This document shows, piece by piece, positions 1 to 64,000 of a stretch of 64,000 nt of DNA; within the stretch, counting starts at the first letter, position 1; each line of letters begins with the position of its first letter. The stretch spans positions 8,246,001 through 8,310,000 of the forward strand of contig JAGIQG010000006.1 in the NCBI GenBank assembly GCA_024679065.1. Direction: 5' to 3'. This DNA is from Sphyrna mokarran (taxonomy: Eukaryota). The translations under genes and the position numbers were made by a program. The notes under the pieces are model-generated. The model did not search any database. It worked only from the letters and a program-made list of their open reading frames with translations, and was not told the origin of the DNA.

Positions 1-772
1 CACTGGGATGTTTAATCACCTGCCCTCTGAACTGCCCCACTTATTTACTTACTCAGCATGACCATCGTCACAGAGCCAAGCAAAGCCTTATCAGTGGTTA
101 GATGAAGCTTTTTATACCCACGTTCATGTTTAATCAGCAAACATTTCTTAACAATTTAGGTCATTGGGGAAGAATTCTCTTGTCCCGCCCACCATGGGAG
201 TTATAGAGGGCAGGTGGGAGGGGAATCATGCAAAGATCCATTGACTTTGGGTGGGATTTTCCGGTTTTGGGGTGAGCGTGCCCGGAAAACCCACCCATTC
301 TTTGGATGCACCACAGCTACAGCCTGAATGGTCCTGGTGATCCCACTGATGATAGGTGGTGCATAGAGGCCACAGCTAATCCAATAACTGTTCACAAGAG
401 CTCTCTGTTGCCATAGGAGATCAAAGTCAGTTGGACGAGCAGACATTCACTTGCGCTGCTATAACCTCCAGGGCTATGGGCCAAGGACTGGAAAATGGGA
501 ATAGTATAATGTGGTTTCTGGTGAATGTTTTCTTCTGCCACAGGTCCTCAGCAGTTACTCCTGGGTTGAATTATATGGGGAGACATGAAGGAAGATGTAC
601 AATTGCTAGGTTGAGTAGGTCATTAAATAAGAGCAGGCTGGGGTTGGAGTAGACCTTTTCCAGTAGCTTGGATGTTGCAATTCCCCCTCCTGATGTGGGG
701 AACGAGGTGAGGAAATGTTGCTCAGACTAGGAGCCAGAGGAAACGAGTACATTGAAGAGTAACTGTGATGAT

Positions 773-990
773 GATTGGTTAGCTCAGTTGGCTGAGCTGG
801 TTTTGATGCAGGGCAACAGCAGGGATTCAATTCCCATACCAGCTGAGGTTATTCAAAAAGGCCCCGCTTTCTCGACCTTACCCCTCACCTGAGGTGTGAT
901 GATCCTCAGGTTAAATCACCACCAGTCAGCCCTCCCTCTCAAAGGGGAGAGCAGCCTCTGGTCATCTGGTGACTATAACAATGTTATTTT
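773..990 (+). mobile_element. tRNA-derived SINE (third family); a second copy lies at ~40745-40935 on the minus strand
   Basis: A-box TAGCTCAGTTGG and B-box-like GGATTCAATTCC; body (CTCAGGTTAAAT..CTCAAAGGGGA..AGCAGCCT) recurs inverted at ~40750-40850. Confidence 0.6.
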
Positions 991-1234
991 TACCTGTGAT
1001 GAAGTATATTGCTGAGTTGGTAAATTGGGTGTAGTATCAGGGCGTTCAAATGGTCAGTGGATAGACAAATGGATAGCATTGGAATAGTTTAGGTTAGAGG
1101 GTCATAAGAGTAGTTCCACTGGTCAGCGCAACATCGAGGGCCGAAGGGCCTGTACTGCGCTGTAATGTTCTATGTATCCTGTGGTCAAGTACATAATGGC
1201 AAGAGCAGGGGTCTTTAGGGTCGTTGACTCAGAA

Positions 1235-1970
1235 AGACGTGCAGCACTGAAATAGGCCCTTCGACCCTTCATCCATGCTGCCAGGTTTCCTAAACTGAAC
1301 TAGTCCCATTTGCCTGTGTTTGGCCCATATTCCTCTAAACATTTCCCCATCCATGTCCCTTTGCAAATATCTTTTAAATGTTGTAAGTGTACCCTCTTTA
1401 GCAGCTCATTCCATAAATGCAATACTCTCTATGGGGAAAAGCTTCCCTCTTGGGTCCCTTTTAAATCTTTCTCCTCTCTCAGCTTAAACCAATGCTCTCT
1501 AGTTTTGGATTCCTTTACCCTGGGGAAATGATCTCAGCTATTCACTTTTGCTGTGTCCCTCATGACTTTATAAACCTCTATAAGGTCACCCCCCATCCTC
1601 CTACACTCCAAAACAAAGTCCCAGTCTATCCAACCTCTCTTTATAATTCAAACCTTCCAGACCCGGTAACGTTCTTGTAAATCTTTCTTGCTCCCTTTCC
1701 AGTTTATTAACATGATATTAACATGATTAACATGCAGAGTGAGCAGAATTGTGAACAGTACTCCAAATCTGGCCTTACCAATGTCTGGTAGAATTGTGTA
1801 ACGTAACAAGGCAACTCCTGTACTCAGTACACTGACTGACGAAGGCAAGCTTGCTAAGCTCCTTCTTCACCACCCTGTCTACCTGTAATGTCACTTTCAA
1901 GGAACTAAGTACCTGCACTATTGGGTCTCTTTGTTCACAGAGGTTTTGGACCCTGATCCCCATTACGTAC
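1235..1970 (-). mobile_element. Degraded CR1 LINE 3' fragment
   Basis: Reverse complement of the CR1 RT C-terminal region (..RPxLEYC..) plus GAAGGGCC-type tail. Confidence 0.75.
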
Positions 1971-2473
1971 TGACAGTACACTGAGGAGATTATCACTGGT
2001 TTTAGTTATTTCTGCAGGATGAGGCGCTGTCTGCGCAAGAGCTTCCTGTCAAGGCTGACACTGAGATAAACAGAGGCCTTTCCCATTACCCTCTCACCAC
2101 TGTTTCTATTCATAACATCTGGTGATAAATAAGGGTTTTAATGATTCTTTCTATGATAATAATGTCCAAGAAAAAGGAACAAAATGCCCAGACAATTTTA
2201 AAATTGAATTATGTTTATTTTCTGGTCAGCAATATCCAAGGAGGCAAACTGTTAGTTCCTGGGAATTATATAAACAAGGAAATTTGTTACAGTAAGTCTA
2301 ACAAACATCAAAGTGCATTTAGATAGCACCTTTCATCTGGGACAACATCCCAAGGCACTTTGCCAGTGGGTTACCGAACACAGGTTGACATCAGGCTGCA
2401 TAAAGAGAGTATGAGGTCAGTTGCCCAAACTTTGGTCAAAGAGGCAGCTTTTTCCAAATGACTTAAAGGAAGC

Positions 2474-2631
2474 AGGGAGCAGGGAGGCAGGGAGGCACAG
2501 AGGCACAGAGGCAGGGAGGCACAGAGGCAGGGAGGCACAGAGGCAGGGAGGCACAGAGGTAGGGAGGCAGGGAGGCAGGGAGGCACAGAGGCACAGAGGC
2601 AGGGAGGCAGGGAGGCAGGGAGGCAGGGAGG
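2474..2631 (+). repeat. 8-bp tandem repeat (GGCAGGGA / GGCACAGA)n
   Basis: About 19 direct units visible. Confidence 0.95.
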
Positions 2632-2669
2632 TGTAGGAGAGAATTCCAGAACCCAAGATCTTGTCAACT

Positions 2670-3005
2670 CATAGAATCATAGAACCCGTATAGTGCAGAA
2701 GGAGGCTATTTGGCCCATCAAAGCTGCATTGGCAATAAATCCCAACAAATAGGATTATTGGCAATAATCCTACCCTGCCCCTATTCCTGTAGTCAGACAT
2801 TTAGCCCATTAATCCCCCCCAACATCCCGCTAACACTAAGGAGAAATTTAGCATGGCCAACCAACTTTATTTGGACTGTGGGAGGAAACTGGAGCACTCA
2901 ATGGAAACCCATGCAAACATGGGGAGAACATGTACAGACAGTGACTCAAGCTGGGAATTGGACCCGGGTCCCTGGTGCCATGAGACAGCAACATGGTGCC
3001 ACCGT
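2670..3005 (-). mobile_element. HE1-like V-SINE
   Basis: Reverse complement of tRNA-like head, V-domain (GGGTTTCC..TGCTCC.GTTTCCTCCCACA) and CR1-like tail. Confidence 0.8.
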
Positions 3006-3391
3006 GCTTTGCTCATGGTGAAGGAAAGCTCACGATTAAAATTGGTCAGAATTAGAGAAGGGCAGATATCTCAGAGGATTGTGGGGCTGGAGGAGATGAC
3101 AGGAATAGGGAGGGGGCTCGGCCACGGGGGAATGTGAAAACAAATCGGAGAATTTTAAAATCAAGGTGTAGTTCAACCGAGAGCCGGTGGCTCACTGATC
3201 TCAGGATATGGGAAGATACTCCTTATAACTGACCAATCGGATAAAGCTCTTAGTCACCTGACCCCTGTCCTCAATGTCCAGCTTTTTGTTTGATCTTCCT
3301 CCAGCGAAGCATCATGGGATGTTTAACGACATTGTGACTGTTTTATAAATACGGTCACTCAATGTTCACCATCGGTAAAGGCTGGAACTCC

Positions 3392-4925
3392 AGTCACAGA
3401 GTCACAGGGGTTTACAGCATGGAAACAGGCCCTTCAGCCCATTTTGTCCATGCTGCCCTTTTTTTAACCCCCTAAACTAATCCCAATTGCCCGCATTTGG
3501 CCCATATCCCTCTAAACTCATTGTACCCATGTAACTATCTAAATGCTTTTTAAAAGACAAAATTGTACCCGCCTCTACTACTATCTCTGGCAGTTTGTTC
3601 CAGACACTCACCATCTTCTGTGTGAAAAAATTGCCCCTCTGGTCCCTTCTGGTCTCACCTTAAACCTATGCCCTCTAGTTTTAGACTCCCCTACCTTTGG
3701 GAAAAGATATTAACTATCTACCTGATCTATGCTCCTCATTATTTTATAGACCTCTGTAAGATCACCCCTCAGCCTCCTATGCTCCAGAGGAAAAAGTCCC
3801 AAATTAACCAACTGCTTCTTATAACTTAATCCATCAAGTCCCGGTAGCATCCCGGTAAATCTTTTCTGTGCTCTTTCTAGTTTAATAATATCCTTTCTAT
3901 AATAGGATGACCAGTATTCCAAGTGTGGCCTTACTAATGTCTTGTACAACTTCAACAAGACGTCCCAATTTCTATATTCAATGTTCTGACCAATGAAACC
4001 AAGCATGCCGAATGCCTTCTTCATCATTCTGTCCACTGTGACTCCACTTTCAAGGAGCTATGAACCTGTACCCCTAGATCTCTTTGTTCTGTAACTCTCC
4101 CCAGTGCCCTACCATTAACTGAGTAAGTCCTGCCCTGGTTCAATCTACCAAAATGCATCACCTCGCATTTATCTAAATTAAACTCCATCTGCCATTCACC
4201 AGCCACTGGCTCAATTGACCAAGATCCCGTTGCAATCAGAGATAACTTTCTTCACTGTCCAATATGCCCGTAATCTTGCTGCCATCTGCAAACTTACTAA
4301 CCATGCCTCCTAAATTCGCATCCAAATCATTAATATAAATGATAAATTACAGTGGACCCAGCACTGATCCCTGAGATACATTGCTTGTCACAAGCCTCCA
4401 GTTTGAAAAACAACCCTTTACATCCATTCCCTGACTTCTGTCAAGAAGCTAATTTTTATCCATTTAGATACTTCACCCTGGATCCTGTGAAATTTAACCT
4501 TATGCAACAATCTACTATGTGGTACCTTATCACATGCCTTGATAAAGTCCACGTAGACAACATCAATTGCACTGCCCTTATCGACCTTCTTGGTTACCCC
4601 TTCAAAAAACTCAATCTAATTTGTGAGACATGGTTTTCCACTCACAAAGCCATGCTGACTGTCCCTAATCAGTCCTTGCTTCTCTTAATGCCTGTAGATC
4701 CTGCCTCTCAAAATACTTTCTAACAACTTACCCACCATAGATGTGGGGCTCACTGGCCTGTAATTCCCAGGCTTTTCCCTGCAGCCCTTTTTAAACAAAA
4801 GTACAACATTTGCCACCCTCCAATCTTCAGGCCCTTGACTATCAATGATTCAAATATCTCTGCTAGGGGACCTGCAATTTCCTCCCTAGCCTCCCACAAT
4901 GTCTTGGGATACACTTCATTGAGTC
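3392..4925 (-). mobile_element. CR1 LINE, 5'-truncated, RT region, decayed
   Basis: ORFs 3710-4036, 4024-4206 and 4750-5001 carry CR1 RT motifs (WQMEFNLDKC, RPHLEY, RLRGDL). Confidence 0.9.
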
Positions 4926-4934
4926 CCGATAATC

Positions 4935-5680
4935 TCTCCCTCATTACAAGCAAAACGGAAAAGAGATTGTCATCGAGTTCAGGAAGTGTAAAGGAGAACA
5001 TGCCCCTGTCTACACTAATGGGGACAAGGTTGAAAGATTCGAGAGCTTCAACCTTTTAGGTGTCCAAATCACCAACAACCTGTCCTGGTCCCCCCCATGC
5101 TGACACTATAGTTAAGAAAACCCACCAACGCCTCTACTTTCTTAGAAGACTGAGGAAATTTAGCATGTCAGCTATGACTCTCACCAACTTTTACAGATGC
5201 ACCATAGAAAGCATTCTTTCTGGTTGTATCACAGCTTGGTATGGGCTCCTGCTCTGCCCAAGATCGCAAGGAACTACAAAAGGTCGTGAATGTAGGCCAA
5301 TCCATCATGCAAACCAGCCTCCCATCCATTGACTCTGTCTACACTTCTCGCTGCCTCAGCAAAGCAGCTGGAATAATTAAGGACTCCATGCATCCCGGAC
5401 ATTCTCTCTTCCACCTTCTTCCTTCGGGAAAAAGATGCAGAAATCTGAGGTCACGGATGAAGCAACTCAAGAACTGCTTCTTCCCTGCCACTGTCAAACT
5501 TTTGAATGGACTTACCTTGCATTAAGTTGTTCTCTACACCCTAGCTATGACTGTAACACAACATTCTGCGTTCTCTCCTTTCCTTCTCTATGAACAGTAT
5601 GATTTGTCTGTGTAGCATGGAAGAAACAACACTTTTCACTGTATACTAATACAAGTGACAATAATAAATCAAATCAAAAC
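4935..5680 (+). mobile_element. Rex1/Babar-type LINE 3' fragment; further copies at ~19785-20144 (+), ~50740-51075 (-) and ~60195-60240 (-)
   Basis: HQRLYFLRRLRKF..FYRCTIESILSGCITAWYG..LLPSGKR motifs and an (AAATC)n tail. Confidence 0.8.
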
Positions 5681-6309
5681 AAAATTCAGTTATCGAGTCT
5701 GGAATTAGCCTCATTGTTGTTAACAGTAAAACTAACATCACTGGTTGTTAAAAACCCACCTAGTTCATTAATGTTCTTTTAGAGAAGGAAATCTGCTGTC
5801 CTTAGCCGGTCTGGCCTACATGTTACTCCAGAGAAACAGCAATGAAGGATGGGCAACAAATGCTGGTGTTATCAGTGATGGTGCATCCTATGAATGAATA
5901 AAGCAAGGGAGACTTAAGAGAGGAAAATCCAGAGTTTAGAGACAGTCAGCTGGAGACGCAGACACTAATGTTAAAGCAAAGGCAGTGGGAGGTTATATTT
6001 AACAGGCTACAGGAATAAGGGGCAGAATTGGACACTCTCCCAGAATTTCCCACAGGAACCTGGCTCCCAAACCCAAACCCAATCCCACAGTCTGCAGGCA
6101 GGGCCTCAGGATGGGAGACCTGATCATTCACCCATTAAGCTTCACGGGAATGACCTCCCAACATTTGTCCAAGGAGCTCCTCAACACAACACAGTCACTG
6201 ACCAAACTATTCCCCACTCCAGGGATTTCTGCACCAATCACTGTGGCCTATAGCCCTCAGCCATCCTTAACTTTAATTAGGCCTTAGCTGTGGGCCCGAC
6301 TTGGCAAGT

Positions 6310-9300
6310 CCCCATGTGTTTTAATGCGAGGAGTGTGACTGGCAAAACAGATGAACTGAAGGCAATAATGTTCGAGAGGAAGTTAAAAGTGGTGGCGGTG
6401 ACTGAGACGTGGCTAAAGGAAGGGCAGGACTGGCAATTGAATATTCCGGGGTATAAGTGCTTTAGGCATGATAGAGGTGGTTTGAGGAGAGGAGGGGGAG
6501 TGGCGTTATTAGTTAAGGATCACATCATAGCAGTGCAGAAGGAAGGTAGTGTGGCTGAGTTTGGAATTGAGTCGCTATGGGTGGAGTTGAGGAATAGGAA
6601 GGGAGAGGTTACTATGTTGGGTGTGTACTACAGACCGCCCAAAAGTCCACGTGCCATGGAAGAAGGGATATGTAAGGAAATTTTAGATAAGTGTAGGAAG
6701 AATAGGGTAGTTGTAATGGGAGATTTCAATTTCCCTGGGGTAGATCGGAAGGTGCCAAGAGTGGAAGGTGCGGACGGGGAGGAATTTGTACAGTGTGTTT
6801 TAGAAGGGTCCTTGGAGCAGTATGTGGATAGCCCGACTAGAGAGGGGGCTATACTGGATCTGGTTCTGGGGAATGAGCCAGGGCAGGTGGTTGACGTTGT
6901 AGTAGGACAGCATGTGTCTAATAGTGACCACAACTCTGTCTGCTTTAGGGTATTAATGGAAAAAGATGAAGCCTGCCCTAAGGGGAGGGTGTTAAACTTG
7001 GGGGGAGGGCTAGATATAGCCAGATTAGGCAGGATCTTAAGGATACCGACTGGGATAAGCTGTTCGAGGGTAGGTCGACGCTGCACATGTGGGAATCTTT
7101 CAAGAGAAAACTAAAATTTTTGCAGGATAGACACGCGCCGGTAAGGAGGAAGGATGGGAAGGGTAGGATTAGAGAACCGTGAGTTACTAGGGATGTTGAG
7201 GACTTGGTCAAGAAGAAGCAGGAGGCGTAGGTTAGATCCAGGCAATTGGGGACAGAGGCAGCGCTGGAAAAATATAGAGAGTGTAGACGGGATCTTAAAA
7301 GGGGTGTCAGAAAAGCAAAAAGGGGCCACAAAATGGCTTTGGCAGGTAGGATTAAGGAAAATCCTAAGGCATTTTACTCCTATGTAAGGAGCAAAAGGAT
7401 GGTTAGAGGGAAGATTGGACCTCTCAGGGACAGAGGAGGGGATCTATGCTTAGAGCCTGAGGGGATGGGGGAGATCCTGAATGAATACTTTGTGTCAGTA
7501 TTCACGCGAGAGAGGGGCCTGATGTCTGATGCTGGCTTTGAGGATTTTGAGGACCCGTTAAAGGAAATAATCATTACAAGGGACGAAGTGTTGGGGCTTT
7601 TAGGCAACATAAAGACTTATAAAGCTCCGGGGCCTGCTAAGGGAGGTGAGAGATGACATTGCTGGGCCTCTGACGCAAATCTTTGTCTCTTCTTTGGACA
7701 CAGGTGAGGTCCCAGAGGACTGGAGGATTGCAAATGTAGTACCGTCGTTTAAAAAAGGGTCAAAGGGATAACCCAGGGAACTATAGGCCGGTGAGCTTGA
7801 CTTCAGTTATAGGTAAGCTAATGGAGAGGATCCTCAGGGACAGGATGTATGAGCATCTGGAGCGCTGAGATCTGATCAGGGATACGCAGCATGGCTTCGT
7901 TAAGGGGAGGTCGTGCCTTACGAACCTAGTGGAATTTTTTGAAGAGGTGACAAAAACGGTTGATGAAGGACAAGCCGTTGATGTCGTCTACATGGATTTC
8001 AGTAAGGCATCTGACAAGGTTCCCCATGGTAGGCTGATAAAAAAGGTGAAGGCGCATGGGATACAGGGCCAGGTATGTAGATGGGTTGAGAACTGGCTTG
8101 GGAGGAGAAGACAGCGGGTAGTAGTGGAAGGCTCCTTTTCCAACTGGAGGTCAGTCACTAGTGGTGTGCCACAGGGCTCAGTACTAGGACTTCTTCTATT
8201 TGTGGTTTATATAAATGACTTGGAAGAGGGGGTAGGTGGTGTGATCAGCAAATTTGCTGATGACACTAAGATGCTTGGATTGGCGGGGACTGAGGAGCAG
8301 TGACAGGCAATACAACAGGACATAGACAGGCTGGTAGACTGGGCAGATAGATGGCAAATGGAATTTAATCCGGATAAATGCGAGGTGATGCATTTTGGCC
8401 AGAATAATGTAGAGGGGAGTTATAGGATAAAAAGTAAAACTATCCGGAGTATAGAGACGCAGAGAGACCTGGGGGTGCAGGTTCACAAGTTTCTGAAGGT
8501 GTCAGTACAGGTGGAGAATGTGATAAAGAAAGCGTATGGTATGTTAGCCTTCATAGGAAGGGGTATAGAATACAAGAGTAGGAGTCTGATGTTGCAGGTG
8601 TATAGAACGTTGGTTAGGCCTCACTTGGAGTACTGCGTCCAGTTCTGGTCGCTGTACTACAGGGAGGATGTGGAGGCCCTGGAGACAGTGCAGAGGAGAT
8701 TTACCAGGATGCTGCCTGGTATGGAAGGGCTGTCTTACGAGGAAAGGTTGAACGCACTGGGGTTGTTTTCCGTTGAAAGACGTCGGCTGAGAGGGGATCT
8801 ATTAGAGGTATATAAGATTATGAGGGCTATAGATAGAGTAAATGGTGGTAAGCTTTTTCCACCATTAGATTCGGATAGAACGAGGGGTCACGGCCTTAGG
8901 GTGAGGGGGGCTAGGTATAAGACTAATATTAGAGGGCATTTTTTCACACAAAGGGTAGTGGGGGTGTGGAATGCACTACCGAGTAAGGTGGTGGGAGCAG
9001 GCACGCTAGGGTTGTTTAAGGGTCTCTTGGACAGCCACATGAGCAGTCTGCAGATAGAGGGATATAGTAGGACTGTCTAAATATCTTATTTGTTTCCACA
9101 GGCTATTCGGTCCACCTTGTTGACCAACAAGGCGCATGCATTCGGCAGGTCGTGCGAGGGCTGCTCTTGGATGTTACTTCAGGAGTGGCCTAGTGCTTCA
9201 TGTCGGTAGTGTATGCTTAAACTGGACCATCAGATGGGCAACATGACAGCTCAGAGACTATCGCTGTTGCTGTGCAGACACATGGATTTGGGCCTGTGTC

Positions 9301-9512
9301 TGCGGGAGTTTGCGCGTTCTCCCCGTGGTCGCATGGGTTTTCTCCGGGTGCTCCGGTTTCCTCCCACATCCCAAAAATGTGCTCTTAAGCTGATTGGGTA
9401 ACAAATTGTCCCTATATTGGTCTCTATATGTCATTAAGACGTTAGGATGGCGGCGCGGGCTCGTTGGGCCGAAGGGCCTGTTTCCCGTGCTGTGTTGTTC
9501 TTTGTTCTTTGT
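6310..9512 (+). mobile_element. Young CR1 LINE ORF2 (APE endonuclease + RT, frameshifted) with extended 3' module (structured domain + captured V-SINE) and (GTTCTTT)n tail
   Basis: ORFs 6290-7114 (NARS..VTETW..GDFN..SDH), 7246-7656, 7929-8303 (GVPQGS..FADD) and 8358-9080; module at 9090-9512. Confidence 0.93.
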
Positions 9513-9869
9513 TTGCTTTCCCATCAGCCTCAGAAACTTACCCAATCAAGCCCTCTGATTGGTCAGGCAGCTTCAGGACTCCACCCACCACCCCTGATTG
9601 GACAGTGGGCCAATTAGGAGGCTGTCCCCTGGTAAACTCACCGAGCTCAGGACCCTCCGGGGAACCTTTCGAGCTGAAATCCAAGCGTCGAATTCCTTGT
9701 CAAATTCCATCCATTATCTCTCTGTCTCTGCAGACACTGCCTTATTAGCTGCATACTCCCACCATTTTCAGTTCTTATTTCAGATTTCACGCATTATTTT
9801 GCTTCTCTAAATAACGTTTCAAATACAATGAAAGGCATTGTTCTTTTTTCCCTTTTGTTTCTTAGTAAA

Positions 9870-12800
9870 GGAAGTTAGCACGGATGGCAGAGCAGGCAGT
9901 GCAATATTTCTCTTGTGGGATGTTTGAAGTGAAGTACACCACTGGTGTCCCAGCTGTGTCCAGCTGCAGGAAGTGCTCCCAATTCCAGCTCCTTGGAGTC
10001 CGCGTTAGGGAACTGGAGCTGGAACTGATGAACTCAGGATCATTCGGGAGACAGAGACAGTTATAGATAAAAGCTACAGGGAGGTGGTTACTCCTAGAAA
10101 TGAGGATACTTGGGTGAGTGTTAGAAGGAGAAGTCAGTGCAGCGATCCTCTGTGGCCATTCCTCTGTCTAACAAGTATACCGTTTTGGGGAGGATGATTC
10201 ATCAGCGGTAATCCATGGGGTCGAGGTCTCTGGCACAGAGTCTGCCCCTGTTGCTCAGGAGGAAAGCGGAGGGGAGAGGAATAGAGCATTGCAGATTCTG
10301 TAGTTAGGGGAAAAGAAAGAAGATTCTGTGGGAATGAGAGAGTCTCACGGTTGGTGTGTTGCCTCCCTGGTGTCGGGGTCCGTGATGTCTCAGATCATGT
10401 TTTCGGTATCCTTAAGGGGGAGGGGGACAAGCCCCAAACCGTGATCCACATAGGCACCAACGACATTTAGGAAAAGGGATGGGGATGTAAGGCAGAAATT
10501 CAGGGAGTTAGGATGGAATCTTAGATCTAGAACAGAATTGTTATCTCTGGTTTACTACACATGCCACGTGCTAGCAAGGAGAGGAATAGAGAGAGAGAGC
10601 AGTTGAACATGTGGCTACAGGGATGGTGCAGGAGGGAGGGATTCAGATACCTGGATAATTGGGAGCATTCTGGGGTAGGTGAGACTTCTACAAACAGGAT
10701 GGTCTACACCTGAACCAGAAGGGTACCAATATCCTGGGGGGAAATTTGCTAATGCCTTTCGGGAGAGGGATGGAAATCTGGATTGTTGCTCCAGTGTATT
10801 GGAGATTGAGAGTAGTGAGGTCATAAATAAGGTTTCAAGGTCGGAGAAGTGTACTAGCAGGCTAGAAGGTGGTTTGACATGTATCTACGTCAATGCCAGG
10901 AGCATCTGGAATAAGTTAGGTGAACTTGAAGCATGAATGTTGTGGCCATTCCAGAGACATGGATAAGGCAGGAACAGGAATGGTTATTGCAGGTTCTGGG
11001 GTTTAGATGTTTCAGTAAGATCGGGGAAGGTGGTAAAAGAGGGGGAGGTGTAGCACTGTTAGTTGAGGACAGTATTACAGTGGCAGAAAGAATGTTTGAT
11101 GAGGTCTCATCTACTGAGGTAGGATGGGCTGAGGTTAGAAACAGGAAAGGAGAGGTCACCCTGTTGGGAGTTTTTTATAGGCCTCCAAAAGGTTCCAGAG
11201 ATGTAGAGGAAAGGATTGCAAAAGTGTTTCTAGGTAGGAACAAAAGTAATAGGGTAATAGTTATGGAGTCTCTAACTTTGCAAATATTGACTGAAAAGGG
11301 ATCAGTTTTTGTCCAATGTGTGGAGGAGGATTTCCTGACACAGTATGTAGATAAGCCAACAAGAGGCAAGGCCACATTGGATTTGGTACTGGGTAATGAA
11401 CCAGGCCAGGTGTTAGATTTGGAGGTGGATGATCACTTTGGTGATAGTGACCACAATTCGGTTACGTTTACTTCAGCAATGGAAAGAGATATGTACATAT
11501 CGCAGAGTTAGATTTATAGCTGGAGGAAAGGAAACTATAATGTAATTAAGCAATATTTAGGATGCATAGGATGTGGAAGGGAACTGCAGGAGATGAATTG
11601 AATTGTGGAGCTTATGTGAGGAACATCTACTGCTACTTGGTAAATATGTACCTGTCAGAAGGGAGGAAATGGTCGAGCGAGGAAACCGTGGTTTATTAAA
11701 GAAGTTGAAGAGAAAGAAGGAGAGTTATGTCAAGATGAAACATGAAGGCTCATTTAAGGGTGCTTGAGAGTTACAAATTAGCCAGAAAGGACCTAAAGAG
11801 AGAGCTAAGAAAAGCCAGGAGAGGACATGAGAAGTCTTTGACAGGCAGGATCAAGGAAAACTCTAAAGCTTTCTGTTGGTATGTCAGGAATAAAAGAATG
11901 ACTAGCGTAAGATTAGGCCAATCAAGGAAGTAGTGGGAAATTGTGCATAGAGTCTGAAAAGATAGGAGAGGTGCTAAATGAATATTTACACAGGAAAAAG
12001 ACAATGTTGTCGAGGAGAATGCTGAGATACAGGCTATTAAACTAGATAGGATTGAGGTACATAAAGAGGAGGTGTTAGCAATTCTGGAAAGTATGAAAAT
12101 AAATAAATCCCCTGGGCTGGATGAGATTTATCCTAGGATTCTCTGGGAGGCTAGGGAAGAGATTGTAGAGCCTTTGGCTTTGATCTTTGTATCGTTATTG
12201 TCCATAGGAATAGTGCCAGAAGACTGGAGGATAGCAAATGTTGTCTCCTTGTTCAAGAAGGGGAGTAAAGACAATCCTGGTAATTATAGAGCAGTGAGTC
12301 TTACTTCTGTTGTGGACAAAGTTTTGGAAAGGACTATAAGAAATAGGATTTATAATAATCTAGAAAGGAATAATTTGAATAGGGATAGTCAACACGATTT
12401 TGTTAAGGATAGGTCGTGCCTCACAAACTTTATTGAGTTCTTTGAGAAGGTGCCCAAAGAGGTGGATAAGGATAAAGCAGTTTGTGTGGTGTATATGGAT
12501 TTCAGTAAACTGTTTGATAGGTTCCCCACAGGAAGGTATTGCAGAAGATATGGAGGAATGGGATTGAGAGTGATTTAGTGATTTGGATCAGAAATTGGCT
12601 AGCTATAAGAAGACAGAGGGTGGTGGTTGATGGGAAATGTTCATCCTGGAGTTCAGTTATTACTGGTGTATCGCAAGGATCTGTTTTGTGTTTGTCATTT
12701 TCATAAATGACCTGGAAGAGGATGTAGAAGGATGGGTTAGTAAATTTGCAGAATACACTAAACTCGGCAGAGTTGTGGACAGTGTGGAAGGATGTTGCAA

Positions 12801-15089
12801 GTTACAAAGGGGCATGGATAAGCTGCAGAACTGGGCTGAGAGATGGAAAATGGAGTTTAATGTGGTAAAGTGTGAAGTGATTCACTTTGGAAGGAGTAAC
12901 AGGAATACAGGGTACTAGGCTAATGGTAAGCTACTTAGTAGTGTGGATGAGCAGAGAGATCTCGGTGTACATGTGCATAGATCCCTGAAAGTTGGCACCC
13001 AGGTTGATAAGGTTGTTCAGAAGGCATACGGTGTGTTAGGTTTCATTGGTAGAGGGATTGAATTTCAAAGAACAAAGAACAAAGAGCAACACAGCATGGG
13101 AAACAGGCCCTTCGGCCCAACGAGCACACGCCGCCGTCCGAACGTCTTGATGACATATCCTTGACTTTAGGCTATGCCTATTGTTGAAGATTCCCATATA
13201 GGGACCAATATAGGGACAATTTGTTACCCAATCAGCCTAAGAGCACATTTTTGGGATGTGGGAGGAAACCGGAGCACCCGGAGAAAACCCACGCAACCAC
13301 GGGAGAACGCGCAAACTCCCGCAGACACAGGCCCAAATCCATGTGTCTGCACAGCAACAGCGATAGTCTCTGAGCTGTCATGTTGCCCATCAGATGGTCC
13401 AGTTTAAGCATACACTGACGACGTGAAGCACTAGGCAACTCCTGAAGCAACCTCCAAGAGCAGCTCTCGCACGACATGCCGCATGCATGCCCCTTGTTGG
13501 TCAACAAGGTGGACCGAATTGCCTGCGGAAACAAATAAGACTTAATTAATCATGCTAAAAAAAAACTAAGACATTCCCGAGACGAAACTAAAAGATAGTC
13601 TACTACTATTTGGTCCTCCCGATATTCAAACAGTCCTGCTATATCCCTCTATCTGCAGACCGCTCATGTGGCTGTCCAAGAGACCCTTAAACAACCCTAG
13701 CATGCCTGCTCCCACCACCTTACTTGGCAGTGCATTCCACACCCCCACTACCCTTCGTGTGAAAAAATGCCCTCTAATATTCGTCTTATACATAGCCCCC
13801 CTCACCCTGAGCCCGTGACCCCTCGTTCTATCCATTTCTAATGGTGGAAAAAGCTTAACACCATTTACTCTATCTATACCCCTCATAATCTTATATACTT
13901 CTAAAAGATCCCCTCTCAGCCGACGTCTTTCAAGGGAAAACAACCCCAGTGTTTTCAATCTTTCCTCGTAAGACAGCCCTTCCATACCAGGCAGCATCCT
14001 GGTAAATCTCCTCTGCACTCTCTCCAGGGCCTCTACATCCTTCCTGTAGTACGGCGACCAGAACTGGATGCAGTACTCCAGATGAGGCCTAACCAACATT
14101 CTATACACCTGCAACATCAGACTCCTACTCTTGTATTCTATACCCCTTCCTATGAAGGCTAACATACCATACGCTTTTTTTATCACATTCTCCACCTGTA
14201 CTGACACCTTCAGAGACTTGTGAACTTGCACCCCCAGGTCTCTCTGCATCTCTATACTCCGGATAGGTTTACCTTTTATCCTATAACTCCCCTCTACATT
14301 ATTCCGGCCAAAATGTATCACCTCGCATTTATCCGGATTAAATTCCATTTGCCATCTATCTGCCCAATCTACCAGCCTATCTATGTCATGTTCTATTGCC
14401 AGGCACTGCTCCTCAGTACCCGCCAATCCAATCATCTTAGTGTCATCAGCAAATTTGCTGATCACACCACCTACCCCCTCTTCCAAGTCATTTATATACA
14501 CCACAATTTCGGAGCCATGAGGTCATGTTGCAGCTGTACAAAACTCTGGTGTGGTCATACTTGGAGTATTGCATACAGTTCTGGTCACCACATTATAGAA
14601 AGGATGTGGAAGTATTGGAAAGGGTGCATAGAAGTTTACCAGGATGTTGCCTGGTATGGTGGGTAGGTCTTATGAGGAAAGATTGAGGGACTTGGGGTTG
14701 TTTTCATTAGAGAGAAGAAGATTAACAAGTGATTTAATAGAGGCATACAAGATGATCAGAGGATTAGATAGGGTGGATAGTTAGAGCCTTTTTCCTCGGA
14801 TGGTGATGGCTAACACGAGGAGACATAGCTTTAAATTGAGGGAGTGATAGACATAGGACACTTATGAGAGGTAGGCTCTTTACTCAGAGGGTAGTAAGGG
14901 TATGAAGTGCCCTGCCTGCAGCAGTTGGACTCGTCAACATTAAGGGCATTTAAATGGTCATTGGATAAACATATGGATGATATTGGAATAGAGTAGATTA
15001 GATGGGTTTTAGATTGGTTTCACAGATCGGTGCAACATAAGGACCAAGGGGCCTGCACTGCGCCGTAATGTTCTACGTTCTATGTTCTC
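9870..15089 (+). mobile_element. Near full-length older CR1 LINE: ORF1 remnant (Cys/Zn-finger-like start, SGNH/GDSL esterase-like domain) and ORF2, interrupted by a nested CR1
   Basis: SCGMFEV..SCRKC at 9884-10066; decayed DSVVRG..VCCLPG..HIGTND at ~10290-10465; EN at 10880-11510; RT at 12072-13060, resuming at 14511; tail at ~15050-15089. Confidence 0.85.
13067..14504 (-). mobile_element. Young CR1 (same subfamily as 6310-9512) nested in the older CR1, with 3' module
   Basis: 292-aa RT C-terminal ORF 13626-14504 nearly identical to 8200-9080; module at 13067-13540; TSD AATTTC at 13061-13066 and 14505-14510. Confidence 0.93.
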
Positions 15090-15819
15090 TGGGGATGGGG
15101 ACATCTCACAGCCAAACAGTGGAAGGGAAGTTATGAAGGGAATTGTGCAGCAATTTGATGCAGAGACTTTGATTTGTGAGATCAACCATTAATTAATCAA
15201 TAATGAGTTGATTGAACCTTTTAGACAGGTCTTATGATGCCCAGAGAATACATACAGTTAAGAGGGAGGCCATTCAGCCCATTAGGTCTGCACTGACTCC
15301 CCGTGAAAGCATCTTACCTAGGCCCAACTCCACAATATCCCTGTAACCCAGTGCATTTACCATTGCTCCCCCATCTAATCTACACCTCTAGACATTAAGG
15401 GTAATTTAGCATGGCCAATCAACCTAACCCGCACATCTTTGGACTGTGGGAGAAACTGGAGCACCTGGAGGAAACCCATGTACATACAGGGAGAATGTGC
15501 AAACTCCACACAGACAGTGAACCAAGATCAGAATGAAAATATCATTGATTGTCGTAAAACCCACCTGGTTCATTAATGTCCTTTAGGAAATCTGTCATTC
15601 TTGCCTTGTCTGACCTACATGTGACTCCAGAGCCACAGCAATGTGGAGACTCTGAAATATCCAGCTCACATTCAGCCCAAGGATGATTAAGGATCAAAGA
15701 ATCCCAACCGTGTAGAAGGAAGTTTTACAGCCCACTGAGTCTGCACTAACTCTCTGACAGAGTATCTTATCTATGCCCACTCCCTCACCCTATCCCTCTA
15801 ACCCCACACACTTAAATCT

Positions 15820-16915
15820 CACAGGATCCAGGGTGAAATCAATACAAAATCGGCTTCTGACAGATAGTTGTAGAGGGTTGTTTTTCAAACTGGAAGCCTG
15901 TGATCAGCGGTGTGCCTCAGGGATCAGTGCTGGGTCCACTGTTACTTGTCATTTATGTTAATGATTTGGATGAGAATAGAGGAATCATGGTTAGTAAGTT
16001 TGCAGATGATACCAAAATTAGTGGCATAGTGAACAGTGAAGAAAGTTATCTTCAATTACAACAGAATCTTGATCAATTGGGCCAGTGGGCTGACGAATGG
16101 CAGATGGAGTTTAATTTAGATAAATGCGAGGTAATGCATTTTGGTAGATTGAACCAGGATAGGACTTATTCAGTTAATGTTTGACATTGGGGAGAGTTAC
16201 AGAACAGAGAGATCTAGGGATACATGTTCATTGCTCCTTGAAAGTGGAGTCACAGGTGGACAGAGTGATGAAGAAGGCATTCGGCATATTTGGTTTCAAG
16301 AATCAGAACATTGAATACAGAAGTTGGGATGCCTTGTTGAAGTTGTACAAGACATTGGTAAGGCCACATTTGGAATACTGTGAGCAATTCTGGTCACCCC
16401 ATTATAGAAAGGATATTATTAAACTAGAAAGAGTGCAGAAAAGATTTACTAGAATGCTACCGGGACTTGATGGATTGAGTTATAAGGGAAGGCTGGATAG
16501 ACTGGGATGTTTCTCTCTGGAGCATAGAAAGCTGAGGAGTGACCTTATAGAGATCTATAAAATAATGAGGGGCATAGATCAGCGAGATAGTCAATATCTT
16601 TTCCCAAACGTAGGGGAGCTTAAAACATAGGTTTGGGGTGAGAGGGGAGAGATACAAAAGTATCCAGAAGGGCAATATTTTCACACAGAGAATGGTGAGT
16701 GTCTGGAACAAGCTGCCCGAGGTAGTAGTAGAGGCAAGTACAATTTTGTCTTTTAAAAAGCATTTAGATAGTTACATGGGTACGATGGGGATAGAGGGAT
16801 AAGGGCCAAATGTGGGCAATTGGGATTAGCTTAAGGGTTTTAAAAAGAAAAAGGGCAGCATAGACAAGTTGGACTGAGGGGCCTGTTTCCATGCTGTAAA
16901 CCTCTATGAGTCTAT
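15820..16915 (+). mobile_element. CR1 LINE 3' portion (same family as 3392-4925)
   Basis: ORFs 15900-16184 and 16181-16630 carry GVPQGSVLGP, FADD and RPHLEYC. Confidence 0.9.
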
Positions 16916-17479
16916 GACCTACAATGGCTAATCCCTCTAACCTACACATCCTGGGACACTAAGGAGCAATTTAGCACAGCCAATCCACCTAATCCGCAAA
17001 ACTTTAGACTGTGGGAGGAAACCAAAGCACCCCGAAGAAACCCACGCAGACACAAGGAGAATGTGCAGACTCTGCACAGTGACCCAAGGCCAGAATTGAA
17101 CCCAGGTCCTTGAGTCTGTGAAGCAGCACTGTTAACCACTGTGAGAAATGAATGCCAGCGATGCTCAAATCTCATGAAAGAATAAAGTAGAAAGGAACCC
17201 CCACCCAACCCCCACAGTGCTGCTAGGGAAGTAGCTCCAGGATTTTGACCCAGCGACAGTGAGGGAATGGCGATATATTCCTAAGTCAGGATGGTGAGTG
17301 ATAAGGAGGGGAACTTCCAGGTGATGGTGTTCCCAGGTATCTGCTGCCCTTGTCTTTCCAGGTGGTGACGGTGAGGTTTAGAAGGCGTTGACTTGGCAAA
17401 CTGTAGCTGTAGTTTTTCTATGATAAGCTGTTGCCGTGTATCATATTCATTCATTCATGGCAGACGCTCTGGGATTTGA

Positions 17480-17990
17480 TAGGAGATGGAAACTGAGGGA
17501 ACTGCAGAGGATATAGTACTCGGAATCACTGGTTCGGAGTTTCCCCGGGGGGTCAGCGAGAACGGATGTCAAATGATATTTAACTAAGTAGGTATTTGAA
17601 TTTGGGCTTTCCAGCCTTCCCCCTAGAGATTAAAAAAACACCCAAATTTCACACGGAGTACAATGACAGAGCAGACTGCAAGAACAGAGCTGGACCTGCA
17701 ATAATGTAAAAACGCTTTCTTCAGAGCCAAATTCCTGGTGTTCGGGAAGTGACGTTTCCTGAGGGATTTTCCTATAAGGGGCACTCAATTTCTTAAGTCC
17801 CATCCTTCAATATTCACCCTTTCCCCTGATGCGCACACACACACACACAAAAATAAATGCTATAACCACCCCTAATAATGAATTAACCAGAAATAAAATG
17901 GCATTGAATCTATCCCCACCTCCTCACAGAATTTCCCAAAGAAAGTTTTGCCAAACACGGGGGAAAGAATAATTTCCCATCACAGGAGAA
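17480..17990. promoter_or_regulatory. Possible upstream enhancer (unique sequence with ETS and NF-kB-like sites)
   Basis: Non-repetitive island containing GGAGTTTCCCC (~17536), CGGGAAGTGACG (~17743) and GGGATTTTCC (17763-17772); motif match only. Confidence 0.3.
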
Positions 17991-18039
17991 ATAAAATGAA
18001 AGTAATTAAAAATCAGCTTTACTGCCCAAGGTCAGATCT

Positions 18040-18920
18040 GGGTGACACGGTGATTAGCACGGCTGCCTCACAGCGCCAGGGACCCGGGTTCAATTCCAGC
18101 TACGGGTCACTGTCTGAGTGGAGTCTGCACGTTCTAATACAGCTAAACGGGAAAGAGTGCAGAAAAAATTTACCCGGATGATACTGGGACTTGACGATTT
18201 GAGTTATGAGAGGCTGGATAGATTGCGACTTTTTTCTCTACAGTGCACACAGCTGAGGGGTGATCTTAAATAAGTCTATAAAACAATGAGAGGCACAGAT
18301 CAGCCAGATAGTCAATATCTTCTTCCAAATGTAGGGGAGTCTAAAACTAGAGGGCATAGGTTTAAGATGAGAGGGAAGAGATATAAAAGTGTCCAGAGGG
18401 ACAATTTGTTCACACAGAGTGTGATGAGTGTCTGGAACAAGCTGCCAGAGGTAGTAATAGAGGTGGATACAATTTTGTTTTTTAAAAATTAGATAGTTAT
18501 ATGGATATGGTGGGTATAGAGGGATATGGGCCAAATGCAGGCAACTGGAATTAGCTGTGGGTTTTTAAAAAACAGGTGGCATGAACAAAGAACAAAGAAC
18601 AACATAGCACGGGAAACAGGCCCTTCGGCCCAACGAGCCCGCGCCGCCGTCCTAATGTCTTAATGACCGAAGGGCCTGTTTCCATGCTGTAAACCTCTAT
18701 GACTCCATTCTCCCTGTGTCTCTGTGGGTTTCCTCTGGACACTCCGGCTCCCTCCCACATTCCAAAGATGTGTGGGTTAGGTTGATTGGCTGTGTTAAAT
18801 CGATCCTAGTGTTGGGAGATTACTGGGATAAATGTGTAGGGTTACGGGAATTGGTGGGATTGTGATCGGTGCTGGCTTGATGGGCCGAATAGCCTCTTCC
18901 CGCACTGTAGGGATTCTAGG
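18040..18920 (+). mobile_element. HE1-like SINE split by a CR1 3' fragment (~18136-18705), which itself holds an inverted 80-nt tail of the module-bearing CR1 (~18583-18667)
   Basis: SINE head ends ..GCACGTTCT at ~18135 and resumes TTCTCCCTGTG at ~18708; the inner tail matches 9431-9512 in reverse. Confidence 0.75.
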
Positions 18921-19254
18921 TTCTGTGTTAAAGGAGGGTGCCTGATGTTAAAAAAAAACAAGAGGGAAACAAGAATACAGATCCCAACTGTTTTCTTTCC
19001 TTCTGGGTTTCCAAAACTTTCTGCGGTTTATTTTCATGATATCTGCTGAATGAACCCAGCTGCTAAACATGTGAACATTTGGGGTTTTGTTCTGAGGAAC
19101 TGGAGATTTCTCACTTCTCTAAATATGAAACAAGCAAGTCCCCCCACCCCAGCATCAGCCAGGCTAGGGGAACAGGGTCAGTCACAGGATTTCAGGTGAC
19201 GGGACAGACTTTGATTTACCCTGAGACTGACTCGAGGGATTTTTTTTGGCTGTT

Positions 19255-19350
19255 CCCTCTGAGTCACTCCTTAGCAATTTGTTACTTTCAGTTTACCAGC
19301 GCTGTCTCTCTCTATCACATCAGAGAGGAGGAAGTGAAGTGACTTCCTGG
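19255..19350 (+). promoter_or_regulatory. Putative TATA-less myeloid-type promoter of the Siglec-like gene
   Basis: TGAGTCA (AP-1) 19260-19266, ACTTTCAGTTT (IRF/ISRE-like) 19284-19294, GAGGAAGTG (PU.1) 19328-19336, ACTTCCTG (ETS) 19342-19349, all within 140 nt of the ATG. Confidence 0.5.
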
Positions 19351-19395
19351 TTAGAGAGTGAGAGATTGTTCAGACACTGCGGATACGGCGTGAAG

Positions 19396-19441
19396 ATGAA
19401 GGCTGTGTCTCTGCTGCTGTTACTGTCTGTGCCTGTTCTGG
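19396..19441 (+). CDS. SIGLEC15-like: Siglec-15-like gene, coding exon 1 (signal peptide MKAVSLLLLLSVPVL)
   Basis: ATG at 19396 in AAGATGA context, hydrophobic leader, phase-1 donor G|GTATGT at 19441/19442; splices in frame to the V-set exon. Confidence 0.85.
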
Positions 19442-20979
19442 GTATGTACTGAGCACTGCCACTCTCTCTGTAACTGACTGACCAAGGGAGGTTGAGTAAG
19501 CAAATGGGGAATCGAAACAGAAAGTGCTGGAGAAATCAAACCAGTTTAGCAGTGTCTGTGGAGAGAGTTAGTTAACCTTTGGAAATCAGTGTAATCCTGC
19601 TGGGGATGGCGTGGTGGTCAGCACTGCTGCCTCACAACACTTGGATGTGACTGTGTGGAGTCTCTCGATGTCTGTGCGAGTTTCCTCCGGCTGCTCCGGT
19701 TTCTTCCCACACTCCAAAGGTCTGCAAGTTAGGTGGATTGGCTATGCTAAATTGTCCCCTTGCGTCCAGAGATGTGTAGATTAGGAGGCACCATTGACTC
19801 TGTCTATATCTCTCGCTGTCTCAGCCAAGCAGCCAGTATAGTTAAGGACCCCACGTGCTCCGAACTTTCTCTCTTCCACCTTCTTCCTTCGGGAAAAAGA
19901 TACAAAAGTCTGAGGTCACGTACCAACCAACTCAAGAACAGCTTCTTTCCTGCTGCTGTCAGACTTTTGAGTAGACCTACCTTGCATTAAGTTGCTCTCT
20001 TTCTACACCCTAGCTATGGCTGTAACACTATGTTCTGCATTCTCTCATTTTCTTCTCTATGAACAGTATGTTTTGTCTGTACAGCACGCAAGAAACAATA
20101 CTTTTCGTTGTATGCTAATACATGTGACAATGATAAATCAAATCAGATTAGAATGGAGTTGTGGGGATATGATGGGAAGAGGAGGGATTGGTTGGCCCTG
20201 GATAAGATGCTCTTTCAGAGGGACAATGTTGATTCAATGGGCCGAATGGCCTCCTTCTGATGATAGGGATTCTATGGTTCTATTGCGGGATTAGAGAGGG
20301 AGACTGTGTTCAGTAAATTCACTAATTTGTAAAGATCAAGAAAGATTTGTTAGTAAAAGATATAGTGGAATTTCTGTTTCTCTCCCTCTCTGTCTTTCTC
20401 ACTGTCTGTCCCTCCCCTTGTCTGTTGTTTTTTTCTGTTTTCTGTACCCCCCCACCGCTGGTCTTCAGCTTTTTTCTACAAATAATCCAGAAACCCAGAT
20501 TGAAGCTCTGGTGAAGCAGATTCGAATCCCACCACAGCAGATGTAATTTAAATTCAAACAATGAAATCTGGGTTTAAAAACTAATCTCAATAAGAATGTC
20601 CATGAAACCATTATTAATTGTCAGATAAACCTATTTGGTTCACTAATGTCCTTTAGGGAAGGAAATCTGCTGTCTTTACCCGGTCTGGCCTACAGTAACT
20701 CCAGGGCCACAGCGATGTGATTGACTCTCTGCTGCCCTCTGAAATGGTTCAGTCAGACCCTCACTTGTATCAATCACTCGCTTACCATCACCTTCTCAAC
20801 TAAGGACGGGCAGCAAATGGTGGTCTCCCAGCCACACCCATGTCTAACTTATATTATCTGAACGGAGTTGTTGCAGTGCTTGGTGTTTATGTTTAGAAAA
20901 TGCTAACAGGATGAGACAGGATAGATTCAGAAAGAATATTCCCGATGATGGGGGAGTCCAGAACTAGAGGTCACAGTTT

Positions 20980-21500
20980 GAGAGTCACAGAGTCATAGAG
21001 GTTTACAGCATGGAAACAGGCCCTTCAGCCCAAATTGTCCATGCCATCTCTTTTTTTAAACCCCTAAGCTAATCCCAATTGCCCGCATTTGGCTCATATC
21101 CCTCTATACCTATTGTACCCATGTAACTATGTAAATGCTTTTTAAAAGTCAAAATTGTACCCGCCTCTACTACTACCTCTGGCAACTTGTTCCAGACACT
21201 CACCACCCTCTGTGTGAAAATTTGCCCCTCTGGACGCTTTTGCATCTCTCCCCTCTCACCTTAAAACTATGCCCTCTGGTTTTAGATTCCCCTATCTTTG
21301 GGAAAGGATATTGACTATCTAGCTAATCAGTGCCCCTCATTTTCTCAATCTCTACAATGACCCTCAGCCTGCTACGCTCCAGAGAAAAAAGTCCCAGTCT
21401 ATCCAGCTTCTCCTCATAACTCAATCCACCAAGTCCCGGCAGCATCCTAGCAAAACCTTTTCTGTACTCTTTCTAGTTCAATAAAATCCTTTCTACAAAG
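20980..21500 (-). mobile_element. CR1 3' fragment
   Basis: Near-identical to 3392-3900. Confidence 0.85.
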
Positions 21501-22074
21501 AGATTTGAAAACAAGAGTGGAAATTTTAAAATCAAGACATTGTTCGACCAGATGCTAATGTGGGTCAGAGATCACAGAGAGTGATAGGGGAACAGGACTT
21601 GGGCCGGTTAAAACAGAGATGAAGTCAAGTTGATAGAACATGGGAGAACAGCCAAGGGAGATGGATAGACATTGATATGAAATATAAACTCTGTTTCTCT
21701 CTCCCAAGTCACTGCCTGAGCAGCATATCCTGTGTTTATTTCAGATTTCCAGCATCCACAGTCTTGAGCTGGATAAACATGTGCGAGATGAGGGATTATT
21801 GTCTATGCCCATATTTCTAAAGTTTAGGCAAAGTATCTCCTTGGAACATATAACATTCTATCAGAGCTCAAGAGCGGAGGTGCTGATTTCCATTCTCATC
21901 AGGAGAAGCTAGAATGAAGGCCACAGTTTCAGAATAAAGGGTTAGTTATTGGAGGCTGAGATGAGAACTTTCTTCATTGCAAGCATTGTGATTTTTTTTG
22001 GAATTCCCTACTGCAGAGGGACATGAATTCTGGTCGTGCAGGGGAGGTTGATTGGCTATGTTACATTTCGTAGG

Positions 22075-22355
22075 ATCATAGAATTATGAAATCGGCCCAT
22101 TGAGTCTGCACTGGCCACAATTCCATCCAGGCCCTATCCCCATAACCCCATACGTTTTCCCTAGTTAGTCCTTCTGATACTAAAGGGCAATTTAGCATGG
22201 CCAATCTACCTAACATGCACATTTTTGGAGAACACGAGGAAACCGGACAACTGGAGGAAACCCACCCAGACACGGGGAGAATATGCAAACTCTACACTGA
22301 CAGTGACCCGAGCTGGGATTCGAACCTGGTGTCCCTGGCAGCGTGAGGCAGCAGT
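22075..22355 (-). mobile_element. HE1-like V-SINE
   Basis: tRNA-like head, V-domain and tail on the minus strand. Confidence 0.8.
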
Positions 22356-23968
22356 ATCATCCCTTCGTGTCCCAAAATATGTAGGCTGGGGAGATTAGCG
22401 GTATAAATATGTGGGGTTAGGGGGATAAGGATTGGGTAAGATGTTCTGTTGGAGAGTTGGTGCAGACTCAATGGGCCGAATGGCCTCTGATTGCACTTTG
22501 GGGATTCTATGATTCACCCATGTTCTAAGGACAGGAAATTCTGTCCAATGAGAGCAATGGGGAATCCCCGACTGTGTCCTATCTCCACGTGAAAAAATGT
22601 AACCTGACTTCATGGTGGTGGAGTTATTTAAATTCCAGAAATATTTTCAGAGTTTGGGGGTTTTTCATTCTGTAACCCTGACTTCAAAACAAAAGCCTAG
22701 TCACTTGCAAAGCCTTGCTACTGTGTGGGCTTTGTTGAGTGTCGCACCTACCAGATGATTTGTTTCCTTTGAACACTCTTTCTCACACCGCTGAGGGATA
22801 TGGAAAGGAGTTGTGGCTTTGCCACAATGAAGGAAGTCTCTCACGCTACACACCAGCGTTGGTTAACTGGAAATTTAAAGCTAAATTTATTCCTGCCTTG
22901 TGATCTCGAGGCTTCTCATCAGAGTCTGAATCATACAGCGAAGATGGTAACCATTTGACCCATCATGGCAATGCTAGCCCTTGATATCACAGGATGGTCA
23001 CAGCATGAAAGGAGTCCATTCGGCCTCTCATAAGCAGTCTGGCTCCTTTAAAATACAATTCACCTAGTTCCCCTCCCCCACAACCTTTCCCCGTAAATCT
23101 GCCAATTTTTCACTTCATGTATTTATCTGGTTCTCTTTGAGTCTGCTTCCACCACATTCTCAGTACACTCCAGATCCTCCCTGAGGAAGGATAGATTTTC
23201 TCCTGAGGCCTTTGATTTTTTAGGCCAATTACGTTAAACTCTGTCCTCCCAGCAGTTTTTCAAGAAGTTAAAATTGCAGAATTAAAAACGCTAATTTCTG
23301 GAATCCAGTGGAATTTGAACGCTTCAGTCACCGTAAATTCAATGGCCCAGTTTGTTCATGAGTGGTGGATTATAGTGGACTTTCCCCACTGTGATCATTG
23401 CTTACACAGACAAGAGCATGATAAACAGTAGGCTACTCAGCCCTTTGAGGCTGTTCCAATACTCAATGATATCACAGCTGGCAGCCACACCAGTCAGTGG
23501 GCCAATTGAGACCTTTTGGTGGACAACTAATGCCCGCTAAAGGGGCTCATTCCAGTGCCGCGCTGGCATTACACTGGTGGTGGGAGTACTTCAGGCCAAG
23601 TGGTTGGTCCTGTGCGGGCTGGCGGTAGTGGGTGGGAATGGGGGTAAGCGGGGTGGGGGGGTGTGAAATTCGCCATGACAGGCTCCCACTGAACCCCACC
23701 AAGGTGTAACACCCTCCCCCTCCAATCACGGCCTCTCAAACCTCTAATCACTGACTCAGTCCCTCTGGTTCTTAACTCTTCTGTGAGTTTCTCCCGATCT
23801 ACTGTTACGATTTTCAACACCTGTATAAATCTCCTCTTAAGCTTCTCTCCTCTAAGGAGAACATGGCTGTTTGGAGAATATTGGCCTCCCTCTGGGGTTG
23901 ATGGGAAAGCAGAGTGATGTTACTGGTATGAAGGCAGTTTATTGACACTTTGCATTTTGGAATTGCAG

Positions 23969-24373
23969 TAAGAAGCAATGTAGAGTCAGTGTCCGTGGAA
24001 GTGCCGGCGAGTGTGAGTGGGACAGTCGGACACTCCGTCCTGCTGCCGTGCAAGTTCACCTCCCCCTTTATGAGTTACACGACTTTTGAGATTTCCGTCA
24101 TCTGGAAAATGAAGACGTTTTACAAAGGGCCAGTTCTCTTCAACTCGACAAACAAAGTCAGGAGCCAGGAAACATTCGAGAACGTCGTTCACACAAATGT
24201 CAACGGCCGCTACAGATTGGCCGGGGACCCCAGGAAAAACAACGCTTCGTTAGAACTGAGGAGCGCCACCTTGGAGGACAACAATCAGTACTTCTGCCGA
24301 GTGGAAATCAAACGTAAGGGATTACCGCCTTACATGCGGGAAACCAACCCCGGAATCACCCTGAAAATAACAG
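23969..24373 (+). CDS. SIGLEC15-like: Siglec-15-like gene, exon 2: Ig V-set sialic-acid-binding domain
   Basis: Acceptor ttgcag| at 23968, donor ACAG|GTAAAC at 24373, phase 1/1. Translation ...VLLPCKFT...VIWK...GRYRLAGDPRKNNASLEL...DNNQYFCRVE... matches the Siglec-15 pattern (GRFRLLGNPRRNDLSL...YFCRVE, recalled); essential Arg codon CGA at 24298-24300. Confidence 0.92.
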
Positions 24374-25554
24374 GTAAACTCAACATTAATTGCTGGGGTT
24401 TGGGCAGAGATACTGATTAGAGTTAGATCAGTCTGACAGATGGGTGAAAATATCTCCCTCCTGCTCTGAGATCCTCTGTGACATGCAACGCTCTGGAGAT
24501 GTTATACGAGGTTGACGGGGTCATTGCTCCTTCTCCATGATCTTTGTGTCCTTTGACATGGTCAGTCGCCCCTCCAATGTCTGTCCCTCCATTGCCCAGT
24601 GTATTTTCACTGGCCTTCAGGCAGACATGCCGAGTGGATGGTCCATCCTGAGGTCTCCAGCAATCCAGATGTTTATCTCCAGCTAATCCCATTCATTCTG
24701 TTTAATATGGAGATAGGGCTGAAGGTACTGGATACACAAAGGCAGTGGGTCCTGACAATGTTCCAGCAATAGTACTGAAGACTTTCTGTGCCCCTAGCCA
24801 GCACAGTTACAATTTCTGCAAGAATAAGTGAGAAAATGCTCTTGGAGAGAAAGGGATCAAAGAATATGGGGGAGGGCAGATCAGAGCTGGATGATTAGCC
24901 ATGATCATAATGAATGGGGGAGTAAGTTTGAAGAGCTGAATGGCCTCTTTCCTTTCTATTCTCAGTGTTTCTAACATGGGCATCTACCTAACAATGTGGA
25001 CAATTGCTCAGGAATAACCTGTACACAAGGAACAGGTCAAATCCAATCCAACCAATTATTGCCCCATTAGTCTACTCACAATCATCAGTAAAGTGAATGG
25101 AAGTTTAAGTTTATTTATTAATCTTGCAAGTAGATTTACATTAACACTGCAATGAAGTTACTGGGAAAATCCACAAACTGATACCTGTTCGGGTACACTG
25201 AGGGAGAATTTAGCATGGCCAATGCACCCTAACCAGCACATCTTTCAGACTGTGCAAGAAAACCAGAGCACATAGAGGAAACCCACACAGACACAGGGAG
25301 AATGTGCAAACACTGCACAGACAGTGACCCGAGCTGGGAATTGAACCTGGGTCCTTGGTGCTGCAGGGATCATTGGTAGTGCTATCGAGTGGCACTTACT
25401 GAGCAATAACCTGCTTCCTGATGCACAGTTTGGGTTCCAGCAAAGTCTCTCAGTTCCTGATCTCAATATTGGTTCGAACATGGACAAAAACGCTGAACTC
25501 CACTTGCCCTTGGATCAAGACACTAATAACTTTCCAAAAATGCTGAATAATCCA

Positions 25555-26820
25555 TAAGAACATAAGAAATAGGAGCAGGAGTATGCCATCCAGCCCCTCG
25601 AGCCTGCCCCGCCGTTCAGTAAGATCATGGCTGATCTGTAGTGGTTCAGTTCCACTGTCCCACTTTCTCCCAATAACCCTTAATTCCCTTGTCAATTAAA
25701 AACCTATCCACTCTTGACTTGAACGTATTCAGTGAGGAAGCCTCCACTACCTCATCAGGCAGAGAATTCCAAAGATTCACCACCCTCTGCGTGAAGAAAC
25801 CCCCTCCGCAACTCTGATCTGAACCGCCCCCCCCCACTAATCTTGAGGCTGTGCTCTCTATTTTTGTTAAGTGGGAAGAGTCTCAACCTCTACCTTATCC
25901 ATCCCCTTCATTATCTTATACATCTCTATAAGATCCCCTCTCAGCCTTCTAAACTCCAAAGAGTACAAACCTAGCCTATTCAGTCTCTCCTCATAATCCA
26001 ACACCCTCATCTCCGGTATCAGCCTAGTAAACCTTCTCTGCACCCCCTCCAAGGCCAATATATCCTTCCTCGAATTCGGCTACCAAAACTGCACACAGTA
26101 CTCCAGCTGCTGCCTCACCAGTGCCCTGTACAGCTGCAACAGAACCTCCCTACTTCTATATTCTAAAATCCAGAGACAAAAGTGGGAGAAATAAATACAA
26201 TAACTATCATCAGACAAAAAGTACCAGGGAAACTAATAGGACTAAAGGCTGTTAAGTCCCCTGAATCTAATGGTTGCATCTGAGGATATTGAAGGAAGTA
26301 CCTCCAGAGATAGTGGATATATTGGTCATCAACTTCCTAGAATCCTTAAATTCTGGAAATGTCCCAGGGGATTGGAAAAGTCCCAATGTAACACCCTCAT
26401 TCAAACAGAGAGAGAAAAACAGACAACCAGTTAGTCCAACATCTGTCATTGGGAAAATGTTAGAGTTTATTATGAAGGATGTAATAGCAGAGTGTTTAGG
26501 AATACACAATATAATCAAACAGAGTCAGCATGGCTTCAGGAAGGGGAGAGCATACCTGAAATTGATTGGAATTACTTGAAGTCAGAGAGTCGCAGAGTTT
26601 TAATGCACAGAAAGAGACCCTTTGGTCCATCCTTTCTGTGCCAGCCATCAAGCACTTATCTATTCTAATCCCAATATCCAGTACTTGGTCTGTAGATTTG
26701 TAGATAGCAAGCAGGATAGATAATGGAGAACCAGTAGGTGTAATATAATTGGATTTCCAGAAAGATTTCAGTGAGGCACCACACAAAATGTCACTTAATA
26801 AGGTCTATCTATGGTGCTGG
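25555..26820. mobile_element. Back-to-back CR1 fragments (25555-26165 minus, 26170-26820 plus)
   Basis: ORFs 25646-25837, 25867-26058 and 26274-26579 carry CR1 RT motifs. Confidence 0.8.
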
Positions 26821-26842
26821 TATTAGGGTAAGATGTTGATGA

Positions 26843-27180
26843 GGAGGCAGTGGCACAGTGACATCATCACTGGACTAGTAATGCAAAGACATAGGGTTAA
26901 TGGAGCCCAGGTTCGAATCCCACCAGGGCAAAATTCAATAAAAAATCTGGAATTAAAACCATTTTGAATTATCATAAGAGCCAATCTGGTTTACTGGTGT
27001 CCTTTAGGGAAGGAAATCTGCCATCATTACCTGGTCTGGCCTACATGTGACTCCAGAGCCACAGCAATGTGGTTCAATTTGAAATGGCCTACAAGCCACT
27101 TTGTTCAAGGGGCAATTAGGGATGGGTAATAAATGTTGGCCCAGCCAGTGACACCCATGTCACATAAATGAATAAAATAT
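26843..27180 (+). mobile_element. Deu-type (SacSINE1-like) tRNA SINE, near full length; other copies at ~5690-5905, 15540-15690, 20480-20840, 36470-37110 (two, minus), 38890-39060, 43915-44148 and 45785-46120 (minus)
   Basis: Head GAGGCAGTGGC..GGTTCGAATCCCACC, conserved core CTGGTT..CT..TGTCCTTTAGGGAAGGAAATCTGC, tail GGGATGGG.AATAAATG; family name from recall. Confidence 0.7.
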
Positions 27181-27205
27181 ATTAACAAAGAACAAAACAG
27201 CATGG

Positions 27206-29440
27206 GAAACATAGAACATAGAACATAGAACGATACAGCACAGAACAGGCCCTTCGGCCTTCGATGTTGTGCCGACCAAAATAAAAAGCAATGCCCCTCC
27301 AAACTAAACCATTCCCTTCTCTTCCATATCAATTAACCTCTTAAACGCCACCAAACTTGCGCATCTACAACAGCTGCAGGCAGGGCATTCCACTCCCTAA
27401 TCACTCTTTGAGTAAAGAACCTACCTCTGATATCCGTCCTATAACTCATACCCTTAATTTAAAGCTGTGTCCCCTCGTGCTAGCTTTCTCCATCCTAGGA
27501 AAAGGCTATCACTGTCCACCCTATCTAAACCTCTAATCATCTTATATGTTTCGATTAGGTCCCCTCTTAGCCGCCTCCTTTATAACGAAAACAACCTCAA
27601 ATCCCTCAGCCTCTCTTCATAAGACCTGCCTCCATACCAGGCAACATCCTGGTAAACCTCCTCTGTACCCTCTCCAATGCCTCCACATCTTTCTTATAAT
27701 GTGGGGACAGAACTGCACACAATACTCCAAGTGCGGCCGCACTAGAGTTTTGTACAGTTGGAACATGATGCTGCGGCTCCTAAATTCAATCCCCCTACCA
27801 ATAAAAGCTAAGACTCCATATGCCTTCTTAACAACTTTATCCACTTGACTGTCTACTTTCAGGGATCTATTGACACATACACCAAGATCCTTCTGTTCCT
27901 CAACACTATTAAGAGCCCTACCATTAGCCCTATACTCTACACATTTATTGTTCCTGCCAAAGTGCATTACCTCACACTTTTCCACATTAACCTCCATTTG
28001 CCACCTCTCGGCCCAGCTCTGCAACTTGTCCAAGTCACTCTGTAAACTAAAACACCCTCTTCACTATCTACCACACCACCAACTTTAGTATCATCTGCAA
28101 ATTTACTGATCCATCCCTCAATACCCTCATCCAGATCATTTATAAAAATTACAAACAGCAGGGCCCCAAAACAGACCCCTGAGGCACACCACTTGTCACC
28201 GAACTCCACGATGAATATCTCCCATCAACACCACCCTCTGTCTTCTATCTGCCAGCCAATTCCTAATCCAATTAGCTAAATCACCCTCTATTCCACACAT
28301 CTGCATTTTCTGTAGAAGTCTTCCATGGGCCACCTTATCAAATTCCTTACTAAAGTCCATATATACTACATCAACCGCCTTACCCCCATCCACCTCTTTG
28401 GTCACTTTCTCAAAAAACTCAATGAGGTTAGTAAGGCCTGACCTACCCTTCACGAAACCATGCTGACTATCCCCAATCAATTCATTTCTCTCTAAATAAC
28501 TATAAATCCTATCCCTAATAATTCTCTCAATACCTTGCCCACCACAGAAGTAAGACTCACTGGCCTATAATTCCCAGGAAGGTCTCTCTTCCCCTTCTTA
28601 AACAATGGGACCACATTCACTATCCTCCAGTCCTCCGGAACCACACCCGTAACCAACGAGGACCTGAAGATCAGAGCCAGAGGCTCTGCAATCTCCTCTC
28701 TTGCCTCCCAGAGAATCCTAGGGTAAATCCCGTCCGGCCCGGGGGACTTATCCAACTTCAAACCCTCGAGAATTTCTAGCACATCCTCCCTATCTACTAC
28801 AATACTTCCCAATTTGCAACCCTGTACCTCAGTGTTCTCCATAGCTACATTTCCAGCACTCTGTGTGAATACCGAAGAGAAATATTTATTCAGTGCCTCA
28901 CCAATCTCTTCAGGCGCCACGCACAACTTCCCACTGCTGTCTATGACTGGCCCTAATCTTGCCCTAACCAATCTTCTATTCTTAACATATCGAAAGAAAG
29001 CTTTAGGATTCTCCTTAATCCTATCATCCAACATCTTCTCGTGTCCCCTCTTAGCTCTCCTCAATTCACTTTTTACCTCCTTCCTGGCTAATCTATAGCT
29101 ATCCATTGCACTATCTGAGCCTTCAAGCCTCATCCTGACATAAGCCTCCTTTTTCCTTTTAACCAGCAAATCAACTTTTTCGTACACCAAGGTTCTCTTA
29201 CTCGACCATTTCCTCCTTGCCTGACAGGGACATACTTATCAAGGACTCGCAGCAGCTGCTCCTTGAATAAGCTCCACATTCCAGATGTTCCCAGTCCCTG
29301 TATTTTCCTAGTCCAATCTATGCACCCTAATTCTCTCCTGATGGCCTCATAATTACCCTTCCCCCAGCTATAACTACTGCCCCCAGCTTCATGCCTATCC
29401 CTGTCCATCACTAAGGTGAATGTAACCGAATTGTGGTCAC
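27206..29440 (-). mobile_element. CR1 LINE ORF2 fragment with (AGAACAT)n tail
   Basis: ORFs 27617-28033, 27967-28209, 28196-28480 and 28492-29190. Confidence 0.9.
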
Positions 29441-30697
29441 CAACAGGCCCTTCGGCCCAACGAGCCCGTGCCACCATCTCGATGTTCCCACTTCTACCCA
29501 TGATCCCTGTCTATGTTTATAGATCTATGAATTGGAACCAAATTTGAGCCAGTTTAGGGAGAATTTGTTCTGCTAATCAGCCTAAGAGCACATCTTTGGG
29601 ATGTGGGAGGAAACCGGAGCACCCGGAGAAAACCCACGCAAGCACGGGGAGAATGTGCAAACTCCCACAGACACAGGCCCAAATCCATGTATCTGCACAG
29701 CACAGCGATAGTCACTGATCTGTTGTGTTGCCCATCAAATGGTCCAGGTCAAGCGTTTACTAACGACGTGAAGCACTAGGATACTCTCGAAAAATCCAAG
29801 AGCAGCCCTCTCACGACCCATCGCATGTATGTTCCTCATTAGACAACAAGTCGCCCTTCATCGACTGTTTTCATCACCTCCTCAAAACATTCTACCAGAT
29901 TCGTAAGGCACGACCTCCCCATAGCAAATCCATGCTGCTTATCCCTAATCAGATCGCAATGCTCTAAGTGCCTATACATCCTATCCCTAAGAATCCCCTC
30001 CAACAGCTTTCCTACCACTGATGCCAAATTCACTGGCCTATAATTCTCAGGGTTATCCCTACTACCCTTTTTAAACAACGGTACAACATTAACTATTCTC
30101 CAGTCCTCTGGGACCTCACCTGTGTCCAAAGAAGAGACAAAGATTTGTGTCAGAGGCCCAGCAATTTCACCTCACACCTCCGTAAGCAGCCTGGGATAAA
30201 TGCCATCAGGCCCAGGAGATTTATCAGGTTTAATACTACCTAGAAGCTCTAACACTTCCTCCCTCGGTATGGATATTTCCCTCAACTGGTCCACAGCTCC
30301 CTCAGAGACAGGACCGGTCAACAAGCCCCTCTCCTTCGTGAATACCGACACAAAGTATTCATTCAGGATCTCCCCCACTCCCTCGGGCTCTAAGCACAGT
30401 TCCCCTTCTCTGTCCCTAAGAGGTCCAATTTTTCCTCTAGCACCCTTTTATTCCTAACGTAGGAATAAAAAGTCTTTGGATTTTCTTTAATCCTATCTGC
30501 CAAAACCATTTCATGTCCCCTTTCTGCCCTTCTAACTCCCTGTTTGAGCTCCCTCCTACTCTCTCTATATTCCTCCAACGCTCTCTCCGTTCCCAGCTGC
30601 TTTGACCTATCATACGCCTCTCTTTTCTTCCTCACCAAATCCTCAATATTCCTGGTAATCCACGGCTCTCTAATCCTACCTTTCCCATCCTTCCTCA
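29441..30697 (-). mobile_element. Internally deleted CR1 carrying a divergent version of the 3' module
   Basis: ORF2 pieces 30390-30698, 30172-30378 and 29839-30129 join directly to the module (29441-29850). Confidence 0.85.
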
Positions 30698-31089
30698 TGG
30701 ATAGAGGATTGGCTAATTGATAGAAACTCTATCAGCATCTTCACATTGTAATTGAAAGAAGACAGAGAGTTGGGATTAGTTGGGTGTTATGTTGGTACAG
30801 TTGTACAGTGATTAGCACTGCTGCCTCAGCGCCACGGATCTGAGTTCGATCTGGGCCTTGGGTCACTGTGCAGATTCCACACATTCTCCTTGTGTCTGCA
30901 TGGGTTTCCTCCGGGTCCTCCACAGTCCAAAAGATGTGCTGGTTAGGTGGATTGGCCACGCTAAATTCTCTCTCAGTGTACCTGAACAGGTGCCTGACTG
31001 TGGCAACTAGGGAATTGTCACAGTAACTTCATTGCAGTGTTAATGTAAGCCTACTTGTGACACTAATAAACGACCTTAACCTTAAAAGA

Positions 31090-32160
31090 GGGGTAATTTC
31101 AGAATGGCAACTTGTGGAGTGTCCCAGGGAGCAGTGCTGAGTGCTGGGGCCACAATTATTTACAATATATATCAATAGTTTGGATGAGGGAAGTGAAAGT
31201 ACCATTGCCAAGTTTGTGGGTGACTCAAAAATAGGTGGGAGGCAAGTGGTGGGGATGACACCACAGAGGGATATAGACAGGTTAAATGAGTGGGCAAAAA
31301 TTTGGCAGATGGAATATAACATACAAAAGTGCACTTTGGTCAGAAGAATAAAGGAGCTGAATATTATTTAAATGGAGACAGACTGCAGAAAGTTGCAGCA
31401 CGGAGGGGGTTTGGGATCCTCGTGCATAAATCACAAAAAGCTAACATGCAAATTCAGGTGATAATAGAGAAGGCAATTGGAATGTTGGCCTTTATTTCAA
31501 AAAGAATGGAATATAAAATTAGGGAAGTCTTGTTAAAACTATACAAAGCACTAGTTAGACCACATCTGGAATACCGTGAACAGTACTGGTCTCCTTATCT
31601 AAGGAAAGATATGCTGGCATTGGAGGCAGTCAAGAGAAGATAAAGGTACATGGTACACTCTATCAATCAGGGTATAGACTACAAAAGCAGCAATGATGGA
31701 GTTGTATAGAATTGTATAGAATTATAAGAGATTGAATAGGTTGGGTCTGTACTCACTGGAGTTTAGAAGAACGAGAGGCCACCTTATTGAGATATATCGG
31801 ATTCTCGGGGGGTTGACAGGGTCGATGCTGAGAGGTTGTTTCCCTTTGTGGGAGAGTCTGGGAGCAGAGGACAGAGTCTCAGAGTGAGGGGGTGACCCAT
31901 CAGAGACAGAGATGAGGAGGAATTTCTTCTTTCAGAGGGAGTGAATCTGTGGAATTCTTTCCCACAGAGCTCTGTAGAGACTGGGCACTAAGTAGGTTCA
32001 AGGCTGAGACAGACAGATTTATAATTAATCAGGGAATCAAGGGTTATGGGGATAAGGTGGGAAAGTGGAGTTGAGGATTTTCACATCAGATCAGTCATGG
32101 TCTCATTGAATGGCAGAGCAGACACGATATGGCAAATGGCCAATTTCTGCTCCTACGTCC
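31090..32160 (+). mobile_element. Old CR1 RT/3' fragments
   Basis: ORFs 31141-31371 and 31329-31643. Confidence 0.8.
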
Positions 32161-32796
32161 AATGTCCCTGACATCAAGGCCCCATTTTCCTGAGTGTGGT
32201 ATCAAGGATCCCTGTAAAACTGGAGTCAATGATTGCACGACGTTCAGCACCATTCACCACTCCTCAGATACTGTAACAGTCGATGCTCAAATGCAGCAAA
32301 ACCTGGACAATGTCTTATTTTATAAACACGTTAAAGGGAAGAGGTTGGTCAGGGGAAGTGGCCGGCCCATTAGAGACTGAGGGGACAACCTGTATGTGAA
32401 ACTTCAGGACTTTGGAAGGGTGATTTAAATCAATATTCTCATTGGTCTTCACTCAGGAAAAGGAGAACGTAGGTATGGACTTCAGGAAAAGGGACTGGGA
32501 GGACCTTGCAGAGTTTAACATCAGAAATGAGGAGGTATTGGAGGTTCTGACAAGTTTAAAAATGGACAAATTCCCAGGCCTGGATGAATTGCATCCCAGG
32601 CTGCTGTAGGAAGCAAGGCAGGAAATTCCGGGGGCTCTGACACAACACGTTAATTCTTCTCTGGCCACGGGGAGGTGCCAGAGGACTGGAGGACTGCTAA
32701 TGTGGTTCTACGTTTCAAGAGGGATGGTAAAAATGAATTCAGAAATTACACTGAGTCTCAGGTCAGTGAAAGAGAAACTATGGGAGAAAATTCTGA

Positions 32797-33039
32797 GTAA
32801 GAATTTAGCAACACCAATTTTAAATCCAACCGATTTATTTGATAGTAAAATTACGAGCTTTCGACACTCTGTGTCTTTGTCAGGCAAATGCAGTGTTACA
32901 CTGCATTTGCCTGACAAAGACACAGAGTGTCGAAAGCTCGCAATTTTACTATCAAATAAATCGGTTGGATTTAAAATTGGTGTTGCTAAATTCTTACTGA
33001 GTTCTTACTACCTCAGTCCAACTCCGGCATCTCTACATC
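32797..33039. mobile_element. Penelope-like (pLTR-derived) fold-back insertion: 101-bp inverted arms plus a ~40-nt tail
   Basis: Arms 32796-32896 and 32898-32998 (1 mismatch, 1-nt loop); 12-bp TSD AGAAAATTCTGA at 32785-32796 and 33040-33051; contains AATAAA and a hammerhead motif. Confidence 0.8.
32907..32943 (+). ncRNA. Minimal type I hammerhead ribozyme motif (G8A variant); mirror copy at 32851-32887 on the minus strand
   Basis: UUGC-CUGACAA-A-GACAC-AGA-GUGUC-GAAA-GC-UC-GCAA: stem I, core, stem II, GAAA, palindromic mini stem III and UH; the core reads CUGACAA instead of CUGANGA. Confidence 0.7.
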
Positions 33040-34537
33040 AGAAAATTCTGAAGCAGAGGATTAATCTCCACTTGGAAAGGGATGGGTTAATTAGGGATAG
33101 TCATTATGGATTTATCTGAGGGTGGGGTCATGCCTAACAAATTCATTAAAAAGTTTCAAATATGTGATCAAGTGTGTGGATCAGGGAAATTGATGTAATT
33201 TATATGGATTTTAGCAAAGCCTTGACAAGGTCCCACATGGGAGACTGCTTGAGAAGTTTGAAGCACACAGAATTCAGGGAAACTTGGTGAGATGGATCCA
33301 GAACTGGCTCGGTAATAGGACATGGAGATAGTGGTTGAGTGATTAGAATGTGGGGTTTAGTGATGCACTAAAGGTTCAGTACTGGGAACTGTTATTATTT
33401 GTTATATACATCAGTGATGTAAGTGAAAATGTGGGGGAGTGATTAGCCAGTCTATAGATAACACCAAGATTGGTAGGACGATTAATAACGAAGAATGTGG
33501 TCATAGATTACAGGAAGATATAAGTGGGCTGGACAGATGGACAGGGCAGTGGTAGATGACGTTTAACCCTGATAAGTGCGAAGTGATGCACTTTGGAAGA
33601 AATAACAGGACAAAGGAATATTTAATGAATGCCAGAACACGAGGAAGCTCAGAGGAAGAGAAGGATTCTGGGGCACTTATTCTGGAAGATGGAAGAGCAA
33701 GTGAATAGTTAAAGGGCATGTGGGACAGTTACTTTTATCAGTCATGGCATAAAGTATAAGAGCAAGGAGGTCATGGAGAAGTTGTACAGAGTGTGGGTTA
33801 GGCGACAGCTGGAGAACTGTGGGCAGTTCTGGTTGCCATGTTATGGGAAGGATGTGATTGCACTGGAGGGGGTGCAGAGGAGATTCATCAGGATACTGCC
33901 TGGGTTTGGAACAATTGAGCTACAAGGAAAGACGGGATAGGCTTGGATTGTTTTCCCTTGAGTAGAGAAGGCTGAGGGGGGGATATGATTGAGGTGTATA
34001 AAGACTATGTGAGATACGGACAGGGTGAGTAGGGAACAACTGTTCCCCTCGGGTGAGGGGTCAGTCACGAGGTGATACAATTTTAGGATGAGGGGCGATT
34101 CAGAGGGGATTTGAGATTTTTTTTTCACTCAGAGGGTGGTGGGAATCTGGAATGCGCTGCCTGGGAAGGTCGTGGAGGCCGAAAACCTTACAACTTTAAA
34201 AAATATTTAGATAAGCACTTGAAACACCAGAACATTCAAGAATATGGAACAAGGGCAGGAAGACGGGTACCTTTAGTGGTAGTTATTGTTGGTGCAGACT
34301 CGATGGGCTGAAGGGCTCTTTCTGTTGTGTATGTCTCTGGGAAGGAACTGAAATGTAATTTTTATATCTTCCTCTTTCTAGTCTCCTAATGTTGAGCCAG
34401 CTGCTTCCTCTATTAGCACAGTGACTCATCCAGTCAGTGTTCAGTCTGATGTTAACTCGGCTGAATTAGTGCATTAATCACAAGGCATCCTGCTCAATGA
34501 TTCAGCATCTCACTTCAACTCTTCTCTTTGCTCTCAG

Positions 34538-34921
34538 GCCCACCCACCATCCTCAACACGTCCATCCAAGTTATTAATGACACACAGTTTACCTTCTTGT
34601 GCCTGGCCAGAGGGGAACCCACCCCGAACATCGTGTGGCTCGACCCCCAGAACAACAGCCTCCCCATCAATGGCAGCAACACGCCAGTGAGGCCAGGCCC
34701 AGGGAAGTACCAGGTGCTGGGGGAATTACACGGCCCAAAGCTTAGTGGGAACTACACCTGCAAGGCCACCAACAACCGAGGCAACGTCACTCACATCATC
34801 TTCTTCGCTGGCCTCAGCGAGGGCCGCGTTCTGCTGAAGGTTATCATCGGAGTTTTAATTGGGAGCCTCCTTTTAATAATCCTGATTGTTATCGTTCTTG
34901 TGATGTGGAAGAGGAAAAGCG
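34538..34921 (+). CDS. SIGLEC15-like: Siglec-15-like gene, exon 3: Ig C2-set domain plus transmembrane helix
   Basis: Acceptor ctctttgctctcag|, donor AGCG|GTAAGG, phase 1/1; PPTILNTS..FLCLARGEPTPNIVW..GNYTCKATNNRG then VIIGVLIGSLLLIILIVIVLVMW-KRKS. Confidence 0.92.
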
Positions 34922-35024
34922 GTAAGGCCATTTATAATTTAATATTTTACATGGGGTTCAATGAAATAAAAGTGTGTGATTTGGGCGTCATGTAACTTTA
35001 CAAAGGATAGCAGATCCCCAATAT

Positions 35025-35410
35025 ACATAGAACACTACAGCACAAACAGGCCCTTCGGCCCACGAGTTGCGCTGATCACATCTATATCTACCAATCCACA
35101 GACCTATCTATAACCCCCTATCCTATTAAATCCCATATACTCATCCATAAGTCTTTTAAAAGACCTCAGCGAGTTCACCTCTACCACCACCGACGGCAGC
35201 CGATTCCATTCACTCACCACCCTCTGAGTGAAAAACTTATCCCTATCATCTCCTCTGTATTTGCTTCCCTGCATCTTAAATCTGTGTCTTCTCGTAGTGA
35301 CCATTTCAGCTCGGGGAAATAGCCTCCAAGAATCCACTCTATCTATTCCTCTCAACATTTTATAAACCTCTATCAGGTTGCCTCTCAACCTTCGTCTCTC
35401 CAGGGAGGAG
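35025..35410 (-). mobile_element. Young CR1 3' fragment (family of 62046-63830)
   Basis: ORF 35104-35388 closely matches the C-terminus of 62135-63826. Confidence 0.9.
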
Positions 35411-35445
35411 ACGTAGGGTACACAAGAATCTAAAAATCAAAAGGT

Positions 35446-35770
35446 GAATGGTTAGCACTGCTACCTCACAGCACCAGGAATCTGAGTTCGAATCCCGGCT
35501 TGGATCTCTGTCTGTGCAGAGTTTGCACGTTCTCCCCGTTTCTGCGTGGGTTTCGCCCGGGGCTCCAGTCCTCCCACAGTCCAAAGACGTACGGGTTAAA
35601 TGGATTAGTCATACTAAATTGCCCCTCAGTGTCCTGGGATGTGTAGGTTAGAGGGATTAATGGGGTAAATATGCGGGATTATGGGGAGAGGACCTGGATG
35701 GGATTAATGCCGGTGCTGTTTCGATGGGCCAAATGGCCTCCTACTGCACTGTAGGGATTCTGTGATTCTA
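35446..35770 (+). mobile_element. HE1-like V-SINE
   Basis: TGGTTAGCACTGCT..GTTCGAATCCC head, V-domain and tail. Confidence 0.85.
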
Positions 35771-35799
35771 TAAAAGGGGACAAGGAATGAGAAGCCGAG

Positions 35800-36190
35800 G
35801 CCAAGTCAGGATGGTGAGTGACTCAGAGGGAACTTCCAGGCGATAGGGGTTATGGGTTTGGAAAGTGCTGTTGAAGGAGCCTTGGTGAGTTGCTGTTGTG
35901 TTTCATGTAGATGGTACACACAGCTACCACTGAGTGTGGATGTTGGAGGAAAATGTTAAATGTGATGGATGTGGTGCCAATCAAGTGGGACTACTTTGTC
36001 CTGAATGGTGTTGAGCTTCTTGAGTTTTGTTGGAGCTGCACCCATCCAGGCAAGTGGGGAGTGTTCCCTCACACTCCTGACTTGTGCCTCGTAGATGGTG
36101 GACAGGCTCTGGGGACTCAGGAGGTGAGTTACTCGCCACAGGATTCCCAGCCTCCTTGTGTAACCACTTTGTTTATATGGCTGGTTCATT
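35800..36190 (-). mobile_element. L2/Crack-type LINE fragment; related pieces at ~17215-17400 and ~24715-25500
   Basis: RRLGILWRVTHLLSPQSLSTIYEAQVRS..EHSPLAW motif (ORF 35956-36219). Confidence 0.6.
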
Positions 36191-36266
36191 GATAAACATT
36201 CAGTGTGACATTTGACCACAGCAAAAACTTTAATGCTTCAATATTTTGTGTTCTTTCTTCATTCAG

Positions 36267-36297
36267 GATCTGTAACATTTAACCGAGGCACTAAAAG
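36267..36297 (+). CDS. SIGLEC15-like: Siglec-15-like gene, exon 4: 31-nt cytoplasmic micro-exon (GSVTFNRGTK)
   Basis: Polypyrimidine acceptor ttctttcttcattcag|, donor AAG|GTATGA, phase 1 in / phase 2 out, open frame. Confidence 0.75.
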
Positions 36298-38176
36298 GTA
36301 TGATTCCACCATCTGACTTTTGCTGTTAGAGTTTTGATGTGTTTTCTTTAAGCGTCAGAATAATGAAATTTTATGTCTACATCATGTTTAATTTGCAAAC
36401 AGTTTTTCAGTCGTGATCACAGAAATAATATCCTTCCGTGAAGGTCAGCATTTGTTGCACATCCCTATTTTTTTTATTCATTTGTGGGACGGGTCAGTAT
36501 TTATTGCACATCCCTGATTGCCCTTGAAGCTGAGTGTGTCGCTCGGCCATTTCAGAGGGCAGTTGAGACTCAGCCAAATTGCTGTGTCTCTGGAGTCACA
36601 TGTAAGCCAGATCGAGTAAGGATGGCAGATTTCCTTCCCTAAAGGACATTAATGAATCAAATGGGTTTTTCCAACAATGATTTCATGGTCAGTCAATTTT
36701 TAATTCCAGATATTTTTTATTGAATTCAAATCCCATCATCTGTCGTGGCGGGATTCGAACCCATTAGCTGAGTTCCTGATTAATAATCCAGTGATAATAC
36801 CACTAGGCCATCACCTCCCTCAGTTGAGTGTCTTGCTGTTCAGAGGGCAGCTAATATCAGCCAGAGGAATGTAACTCTAGAGTCATATATAGGCCAGACC
36901 AGGTAAAGATGGCAGATTTCCTTCCCTGAAGGACATTGGTGAATGAGGTGAGATGATGTTAGTTGTCACAGTCACCATTACTAAAACTAGCTTCACACTA
37001 CACAGTTACTACTTCAATTTAAATTCACCATCTGCTGTGGTGGGATTGGAGCCCATGTCCCCAGGCATTAGGCTGGCTCTCCGGGTTACTGACATTATCC
37101 CACTAGTCACTGTCTTACCCCAAAGAGGCCTTCACAATCCTCTGGTTCATGTAGGAATACAGTTCCCTGCTTTCACCAATCAGCCGGTACAATGGGATAT
37201 CTGAAAGAGAAGATGATTCAATAAGATCATTCAAAAGGAGATTGGATAAATACTTGAAGAGGAAAATGAGAGATCCAGGAGGAAGGTGTAAGTGGAAGTG
37301 GAATTCTAATTGCACAATCTTTCAAAAAGCTAGCACATGCACAAATAGGCTGAATGGTCACAATTCATTGAACCCTGTTGGATGAATCATTGCATAAGAA
37401 CACAAGAGATAGGAACAGAAGATGGCCATTCAGCCCCTCAAGCCTGCTGCCCTACACAATAAGATCAAGTGTGCATTCTTAGCTCCATTTTCCTGCCTCG
37501 CCCCCATTACTCTCAACTTCCTTTGCGATCAGATATCTGTCTAACTCAGCCCTGAATCTATTCAATAATCCAGCCCCCACTGCTGTCTGAGGAACAGAAT
37601 TCCAAACACTAACAACCCTCAGAGAAGACATTTTTCCTCATCCCCACCTTAAATGGGAGATTCCTTATTTTTGGTTTTGGGTTCTTGAACGAGAGGAAGC
37701 ATCGTCCCAGCTTCCATTCTGTCAAACCCGCTCACAATCGTATATTTCAGTAAGTTAACCAATGGCTCTCCAGAGCTTTCCTCAGGGGGTGCTGGGGTGA
37801 GGGGAGGAGATTTAAACCTGCCAATGACAAAGCACACCAGCAGCCCTATAAAAGGGTCCCTGATTGGAGCAGGCAGCTTTGCAGTTACTGGGAAAGCTCC
37901 CGGTAGAGTGATGGTGACACGAGCCTCTAATTAACCAACATTCCTAATGCCCACGGGCTGGGAACATTCAATCCTAAAATTCTCCCCCTCATCGTTGAAT
38001 CCCCTTCACTGAATCACAGAATAGTTACAGTGCAGAAGGAGACCATTTGGCCCATCATGTCTACACTGGCCTTCAAATGAACAACTCACTTAATGCCATA
38101 TCCCCACTTTTTTCTCATAAGCCTGTAAATTCTCTCTCTTCAGATAACACTCCTATTTCCTTTCAAAAGCTTTGAT

Positions 38177-38766
38177 TCAATCTATCTCCACCACACTCTT
38201 AGTAGTACATTCTAGGTTCTAATCTCTCACTGTATGAATCTGTCTCCACCACACTCTCAGACAGTACATTCCAGATCCTGACCATTCGCTGTGTGAATCT
38301 GTCTCCACCACACTCTCAGACAGTGCATTCCAGATCCTAACCACTCGCTGTGTGAATCTGTCTCTACCACACTCTCAGACAGTACATTCCAAATCCTAAC
38401 CACTCGCTGTGTGAATCTGTCTCCACCACACTCTCAGACAGTGCATTCCAGATCCTAACCACTCGCTGTGTGAATCTGTCTCCACCACACTCTCAGACAG
38501 TACATTCCAGATCCTAACCACTCACTGTGTGAATCTATCTCCACCGCACTCTCAGACAGTGCATTCCAGATCCTAACCACTCGCTGTGTGACTCTGTCTC
38601 CACCACACTCTCAGACAGCGCATTCCAGATCCTAACCACTCGCTGTGTGAATCTGTCTCCACCACACTCTCAGACAGTGCATTCCAGATCCTAACCACTC
38701 GCTGTGTGAATCTGTCTCCACCACACTCTCAGACAGTACGTTCCAGATCCTAATCACTCACTGTGG
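38177..38766 (+). repeat. 59-bp minisatellite (~10 units) derived from a CR1 segment
   Basis: Unit GAATCTGTCTCCACCACACTCTCAGACAGTGCATTCCAGATCCTAACCACTCGCTGTGT starts at 38236, 38295, 38354 ... 38708. Confidence 0.95.
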
Positions 38767-39399
38767 AGATTCTTTTTCTTCATTTTGTTCTTACTTCTTT
38801 TATGAATTACCTTAAGTCTGTATCCTTTCATTCTTGATTCTTTCTTGAGCAGCAATACTTTGTCTCCATTTACTCTGTCCACATAACCTGGAATTAAAAA
38901 TTAATGATGACCGTGGAACCGTTACCAACTGTTGTAAAAATCCATCTGGATCACTAATGTCGTTTAGGGAAGGAAATCTTCCATCCTTATCCGGTCTGAC
39001 TTACATGTGACTCCAGGGATGGGCAATAAATTCTGACCTAGCCATGAACAAATAAAAAAAAAGGCTCCTTTATGATTTTGAACACCTCGATTAAATCTTC
39101 TCTCAGCTGAGTCTTCTCCAAACAAATAGTCTTAATTTCTCCAATCTGTCTTTGTCACTGAAGTTTCCCAAGCCTGTAACCATTCTCATGAATTCTCTTA
39201 ATATCACCCACTCTCTATCTCTGCAGCCTCCCTAAGTTTCGCAATACCCCCCACGACCTCTGTTCCTCTGTCCCTGATTTTGATCCCACACTCGCACTCC
39301 CCACTATTGAGGACAAGCTTTAGCTGTCTCAGACTCCACACTATGAAATCCCCCGTTAAGCCCATTGCCCTACTCCTTTTAAGCTGCTTCTTCGACCCA

Positions 39400-39728
39400 T
39401 CTCATAGAATCATAGAATCCCTACAGTGCAGAGGAAAGTCACTCGGCCTATCAGGCCTGCACCAAGTACAATCTCGCCCTATTCCCACAAGCTCATATTT
39501 TTGCCCTGCTAATCTCCTGACACGAAGGTCAATTTTAGCACAGCCAATCAACCTAACCTGCACATCTTTCCAAAGATGTGAGAGGAAACCAGAGCACCCT
39601 GAGGAAACCCACACAGACACAGGGAGAATGTGCAAACTCCACACAGACAGTGACCCGAGATGGAATTGAACCTGGGTCCCTGACGTTGTGAGGCAGCAAT
39701 GCTAACCACTGTGCCATCGTTCTGCCCC
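39400..39728 (-). mobile_element. HE1-like V-SINE
   Basis: Complete head, V-domain and tail on the minus strand. Confidence 0.85.
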
Positions 39729-40513
39729 CACCTATTTGACAAATATATCATGACTAATCTTAACATCTCTCTTTTTCTGGATTAACATTGGTTAATTTGG
39801 GTGATGTCTTTTATGAAATGCCTTTTGATGCTTTTCTACATTTCACCAATGCAAGTTTGGCATCATCACTCTGTCCTATTTGGGCCATTTAATGTGTCTC
39901 TGGGTGACAGGGGGAATGTTTGACATTGTTATGGATTCAGCGGCAATTTACTGTGAATATTTGCCAGAATTCTGGAAATCAGAGCAGGTGAGGGGTGGAC
40001 AATGGAAAGGATAGAAGAAAAATCAAAGAAAATTACAGCACAGGAACAGACCCTTCGGCCCTCCAAGCCTGCACCAACCATGCTGTCTGACTGAACTAAA
40101 ATCCCTTATCCTTCCAGGTATCATATCCCTCTATTCCCATCCTATTCAAGACTTAACAGACCTTCCAGTCTCACTCGAGCAAGGCAGTAAAATCCTGCCC
40201 AGAGTGTCTGAACATCATAACAATTACAACGGTGGCTTTGTGGTGGAGTCAGTGGGTAGAATCCCGACCTCCAGACCACAGGCTTTGGGTTCAAATCCCA
40301 CCCAGGAGTTACTGATCATGGAAAGAGTGTTCGTAACGCAGTCCAACTAGCTGATAATCAACAAACTCCTGCTGGTACCCAAAAGGGAAAGAAGAGCATG
40401 AATGTGAGGGTATATGAGTGTGTGTGGCTGTGGGAAAATATGCTAAAAGTAACAACAATTCTCATTTAATTTGATTTTCTTCCATATAAATGTGTGTTTA
40501 TCTCTTCCCTTAG

Positions 40514-40575
40514 ACACAAGCCAGATTCAACCAAATTTCACGAAGTTAATAACAGTAAAGTGCAAGCAATAACAG
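40514..40575 (+). CDS. SIGLEC15-like: Siglec-15-like gene, exon 5: cytoplasmic (RHKPDSTKFHEVNNSKVQAIT)
   Basis: Acceptor tctcttcccttag|, donor CAG|GTAATT, phase 2 in / phase 1 out, continues the frame of exon 4. Confidence 0.72.
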
Positions 40576-41689
40576 GTAATTATGGAGTGATTTAAACTGA
40601 TGACCAACAATTAAATCATGATTCAGTTCTTTCACTCCAGAGATTGGTCTTCTCAGGACGGAGAGGTTTAAGGAGAGATTTACTGGAGGTGTTCAAACTA
40701 ACTGGAGGCTTTAATAAAATGTACCTGTTACAGTGGGGGTTTTAACATCACCATAGGCTGTTCTTCCCTTTGAGGGAAGGGTTGGCTGGAGATAATTTAA
40801 CCTGACAGTTACCACACCTCAGGCGAGGGGCAAGGTTGAGAAGGTGGGGCTTCATGAATAATCTCTAATAAGGCCCGTACAGGAATTGAACCCATACTGT
40901 TGGCATCGCTAACCAGCCCACTGAGCTAAACTGGTCTGTGAAGGAGAGGAAGGGAGGTGATGCATAGACAAATATGGAAGAAACACTACATCAGTCTGGA
41001 AAGCAGAGCAAAGACAGACAGAGTAATGCACGTGGGAATGTTGTGTGTATCCAGCAGAAAGTAATCTTTAATTGTAGGCAATGAAATGAAACAAAGCTTA
41101 TTCTAACAGATAAAGCAAACAAAAAAGGTTTAATAAAGAAACTTAATTACTCCAACACTTAAGGCCTCACATAAGGACATAAGAACATAAGAAATAGGAG
41201 CAGGAGTGGGCCATCCAGCCCCTCGAGCCCGCCCCGCCATTCAATGGCTGATTTGAAGTGAATCAGTTCCACTTTCCCGCTTTTTCCCCATAACCCTTAA
41301 TTCCCTTGTCTATCAGAAACCTATCTAACCGTGACTTCAATATATTCAGTGAGGTAGCTTTCACCACTTCAATGGACAGAGGATTTCAGAGACTCAGCAC
41401 TCTTTGAGTAAAGAAGTTCCTCCTCAACTCTGATCTAATCTGCCCCTCCCCCTTATTTTGAGGCTGTGCCCTCTAGACTGGCTATCCTTTCTAAGCAGGA
41501 AGAATCTCTTTACCTCTCACCCTGGGTCATTCCAGCAATTCAACAATTCCCAACAGGTTCCTATTTATACTGAGTCAGCTGGTCACCATATCATTTTGTC
41601 AATTGATTACAGCTTATTACCATTAATTACACTATAACAGATCCAATGTTATCATTGGTTACATTCTAACATAAAGCAAGGCTAGATGG

Positions 41690-43890
41690 CATTTATTTTA
41701 ATGCAAGGAGTCTTATGGATAAGGCTGACGAACTGAGGGTGTGCATTAACACATGGGGATATAATATTATTTCTATCACAGAGACATTGCGGAGGGAAGG
41801 ACATGACTCTTGAGACGAGTCAGGGACGGGCTGTAAACCAGGGAGTGGTGTCACAATATTGATTAAGGAATCAGTGAGTGCAGTAAGGAGGGATGATGTC
41901 TTAGTAAGCTCCTCAATTGAGGCCATATGGGTGGAAATGCAAAATAAAATGGGGGCAATCATATTGTTGGGGGTGTACTACAGGCCCCCAAACTGTCAGG
42001 GAGAACAGAAAGTGCAAGGAGCGGGGGCAGGGGGGTGGGGCGTAATTCAAATAGAAATTAGGAAAGTAAAAAAGAGCATAAAAAACAATGGCAGGCAAAA
42101 TAATGGAAAATCCCAAGTGTTTTATAATGATTTAAAGGCAAGAGGGTAACCAGGGAAAGAGTGGGCCTCATTAGAGACTAAAGTTCAACATTTATGTGGA
42201 GCTGATGGATATAGATGATGTATCACCACATCTGTCTTCACCCAAGAGAATGAGGATGACGGTATGGAATTCAGGGAGAGAGACAGTGAGGAATTTGAGC
42301 AACTTGACATAGGGACAGACAAGGTATCGGAGATGTTGCAGCCTTAAAAATAGATAAATCTCCAGATCCAGATGAATTGTGACCTAGACTGCTGTGGGAA
42401 CCTGACACAAATTTTCAATTCCTCTCTGCAGAACTTCCACTCACCTGACAAAGGGACAAACTGCGAAAGCTAGTGGTGTTTATTACCAAATAAACCTGTT
42501 GGACTTTAACTGGTGTTGTGAGACTTCTTACATAGGAGAGGTGTCAGAGGACTGGCAAACAGCTGATGTTGTACCATTATTCAAGATGGGAAATAGAGAA
42601 AAAAACTAGGAAATTACAGGCCAGTGAGTCTAACATCAATGAAAAGAAACTTTTTGGAAAAAAACTCTGAGGTGCAGGATCAATATCCACTTGGACAGAG
42701 GCAAGGGTTAGTTAAGGAAAGTCAGCATGGCTTTGTTAGGGGAAGATCACATCTAACATACTTGATTGAATTTTTTGAGAAGATGACGTAGAACATAGAA
42801 CATAGAACACTACAGCACAAAACAGGCCCTTCCAATATAAAAAGCAATGCCCCTCCAAACTAAACCATTCCCTTCTCTTCCATATACTTATCAACTAACC
42901 TCTTAAACGCCACCAAACTTGGCGCATCCACAACTGCTGCAGGCAGGGCATTCCACTCCCGAACCACCCTTTGGTAAAGAACCTACCTCTGATATCCGTC
43001 CTATAACTATCACCCCTTAATTTAAAGCTGTGTCCCCTCGTGCTAGCTTTCTCCATCCTAGGAAAAAGGCTATCACTGTCCACCCTATCTAAACCTCTAA
43101 TCATCTTATATGTTTCAATAAGGTCTCCTCTTAGCCGCCTCCTTTCTAACGAAAACAACCTCAAATCCCTCAGCCTCTCTTCGTAAGACCTGCCCTCCAT
43201 ACCAGGCAACATCCTGGTAAACCTCCTCTGTACCCTCTCCAATGCCTCCACATCTTTCTTATAATGCGGGGACCAGAACTGCACACAATACTCCAAGTGT
43301 GGCCGCTAAGGTACAGTTGCCTTCCTGAAAAGATCTTGATGACTAAGGGTGTAGATGAGGACAGTGCACTTGATGTAGTCTATCTGGAATTCAGTGAGGC
43401 TTTTGACAAGGCCCCACATTTGGAGACTGATCGGGAAGGTAAGAGCCCATGGGATCCAGGATAATTTGGCAAATTGAATCCAAAATTGGCTTTGTGGCTC
43501 GAGGCAGAAAGTGATGGTGGCAGGTTATTTTTGTGACTTGAAGCTTGTCACAGGAATGGGTGCAGGATCCTTTACTATTTATCATGCACCTTGATGATCT
43601 GACGTGAATGTGGACGGTATGATCAGTAAATTCACAGCTGAAATGAAAATTGGTGGTGTGGTAAATAGCAAGGAGGAAAGTCTTAGACTACAGGGTGATA
43701 CAGAGGGGCTGGTCTGAAAGGCAGAACAATATCAAATGGAATTTAAGTCTGAAAAGAGTGAGGTGATGTGCTTTAATGGACAAGGAGAGGGAATACACAA
43801 TGAATGATTGTACGGAAGTACAGAGGACCAGAGGGACCTTGTGATGCATGTCCAAGGATCCCTGAAGGCAGCAGAACAGGTAGATAATAA
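41690..43890 (+). mobile_element. Old deleted CR1 ORF2 with a nested Penelope-type fragment (~42430-42531) and a nested minus-strand CR1 3' end (~42790-43310)
   Basis: NARS/EN remnants at ~41700; RT remnants at 42540-43890; ORF 42895-43296. Confidence 0.8.
42430..42531 (+). mobile_element. Penelope-type pLTR fragment with a decayed hammerhead motif
   Basis: CAC-CTGACAA-AGGGACAAACTGC-GAAA-GC-TA-GTG, then CAAATAAACCTGTTGGACTTTAAC..GACTTCTTAC, homologous to the 32898-32998 arm. Confidence 0.7.
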
Positions 43891-44821
43891 GAAATATCAC
43901 TTATAATTTATTTCTGGAATTAAGAATCTACTGACGACCATGAAACCATTGTCAATTGTCGGAAAAACCCATCTGGTTCACTAACACCCTTTAGGGAAGG
44001 AAATCTGCTGTCCTTACTGGTCTGGTCTACATGTAATTCCAAGGCCACAGCAATGTGATTGACTCTCAACTGCTCTCCAAGGGCAACTAGGGATGGGCAA
44101 TAAATGCTGGCCAGCCAGTGATACCCCCGTCCCATGAATCAATAAAAAACATGAAGCTTGCCTTTATTTGCTGAGGGGTAGAAAACAGAAAATGCTGGAA
44201 TGTCATGAGCTACCAGAATAGCTGAGTTTCCCAACATTTCCTGTTTTTATTGCATTAGTGAACCAAACAACCAAATAGGCTTTTCCAACAATCAATGATA
44301 GTTGTTGCACTCACCATTATTGAGACTAGCTTTCAATCTCAAATTTATTAACTGAATTTAAACTCAGTGACTTTACACCAATATCTCCTTCAAATGTAAC
44401 AGTTTTCAACAGATTGACGTGTGCGTTTGTTTTGAGCCTGTCCCTTTGAATAGACAAGGTGACCTCTAGGGGCTAAAGAAGTTGATCTATTGGCAAATTC
44501 ATTGAAATAGTTTTTAAGACATTATCAAAGGCAAATGAAATGTCTACAGAAACCTTTCAGACCCAATCCTCTGGTCAGCATTTTTAACCATTAACTGCTG
44601 CAGAAATTGAGTTTAGCTTTTTAATATATTCCTACTGCATGTTATCAAAATATCTTTCCATAGTTGAAGTGCTTGAGTGAAATGTCAGTGAGAACTACTC
44701 TTGGACTATGCAAAATTCCAGATAACATTCTCTGTCTTGTAAATAGAGACTAAAACAGCATTGGTAGGAGCAGAATCTTTGTCCTCACCCATAATATGCT
44801 TGGTGGCAGAGGGGACATTGA

Positions 44822-45155
44822 AGGGATAGCATTGTAGCACTGTTGTTAGCATTGCTGCCTCACAGCGCCAGGGACCTGGGTCCAATTTCAACCTTGGGTC
44901 ACTGTCAGTGTCGAGTCTGCACATTCTCCCTGTGTCTGCGTGGGTTTCCTCCGGGTGCTCCAGTTCCTTCCATAGTCCAAAGATGAGCAGGTTAGGTGGA
45001 TTAACCATGCTAAATTGCCCTAAGTGTCCCAAGATAGATTATAGGGATTAGCGAGGGAAATATTTGGGATTACAGGGGTAAGATACTCTGTTGGAAAGTC
45101 AGTGCAGACTCAATGGGCCAAATGGTCTCTTTCTACACTGTGGGGATTCTATGAT
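44822..45155 (+). mobile_element. HE1-like V-SINE; further copies at ~15250-15535, 16925-17140, 19601-20280, 30805-31070, 47580-47885, 49670-49940 and 53310-53600
   Basis: tRNA-like head plus V-domain in each copy. Confidence 0.8.
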
Positions 45156-46788
45156 TTAATTGGGTGGGAATGTGGGGGGGTTCTGATCATGACACTTCCA
45201 CCTCTGTGCACAGGCAGGCTCCTGGACAGCTCACCCCCATTGGCATTCTTTAGTAGCCAATTCTTGCCCAGTTGAGGGTCTCATCCAGCTGCTGCTGATA
45301 TTAAGTTTTCCAACAGGGTGTCAATCATTCAAAAACACTCAGTGCCTGATGGAGAACGTGACAGCAGGTAGGGGAATCACTGAGAGCCACACACCCTGCT
45401 CTTGCTACTGATCTCCCTCATCCCCCCCTCCCGCTCAAGAAGTCAATGCCACTATCACTAACCTGTGCCAGGCTCCCTCTTTGATGAGGCCCCAGGCTGG
45501 TGCAGTGCCAGCAGCAGCCCTCAAAGTCCTTGACCCTGGGGGGGGGGGGGAAGGCCCTGCAGCTGCCCTCACAAGTGCCTGAATGAAGAAGGTGCAGTTG
45601 CCTTCCTGAAAAGAGGCAGCATGGGGATTCTCACCAGCTCTCCAGCTAGTGGCCGAGATCATTGTCAGCTTCATAAAATTCCCCCCAAAATCTCAAACCG
45701 CTAACCCATCTCCAATTATCTCTTCATGACATTTATGGAAACTCAAAATTTATTTTTTGATATCTTTATCCACGTTGAGAATTTTTTTTATTCATCCATG
45801 GGACATGAGCATCGCTAACTGGCCAGCATTTATTGCCCGTCCTTAGTTGTCCTTGTTCAGAGGATAGTTGAGAGTCAACCGCATTGCTGTCACATGTAGG
45901 CCAGACTGGGTAAGGATGGCAGGTTTCTTTTCCTAAAGGACATTAGTGAACCAGATGGGTTTTTCCAACAATCGACAATGGTTTCATGGTCATCAGTAGA
46001 TTCTTAATTCCGGATTTTTTTTATTGAATTCAAATCCCACCATCTGCCATGATGGGATTCGAACCCGGCTGCCCAAAACATTTCTGGATTAATAGTCCAG
46101 CGATAATACCACTTGGCCTCCCCATTTTGCAGGTTATGCACTTGCCTTTCCGGTTATGGCCCAAGTATTTAACATGGTGACTCATTTCTTCCCTGCAATA
46201 CATTCAAGGCCTTTGGTCGAGAACTTTTGGTTTTGACCCTGGAAAAACTGGGGTCAACTTTTTAGACCAAAAATCATGAGGTTGACATTTACAGGAGAAT
46301 ATCTGGTGAATGAGGAGGAAGATCTTAGAGTTGGGAGCCAGAGGACACACGATGTGTGATGAGACTTTTCTTTTAATTTGGAACAAACTTGAAAAACTGA
46401 AACATAAATAGAAAATGCTGGAAAATCTCAGCAAGCATGATGGATGCTGGGACAGTGAGTAAATTTAAGAAGGAATTAGGCAGATTTTTAATTGGTAATG
46501 GGTTGAAGGGTTATGGGGCAAAGGCAGGAAAATGAGGATAAGGAGCACATCAGATATGATTGAATGATGGAACTGATATGATGAGCCGAATGGCCTAATT
46601 CTTATGAACTTCTGTCTGACAACATCTGAGGGAGAGAGAATAGAGCCAACATTTCGAGTCTCAATGAAACAGATTATTCTAGAAAAGAACCTTAGAGTGG
46701 AATGTACTGGGAATAACTAAATCTGTAATACTGGCTTAGCATTCTGTTAGTATCTCCAATGTTGAGGTTAGTTCTTTCTCTTTTACAG

Positions 46789-46862
46789 AGACAACTTGCG
46801 CTGTCCCAGAATCCCCTCCTGAAGTCAACAACGAACGACTTTCTATTGGTTGTGATGAGTGA
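46789..46862 (+). CDS. SIGLEC15-like: Siglec-15-like gene, probable terminal coding exon (ETTCAVPESPPEVNNERLSIGCDE*)
   Basis: Strong acceptor ttctttctcttttacag|, phase 1, stop TGA at 46860-46862, followed by unique sequence (putative 3' UTR); total CDS 1002 nt. Confidence 0.6.
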
Positions 46863-49800
46863 TTGAGGCCTCACCCTGGGATTAGACGTTGCCCCGTCTG
46901 GAGGTTACCTCGAAACAAAAACAAAACACCTGAAGGGATTGAGATTCTGTGTGAAATGGCCATCATCACGTGGGAATCCCACTCTGAGCATCGATGCAAT
47001 ATGTGCAGATGGGTGAACTGAGACTTCTACAGATGTCTTCTCTCGGACTGCCTGATTGGCTGGATTCACACAAAGAGCTACCGATGACCCAATCAACTGA
47101 CTGTCCAATGAGGGATCACCACAGCCAGAAGGCAGAAGATCACCATCGTCTATATGAACCCCTACATAAAGACTGACAAAGCCAAAGATTGGGGAATGGG
47201 CGTAGAGGTTCTGGTCATAGATTCATCAGCTGCAGATTTCATACTCAGGGATGTGGCTGTCACTGGCATTTGTTCCCCATTGCCTAAGACAATGAGTGTG
47301 GACTACCTTCACCTCCCCTCAAAGATCTTCGCAGAGATTTGCTGATATAACCAGGTGTCTGATTGAGTCATATTCGAATGAAGAGTTATCCATATTGGCA
47401 TGGGACTGCAATCATATCAGCAAATCCCCATCGCTGGAGGAAGTTCAAGAACCAGTTAGGTTTTTCAAACAATCCAGCAACTTCATGATTGTTTTTACTG
47501 ATCACTTTTAAATTCTAGACTGAATAGAAATCAAGTACTGATATTCAAAGTGACATACCCTGGATTATTAGTGCAGTAACATAGAGTCCTTACAGTGCAG
47601 AAAGAGGCCATTCATCCCATCAAGTCTGCACTGATCACAATCCCACCCAGGCCTGATCCCCATAACCCAAAGTATTTACTCTAGCTAGTCTCCCTGACAC
47701 TAAGGATCAATTTAGCATGGCCAATCCACCTAACCAGCAAAGCTTTCGGACTGTGGGAGGAAACCGGTGTGCCCGGAAGGAAACCATCTAGGCATTGGGA
47801 AAATGTTCACCGACAGCGATCCAAGCTGAGAATCGAACGTGGGTCCCTGGCCCTGTGAGGCAGCAATGCTAATCTTTGAGTCACCGTGTTTACTGACATG
47901 TTTGGGGAATAGTGAGCTCATTGGCTAGCGTGAATTACAATGTGGATTTGTAATTCACGGATCTGTGCCAATTTGCCCCACACTCAGAATGATTCCTCTC
48001 TGTCTATATACAACCAGTATCTCTCTCAATTGGAGAGAAATACCAATGGAACATAATAGACTAAGATCTGTTCTGGATTTTTTATCTTTGCGGGAAACTC
48101 TAGATTGGCGGAAATAATCACCATCTGAGGACTTCTACAATCACTCAGTAGCTTTACAACAATGCAAAAAACGTAAGCCTCCTGTCACCTCAGTGTTATT
48201 ATTTTATTCAGATAATTTAATTATATTGTACATATGGTTGAATAAGTGATAATTTAAATCATTAGTGGGCAGTTTCTGGGTTTTGTCACATGAATTAGTG
48301 AATCTTGAATAAAATATTGGACCGATTCCTGTGTCAGATCTTAACAATAAATCTAACATTGATAGTAGACAAATGAATGACCTCAGTCCTGAGTGTTTGT
48401 TGCACAATCTCAGTATTGTTTATTTTCCACACATAAGAACATTACTCACAATAAAGCTCAGATTTAGTCTCCAGCTGAGAGGATTGAGAATTAGCAGAAC
48501 ATGTTGCAATAGCTTCGGTGTTTAGACGTTTCGATCATTGATTAACATCTCAAAATAACCAATGATCAGTTTATACTCATACACAGTGGCAATTCTGTTA
48601 TCAAACCCTTCAGCTGCCTGCCTGGATTTGCTGAGTATTTACTGGGAGTACAACTCCAGACTCACTGAATCTTACAATGGAGACAGAGGCCAGAACCCCA
48701 TCACCTTGTGTCTGCCACCGAAACGGAGCTGGCAAGGGACCGACAACAGAAATCTCCGTGGACCTCGGGTGGGAATCTCTGGGCTTGCCCAAGCGAGGCT
48801 GTAAAATCCCACTGAGACTCTCCTATCCATTGAGCCATTGCCAGCTCTGAGTAATAAGATCAAAAGATCATTGGAAATAGGATCCAGGAGTGAGCCTTTT
48901 GACCCATCTGGCTTGCTGCACCATTTAACAAGGTCACGGCTTATCCGCTTGTGACCCCGATTGCAGTTTCCAGCTTGTCCCGTTCCCCACCCACTCCCCT
49001 GTTTACCAAAAGTCTGTCTGAATCCGGGTTTGACCCCGCCCCCACTGCTCTCTGGGGAAGAGAATAACACTGACTAATAAATCTCTAAAAAACATCCTCC
49101 TCATCTCTGGCTTATATGGGAGGCTCTTTACTCTTGAAACCGTCTCCCCCGGTTCTAGGTTCCTTCAGTATTGGAAACATCCTCCCAGCATCCACTCTGT
49201 CAAACCCACCTGAGGATCTTAAAGAGATCACCATTCATTCTTCTAAATTCCAATGAGTATGGGTCCAACCATTCCTCATAAGAAAAACCCCCTTCATCCC
49301 AGGAATCAGGCTGGTAAACCTTCTCTGAACTGTTTCCAATGCAAGTATACCTCTCCTTATGTAAAGAGACCCTAACTGTCCCTAGTACTCTGGATGCAGT
49401 CTCACCAATGCCCCACACAACTGTTCAATTCAGTTCTACGCTGCATCCTTTCTAAAGTCTGACATCCATTTTAAAGTATTGGATACAATATTCCAGCAGA
49501 GTCTAACCAGCCATTTGTAAAAACTCAGCAGAACTTTCTTTCCACTCGATAGTACTGATCAATTTATAAAATCAACTCTCCTGGCAGCTTGCTGAGCGGA
49601 TTCACTTGCTTGTTTCAAATTGGAATACCCCAGTCAACAGAGAGAAGCATCTTCTCATTAATTTAACTGTGGCAGCACAATGACACCATGGATCTGGGTT
49701 CGATTCCCGGCTTGGGTCACTGACTGTGGAGTTTGCAGGGTCTCCCCGTCTCTGCGTGGGTTTCCTCCGTGTGCTCTGGTTTCCTCCCACAGTCCGAAAG

Positions 49801-50306
49801 ACGTGCTAGTTAGGTGCATCAGCCCAATGCTACATTCTCCCTCAGTGTATCCGAACACAGAGTGGGGCAACAAGAGGATTTTCACAGTAATTTCATTGTA
49901 GTGTTAATGCAAGTCTACTTATGACTAATAAATAAACTTTTAAAAAAACATAATCCAGATTTAAATACTTGCATCAGAGATTCAAAAGACTGGGGTGGGA
50001 ATTCTCCAGCCTTTCATAATCCCACTGCCAGGGAATTTGGCACTCCACCGAATCCCTGTTCACAACAGCGGGACTGGAGAATCCCAGCTGCAGGCAAAGT
50101 CGGAAAATCCAATTCTGGATTTTACCCCAGTCGGGAAACAAAAGTGAGAGTTTTACCCTGTCCCACATTGGCTATGCATTTATTAGGCTTTGCCAGTGCT
50201 CCCAGGCACATTAAGCAGATAACTAAACTGCAAAGTCCCCAGATACAGAGTCAACAATTAATATGGAGTGAATTAACTATCATTCAGTGGCTGGTTTAAT
50301 TTTTAG

Positions 50307-50447
50307 TAAGAAGTCTGACAACACCAGGTTTAAGTCCAGTCGATTTATTTGATAATAAATTCACAAATAAATCGGTTGGACTTAAACCTGGTGTTGTCAG
50401 ACTTCTTACCATGTTTACCCCAGTCAAATGCCAGCATCTCTATATCA
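50307..50447. mobile_element. Second Penelope-type fold-back insertion (46-bp arms)
   Basis: Arms 50306-50351 and 50364-50409 (2 mismatches); 15-bp TSD TGGTTTAATTTTTAG at 50292-50306 and 50448-50462; tail homologous to that of 32797-33039. Confidence 0.8.
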
Positions 50448-53400
50448 TGGTTTAATTTTTAGCCAGAGGATTGTTTTGCTATTCACTGTGATGGATTCAC
50501 TCTGCATTTGACCTGGGGCAGAATCCAACTGAGACGGAGATTGCATCTTGTAGAAAGTAAATGTCTTAACTACAACAACGCCGATTTGCATTTATATAGC
50601 ACCGTTAATCCAAGGTTCATCACAACAACACAAAGACATTTGAGCCATGCCACATGTGACGTTGGGCCGAATCTTCTAAGGAATCATCTTCAGGTTGTCA
50701 TTCGACTGCAGAGATTTATATCTCTCGCTTGCAGTTCCTCTGATCTGATTTATTATTGTCACATCTATTAACATACAGTGAAAAAGTATTGTTTCTTGTG
50801 CGCTACATAGACAAAGCATGCTGTTCTAGAGAAGGAAACGAGAAAGTACAAAATGTAATGTTACAGTTACAGCTAGGGTGTAGAGAAAGATCAACATAAT
50901 GCAAAGTAGGTCTATTCAAAAATCAGCTGGCAACACGGAAAAAGCTGAATTGATTGGTTTATGACCTCAGACTTTGGTATCTTTTTCCCGATGGAAGAAG
51001 GCATAAAAAAACTGTGTGCGGTTCTTGATTATGCGGCAGCTTTTCCGAGGCAGCAGGAAGTGTAGACAGAGTCAATGTTCGTGGATTCAGTCCTGCTCTG
51101 GAGATGTGAGCCCATGACTAAACCTGGCTGTCTGAGTTTTGCACCGAGGAAACGTTCGATCATTGTAGGTGCTGCTCTTAATTTGAAACAACAAACCAAG
51201 ATCTCACCTGAAAAGTCTTCAAAGAATAAGAATGTGGTGATTGTCATCATTGTCTCTTTAGGGGAAACACAGCAGAGTAAGGGTCACCTGACCTGGGAGA
51301 CCAATTAGGATGACAGTGGATAAGCATCCAGGGCGAGGAGCTCTAACTTAGGCAGAAGGCAATCTGAAGACATGTAGAAGACATGTGCGTACAGGGGCAT
51401 CCAGAGGGCTCCAAAAGACCCTAGAAGTGGGGAAATCCAGAGAGAGGGCAGTGAAAGACGCTAATGGACCAAGTGAAGGGCAACGAGGTAATTGCAGAAT
51501 GGAAACCCATTCCACACTTTGCTGGAGACAGACCCGGCCAACGGTGAAGTTAAGTAGAAATTGAAGTTCCGTTTATGTGATGTCTGTGGTCAGTAAGAAT
51601 ATGATGCATTCCCCTGGGAGGAAACGTAGAAATTGTTCAAAGCTCTTCTGTTCAAAATAGAACATCCATCTGCTAGGCTGAAGAGCAATCCTGGACTCCA
51701 CTGCCATTGATTCTTCAGAATTACAAGTCCAGTATTTCTGTCGATCTCTATGTTTGACTTCATTATACTGTTTAAAACTAGAAATCCAACTATACAATAG
51801 AGGAATATTCATGTTTTAAATTTCACACTAAGATAATAGACAAGTACAGATGGAAGATAAGATCCATTGGGAAGGCCCATCATTGTGAATAACTAAAGAT
51901 GTTAAACCCAAAGAGAACATATATAATTGTCTAAAGGCAAACTGCAGGTCAATGATTAGAAATAATGACAAAATGATTGATAAGCAGGGATTAACTAAAT
52001 TACAAGAAAAAAGACTAGCCAGAAATTTGAAAAAAGGTTATTACCATGTGTAATATAAAGGGCATTTACAAAGTGAGGACGTGTAAAAGAAAGAACATGG
52101 TCAGAGCAGGTTTGGAGGGCCAAAGGACGTGTTACTGTGCTGTAATGTTCTTTGTTCTCTGGAGGAGAAGTTAGAATCACAAAAACATAAGGACATTAGA
52201 ACTAGGAGCAGGAGTCAGCCATTGGCCCCTCGAGCCTGCTCCACCATTCAATAAGATCATGACTGATCTTACCCGCTCCACTCACCATAACCCTTACTTC
52301 CTTTACCGTTCAAAAATGTATTTATCCTTGCCTTAAAAAGATGAAATTATCAACAGCAAACTTGACAAAAAAAGCTGTCAAAAATTGACAAAATGAACTT
52401 AAAAGTAGAATAAATGAATGAGACAATGTGGAATAAGCTGAACTCCATAAATAAGCAACTAGAAAATAACAACAAGAATTGAATCTGGAGAATAAGTGCT
52501 TGAAAAAGGAAGCTTGATAATGAGAAATTAATGGAAGGGGTAAAAACAGTGAAATTGACAGCAGAATCAGCAATTCAGAGAAAGAAAATGAGATTACATG
52601 CCAGAAGAAGCTTGCTGAAATGGTCCTGGGAATGGAACAGCAGCAAGCCTACATGGAACAACTCCATACAAGACTATACCTGGAACTGTATATTGTTAAA
52701 GCTCATCAATAAAAGTGCTTATGTTTAAACACACACAAGTCTCAAGGTCTCATCAATGAGTCATCAAGGAATGTTTTCAAATCTGGAAGTACCTGATTGA
52801 CCTGTTATCGATATAATTGATGTCTCTGTGGGAATAAGGAGCAATGGACTGCTTCTACCAGAAGAAGAATCAGTTATGGCAGTTCCTGTTAATGTTAATC
52901 CTGTGGAAGCATCTCTGCAAAGATCTACAAGAATTGTGAAAGGCGCTATTGAAATAAAAGTCTATCTTTTTTCAGAAGAATTTGCTGCTCTCTTCTGTGC
53001 TTGTTGACATGGTGATGTTACCAAGGTGGGGAACTCTTGAAGCCTCCATTTTGGGGCACATGGTACCATGCGTTGGAAGTCCAATTCAATATGCACTCTT
53101 TAACTCAACCAAATCTCTTATAAACACGTTGTCCTTAACACCCAGGAGGCCGAATGGCCTGCTTCAGTCCCATATGTTGATCTCTTGTTGTCAGATAAAG
53201 AGTTACACGTTCCTCGCCTCTTGGTCCTGTTTCATTGCTTTGCAACAGTTGCGTAAATTACAGCTGGAAAAGAAAATTTGGTTTCAGGGCTTTTTTTTTA
53301 CATTGAATTGTTTAAAGTTTATTTATTAGTGTCATGAGTAGGCTTACATTAACACTGCAATGAAATTACTGTGAAAATCCCCTGGTCACCACACTTTGGC

Positions 53401-53834
53401 GTCTGTTTAGTACACAGAGAGAATTTAACATGACCAATCCACCTAACTGCACATCTTTTGGGCTATGGGAGGAAACTGGAGCACCTGGAGGAAACCGGAG
53501 CACCCGGAGGAAACCATGCAGGTATACAGACTCCACACAGGCTGGGAATTGAACCCAGCTCCCTGGCAGTGTGAAGCAGCAGTGCTAACCACTGTGCCAC
53601 CCTTATCAGAACTGCCTGACTTTCTACAGCTTTGTAACAGAGGAACTGAGAGGGAATCTTTCAGAATCGAATTGGTTATGAGCTGTGTCCGGTCAGAATG
53701 CTTTATCAGTGGTTGAATTATAAATGAGGACTGTTATCATACTGTTCTTAAATTGATTTATTGCAGACAGAAAGCAAATTCAAATTGTTGGATAATTATT
53801 TATTGGTGGCTGTGTGTTATTATCAGACACGATT

Positions 53835-55710
53835 CAGCAAAGAAGGACTAAGCGATTGATAAAGGAGAAATTACAGCATGAAATTAAGCTTGCAGGGAAC
53901 ATAAAGATTGACACTAAGAGTTTCTACAGGCGTGTGAAGAGAATGAGGTTGGTGAAGACAAATGTAGGTCCCCTACAGACAGAAATGGGGGAATACATAA
54001 TCGGGGACAAAGAAATAGCAAAGCAACTAAATACATACTTGGTTCATAAAAGAGGACACAAATCAAATGCCAGAAATGTTGGAGAATGCAAGATTTAGTG
54101 AGAGGGAAGACCTGAGGGAAATAAATATTAGTAGAGAAATGGCGCTGGGAAAACTGATGGGATTGAAAGTGGACAAATCCCCAGGATCTGATAATCTATA
54201 TCCCTTAGTAGTTAAGGAAGTGGCTCTAGAAATAGTGGATTCTACAGACGCTGAACAGTTCCTGCAGATTGGAGGGTAGTGAATGTCACTCCAATATTCA
54301 AAAAGGGAGGTACAGAGAAAACAGGGAATTATAGACTCGTAAGCTTAACATCGATAATGGGGAACATTCTCAAATCTTTTATCAAGGAAGTTATAGTGGA
54401 GCATTTAGAAAGCAATGGCAGGATCAGACAGAGTCAGTATGGATTTGTGAAGGGGAAATCATGCTCAACAAATCTATTGGAATTCTTTGAAGATGTAACT
54501 AGTAGAGGTGACAAAAGGAAACCAGTCAGTGTGGTATATTTGGACTTTCAGAAAGTGTTTGATAAAGTCCTGCATAAAAAATTATCGAGCAAGGTTAAAG
54601 TATATGGGGTTGGAGGAAATGTATCGAGATGGACAGAAAACTGGTTGGCAGAGAGGAAACAAAGAGTAGGAATTAATGAGTGTGTTTCAATTTGGCAGGC
54701 AGTAACTAGTGGGGTGCCACAGGGATTGGTGCTGGGACCCAGCTATTCAGAATATATATTAATGATTTGGATGGGGAGGCAAAATGTAACATCTCAAAGC
54801 TTACAGATGATACTAAGTTGGGTAGGAGGGTGAACTGTGACGAGGATGCAGAGATCCTTCAACATGATCTGGGCAGGTTGTGAAAGTGGGCCTATCAAGG
54901 GCAGATGCCCATAATTTGGATAAATGTGAGATTATTCACTTTAGAAGCAAAAACAAGGAGGCAGATTACTGCCTGAATGGTTGTAAATTGGGAGGGGGGA
55001 GTGTGCAGAGGAACCTGGGTGTCCTTGTGTATCAGTCACTGAAGGTAAGCGTGCAGGTGCAGCAGGCGGTAAAGAGGCAAATGGTATGTTGGCGTTTATT
55101 GAGAGAGGTTTGGAGTACAGGAGCAGGGATGTGTTGTTACAATTATACAGAGGCCCTAGTGAAGCCACACTTAGAGTATTGTATACAGTTTTGGTCTCCT
55201 TTTCTGAGAAAAAGGTGTTCTTGCTCTCAAGAGAGTGCAACAAAGGTTTACCAGGTTGATTCTGGGGATGGCGGGACTGATGTATGAGGAGAGATGGATT
55301 AGGTTAGGATTGTTTTCATTGGAGTTCAGATGAATGAGGGGGGAATCTCATAAAGACTTATAAAATTCTACCAGGACTGGACAGCGTAAATGCAGGGAGA
55401 ATATTCCTGATGGTGGAGGAGTCCAGGACCAGGGGTCACAGTTTGAGGATTCAGGTACATGACTTAGGATGGAGGTGAGGAGAGTGATGAGTCTGTGGAA
55501 TTCATTACCACAGGATGTAATTAATGTTAAACATTGAATACATTCAAGAGGCGGCTAGATATAACACTTGGGGTGAACGGGATCAAAGGTTATGGGGAGA
55601 AAGCAGAATTAGGCGACTGAATTGGATAATCAGTCATGATCATGATGAATGGTGGAGTAGGCTCAAAGGGCCAAATGGCCTCCCCATGCTCCTATCTTCT
55701 CTGTTTCTAT
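53835..55710 (+). mobile_element. CR1 LINE ORF2 RT region, decayed
   Basis: ORFs 53814-54098, 54067-54279, 54279-54833 and 54880-55287. Confidence 0.88.
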
Positions 55711-56166
55711 GATATGGAAGGAGTGGAGCTCGGACTGACAGAACAAGGAAGTGGTGGCATTGGAGACCATTCAGAGGAGGTTCACCAGATTGATTCCAGG
55801 GCTGTTGTATGAGGGGTGGTTGAATAGCTTGGATTTGTACTGGCTGGTGTTCAGGAGAATGAGAGGGGATTGGATTGAGCTATATAAAATGCTAAAGGGA
55901 TTGATAAGGTGGGATGTTGAACAGATGTTCCTCCTTGTAGGACAGTCTAGAACCAGAGGTCATAAATATTGGGGCGAATGTTCCCATTTCGCCTGCCGTA
56001 TGCACTGTAGCAGTCGAGGGTTAGACTATGGAAAGGTCCATTGATCTCGGGTGGGATTTTCCAATTTCAGGGCGAGCATGGCCGGAAAATTCCCACCCAT
56101 AGAGTGAGAGAAGATTGGTTCATAGCTGAGATGAGAAGAAACAATTTCTCTCAGATAGTTACAGTT

Positions 56167-56695
56167 ACTATCTGTAACTCCCAATCCCATTTAATCCCAT
56201 GTACTCCTCCAGAAGTCTCTTAAAAGACCCTAGCGAGTTCCCCTCTACCACCAACGTCGGCAGCCGATTCCATTCACTCACTACCCTCTGAGTGAAAAAC
56301 TTACCTCTAACATCTCCTCTGTACTTGCTGCCCAGCACCTTAAACCTGTGTCCTCTCATAGTGACCATTTCAGCTCTGGGAAATAGCCTCTGAGAATCCA
56401 CCCTATCTATTCCTCTCAACATTTTATAAACCTCTATCAGGTCGCCTCCCAACCTTCGTCTCTTCAGGGAGAAGAGACCTAGCTCTCTCAACCTATCTTC
56501 ATAAGGCATGCCCCCCAATCCAGGCAACATCCTTGTAAATCTCCTCTGCACCCTCTCAATGGCTTCCACATCCTTCCTATAGTGAGGCGATCAGAACTGC
56601 GCACAGTACTCCAAGGGAGTCTGGCTATGGTTTTATACAGCAGCAGCATTACCTCCCGATTCCTAAACTCAATCCCTCGATTTATGAAGGCCAGA
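56167..56695 (-). mobile_element. Young CR1 3' fragment (family of 62046-63830)
   Basis: ORF 56168-56569 nearly identical to the C-terminus of 62135-63826. Confidence 0.9.
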
Positions 56696-57552
56696 TCATG
56701 AAGGCCTGATCAGAAGGAAGATCATGTTACATTGCAGAGCAGGCTCGAAGGGCTGAATTGGCCACTCTCATTCCTAATTTCAATGTTCCGATCTGACATA
56801 CACCAAGGATATGGGACAAGGGATTAGCTGGAAAATGGGATTAGTGTGGCCTTCATGGTTGATTTTGTCAGTGCAGGTTCGATGGGCCAAAGGGCCTTTT
56901 CTGTGCTTTGAGATTACTCTATATTAAGGAGTTGTTGAATTGAGCCCCTTGTAAACCTTGCTTGTCCCAAAACCATAAAACCCTGTCCAAGTTCAACAGA
57001 CTTTCCCATTATCTGCCCCTTGCCCACTCCATTTCCCACGACGGGTGGGATGGTGAAATTCCGACCATTATTCTTAATTCTCTTCCCCCAATCGAGAGAC
57101 ACACAAGGCAACTTTTTTTTCACCTATTTTTGAATAACACCTGATGTTGGAGGGATGGAGAAGGGTTATTTTTCCCTGGAACAGATCCCTATTCTATATC
57201 CATCAGGCCTGATCAGGAGATTCTGCTGCTCACCTTAGGAAAAATGGGAAAGATTCACAGAGATTCCAACCAAAACTCCATTCACTCACATTGGCATCAG
57301 AGAATCCCAGCCTGGGAACAGGATCGACGTTTAAGACCCATGTCTCAAATTATTCATATACTGCATCCAAAAAATATTATTTCCTGGAAGAAATCCAGTC
57401 AGGAAGCCAAGTACCCTCTGTTACTGATAGGCTGCCCCCACTGAACTGATAACTGAATGAGAGGCTGGAGTTCAGCCAAAACAAATCCCCTGTCTGATAA
57501 ACTGGTCACAATTTAACTTGGCACAGCAAAAGTGCTGCCTTTTGGCTAGTGA

Positions 57553-57862
57553 AGGGTGGCATGATGGCACAGTGGTTAGCACTGCTGCCTCACAGTGCCA
57601 GGGACCCTGGTTCGATTCTTGGCTCGGATCACTGTCTGTGTGGAATCTGCACATTCTCCCCATGTCTGCATGGGTTTCCTCCGGGTGCTCCGGTTTCCTC
57701 CCACAATCTGAAAGACGTGCAGGTTAGGTTGATTGGTTGTGCTAAATTGGCCCTTAGTGTCAGGGGGACTAGTAAGGTAAATGGGGTTGTGGGGGTAGGG
57801 TTTGGGTGGAATTATGGTCGGTGCAGACTCGATGGTCTCACTCTGTACTGTAGGGATTCTAT
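57553..57862 (+). mobile_element. HE1-like V-SINE, full length
   Basis: A box TGGCACAGTGG, B box GGTTCGATTC, V-domain and CR1-like tail. Confidence 0.88.
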
Positions 57863-59589
57863 GTAAACCTTGAGATGTTGAGAAAATTTCCTGCTGCACT
57901 TGATCCCAGTAATTTCACCAGGGTTTCTCCCATTGCTAACCCCTGACTCTCACCACCCCCTGACACCCCCTCACTAATGACCCCAGCACTGGAGTGAACA
58001 GGGGCACAATGAGAAGCCCAATTCACAGTCATTGTTCTAAAGGATCCATAACTCTTTGTTTTGCCAGTTGCAGTGAGCTGAGAAGTTTAACACTGAGTTA
58101 GAGAAAGAATCTGAGTTAATGGCTATCTTTTAGTTGCTATTCCTTACCTGTCTCTTCTTGGTAAGGGTTTTGAATGTTAACATTACTGTACACAGACTCT
58201 TCTTTAGGTTTCTGTGGCCCTGGAAAGGATACAATCGTTGTTATCTGCAAACCTTTTATACAACTAAATAGCAAAGCAATAAATCCAACAATAACTCGCA
58301 TTTACCTAGCACCCAAAACACAGTGAAATGTCCCAAGGCACTTCTCAGGAGAGCTAATCAAAAACAGTTTGACACTGAGACAAGAGTAGAGATAGTAGAG
58401 ATAAGGGGGCTACTTTGGGGGCATTCAAATGGTCGGTGGATAGGCATATGGATGATATTGGAATAGTTTAGGTTAGAGGGTCCACTGGCCGGCGCAACAT
58501 CGAGGGCCGAAGGGCCTGTACTGCGCTGTAATGTTCTATATTCTATGTTCTAAGGACACAAGGGTTAGCCGTCAGAGCAGGCCATTCGGCCCATCAAACC
58601 CACTCTGCCATTTCATAAGATCATGGAAATACAGAAAACAGAAGTAGGAGGTAGGTCATTTGGCCTTTCCAGCCTGGTCTGCAATTCATTATCATCATGG
58701 CTGATTATCCAACTCAATAACCTGATATGCCCTTTCTCCCTTTAGTCACAAGAGCTATATCTAACTATTTCCTGGAATCACATGTTCTGGCCTCAACTAC
58801 ACTCTATGGTAGCGAATTCACCGCCCACTGGGTGAAGGAATTTCTCCTCACCTCAGTTCTAAAAGGTTTACCCCTTATCCTCAAACTATGAACCCTAGTT
58901 CTGGACCATCGGGAACATTCTTTCTGAATCTGCCTCATCAAAACTTGTTAGAATTTTATAAGTTTCGATGAGATCCCCTTTCACACTTCTAACCTCCAGT
59001 GAATATAATCCTAACTGACTTAGTCTCTCCTCTTATAAGGGACCTGCCATCCCAGGAATCAGCCTGGTAAACCTTCACTCCCTCTACAGCAAGGGCATCC
59101 TTCCTCAGATAAGGAGACTGATTGATTGGATTGTGAGTTTAACTCCACTTTCCGACCTGTTTCCCAAAACCCTCGAATTCCTGTGAGTTTTGTGAGTCTT
59201 GAATCTTGAAATGACTCGAAATCTACCAGATCTGCCATCAAACTCCTCACAGTGAGCAAGCCAGCAAACTTTAAAGCCCAATTCGTTACACATACAGAGT
59301 ACTTGGCCAGTCATCATTCATTGAAAATGGTGTCTGATTGTGTCATGATAATTGACACTCACGCGTACCGTGCTCACAAATGCCGCTGCGCTGTCTGACT
59401 CCCTGCTGGCTGAGAGGCCTGCTCTGGAGGAGTGAAGGAGGTAAAGCTACGAGCCCAGTGCTGCTGCTGAGGTCAACTTGTTGAATAATGCTGCTGAGTG
59501 TCTGATTCCTCAACTGGGTGTCCCGACTTTAACAATGTGGGAAAATGTCCCACAGCTTAGACTGGATTCATCTGGGGGGAGGGGAGAGG

Positions 59590-60165
59590 AAGGCATCAAT
59601 GGGGCATGCTTCCTCACTCCAGACCTCCTGGGAGGAGCACATTTCCCCCTCACCGCTGACCTCCTGGGGGGGGGGGGGCCTCAATGGGCACATTCCCCTC
59701 ACCACTGACCTCCTGGGGAGACCTCAATGGGCACATTCCCCTCACCACTGACCTCCTGGGGAGACCTCAATGGGCACATTCCCCTCACCACTGACCTCCT
59801 GGGGAGACCTCAATGGGCACATCCCCCCACCACTGACCTCCGGGGTGGGGGGGGGCCTCAATGAGCACATCGCCCCCCACCACTGACCTCCTGGGGGGGG
59901 GTCTTAATGGGCACATCCCCTCACCGCTGACCTTGTGGGGGGGGCCTCAATGGGCACATCCCCTCACCGCTGACCTTGTGGGGGGGCCTCAATGGCACAC
60001 CCCTCACGCTGACCTTGGGGGGGGCCTCAATGAGCACATCCCCTCACCGCTGACCTTGTGGGGGGGGGCCTCAATGGGCACATCCCCCCCACCACTGATC
60101 TCCTGGGGGGGCTCAGTGGGCACATTCCCCCATGCCTGACCTCCTTGGGGGGGCCTCAATGGCCT
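59590..60165 (+). repeat. ~43-bp GC-rich minisatellite with a variable G-run (~13 units)
   Basis: Unit CCTCAATGGGCACATTCCCCTCACCACTGACCTCCTGGGG(G/AGA)n. Confidence 0.93.
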
Positions 60166-61042
60166 CTGTTCCTCCAGCGGGGTCAGTCACCTGTTTTGAT
60201 TTGATTTATTATTGTCACATGTGTTAATATATAGTGAAAAGGGGAGAGCTTTTGCTAACCCAGCTGGAGTGAACTCCTGGTGGAGGAGGGGTGGGGCGGG
60301 GAGGTTGATAGTGGGCCCAGTGATTTCAGTCCCGGGTCCATTAACCAGATGCAAATTCAATTATAAATATTGAAATCAGACCCACGTCGCTGATGCTGCT
60401 ACAAATTTTCATCAATTTTCTGACATGCCACTGATCTTTGTGAATTATACATTTTTTCTTTCAGTTGATACTATCTTTAACTTTCTTAGAACGAAGAACA
60501 AAGAAGATTACAGCACAGGAACAGGCCCTTCAGCCCTCCAAACCATTGACCTGACTTAACTAAAACCCCCTACCCTTCCAGGGACCATATCCCTCTACTC
60601 CCATCCATGTCAAGATGCTCCTTAAAATACACTACTGGATCTGTTTCCACTACCATCCCCAGCAGCGAGTTCTAAGCACCCTCCACCCTCTGTGTAAAAT
60701 ACTTGCCTCATACTTTTCCTTTAAATCTTGCCCCTTACACCTTAAACCTGTGCCTTCTAGTAATTGATTTTTCCACTCTGGGAAAAAGCTTCTATCCAGT
60801 TAGCCCCGGATGGTGTGTCCTCCTCCTAGAGTCTTTTTAGCGGAATGTAACTTTACTCAGTGTTATAAAATATCTCCTTAAATGTCTGCATCTACATCTG
60901 TAACTGATCTTCCCTTGAAGCTAATTTCCCAGTTTGCGTTAGTTAGCTGCATCTCACAACCTTGCAATTATGTTTATTCAACTCTAGCACTCAATCTGAT
61001 TTTTTCTCTCTCAAACTGTTTAATTTGTTTAAATACTTTAAT

Positions 61043-61466
61043 TGTTTCCACCGGCTATTCGGTCCACCTTGTTGACCAACAAGGTGCATGCATTCGGCAG
61101 GTCGTGCGAAGGCTGCTCCTGGAGGTTACTTCAGGAGTGGCCTTGTGCTTCACGTCGTTAGTGTATGCTTAAACTGGACCATCAGATGGGCAACATGACA
61201 GCTCAGAGGCTATCGCTGTTGCTGTGCAGACACATGGATTTGGGCCTGTGTCTGCGGGAGTTTGCGCGTTCTCCCCGTGGTTGCGTGGGTTTTCTCCGGG
61301 TGCTCCGGTTTCCTCCCACATCCCAAAAATGTGCTCTTAGGCTGATTGGGTAACAAATTGCCCCTATATTGGTCTCTATATGTCATTAAGACGTTAGGAT
61401 GGCGGCACGGGCTCGTTGGGCCGAAGGGCCTGTTTCCCGTGCTGTGTTGTTCTTTGTTCTTTGTTC
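61043..61466 (+). mobile_element. Copy of the CR1 3' module (structured domain + captured V-SINE + tail) with no adjacent ORF2
   Basis: Highly similar to 9090-9512; the upstream ~240 nt is unrelated to the other copies. Confidence 0.88.
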
Positions 61467-62045
61467 AAACTGAATGTGAAATTCAATCATATTATATTCA
61501 CTGCCATCTGAAAGCTTTCTTTAATGAAGTTATTAATTAATCCCCCCTTATTGCACATTACCAGAATACCCTGCTCTCTGATTGCTTGTAGATTGTGCTG
61601 CTCTAAGAAATTGTCCCAAAAACATTTTTTCAAGTTACCATTTCCAATTTGTTTGACTGAATTTTTCAATTAGATTCAGTCTGATTCACCCAGTCTATGT
61701 TTATATTAAAATCATACATGATTATTGCTGCTCCTTTCTTAAAAGCCCCCAATCCTTCTTCCTGTATATCCTATCCTACAGTGTCGTTATTATATGGGGT
61801 CTATAAACTAAGGTCATCTCTCAGTATTGTACTGTCATCTTTAATTAACAGGGCTATTTGTCCAAATGTTATTAACCTCCTGCCCTTCCTAAAGGAACCT
61901 TGAATAACCAGGTCCTACCCTCAGCTCTGTAATGACCATCAGATCATCTATATTTATTTCTATTTCCACTGACAATTCATCTGGTTTGTTACAAATGCCA
62001 TTTACGACCAGATATAGAGCCTTTAATTCTATGGTTTTACTATTT

Positions 62046-63830
62046 AGAACATAGAACATAGAACACTACAGCACAAACTGGCCCTTCGGCCCACAAGTTG
62101 TGCCGAACACATCAAAACCTACCCAGCCATAGACCTATCTATAACCCCCAATCCCATTGGATCCCATATACTCATCCAGAAGTCTTTTAAAAGACCCCAG
62201 CGAGTTCGCCTCGACCACCACCGACGGCAGCCGATTCCATTCACTCACCACCCTCTGAGTGAAAAACTTTCCCCTAGCATCCCCTCTGTACTTGCTTCCC
62301 TGCACCTTAAATCTGTGCCCTCTCGTCGCGACCATTTCAGCCCTGGGAAATAGTCTCTGAGAGTCCACCCTATCTATTCCTCTCAACATCTTGTAAACCT
62401 CTATCAGGTCGCCTCTCAACCTTCGTCTCTCCAGGGAGAACAGTCCCAGCTCCCTCAACCTGTCTTCATAAGGCATGCCTCCCAATCCAGGCAACATCCT
62501 TGTAAATCTCCTCTGCACCCTTTCAATAGCTTCCACGTCCTTCCTATAGTGAGGCGACCAGAACTGCGCACAGTACTCCAAGTGTGGTCTGACAAGGGTC
62601 CTATAAAGCTGCAGTATTACCTCCTGACTCCTGAACTCAATCTCTCGATGAATGAAGACCAGTACACCATAAGCTTTCTTAACCACATCCTCCACCTGGG
62701 AGGCCGATTTGAGAGTCTTATGGACCCGGACCCCAAGATCCCTCTGCTCTTCCACACAGCTAAAACTCCTACCTTTGATAGTGTACTCATTCATCCCGTT
62801 GGATCTGCCAAAATGGACCACAACACATTTATCCGCGTTGAAGTCCATCTGCCACTTCTCCGCCCAGTCTTGCATCCTGTCGATGTCATGCTGCAACTTC
62901 TGACATCCCTCCAGACCATCCACAACACCACCGACCTTCGTGTCATCGGCGAACTTACTCACCCATCCCTCCACTTCCTCATCCAGGTCATTTATGAAAA
63001 TGACAAACAGCAAGGGTCCTAGAACAGATCCCTGGGGCACTCCACTGGTGACCGACCTCCATGCAGAAAAAGAGCCATCCACAACCACCCTCTGCCTTCT
63101 GCAGGCAAGCCAGTTCTGGATCCACAAGGCCAAAGCCCCTTGGATCCCATGGCCTCTCACCTTCTCAAGAAGTCTTGCATGTGGGACCTTGTCAAATGCC
63201 TTGCTGAAGTCCATGTACACCACGTCCACTGCTCTTCCTTCGTCAATATGTTCAGTCACATTTTCAAAGAACTCAATTAAGCTCGTAAGGCACGACCTGC
63301 CTTTTACAAAACCATGTTGACTATTTCTAATCAACCTAAACTTCTCCAAATGCTCGTAAATCTTGTCCCTCAGAAGACTCTCCATCAGCTTACCAACCAC
63401 TGAGGTCAGACTCACCGGTCGGTAATTTCCAGGACTATCCCTGTTCCCTTTCTTGAAAATAGGGACCACATCCGCAATCCTCCAATCCTCCGGAACCTCT
63501 CCCGTCTCCATCGACGACGCAAAGATCATCGCCAGGGGCTCTGCAATGACATCCCTCACCTCCCACAATAACCTGGGGTACATCCCATCTGGTCCCGGAG
63601 ACTTGTCTATCTTGATAGCATTTAAAAGTTCTAACACATCCGCTTCCTTAATATCTACATACTCAATCTTTTCAGTCTGCCGCAAACTTGTAGTGCATCC
63701 TCCCAGATCACTTTCCACTATGAATACTGAGGCAAAGTACTCATTAAGCACCTCTGCCATTTCTTCCAGTTCCATACAGACATTTCCCCCTTCACCTTTT
63801 ATAGGTCCTATCCCTTCTCTTCTCATCCTT
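62046..63830 (-). mobile_element. Young 5'-truncated CR1 LINE with an uninterrupted 563-aa RT ORF
   Basis: ORF 62135-63826: KSPGPDG, YRPVSLTS, QHGF, DFSKAFD, GVPQGSVLGP, FADD; (AGAACAT)n tail at ~62046-62066. Confidence 0.95.
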
Positions 63831-64000
63831 ATTTTTGAAAACTCTGTACATATTTGCTGGTGAACTCTTTATTTTGAACACTCTGTTTCTCTGAGTATCA
63901 TTATAGAATCATAGAATCATAGAAAATCTACAGCACAAACAGGCCCTTTAGCTCATAAGTTGCACCAATCATATCTCTACCTTCTAGGCTTAACTATAAC

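Follow-up and report, generated by a model that had tools for sequence, protein, structure and literature searches.

Organization of the host element

The 64-kb window (the whole stretch of DNA that was analyzed) contains the broken, 5′-truncated ORF2 of a CR1 LINE, which terminates with a TAA codon at 9078–9080 and is followed by the 120-nt domain described here (Table 1). Among named animal sequences, the nearest relatives of ORF2 come from sharks and rays (52–65%), with birds at 38–51%; judged by its sequence, the host element is an elasmobranch (shark or ray) CR1 family. The domain lies between an ORF2 of the CR1 endonuclease/reverse transcriptase type and a CR1 tail with a microsatellite end, i.e. 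within the 3′ UTR of the LINE, which is 435–560 nt long in this family. This abundant family occurs in two species or more, and the remaining CR1 ends of the window do not have the domain.

We compared four copies from the window (named 9k, 13k, 29k and 61k after their positions), together with read alleles from the read sets. The copy at 13396–13515 (−) had been overlooked in the earlier note. The 9k and 13k copies are contiguous with the same ORF2 end and 95% identical, the domain beginning 28 and 110 nt, respectively, behind the stop codon. A deletion joins the 29k copy to an internal piece of ORF2, with its junction at 9116 (9k coordinates) and loss of the 5′ strand of the closing helix P1. 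In two copies the spacers on both sides have been deleted, and the domain has been kept.

At its end the spacer carries a conserved CCACAGG-like motif resembling a 3′ splice site (AG at 9100–9101), and alternative spacers occur among the loose read ends listed. The sense strand of ORF2 is rich in G+T (258 G, 107 C), and the domain shows only a mild skew (37 G, 28 C, 33 T, 22 A). Translated read-through or a downstream ORF was rejected, the 55-codon frame in the SINE head being frameshifted in two of the four copies; a search (a weak test) for longer protein relatives of a reading frame across the domain found none.

Table 1. Features of the domain-bearing CR1 element and copies of the domain in the window
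Feature	Position	Strand	Remarks
CR1 ORF2, broken and 5′-truncated	6281..9080	+	ORFs; endonuclease, reverse transcriptase, C-terminal domain; Pfam PF03372/PF14529, PF00078
U-rich spacer	9081..9108	+	28 nt in 9k copy, 110 nt in 13k copy; read-depth trough
Domain, 9k copy (predicted fold)	9109..9228	+	
P1, closing helix, 5′ strand	9109..9114	+	pairs with 9223–9228; no variant among rows listed
P2, short hairpin	9115..9132	+	7 bp, GACC loop; two changes to G-U in 29k copy
Long arm	9134..9216	+	P3 9134–9147/9201–9216 (2-nt bulge), P4, P5; asymmetric internal loops
P4, within long arm	9152–9155/9193–9196	+	4 bp
P5, distal hairpin of long arm	9158–9191	+	14 bp; strands 9158–9171/9178–9191
Junction linker, single-stranded	9217..9222	+	6 nt; followed by P1 3′ strand 9223–9228
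tRNA-derived V-SINE head, A-box region	9237..9271	+	hairpin fold; alignment with 6 free SINE copies
New 9-bp hairpin across deleted B box	9274..9303	+	alignment with 6 free SINEs
V-domain-like SINE body	9304..9400	+	common to 15 other SINE-like places in window
CR1 tail hairpin and terminal microsatellite	9452..9515	+	tail type also found in CR1 families lacking the domain
Domain, 13k copy	13396..13515	−	886 nt of same ORF2 upstream, longer spacers, 6-bp target-site duplication
Domain, 29k copy	29741..29848	−	diverged subfamily, about 78–81% identity
Domain, 61k copy	61061..61180	+	element 5′-truncated in spacer; 7-bp target-site duplication

Predicted fold of the domain

Folding predicts that 9109–9228 forms, as sense-strand RNA, a structure composed of a closing helix, a short hairpin, one 83-nt arm and a 6-nt linker. 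The earlier note had described a multi-way junction of about 120 nt, and the fold, as a prediction, is upheld. The complementarity of GGUCCA (9109–9114) and UGGACC (9223–9228) is confirmed in the sequence, and the long hairpin of 13–15 bp proposed there proves to have 14 bp. The short hairpin had been placed correctly, but the 2-nt loop assigned to it cannot close, and P2 has instead a 4-nt loop. Two stems regarded as weaker candidates are in fact strong (pair probabilities mostly >0.9); they stack with the long hairpin into a single arm, so that the junction is three-way.

When compared with shuffled controls, the three intact copies gave z-scores of −5.46, −6.46 and −4.94 (0/300 shuffles as good in each case), and the advantage is confined to the sense strand (antisense z of +0.26, −1.67 and −0.32 for the same copies). 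The longer segment 9109–9303 scored −4.19 (0/200 shuffles), and the 29k copy was no better than shuffles (−0.38). The score depends on register: when windows were set on a fixed 30-nt grid, the 61k copy was the only one among the top 45 of 4260, and in the same scan four other non-palindromic windows reached z ≤ −5. An ORF2 segment (8161–8280) folds equally well (z −5.4). P1 is the weak part of the structure, with pair probabilities of 0.24–0.8 in full-UTR folds of three copies, and 11 of the 45 predicted pairs are G-U. A candidate tertiary contact between the loop GACC (9122–9125) and the internal loop GGUC (9148–9151) was found by eye; it is broken at one of its four positions in two of the four copies. 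An outer helix, 9097–9104/9291–9298, was rejected (probability 0.001).

Divergence and selection

Of the changes relative to the 9k copy, the 29k copy keeps a pair at 11/18, the 13k copy at 2/5 and the 61k copy at 2/4. The three pairing-preserving differences quoted in the earlier note are as stated there; they had, however, been picked from changes that keep a pair, and the pair-breaking changes of the 29k copy (7/18, with 4 of the 8 pairs of lower P3 broken) had been omitted. Covariation over the four copies amounts to two double changes and is not above that of shuffled data (178/500 score as high).

Comparison with the 29k copy revealed that the domain has diverged less than the fourfold-degenerate sites of ORF2 (24/108 versus 23/60, p 0.03; the latter count takes in one segment with a frame slip), and twice as fast as the SINE head plus V-domain (24/108 versus 19/171, p 0.017). 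Paired sites are hardly more conserved than unpaired ones (18/82 versus 7/25 changed).

The domain was also detected in a second species, represented by read set X5. Its summed depth there is 0.10–0.24 M at the flanks of the junction and 0.01–0.02 M in the distal arm. Variants were taken from 40 of 73 rows, and the loose ends from a listing that leaves out 416 others. Among the rows listed, 17 fall inside the domain, none of them in P1 or P2, while the unpaired junction base 9133 occurs as all four letters. At paired sites, 9 of the 12 listed changes leave pairing with the majority partner intact (p 0.015); measured against the partners of the 9k copy itself, 7 of 13 listed variants do so (p 0.38), and for listed transitions alone the figure is 7/9 (p 0.28). 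X5 and the 29k copy share several changes and are thus not independent. Inspection by eye of the loose ends listed indicated that subfamilies with a different spacer, P2 or distal arm retain the P1 strands, and that one diverged subfamily retains the 6-nt linker (loose end before 9223).

These sequence comparisons provide modest signs of selection on the domain. The earlier note had called the RNA selected, to which the fourfold comparison, the junction in the second species and the pairs gained by the SINE head lend some weight; selection on the domain itself is not proven, because covariation is not significant and paired sites are hardly more conserved.

The captured SINE and the CR1 tail

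The segment 9237–9400 aligns with the abundant tRNA-head SINE of the window. V-SINEs (HE1) consist of a head derived from a tRNA plus an 80-bp V domain, and we provisionally take the segment to be such an element, its body 9304–9400 presumably being the V domain; sequence identity of the SINE part to HE1 itself is likewise our assumption. The naming fits the descriptions in PMC3747384 and PMC4824008. The hairpin 9274–9303, said in the earlier note to span the site of the lost B box, was confirmed by alignment: its pairing is intact in 36/36 cells of the four module copies, against 19/44 in the six free SINEs. The SINE head of the module also carries one double change from G-C to A-U. The tail hairpin lies about 220 nt downstream of the domain.

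The free SINE copies of the window do not carry the domain, and there was no tRNA call. An independent SINE with a composite head was considered and rejected: the B box is deleted, the tRNA call is negative and read set X1 has no excess of copies that begin with the domain. By summed depth, a rough measure, X1 reaches 1.0–1.6 M over the domain and 1.7–2.0 M over the ORF2 end, and so gives no sign of surplus domain-first copies. On the 3′ side of the domain the X1 depth increases.

Known RNA classes and search for relatives

Rfam 15 gave no match in the window at the gathering threshold, in agreement with the description of the RNA as unassigned. E-value scans of three copies yielded 4, 2 and 5 sub-threshold matches (best E 0.066 and 0.07), none common to the three; the match to KCNQ1OT1_1 (E 0.066), found in one copy only, was attributed to chance. 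No CTE/RTE-type motif was recognized in the domain, nor was there an Rfam match of that kind.

The hammerhead core consists of the strands CUGANGA and GAAA around a three-way junction; CUGANGA is absent from the sense strand of all four copies, with one antisense match in one of them. In the HDV-like descriptor a 3-bp P3 encloses the loop L3, after which come the 3′ strand of P1 and the G of P1.1. An L3-like heptamer is present at 9197–9203 in three of the four copies, with P3 unpaired in all four under the strict descriptor; if one inserted base is allowed P3 does pair, but no P1/P1.1 arrangement is common to the copies. These motif tests bear out the statement of the earlier note that neither core is recognizable. 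Crude motif tests found no twister-type motif on the sense strand, and a pistol-type hexamer only at the ORF2 stop/spacer of two of the four copies. In the twister-sister-like (lantern) ribozyme, 6-nt and 5-nt internal-loop strands face each other (PMC11620745); none of the four copies has the 6-nt strand within the domain, and the 5-nt strand is matched in two. No motif test speaks in favor of the new ribozyme suggested in the earlier note.

Exact-motif searches matched 36 loci in viral contigs and one in genome contigs, all rejected as seed-length chance matches, and none in metagenome contigs. ORF2-based scans recovered eight loci in genome contigs, none in viral contigs and 52 in metagenome contigs, and neither the domain nor the SINE module was found in these 60 loci; a single covariance-model match among them (E 0.03, GC 0.71) was taken as chance. 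The phage collection gave no match. Descent from the reverse transcriptase coding sequence of the LINE itself, suggested by a colinear likeness seen by eye, was rejected (pairwise p 0.03–0.89), and profiles over 18 ORF2 tiles gave no consistent result. The searches made revealed no origin. In the literature covered, which excludes Repbase, Dfam and the founding papers on HE1/HER1 and V-SINEs, neither a description of the element nor a match to five sequence motifs was found, so that a consensus containing this UTR may have been deposited before; a supplement file of PMC13343379 contains none of four sequence motifs.

Possible roles of the domain

Our tentative reading, to which we would give somewhat less than an even chance, is that host proteins dock at the domain and thereby bring about export or protection of the unspliced LINE RNA. 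On that RNA it would fold as a three-way junction and bind host proteins, which would either carry the RNA out of the nucleus or shield it from decay; the junction core would make the specific contacts, leaving the distal arm free to turn over. The domain would act before reverse transcription, since the tail hairpin, of the kind recognized by LINE proteins, is present separately and is sufficient in sister families. Capture of the SINE would have extended the UTR to 435–560 nt, the Pol III promoter of the SINE being subsequently disabled and refolded, and the domain may have been kept because of this lengthening. In favor of a docking site we count the sense-only fold, the divergence below the fourfold rate, the greater depth of the junction flanks in X5, the lack of listed variants in P1 and P2, the survival of the domain where flanking spacers are deleted, and the refolded SINE head. 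Against it speak the covariation at shuffle level, a divergence twice that of the SINE part, the broken pairs of lower P3 in the 29k copy and the fact that other CR1 families transpose without the domain.

The main rival, which we consider rather unlikely, is a structured passenger derived from fold-back duplications or a captured piece and lacking a specific partner. It would persist because its self-contained fold compacts the long UTR and leaves the tail hairpin free, its G-U pairs stemming from the G+U bias of the CR1 sense strand. Such an origin agrees with the non-significant covariation, the near-equal conservation of paired and unpaired sites, the G+T richness of ORF2 together with its segments that fold as well, and the replacement of the distal arm in some subfamilies among the loose ends listed. 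It fits poorly with the persistence of both P1 strands and of the linker length while their neighbors change, with the retention of the domain in two species where flanking spacers are deleted, with a divergence below the fourfold rate, and with the mild base skew of the domain. Improbable in our view is a second site bound by the ORF2 or ORF1 protein of the element itself, by which the RNA would be held in cis after translation and priming at the tail aided: although the domain lies directly behind the ORF2 stop and is limited to one family, and ORF2 proteins of stringent LINEs bind the 3′ stem-loop of their own element (PMC4176376), the domain does not keep a fixed distance from the stop (28 and 110 nt), and a normal tail hairpin, common to families without the domain, is located 220 nt downstream.

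We regard as very improbable that the domain is a new self-cleaving ribozyme or exonuclease block which frees the downstream SINE-like module as a short RNA; it would then, with a similarly small chance, found a class of compact three-way-junction RNAs of its own, either catalytic or nuclease-blocking, present in very many copies in a vertebrate LINE that has also taken up and refolded a SINE, and releasing a SINE-like sub-genomic RNA from the 3′ end of that LINE. The conserved junction core with a variable distal arm, the possible GACC/GGUC contact, the rise of X1 depth 3′ of the domain and the ribozymes of other LINE clades (PMC5786205) would suit such an activity. However, no known core was met, the loop contact is broken at one position in half of the copies, the rise in depth is what ordinary 5′ truncation or diverged domains would give, and X1 depth reveals no excess of domain-first copies; moreover, known LINE ribozymes sit at 5′ ends, and cleavage at this site would separate ORF2 from the tail. 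Least probable of all appears a captured host exon, with the spacer ending in a working 3′ splice site, together with which the domain would have arrived and through which host or LINE transcripts would be spliced onto the module. A pyrimidine run and CAG-G precede the domain in two of the three window copies that keep the region, the loose ends listed show this signal in another spacer type as well, and there is a branch-point-like motif; yet the 61k copy lacks the AG, one subfamily among the loose ends listed lacks the pyrimidine run, no copy starts at 9102 (the 29k junction being at 9116), no longer protein containing this reading was found (a weak test), and U-rich spacers are common in other CR1 UTRs.

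Relation to known systems

The retrotransposon IAP and L1 offer the closest parallels to the proposed docking site. The RTE of IAP works via RBM15/NXF1, and an NXF1-binding element has been located in the L1 3′ UTR (PMC2674570 and a work cited therein). The L1 element, RTE-D of IAP and the retroviral CTE are likewise multi-helix RNAs behind the last ORF of an unspliced RNA and apart from the priming signal (PMC2674570). They share no sequence or Rfam likeness with the domain, whose export role is a prediction, and our literature search found no report of export elements of this type for CR1. The RSE of Rous sarcoma virus, which binds PTBP1, protects from UPF1-dependent decay, adjoins the stop codon and has pyrimidine-rich stretches (PMC4764554), is comparable in that the domain too lies directly behind a stop codon with a pyrimidine-rich stretch. 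The RSE is, however, 400 nt long, with up to eleven CU-rich clusters, and guards a 7-kb UTR (PMC4764554), whereas in the CR1 element the UTR measures about 0.5 kb and has a single short U-rich spacer.

Among composite SINE heads (5S rRNA, 7SL or snRNA plus a tRNA part), a structured unit of about 120 nt likewise lies directly 5′ of a tRNA-like region; the domain differs from them in having no Rfam match to any such RNA and no excess of domain-first copies, and its helix proportions, we assume, differ from those of 5S rRNA. Heads of 5S plus a partial tRNA are described among SINEs (PMC4824008). The HE1 V-SINE and HER1 LINE of sharks and rays (PMC3747384) resemble the part downstream of the domain in their tRNA head, V-type body and CR1 tail. 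In the present element, however, the SINE forms part of the LINE and has lost its B box, and the free SINEs of the window lack the domain.

In sharks and rays, 22–34% of the genome consists of CR1-group elements (PMC13343379). The RNA signal that the literature covered describes for LINEs of this type is a small tail hairpin. The 3′-tail stem-loops of ZfL2/CR1 and their SINEs are also family-specific structures of LINE 3′ UTRs (PMC4176376; PMC4824008); they are small terminal hairpins, whereas the domain is an additional 120-nt junction upstream of the element's own tail hairpin. A UTR that has grown into a chain of folded domains, including a promoter-less SINE, would show LINEs taking over RNA parts of the elements that parasitize them, contrary to the usual flow from LINE to SINE. 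If the domain is a passenger it is a curiosity; if it does export or stabilize RNA, it would represent a new vertebrate cis-element.

Genomic context of the structured domain

The window is repeat-rich animal DNA, in which the domain (a predicted 120-nt RNA fold) starts 28 nt 3′ of the TAA stop codon (9078-9080) that ends a disrupted ORF2 of CR1 type, in which endonuclease and reverse-transcriptase domains are present. Of 2992 protein relatives of this ORF2, 120 were listed; within that list, shark and ray proteins were the closest from named animals (52-65% identity), bird relatives showed 38-51%, two relatives labelled bacterial 63-64%, and several unnamed ones 66-89%. The host is presumed to be an elasmobranch. 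Six short contigs from bacterial assemblies of Fredinandcohnia, Chitinophaga, Nocardia and Streptomyces (L038-L043) encode vertebrate-type CR1 ORF2 ends, mostly with CR1 tails, and very likely represent contaminating DNA from animals.

Within the window the domain occurs in exactly four copies, as identified by BLAST, nhmmer and a covariance model; they are named here by position, with 9k as the reference. The ORF2 ends next to the 9k and 13k copies are 95% identical over 886 nt, and the contiguity of both copies with this same end indicates that the module (domain, captured SINE and tail) is the family's own 3′ UTR (435-561 nt) and not a chance insertion. The module was absent from all other CR1 ORF2 ends inspected in the set examined; these, where complete, have a short spacer followed by the tail. 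No relative of the domain outside these animals was detected among genome, viral and metagenome contigs or in a phage collection. Derivation from the element's own ORF2 was rejected after it did not pass a profile test.

Positions of the domain copies, predicted helices and other repeats of the window
Feature	Position	Strand	Remarks
Domain copy 9k	9109-9228	+	contiguous with ORF2 end
Domain copy 61k	61061-61180	+	7-bp target-site duplication
Domain copy 13k	13396-13515	-	contiguous with ORF2 end; 6-bp target-site duplication
Domain copy 29k	29741-29848	-	diverged subfamily; deletion joins copy to internal ORF2 piece
P1	9109-9114/9223-9228		predicted closing helix of junction
P2	9115-9132		predicted hairpin
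Long arm	9134-9216		P3, internal loops with 4-bp P4, distal hairpin P5 (predicted)
Tail-only copy of domain-bearing family	18584-18667	-	antisense inside another CR1 family's tail
Tandem array	38086-38883		59-bp unit, derived from CR1 ORF2 C-terminal coding sequence
Minisatellite	2449-2647		8-bp unit
Minisatellite	59587-60173		roughly 43-bp unit

Predicted fold

In the predicted structure of the domain, P1, P2, one unpaired base, the long arm and a 6-nt linker make up a three-way junction. Folding better than that of shuffled controls, as expected of the multi-helix RNA proposed in the earlier note, was found for the three intact copies (sense-strand z = -5.46, -6.46 and -4.94; 0/300 shuffles as good in each case). 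The antisense values were +0.26, -1.67 and -0.32, an asymmetry that arises because 11 of the 45 predicted pairs are G-U; the damaged 29k copy gave z = -0.38. Pair probabilities are near 1 for P2, P3 and P5, and those of P1 in whole-UTR folds are 0.66, 0.79 and 0.24.

The fold is unusual, yet not unique in the window. In a background scan, 120-nt windows were folded at 30-nt intervals on the two strands (4260 in all), with z-tests on the 45 best residuals. Two DNA palindromes came out on top, followed by the 61k copy. The 9k and 13k copies, both off register on that grid, were not among these 45, and z -5 or lower was also reached by the windows at 8161, 14371, 18601 and 1501. An ORF2 segment of the domain-bearing CR1 family, in the region that encodes the RT catalytic motif and its surroundings, folds as strongly as the domain (8150-8290, +, z -5.4; 14371-14490, -, z -6.7). 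Hairpins with z about -4 span the ORF2 end (8960-9100, +) and place its stop codon in a stem, which, judged by eye, is also possible in the 13k copy despite a differing spacer.

Signs of selection

The pairing-preserving changes between copies described in the earlier note were upheld in part. Of 18 changes in the 29k copy relative to 9k, 11 keep the pair (expected 8.0, p 0.034), as do 2/5 in 13k and 2/4 in 61k; covariation, however, is no higher than in shuffles, since the score of the four-copy alignment (93% of cells paired, two double changes) was reached by 178/500 of them.

Contigs from public sequencing runs, aligned on 8960-9310 at 80% likeness, yielded 18,870 records for X1, 4,176 for X5 (another organism), 435 for X3 and none for X20. 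Among the 40 listed of 73 variant rows, 17 variants lie inside the domain, P1 and P2 are free of them, and 7/13 paired-site variants keep the pair with the 9k partner (p 0.38); this becomes 9/12 (p 0.015) with 9206 set to the majority letter and that row dropped, and 7/9 (p 0.28) for transitions alone. All four letters occur at the unpaired junction base 9133.

In X5 the ORF2 end and SINE head had a summed depth of 0.5-0.7 M, the junction flanks 0.10 M (9116-9139) and 0.19-0.24 M (9200-9223), and 9140-9187 one of 0.01-0.02 M, which suggests that divergence is faster in the domain than in its neighbours and, within the domain, least at the junction flanks. By eye, among 18 listed loose ends (416 further), one subfamily has another spacer and P2 start with the P1 5′ strand kept, one has an altered 6-nt linker ahead of the 3′ strand of P1, and an X5 type carries a different short hairpin as its distal arm.

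When 9k is compared with 29k, 24/108 sites differ in the domain, compared with 19/171 in the SINE head and V body (p 0.017) and 23/60 at ORF2 fourfold sites (p 0.03), a count in which one ORF2 segment is frame-slipped and the 29k ORF2 piece and module may have separate histories. Differences affect 18/82 paired and 7/25 unpaired sites. The case for a constraint focused on the junction is modest, and its lines of evidence are partly non-independent; selection on the domain is likely but unproven.

The captured SINE

The segment 9237-9400 aligns with the abundant tRNA-head SINE of the window (15 other places), which we tentatively take to be HE1/V-SINE. A table in PMC3747384 agrees with this name. 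The SINE, whose B box is deleted, is refolded and not left to decay: hairpin 9274-9303 is paired in 36/36 cells of the four module copies versus 19/44 in six free SINEs, both of its strands having changed, and one G-C to A-U double change is seen in the head hairpin. This evidence is clearer than that for the domain; the four copies are related, and the refolding represents one evolutionary event. Template switching without selection could create hairpin 9274-9303.

Possible function

The structured domain in a LINE 3′ UTR is real and apparently undescribed: the literature searched contained no shark CR1 with a long structured 3′ UTR and captured V-SINE (a search that did not extend to Repbase, to Dfam or to the first descriptions of HE1/HER1). 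An element in the L1 3′ UTR reportedly binds NXF1. The IAP RTE recruits NXF1 via RBM15 (PMC2674570), and the RSE, which lies behind the gag stop, binds PTBP1 and blocks decay (PMC4764554). Like these precedents, the domain is a predicted folded element directly behind the last stop of an unspliced retroelement RNA. Given these precedents, we tentatively chose to regard it as a candidate host-protein docking element for RNA export or stability, of which the junction core would be the specific part and the distal arm replaceable.

The main alternative, a compact structured passenger, is less likely. The tail hairpin (9452-9490), a site bound by stringent LINE proteins according to PMC4176376, is present separately and of a type shared with CR1 families lacking the domain, which makes a role of the domain as priming signal improbable. 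That it offers the element's own proteins a second binding site is also improbable. Less credible still is a new ribozyme or nuclease block. As the earlier note had it, no hammerhead or HDV core was recognized in the domain; descriptor-based motif tests for hammerhead, HDV-like, twister and pistol cores were negative, as was one for a twister-sister-like core (motif from PMC11620745). An Rfam match, which the note named as a refuting result, did not appear: no family reached threshold in the window, and scans by E-value, run on three copies, gave only scattered weak matches. X1 depth, a rough summed measure, is 1.0-1.6 M in the domain and thus not above the 1.7-2.0 M of the ORF2 end; this speaks against an independent SINE and against cleavage at the domain's 5′ border. 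A captured exon with a splice acceptor is the least probable reading.

Directly 5′ of the domain, 9074-9102 (+) holds a branch-point-like motif, a pyrimidine run and CAG-G; a CCACAGG-like motif is common to several otherwise differing spacers and, in one subfamily, is followed by a donor-like GT. A weak match to Rfam KCNQ1OT1_1 (13410-13560, -; E 0.066), seen in one copy only, is probably due to chance, and would be of interest if that mammalian region is an old repeat. Two near-perfect DNA palindromes (32800-32994 and about 50306-50408, arms about 96 and 45 bp) share an arm motif, which suggests one small inverted-repeat element family.

What the first reader, a model, noticed from the sequence alone, without database searches (positions are those of the whole stretch)
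9236..9512. A CR1 LINE subfamily has captured a V-SINE as its 3' UTR, losing the Pol III promoter but keeping the V-domain
Seen in sequence: directly downstream of the ORF2 stop, the CR1 copies at 6310-9512 and 13067-14504 carry the same SINE-like segment in sense orientation. A divergent version occurs at 29441-30697 and a solo copy at 61043-61466. Segment 9236-9292 aligns without gaps to the tRNA head of the free HE1-like SINE at ~57554-57610 at only about 33/57 identity by eye. The A box is mutated (CAGCTCAGAGA versus TGGCACAGTGG) and the B box (GGTTCGATTC) is deleted. The V-domain that follows is strongly conserved, with TCCGGGTGCTCCGGTTTCCTCCCACA identical in the free SINE and all four copies. 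Established knowledge: SINEs normally borrow their tail from the partner LINE, and the function of the V-domain is unresolved. Inference: the direction is reversed here. The LINE acquired a whole SINE and propagated it through at least two subfamilies, and the promoter eroded while the V-domain was retained. That suggests the V-domain acts in cis at RNA level to benefit retrotransposition.
Basis: partly seen in the sequence, partly recalled or inferred. Interest (0 to 1): 0.85.

Follow-up and report, generated by a model that had tools for sequence, protein, structure and literature searches.

The report
CR1 LINE carrying a V-SINE module
A family of shark-type CR1 jumping genes carries, inside its 3' untranslated end, a piece copied from the small parasitic V-SINE elements that normally borrow from it, and the famous conserved V core of that piece has stayed almost unchanged between two branches of the family.

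Summary
A CR1-clade LINE (endonuclease and reverse transcriptase domains, ORF2 stop at 9078-9080) has a 432-nt 3' UTR. Its last ~290 nt run colinear with free V-SINEs of the same window: a weak head-like part, the V-domain, about 45 nt of body, and the tail hairpin. Six independent 3' ends of this family lie in the 64 kb.

Other CR1 lineages here have short UTRs without a V-domain, and they sit on both sides of this lineage in an ORF2 tree. The module is therefore a gain by the LINE.

Capture of a whole SINE is only suggestive. The head match passes anchored shuffle tests in one subfamily (2 of 3000; 5 of 3000). It fails in the divergent copy (172 of 3000) and in unanchored tests.

Between the two subfamilies, ORF2 DNA is 78.7% identical but a 51-nt piece holding the V core is 50/51. 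The head remnant is also kept (59/67), so it is not simply eroding. No special RNA fold was found for the V block.

Six literature searches found no report of this arrangement. Dfam and Repbase could not be checked. Two unchecked first-stage notes describe the same thing elsewhere in this genome.

The parts
6290..9080 (+). Copy c1: ORF2 of the CR1-clade LINE (endonuclease, reverse transcriptase, C-terminal domain), broken into several frames; stop at 9078-9080
   Evidence: ORFs. Pfam PF03372/PF14529 and PF00078. CR1 relatives and in the tree.
9081..9225 (+). LINE-specific 5' part of the 3' UTR (U5). It resembles neither SINEs nor other CR1 UTRs in the window.
   Evidence: nhmmer finds only the four copies of this family. 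Predicted fold is more stable than shuffles, z = -2.88. It is 71-73% identical between subfamilies.
9226..9292 (+). Head-like segment, colinear with the 5' tRNA-related head of free V-SINEs. The A-box region is altered and the B box is missing (18-19-nt gap). Together with the first bases of the next segment it forms an 8-bp perfect hairpin at 9274-9303.
   Evidence: 33/57 ungapped. Anchored tests: 2 of 3000 and 5 of 3000 shuffles reach the score. Not significant unanchored and not in c3. Hairpin seen.
9293..9368 (+). V-domain (central conserved domain of V-SINEs), ending with the 26-nt core that is identical in four LINE copies and one free SINE
   Evidence: Mean identity to 13 free SINEs is 76-81%, the same range as free SINEs among themselves.
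9369..9445 (+). Post-V body. The first ~45 nt can be aligned with the body of free V-SINEs. The rest is the most variable part of the UTR (61% identical between subfamilies, with indels).
   Evidence: 15 of 3000 shuffles reach the score. (weak in-register hits on three free SINEs)..
9446..9512 (+). CR1-type 3' tail: a long stem enclosing a small hairpin, then 2-3 GTTCTTT repeats. The same kind of tail is found on V-less CR1 copies and on the free SINEs.
   Evidence: Fold z = -3.07. 35/37 identical between subfamilies.
13067..14504 (-). Copy c2: 5'-truncated, with ORF2 C-terminal 292 aa plus the same UTR. It has about 78 extra nt after UTR position 5 and a 41-nt extra stretch in the post-V part.
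   Evidence: 94.6% identical to c1 over 884 nt of ORF2.
29439..30700 (-). Copy c3: the divergent subfamily. ORF2 part is 78.7% identical to c1. It lacks the equivalent of c1 7970-9115 (internal deletion). The UTR runs from position ~19, and the 3' end is cut inside the tail.
61034..61466 (+). Copy c4: 5'-truncated at the ORF2 stop codon, so it holds the whole UTR only
18584..18666 (-). Copy c5: the last 83 nt of the UTR only
27184..27209 (-). Copy c6: the last 26 nt of the UTR, directly after the (TTCTATG)n end of another CR1 copy
57545..57872 (+). Free V-SINE used as comparator: A- and B-box motifs, V-domain, and a tail ending in ATTCTATG. It is one of 15 free copies in the window.

Best explanation
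This is an autonomous-type CR1-clade LINE family of an elasmobranch-like genome. Its master lineage took up V-SINE sequence between its own short 3' UTR and its 3' tail.

The UTR is built as follows:
- 145 nt specific to this LINE;
- a ~67-nt head-like remnant with no working Pol III boxes;
- the 76-nt V-domain;
- about 45 nt of SINE body;
- a variable linker;
- the CR1 tail hairpin with GTTCTTT repeats.

The most likely origin (inferred) is one of two events. Either reverse-transcriptase template switching occurred between a LINE RNA and a SINE RNA that share the same tail, or a SINE inserted into the UTR of a master copy. After that the chimera kept retrotransposing as a LINE.

What is shown: at least six independent insertions with different 5' truncation points and the same 3' end lie in 64 kb, in two subfamilies.

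How it works: the LINE's reverse transcriptase presumably recognises the terminal hairpin and repeats, as in other stringent-type LINEs (inferred by analogy). The V core and the tail are the two parts of the UTR that stayed nearly unchanged between subfamilies while ORF2 itself diverged by 21%. I therefore read the V core as being under constraint inside the LINE, as a cis element of unknown partner (inferred, about even odds).
For: LINE identity:
- EN and RT domains.
- CR1 relatives among 2083 hits at E <= 1e-20.

Colinearity with free SINEs:
- Shown: - V-domain identity to 13 free SINEs is 76-81% on average, as among free SINEs themselves (68-83%).

The module is a gain:
- Six V-less CR1 3' ends that could be tied to an ORF2 row of the tree (near 62073, 35042, 3421, 21012, 16871, 27217) run from the ORF2 stop through a short spacer straight into the tail.
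- In the ORF2 tree of 37 rows, the V-carrying clade (SH-aLRT 96) sits inside a chondrichthyan clade (98), with those V-less copies on both sides.
- None of 57 more distant CR1 loci from metagenomes matched the UTR pieces beside the core at E < 0.1; one weak match (E 0.37) was found. 13 of the 57 have at least 300 nt of 3' flank.

Retrotransposition of the chimera:
- Copies c1, c2, c4, c5 and c6 end in the same tail with 2-3 repeats and have different flanks.

Constraint (c3 against c1):
- ORF2 664/844.
- A 51-nt piece holding the V core 50/51 (Fisher p = 2e-4).
- Head plus V 144/159 (p = 3e-4).
- Tail 35/37 (p = 0.02).
- U5 90/127.
- Post-V 37/61.

Head similarity:
- 2 of 3000 shuffles reach the score; 5 of 3000 (c1).
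- 4 of 10 weak hits of a head-only query fall in free SINE heads, a count reached by 2 of 400 shuffles.
Against: Head homology is fragile:
- Pairwise local alignment is no better than shuffles (1042 of 3000 reach it).
- A head-only profile of 14 free copies finds none of the 4 LINE copies.
- In c3 the anchored alignment stops at the V-domain (172 of 3000).
- Mean head identity to free SINEs is only 50%.

The tRNA origin of the free SINE head could not be shown here:
- ARAGORN found 0 genes.
- No Rfam tRNA hit appeared in three tries.

The constraint argument rests on two subfamilies and single copies from one window. Exchange of the block between LINE lineages, or conversion by the many free SINEs, would give the same picture.

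The head-V block shows no unusual RNA stability (z = -0.75).

No copy outside this window could be read, and no other species.
Confidence: 0.68

Rival explanations
1. Reverse direction. The body and tail of the local V-SINEs, V-domain included, were copied from the 3' UTR of a LINE like this one, with a tRNA head added in the ordinary way SINEs are born. The head-like match in the LINE is then chance.
For: - The head match fails unanchored tests and fails in c3.
- Homology between LINE and SINE runs from the V-domain to the very 3' end, as expected of a SINE made from a LINE UTR.
- Kojima 2018 argues that SINE bodies can come from LINEs (PMC5786205, sections 23-24 read).
- The V-carrying ORF2 clade branches deep enough that its sister clade holds both ray and shark sequences.
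Against: - V-less CR1 lineages flank this clade in the tree, so several losses would be needed.
- The V-domain is reported in SINEs of lamprey, teleosts, lungfish, cnidarians and bivalves (PMC4824008 passages). That is far outside a clade nested within chondrichthyan CR1s.
- Anchored head tests give p of about 0.001-0.002 in the c1 type.
Confidence: 0.12
2. The LINE took up only a 5'-truncated SINE (V-domain and body). The 67 nt before it are LINE sequence of other origin, kept because they form a hairpin.
For: - Head identity is only 50% on average, against 51-69% among free SINEs.
- c3 shows no head extension.
- The segment holds an 8-bp perfect hairpin whose two changes in c3 keep pairing as G-U.
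- U5 just upstream is also structured (z = -2.88).
Against: - Anchored tests in c1.
- Enrichment of weak hits in free SINE heads in the right register.
- The similarity starts at about position 6 of the SINE model, which is what a full-length SINE would give.
Confidence: 0.25
3. The near-identity of the V core between LINE subfamilies is not selection on the LINE. It results from sequence exchange: template switching between co-expressed LINE RNAs, or short-tract conversion by the very numerous free V-SINEs.
For: - The core is identical in LINE copies and in a free SINE.
- About 15 free V-SINEs lie in 64 kb, so donors abound.
- Divergence along the UTR is a mosaic: 61% to 98%.
- The block has no special fold.
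Against: - Both subfamilies keep the same LINE-specific head remnant and the same B-box gap next to the core, so fresh SINE sequence did not replace the block.
- The V 5' half does differ between subfamilies (35/41), and c3 is nearer the free SINEs there. This argues against wholesale homogenisation.
Confidence: 0.3
4. It is not a family trait. One LINE copy was hit by a SINE, and the locus was then copied by segmental duplication.
For: None beyond the small sample of one window.
Against: - Six 3' ends with different flanks and different 5' truncation points, in two subfamilies 21% apart in ORF2, each ending in the retrotransposon tail.
- Two first-stage notes report the same arrangement on other pieces of the genome (unchecked).
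Confidence: 0.02

Closest known systems
HE1 SINE / HER1 LINE pair of sharks and rays (Ogiwara et al. 1999, 2002; seen only as a table row and references in PMC3747384; the originals are not held)
   Same: A CR1-like LINE and a tRNA-derived V-SINE of elasmobranchs share a conserved 3' tail. The free SINEs and the V-less CR1 copies of this window show exactly that relation.
   Different: In this LINE lineage the shared sequence is about 290 nt rather than the tail alone. It includes the V-domain, part of the body and perhaps the head. Sequence has passed from SINE to LINE.
MER6/MER6A MITEs carrying an Ac1-like V-SINE (Luchetti et al. 2019, PMC6887750; abstract and passages read)
   Same: A V-SINE became part of another transposable element, lost a working head, and the V-domain then spread with its carrier.
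   Different: That carrier is a non-autonomous DNA transposon of mammals, with no link to SINE mobilisation. Here the carrier is a LINE of the very clade whose enzymes move such SINEs, and the module sits in the UTR that the enzyme reads first.
LINE-derived middle parts of SINEs (Kojima 2018, PMC5786205; abstract, sections 23-24 and passages read)
   Same: Homology between a LINE and a SINE outside the 3' tail.
   Different: There, 5' parts of RTE and Vingi LINEs entered SINE bodies. No LINE counterpart of any widely conserved SINE domain was found in Repbase. Here a CR1 3' UTR holds the V-domain, and the direction is most likely SINE to LINE.
Chimeric LINE-1 insertions made by template switching (U6/L1, Alu/L1; bioRxiv 10.1101/2025.02.02.635956, passages read)
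   Same: The likely way two RNAs are joined during target-primed reverse transcription.
   Different: Those chimeras have the small RNA at the 5' side of a truncated L1 and are dead on arrival. Here the foreign part lies inside the 3' UTR of a lineage that went on amplifying.

Membership tests
CR1-clade non-LTR retrotransposon (LINE) | Apurinic-type endonuclease domain at the N-terminus of ORF2 | tested here: met
   PF03372 E 1.2e-11 and PF14529 E 2.3e-9 on 6290-7111.
CR1-clade non-LTR retrotransposon (LINE) | Reverse transcriptase domain, and an ORF2 C-terminal region related to CR1 elements | tested here: met
   - PF00078 E 6.4e-13.
- 2083 relatives at E <= 1e-20, including shark, ray, turtle and bird CR1-type proteins.
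- Nested in a chondrichthyan clade of the ORF2 tree.
CR1-clade non-LTR retrotransposon (LINE) | 3' end made of a hairpin followed by a few short direct repeats, with no poly(A) (feature recalled from general knowledge of CR1) | tested here: met
   Tail fold z = -3.07. 2-3 GTTCTTT units at four copy ends. V-less CR1 copies of the window end alike.
CR1-clade non-LTR retrotransposon (LINE) | ORF1 and an intact 5' end (full-length, autonomous copy) | not tested
   c1 starts at the endonuclease domain and its ORF2 is broken into several frames. No intact copy is in the window.
V-SINE superfamily (applied to the module inside the LINE UTR) | Central conserved V-domain of about 80 nt | tested here: met
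   Exact 26-nt core. 76-81% mean identity to 13 free copies across the V region. nhmmer E 2.5e-10 to 1.9e-12 with a free SINE as query.
V-SINE superfamily (applied to the module inside the LINE UTR) | [quoted passage not shown] | tested here: not met
   The A-box region differs at 3 of 9 specified positions of the recalled consensus. The B box falls in an 18-19-nt gap in all 4 copies. The module is therefore SINE-derived sequence, not a SINE.
V-SINE superfamily (applied to the module inside the LINE UTR) | 3' tail shared with a partner LINE | tested here: met
   The tail matches those of V-less CR1 copies and of free SINEs.
HE1 family (applied to the free SINEs of the window) | tRNA-derived head | tested here: inconclusive
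   A- and B-box motifs are visible. However ARAGORN finds 0 tRNAs, and Rfam gives no tRNA match at E <= 10 on two heads and one whole copy.
HE1 family (applied to the free SINEs of the window) | Sequence match to the published HE1 consensus | not testable with these tools
   No reference sequence was available. Ogiwara 2002 is not held.

The most novel reading that the evidence does not exclude
The V-domain is a cis-acting element that helps retrotransposition by CR1-type machinery, through the LINE proteins or a host factor. An autonomous LINE has taken it back from its own parasite and keeps it under stronger constraint than its coding sequence. If so, this LINE family is a natural test bed for the decades-old question of why the V-domain is conserved from cnidarians to vertebrates.
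Probability: 0.3. Interest if true: 0.85.

Novelty: new variant of a known kind. Interest (0 to 1): 0.6.

Why it matters
SINE 'highly conserved domains' such as V have no known function and, as far as the papers read here say, no known counterpart in any LINE.

A LINE lineage that carries the V-domain in the UTR its own enzyme reads makes the question testable in two ways. It also keeps the core at 50/51 while its ORF2 drifts to 79%.
- By comparative census: does the core track the ORF2 tree with few changes?
- By a with/without reporter assay.

It also reverses the usual flow of sequence between LINE and SINE, and it shows that the partners can recombine through their shared tail.

If a census shows the core varies freely, or if the arrangement already sits in Dfam or Repbase, the finding becomes an ordinary chimeric repeat.

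Tried and rejected
tRNA origin of the heads:
- ARAGORN on the window found 0 genes.
- Rfam at gathering level gave 0 matches.
- Rfam at E <= 10 on the LINE UTR, on the whole free SINE and on two free heads gave only weak miRNA-like or unrelated matches and no tRNA.

Head homology by plain pairwise alignment or by a head-only profile was not significant. The first scoring scheme, was too strict for 58% identity and was replaced.

Reading 3' UTRs of ORF2 relatives in other species:
- The one metagenome scan returned 57 CR1 loci at no more than 66% identity. None resembled the UTR pieces beside the core, apart from one weak match (L036, E 0.37).

As a result the 20 runs of 8 coded organisms that hold part of 8358-9512 could not be resolved into ORF2 or UTR. 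I draw nothing from them beyond 'near-identical words occur in several organisms'.

I considered that the 433-nt UTR is a free non-autonomous element fused to LINEs again and again. I rejected this because c1 and c2 share the same ORF2-UTR junction and differ by an indel five bases into the UTR. c3 is an internal deletion of 1146 nt.

I tried to tell whether the tail came from the SINE or the LINE. The tails are too alike.

Ogiwara 2002 could not be read.

Supplements were closed and I did not ask for them. Two of them may bear on novelty:
- the supplementary tables of Kojima 2018 (all SINE-LINE similarities);
- the supplementary CR1 library of PMC13343379 (elasmobranch consensus sequences).

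Six literature searches gave no report of a conserved SINE domain inside a LINE UTR. One search was an error.
Full report
WHAT IS THERE

The window is repeat-rich vertebrate DNA of the shark type. CR1 relatives from sharks and rays are the nearest named proteins.

At 6290-9080 (+) lies a CR1-clade ORF2, broken into several frames.
- It has an endonuclease domain (PF03372, E 1.2e-11) and a reverse transcriptase domain (PF00078, E 6.4e-13).
- Its stop codon is at 9078-9080, and the element ends at 9512 in two to three GTTCTTT repeats.
- The 432-nt 3' UTR is present in three further copies. c2 is 13067-14504 (-), c3 is 29439-~30700 (-), and c4 is 61034-61466 (+).
- Two short 3' fragments are also present: c5 at 18584-18666 (-) and c6 at 27184-27209 (-).

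The copies have different flanks and different 5' ends.
- c1 and c2 share the ORF2-UTR junction. They differ by a ~78-nt indel five bases into the UTR.
- c3 lacks the equivalent of c1 7970-9115.

This is therefore a LINE family that has retrotransposed repeatedly with this UTR.

THE SINE-LIKE PART

A 26-nt V core is exact at five places: four LINE copies and a free SINE. It occurs at 11 places with up to three mismatches, against none in 100 shuffles.

With a free SINE (head plus V) as query, nhmmer finds 19 matches at E <= 1e-3, made up of 15 free copies and the 4 LINE copies.

The alignments show the LINE UTR from about 9226 to its end running colinear with the whole free SINE:
- a head-like part (9226-9292);
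- the V-domain (9293-9368);
- about 45 nt of body;
- an unalignable linker;
- the tail.

Across the V region the LINE copies are 76-81% identical on average to 13 free copies. That is within the range of free copies among themselves, 68-83%.

The stretch after the V-domain aligns with a score reached by 15 of 3000 shuffles.

IS THE HEAD REALLY THERE?

Against:
- A local gapped alignment of the UTR upstream part with the free head is ordinary. 1042 of 3000 shuffles reach its score.
- The best ungapped 57-mer at any offset is reached by 1 of 300 shuffles.
- A head-only profile of 14 free copies finds none of the 4 LINE copies.
- In c3, with only the 5' half of the V-domain as anchor, the alignment stops at the V-domain. 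172 of 3000 shuffles reach the score.
- Mean head identity to free copies is 50%, against 51-69% among free copies.

For:
- When the V-domain is kept as an anchor and only the upstream part is shuffled, the true sequence scores 53.4 bits against 42.4 +- 1.8. 2 of 3000 shuffles reach it, and the alignment runs back to position 6 of the SINE model.
- With only the 5' half of the V-domain as anchor, c1 gives 15.0 against 5.9 +- 1.5 (5 of 3000).
- A head-only query against the window, with the LINE copies masked, gives 10 weak hits, of which 4 lie in free SINE heads on the right strand. Shuffled queries average 0.09 such hits, and 2 of 400 reach four.

I rate whole-SINE capture as somewhat more likely than not.

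I could not confirm with my tools that even the free heads are tRNA-derived. That rests on the visible A and B boxes and on the literature table in PMC3747384.

In the LINE the A-box region is altered and the B box falls in an 18-19-nt gap in all four copies.

DIRECTION

Other CR1 copies of the window go from the ORF2 stop through a short spacer into the same kind of tail, with no V-domain. Six of them could be tied to an ORF2 row of the tree.

An ORF2 C-terminal tree of 37 rows was built. It used the quick IQ-TREE search with SH-aLRT support only. Four long-branched rows were flagged, and one row was under half filled.
- The V-carrying copies fall in a clade (96) with four unnamed database proteins.
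- That clade lies inside a chondrichthyan clade (98).
- V-less window copies sit on both sides.

Thirteen more distant CR1 loci with 3' flank, out of 57 fetched from metagenomes, show no match to the UTR pieces beside the core, apart from one weak hit at E 0.37. The core itself was not used as a probe there.

The V-domain is reported from SINEs of lamprey, teleosts, lungfish, cnidarians and bivalves (PMC4824008, passages). One gain by this LINE lineage from a V-SINE is therefore the economical reading.

The reverse reading, that the local SINE body was copied from such a LINE, keeps about one chance in eight.

CONSTRAINT

c3 belongs to a second subfamily. Its ORF2 DNA is 78.7% identical to c1 over 844 columns. 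Along the UTR the c1-c3 comparison gives the following:

| Segment | Identical | Fisher p against ORF2 |
|---|---|---|
| U5 | 90/127 | 0.053 |
| Head | 59/67 | 0.08 |
| V 5' half | 35/41 | 0.43 (not significant) |
| 51-nt piece holding the core | 50/51 | 2e-4 |
| Post-V | 37/61 | 0.002 (less conserved) |
| Tail | 35/37 | 0.02 |

So the core and the tail are the best-kept parts, better kept than the coding sequence.

The head remnant is not decaying faster than the rest. Both subfamilies share the same remodelled head and the same gap. The loss of the promoter is therefore an old event, and 'erosion' is not the right word.

At four of five informative sites in the V 5' half, by eye from the alignment rows printed, c3 agrees with the free SINEs and the c1 type does not. 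The c1 lineage is thus the more derived.

Predicted folding:
- It is more stable than shuffles for U5 (z = -2.88), for the tail (z = -3.07) and for the whole UTR (z = -2.95).
- It is not for the head-V block (z = -0.75). An RNA-structure role for the V-domain is thus not supported by this test.
- The head remnant contains an 8-bp perfect hairpin (9274-9303). Its two changes in c3 keep pairing as G-U.

All of this rests on single copies of two subfamilies. Exchange between LINE RNAs, or conversion by free SINEs, is a live alternative.

MECHANISM

Shown:
- A chimeric UTR.
- Repeated retrotransposition of the chimera.
- Uneven conservation, with the V core and the tail at the top.

Inferred:
- The joining happened by template switching during reverse transcription between RNAs that share the tail, or by SINE insertion into a master copy. 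Template switching is documented for L1 chimeras (bioRxiv 10.1101/2025.02.02.635956, passages).
- The tail is the recognition site of the enzyme. This is by analogy with the stringent-type LINEs of eel and zebrafish, whose abstracts I saw in the listing (PMC1636434, PMC4176376).
- The V core serves the LINE in cis.

KNOWN OR NEW

- Kojima 2018 compared all Repbase SINEs and LINEs. Only 5' parts of RTE and Vingi were found in SINE bodies, and the paper states that no sequence similar to the conserved SINE bodies had been found (PMC5786205, sections 23-24).
- Luchetti 2019 describes a V-SINE carried by the MER6 MITE with its head lost (PMC6887750). This is the nearest precedent.
- A 2026 survey of CR1-group elements mentions the UTR once, for 5' repeats, and SINE only once, in its reference list (PMC13343379, passages).
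- Six searches gave no report of a conserved SINE domain in a LINE UTR.
- I could not consult Dfam, Repbase, SINEBase or any supplement.
- Two first-stage notes on other pieces of this genome describe the same arrangement. They are unchecked and are not independent evidence, but they suggest the family is spread through the genome.

LIMITS

I worked beside it.
- The run search shows that 20 runs of 8 coded organisms in 11 studies hold part of 8358-9512. The best holder has a share of 0.83, others of 0.09-0.43, and two rows are on record as RNA. Which part they hold is unknown.

VERDICT

This is a new variant of a known kind, of moderate to good interest.

Noticed in passing
window 27184-27330 (-): A 26-nt 3' terminal fragment of the V-carrying CR1 sits directly after the (TTCTATG)3 end of another, V-less CR1 copy. 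Either this is an extreme 5' truncation, or the insertion was primed on the other element's repeat tail.
   Followed up: partly
window 18584-18700: An 83-nt tail fragment of the V-carrying CR1 lies in opposite orientation inside the hairpin region of another repeat's tail. The tail motif therefore appears on both strands about 30 nt apart (motif starts 18612 on the minus strand and 18664 on the plus strand).
   Followed up: no
window 17010, 19686, 39577, 47752, 49766, 53464, 57680 (V core sites): The free V-SINEs of the window carry at least three different 3' halves after the same head and V-domain. One is a tail ending in ATTCTATG. One ends in TAATAAATAAAC-like sequence. One continues into a CATAGA...ACAGCATGGAAACAGGCCC repeat. 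This looks like tail exchange within one genome.
   Followed up: no
window 9081-9225: The LINE-specific first 145 nt of the UTR fold into a long imperfect hairpin (z = -2.88 against shuffles). Another first-stage note (s1-886828) flags a multi-helix RNA domain here. It is 71-73% identical between the two subfamilies.
   Followed up: partly
window 9318-9324 versus 29652-29646 (-): In the V 5' half the c1-type copies read GCGCG where c3 and the free SINEs read GCACA. This is a gain of two CpG sites in the LINE lineage, which is the opposite of the usual CpG decay.
   Followed up: no
window 57683-57810 (-): Rfam gives a weak match (E 0.1, far below gathering) of the free SINE's V region to a human lncRNA family (ZEB2_AS1_3). 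This fits the published presence of V-like sequence in human MER6 elements (PMC6887750).
   Followed up: no
window 32796-34921: First-stage notes on this window mention a palindrome with hammerhead-like motifs and a Siglec-15-like gene. I did not look at them.
   Followed up: no

Follow-up and report, generated by a model that had tools for sequence, protein, structure and literature searches.

Head-to-head arms of a likely Penelope-like element, with a degenerate hammerhead motif, in a SIGLEC15 intron of Sphyrna mokarran

Introduction

The closest described systems are the EN+ Penelope-like elements (PLEs), Penelope/Poseidon and Neptune (PMC8557442, PMC3846280, PMC11167929, PMC2377424). Craig et al. 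(PMC8557442) describe an inverted, 5'-truncated copy that adjoins the element's 5' end and a tail of 30-40 bp at one end. In the account of Arkhipova et al. (PMC3846280), the junctions are palindromic and head to head, the tail has 31 bp, and the target site duplications (TSDs) have 8-10 bp. Cervera and de la Pena (2014, PMC4209133) report pairs of minimal hammerheads in PLEs, 100-700 bp apart on opposite strands. A mirror arrangement is already reported for PLEs (PMC4209133, PMC8557442, PMC3846280). The PLE protein of Anolis nicks and extends both target strands and prefers ATT (Frangieh et al., PMC11167929). Its reverse transcription starts at two RNA sites, the spacing of which equals the tail (PMC11167929). 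The origin of the inverted structures and the role of the hammerhead are stated as open questions (PMC8557442, PMC11167929).

The non-LTR retrozymes (bioRxiv 10.64898/2026.07.22.740005) are a second group of interest. They are described as non-coding and PLE-derived, carry a type I hammerhead, and were reported in the only chondrichthyan sampled.

We analyzed a stretch of 64,000 nucleotides from Sphyrna mokarran (contig JAGIQG010000006.1, positions 8,246,001 to 8,310,000), here called the window. It contains a 243-bp insertion, copy A, in an intron of SIGLEC15. We are confident that copy A consists of two likely PLE ends (pLTRs) joined head to head, that it was likely inserted recently by an enzyme from elsewhere in the genome, and that its hammerhead is, by prediction, inactive.

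Results

Host gene and surrounding LINE

The features that surround copy A are as follows.

23986-24375, plus strand: SIGLEC15 V-set exon (tblastn match coordinates)
24374-34537, plus strand: SIGLEC15 intron from V-set to C2, 10.2 kb, with GT at 24374 and AG at 34536-37
34531-34938, plus strand: SIGLEC15 C2 and TM exon (tblastn match coordinates)
32480-33600, plus strand: decayed LINE reverse-transcriptase (RT) region that hosts copy A; its flanks align to an RT ORF
62135-63868, minus strand: LINE RT frame of 577 aa, uninterrupted (Pfam RVT_1, E 1.9e-32) and better preserved than any other LINE piece in the window

Copy A lies about 1.5 kb upstream of the intron acceptor. The best solved-structure match of the upstream Ig exon is Siglec-15 (7zoz, E 1.6e-17). 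The best 10 protein matches of this exon are all from sharks or rays, and the top match is Siglec-15 of Mustelus asterias (86%). When mapped onto the window, the Mustelus asterias protein falls on five plus-strand exons between 23986 and 46859. Its residues run consecutively across the V-set and C2 exons, and copy A therefore lies within one intron. A preliminary description of this DNA had named a Siglec intron as the host, and both the SIGLEC15-like exons and the splice sites (GT 24374, AG 34536-37) agree with it.

The LINE that hosts copy A is presumably of the CR1 type. In the 577-aa RT ORF at 62135-63868, the left flank corresponds to residues 151-165 and the right flank to residues 168-189. 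Collinear RT residues across the site are expected from a clean insertion with a TSD. The host LINE is 64-78% identical to its relatives within the window.

Other repeats were seen in the window. Two near-alike LINE 3' frames (8304-9080, plus strand; 13626-14522, minus strand) are opposed and about 4.5 kb apart, upstream of the mapped exons. Low-complexity or tandem repeats, seen as repetitive translations, are present at 59837-60139 and 2371-2676.

Layout of copy A

Copy A and its target site span 32785-33051 and contain the following parts.

32785-32796: left TSD, 12 bp, 75% AT, with AATT at positions 5-8
32796-32896, minus strand: inverted arm, a 5'-truncated pLTR-like piece without a tail; it carries the hammerhead-like motif on the minus strand, with a G-U pair in stem I
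32897: head-to-head junction, a single unpaired base (T32897)
32898-32998, plus strand: direct arm, in sense relative to the SIGLEC15 transcript
32999-33039, plus strand: tail, 41 nt, unpaired, found on a single arm, with homology to the copy B tail
33040-33051: right TSD, a 12/12 match to the left TSD

The arms are identical at 100 of 101 positions; the single mismatch is A at 32853 and C at 32941. A scan of the whole window (loops of 0-10 nt, arms of at least 20 nt, and at most 2 mismatches) retrieved this as the sole long palindrome centre. The insertion itself occupies 32797-33039 and contains, in order, the inverted arm, one base, the direct arm, and the tail. The direct repeat that flanks it (32785-32796 and 33040-33051) matches at 12 of 12 positions, with a chance probability of about 1e-5 over 121 registers. 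Base 32796 is common to the left TSD and the first arm.

The preliminary description had reported the arms, their one mismatch, and the 1-nt loop, all of which were confirmed, and the motif string that it quoted reads as given on both strands. It had also set the arms directly between 12-bp TSDs. The repeat holds at 12/12, but the 41-nt tail (32999-33039), which was missed, parts the second arm from the right TSD, and the arms are not flush with both TSDs. At 32999-33012, the tail contains about five extra bases relative to copy B, which locally repeat the TTCTTACT block and resemble slippage.

Sister copies

Two further members of the family were retrieved from the window by BLAST and profile search.

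50292-50462, plus strand: copy B, consisting of TSD, inverted arm, short spacer, direct arm, and tail, without a hammerhead core
~42431-42532, plus strand: copy C, a single arm in another LINE, without a tail; the 5' boundary is approximate

(a) Copy B. This copy is located 3.4 kb beyond the last SIGLEC15 coding exon. Its TSD (50292-50306 and 50448-50462) matches at 15 of 15 positions. Its arms are identical at 44 of 46 positions, and the tail is on the direct arm only. The predicted hairpin has an energy of -78 kcal/mol.

(b) Copy C. This copy is located within the last coding intron of SIGLEC15. No TSD was seen on inspection by eye. It is possibly a palindrome that lost one arm. Its hammerhead core contains A8, with C3 at 42445 and N17 at 42472, and its stem II is decayed.

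Copy A is 67-74% identical to copies B and C (26-33% diverged, with many transitions), and the identity between B and C is 84-87%. The tail-less ends of all three copies halt at one TTCTTAC block. The tailed ends of A and B agree within a base or two; counted from the TTCTTAC anchor, the tail is 42 nt in A and 38 nt in B. AATT is found near the middle of both TSDs (copies A and B; two cases only), which are 75% and 80% AT; this agrees with the ATT preference of the Anolis PLE protein (PMC11167929). An nhmmer search of the window with a profile of the five arms retrieved only those five, plus two discarded rows (E 0.38 and 2.4). Since the end points are the same in three independent insertions, neither a chance palindrome nor an assembly fold-back can account for copy A.

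Assignment to Penelope-like elements

The order of TSD, inverted arm, direct arm, tail, and TSD is the published layout of a PLE insertion. Copy A contains the inverted 5'-truncated copy, the one-ended tail with fixed ends, and the TSD at an AT-rich site. We assign it to the PLEs because this anatomy fits. A PLE origin is likely from the layout, as distinct from direct homology to a named PLE. We take similar repeats to be present in shark genomes, which agrees with the assignment. Copy A is likely one among many PLE remnants. The preliminary description had read the arms as an inverted Penelope-type pLTR end with a minimal type I hammerhead-like motif, and the results support this reading.

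Copy A shares the inverted copy and the palindromic junction with the EN+ PLEs cited above. It also shares with them the tail at one end only, the TSD, the AT-rich target, and the minimal hammerhead in the pLTR. Unlike these elements, it contains no ORF, and both arms are only about 100 nt. The tail of copy A (41 nt) and the TSDs of A and B (12 and 15 bp) reach or slightly exceed the ranges published for PLEs (PMC8557442, PMC3846280).

The translated arm and tail of copy A had no match among 1.84 billion proteins. Among the 75 window ORFs of at least 100 aa, Pfam identified nine RVT_1 domains, two AP-endonucleases, two Ig domains, and one weak DUF, and the GIY-YIG family was found in 0 of 75. 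An autonomous EN+ PLE, which would encode a telomerase-like RT and a GIY-YIG endonuclease, was rejected, given an insertion of just 243 nt between the TSDs and the GIY-YIG count of 0/75. The conserved pattern of copy A had no match in prokaryotic genomes, as expected.

In non-LTR retrozymes, the units are repeated directly in tandem and each contains an intact hammerhead, whereas the arms of copy A are inverted relative to each other and their core is broken. No tandem copy of it was found at 31500-34500 or by the window-wide homology search. Identity as a non-LTR retrozyme was rejected, since tandem direct repeats are absent. A literature search, with most subscription journals outside its reach, found no paper on shark PLE hammerheads.

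Hammerhead-like motif

The motif on the direct arm contains the following sites.

32907-32943, plus strand: degenerate minimal type I hammerhead, with stem I at 32907-32910/32940-32943 and stem II at 32919-32923/32927-32931
Core sites, plus strand: C3 at 32911, A8 at 32916, G12 at 32932, and a palindromic AGCU at 32935-32938; the predicted cut is after C17 at 32939

The motif agrees with the PLE consensus in stem I, in the extra base after A9 and before G10.1, and in a 5-bp stem II with G10.1-C11.1. It also agrees at GAAA, at the palindromic 15.2-16.2 (AGCU), and at the NUH cut triplet (UC). Like the metazoan minimal hammerheads of PLEs (PMC4209133), it contains a U-rich lead, a short stem I, a CUGAN core, and an AU-rich trail. 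In those hammerheads, G8 with C3 is usual, whereas copy A encodes A8 with C3 unchanged. The core reads CUGACAA in both arms, and copy C likewise contains A8 with C3 kept.

A strict descriptor (canonical CUGANGA) retrieved no match in the window. A looser version, set up after the sequence had been seen, accepts either A or G at position 8; it retrieved three matches in the window, all in the family of copies A, B, and C. The rate of this descriptor in 100 Markov sequences was 0.07 per 64 kb, and 0 when stem II was at least 4 bp. Between copies A and C, both sides are changed in two of the four stem I pairs. This hints at covariation but is not significant: 95 of 500 shuffles reach the same, and only two independent copies are compared. 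The isolated arms over 63 nt fold no better than shuffles (z -0.59 and 0.17), and the 41-nt motif has a z of -1.68. The motif likely descends from a hammerhead.

The preliminary description had called the two motifs ribozymes and had named a search with the Rfam hammerhead model as a check. That search retrieved nothing from the whole window at the gathering threshold, and no hammerhead family was among the rows at E<=10 in three sub-regions (23, 5, and 2 rows). The canonical CUGANGA is absent. Among 44 rows examined in the published alignment of PLE hammerheads, 41 contain C3-G8, two U3-A8, one U3-G8, and none C3-A8 (PMC4209133 Fig. S3). The label of ribozyme was therefore rejected for copy A, as C3 with A8 is absent from these 44 rows.

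A8 with C3 breaks the C3-G8 pair. In the Anolis PLE, cleavage was lost when either G8C or C3G disrupted the pair (PMC11167929). No cleavage test of G8A was found in the literature searched. Metazoan minimal hammerheads have no monomer cleavage and low dimer cleavage. The two motifs of copy A are on opposite strands, so that they cannot form a dimer within one transcript. No same-strand partner was found near copy A; within the window, the closest is copy C, which is 9.5 kb off and decayed. By analogy with the G8C and C3G data and the alignment, the motif is predicted to be inactive in self-cleavage, because of the broken C3-G8 pair, the burial in a hairpin, and the lack of a same-strand dimer partner.

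Age of copy A

One difference was found in 113 paired positions of the arms and TSD (95% interval, 0.02-4.8%). The CpG observed/expected ratio is 0.83 in the insertion (7 CpGs in 243 nt), versus 0.29 in both flanks and 0.31 in the window. The perfect TSDs, the kept CpGs, and the diverged host LINE point to copy A as a young insertion into an old LINE. If it is young, A8 was already present in the donor. CUGACGA cores occur in the published alignment of PLE hammerheads (PMC4209133), and the A8 of the donor probably arose from such a core by CpG decay.

The main alternative keeps the PLE origin but makes the insertion moderately old. The arms would have been kept alike by gene conversion, template switching, or assembly polishing, and A8 would have arisen by CpG decay after insertion and then been copied across. 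This would account for copy A being only 67-74% identical to B and C, since a divergence of 26-33% would also fit a moderately old copy with homogenised arms. A8 is moreover the product of CpG deamination of CUGACGA, and the window is CpG depleted (o/e 0.31). Against this, the TSDs lie outside the palindrome yet match at 12/12, with a P of 0.008-0.027 at the age of the A-versus-B/C split, and seven CpGs persist in 243 nt. An intermediate age is still compatible with the TSDs and the CpGs. We consider the older insertion unlikely and retain the young one.

Predicted RNA and host consequences

The SIGLEC15 pre-mRNA is predicted to fold copy A into about 100 bp of double-stranded RNA (dsRNA). The predicted fold of 32780-33055 has an energy of -178.3 kcal/mol (z -27.9), and 0 of 200 shuffles are as stable. 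In the full transcript, the pair probability of stem II is 4e-18 to 5e-17, and a fold constrained to contain the hammerhead stems is about 62 kcal/mol less favorable. The preliminary description held that the hairpin sequesters the motif, which agrees with this predicted stem II probability of ~1e-17. Copy A is by far the best-matched inverted pair in the SIGLEC15 intron (97.6% over 209 nt). Ten other inverted pairs between repeat fragments in the intron (24374-34537) are 66-83% identical and are weaker dsRNA candidates.

Dicer is a less likely fate for nuclear intronic dsRNA. Editing by ADAR is the expected fate of the copy A dsRNA, which is a reasonable prediction by analogy. Palindromic repeats and lizard Penelope copies are reported as substrates of ADAR hyper-editing (PMC5625713). 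Like copy A, the hyper-edited repeats form long, near-perfect dsRNA from a pre-mRNA repeat (PMC5625713). The elephant shark is tabulated among the species in the same hyper-editing survey (PMC5625713).

Copy A could instead be a domesticated intronic switch, in which an active hammerhead would regulate the SIGLEC15 pre-mRNA while masked by the antisense arm, and A-to-I editing at position 8 might restore the core pair. The sense arm is in transcript orientation, 1.5 kb before the acceptor, and stems I and II are intact; conserved intronic hammerheads are known and have been proposed as regulators in amniotes (PMC6155905). Copy A contains C3 with A8 and no helix III, has no same-strand partner, and would face the penalty of ~62 kcal/mol. 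It is also a young insertion within a decayed LINE, and metazoan minimal hammerheads do not cleave as monomers and cleave little as dimers. Editing would presumably strike other core adenosines too. We regard such a switch as very improbable. Copy A today is likely a passive intronic repeat that would not cleave itself, and the analysis gave no sign of a selected function.

The long hairpin also resembles a MITE, a foldback DNA transposon, or a microRNA precursor, and microRNA families make up 15 of the 23 Rfam rows at E<=10 in one sub-region. Every microRNA score is below its gathering threshold and reflects the hairpin only. The inverted repeat stops short of the right TSD by the 41-nt tail, the TSD is 12 bp in A versus 15 bp in B, and the arm length varies, which argues against a MITE. 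These identities are likewise very unlikely.

Chimeric reads typically yield near-perfect palindromes with a 1-nt loop. An assembly or library fold-back, which copy A resembles in this and which would fit with the trouble that inverted PLE structures cause in assemblies (PMC8557442), is the least probable reading of all, as it would add no 12-bp TSD, one-arm tail, arm mismatch, or collinear host LINE and would not produce a second, diverged copy (B) with the same layout.

Discussion

Proposed insertion mechanism

For copy A as a pair of PLE ends, we propose the following route. A PLE protein would nick an AT-rich target on each strand, with 12 nt between the nicks. Each target end would then prime reverse transcription, at one of two fixed sites in the RNA that are separated by about 40 nt. 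Two priming sites at this spacing would leave one arm with a tail and the other without. Both cDNAs would end early. For the head-to-head joining, the simplest step is that one cDNA folds back and so provides the strand for the other to pair with. Self-priming on an antisense template, as proposed in PMC3846280, is an alternative route that fits.

Since A8 is in both arms, the donor RNA probably contained a dead ribozyme and was copied through uncut. Copying through an uncut ribozyme agrees with the finding that insertion in vitro persists in hammerhead mutants of the Anolis PLE (PMC11167929).

We disfavor a route in which the tailed cDNA simply folds back, because the tail-less inverted arm of copy B reaches further 5' than the direct arm, with seven of eight bases matching beyond the direct arm start. 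This holds unless a later central deletion in copy B is the source of its longer inverted arm.

End point of copy B

Read in sense, the inverted arm and spacer of copy B extend 13 nt upstream from the CAAATAAA block that the copies share. The distance from the predicted cut to this block is exactly 13 nt in copy A and 14 nt in copy C. The copy B segment opens with the same three bases as the post-cut stem I strand of copy C. Seven of its eight proximal bases match A and C, and one distal base is common to the direct arm. The inverted arm of copy B thus appears, by alignment, to terminate on the base that directly follows the predicted cleavage site. Its two informative bases would match by chance with a P of ~0.06 in one register. 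If the spacer is filler, the arm still ends at most 5 nt from the cut.

Copies A and C, which contain A8, read through the ribozyme, and copy B appears to stop at the register of the cut (n=1). The copies may be a fossil record of the in vivo Penelope cycle, in which active donors were cut and copied only up to the cut and A8 donors were read through; we offer this tentatively and rate it as somewhat unlikely. RNA-seq from Anolis gave no reads that end at the hammerhead cut, according to Frangieh et al. (PMC11167929). No report of PLE copies that end at the hammerhead cut was found in the literature searched.

Significance for the family

The locus itself carries little weight, as published work already covers inverted arms and tails, hammerheads on opposite strands, and the editing of Penelope repeats by ADAR. 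The copies are of use as clean specimens, since such short insertions keep both priming sites and both 5' stops. If the fossil record reading is true, they would show from genomic sequence that RNA cut by the hammerhead does serve as a template. Copy B, with its longer inverted arm, would then show that the tail-less cDNA is made independently and folds back.
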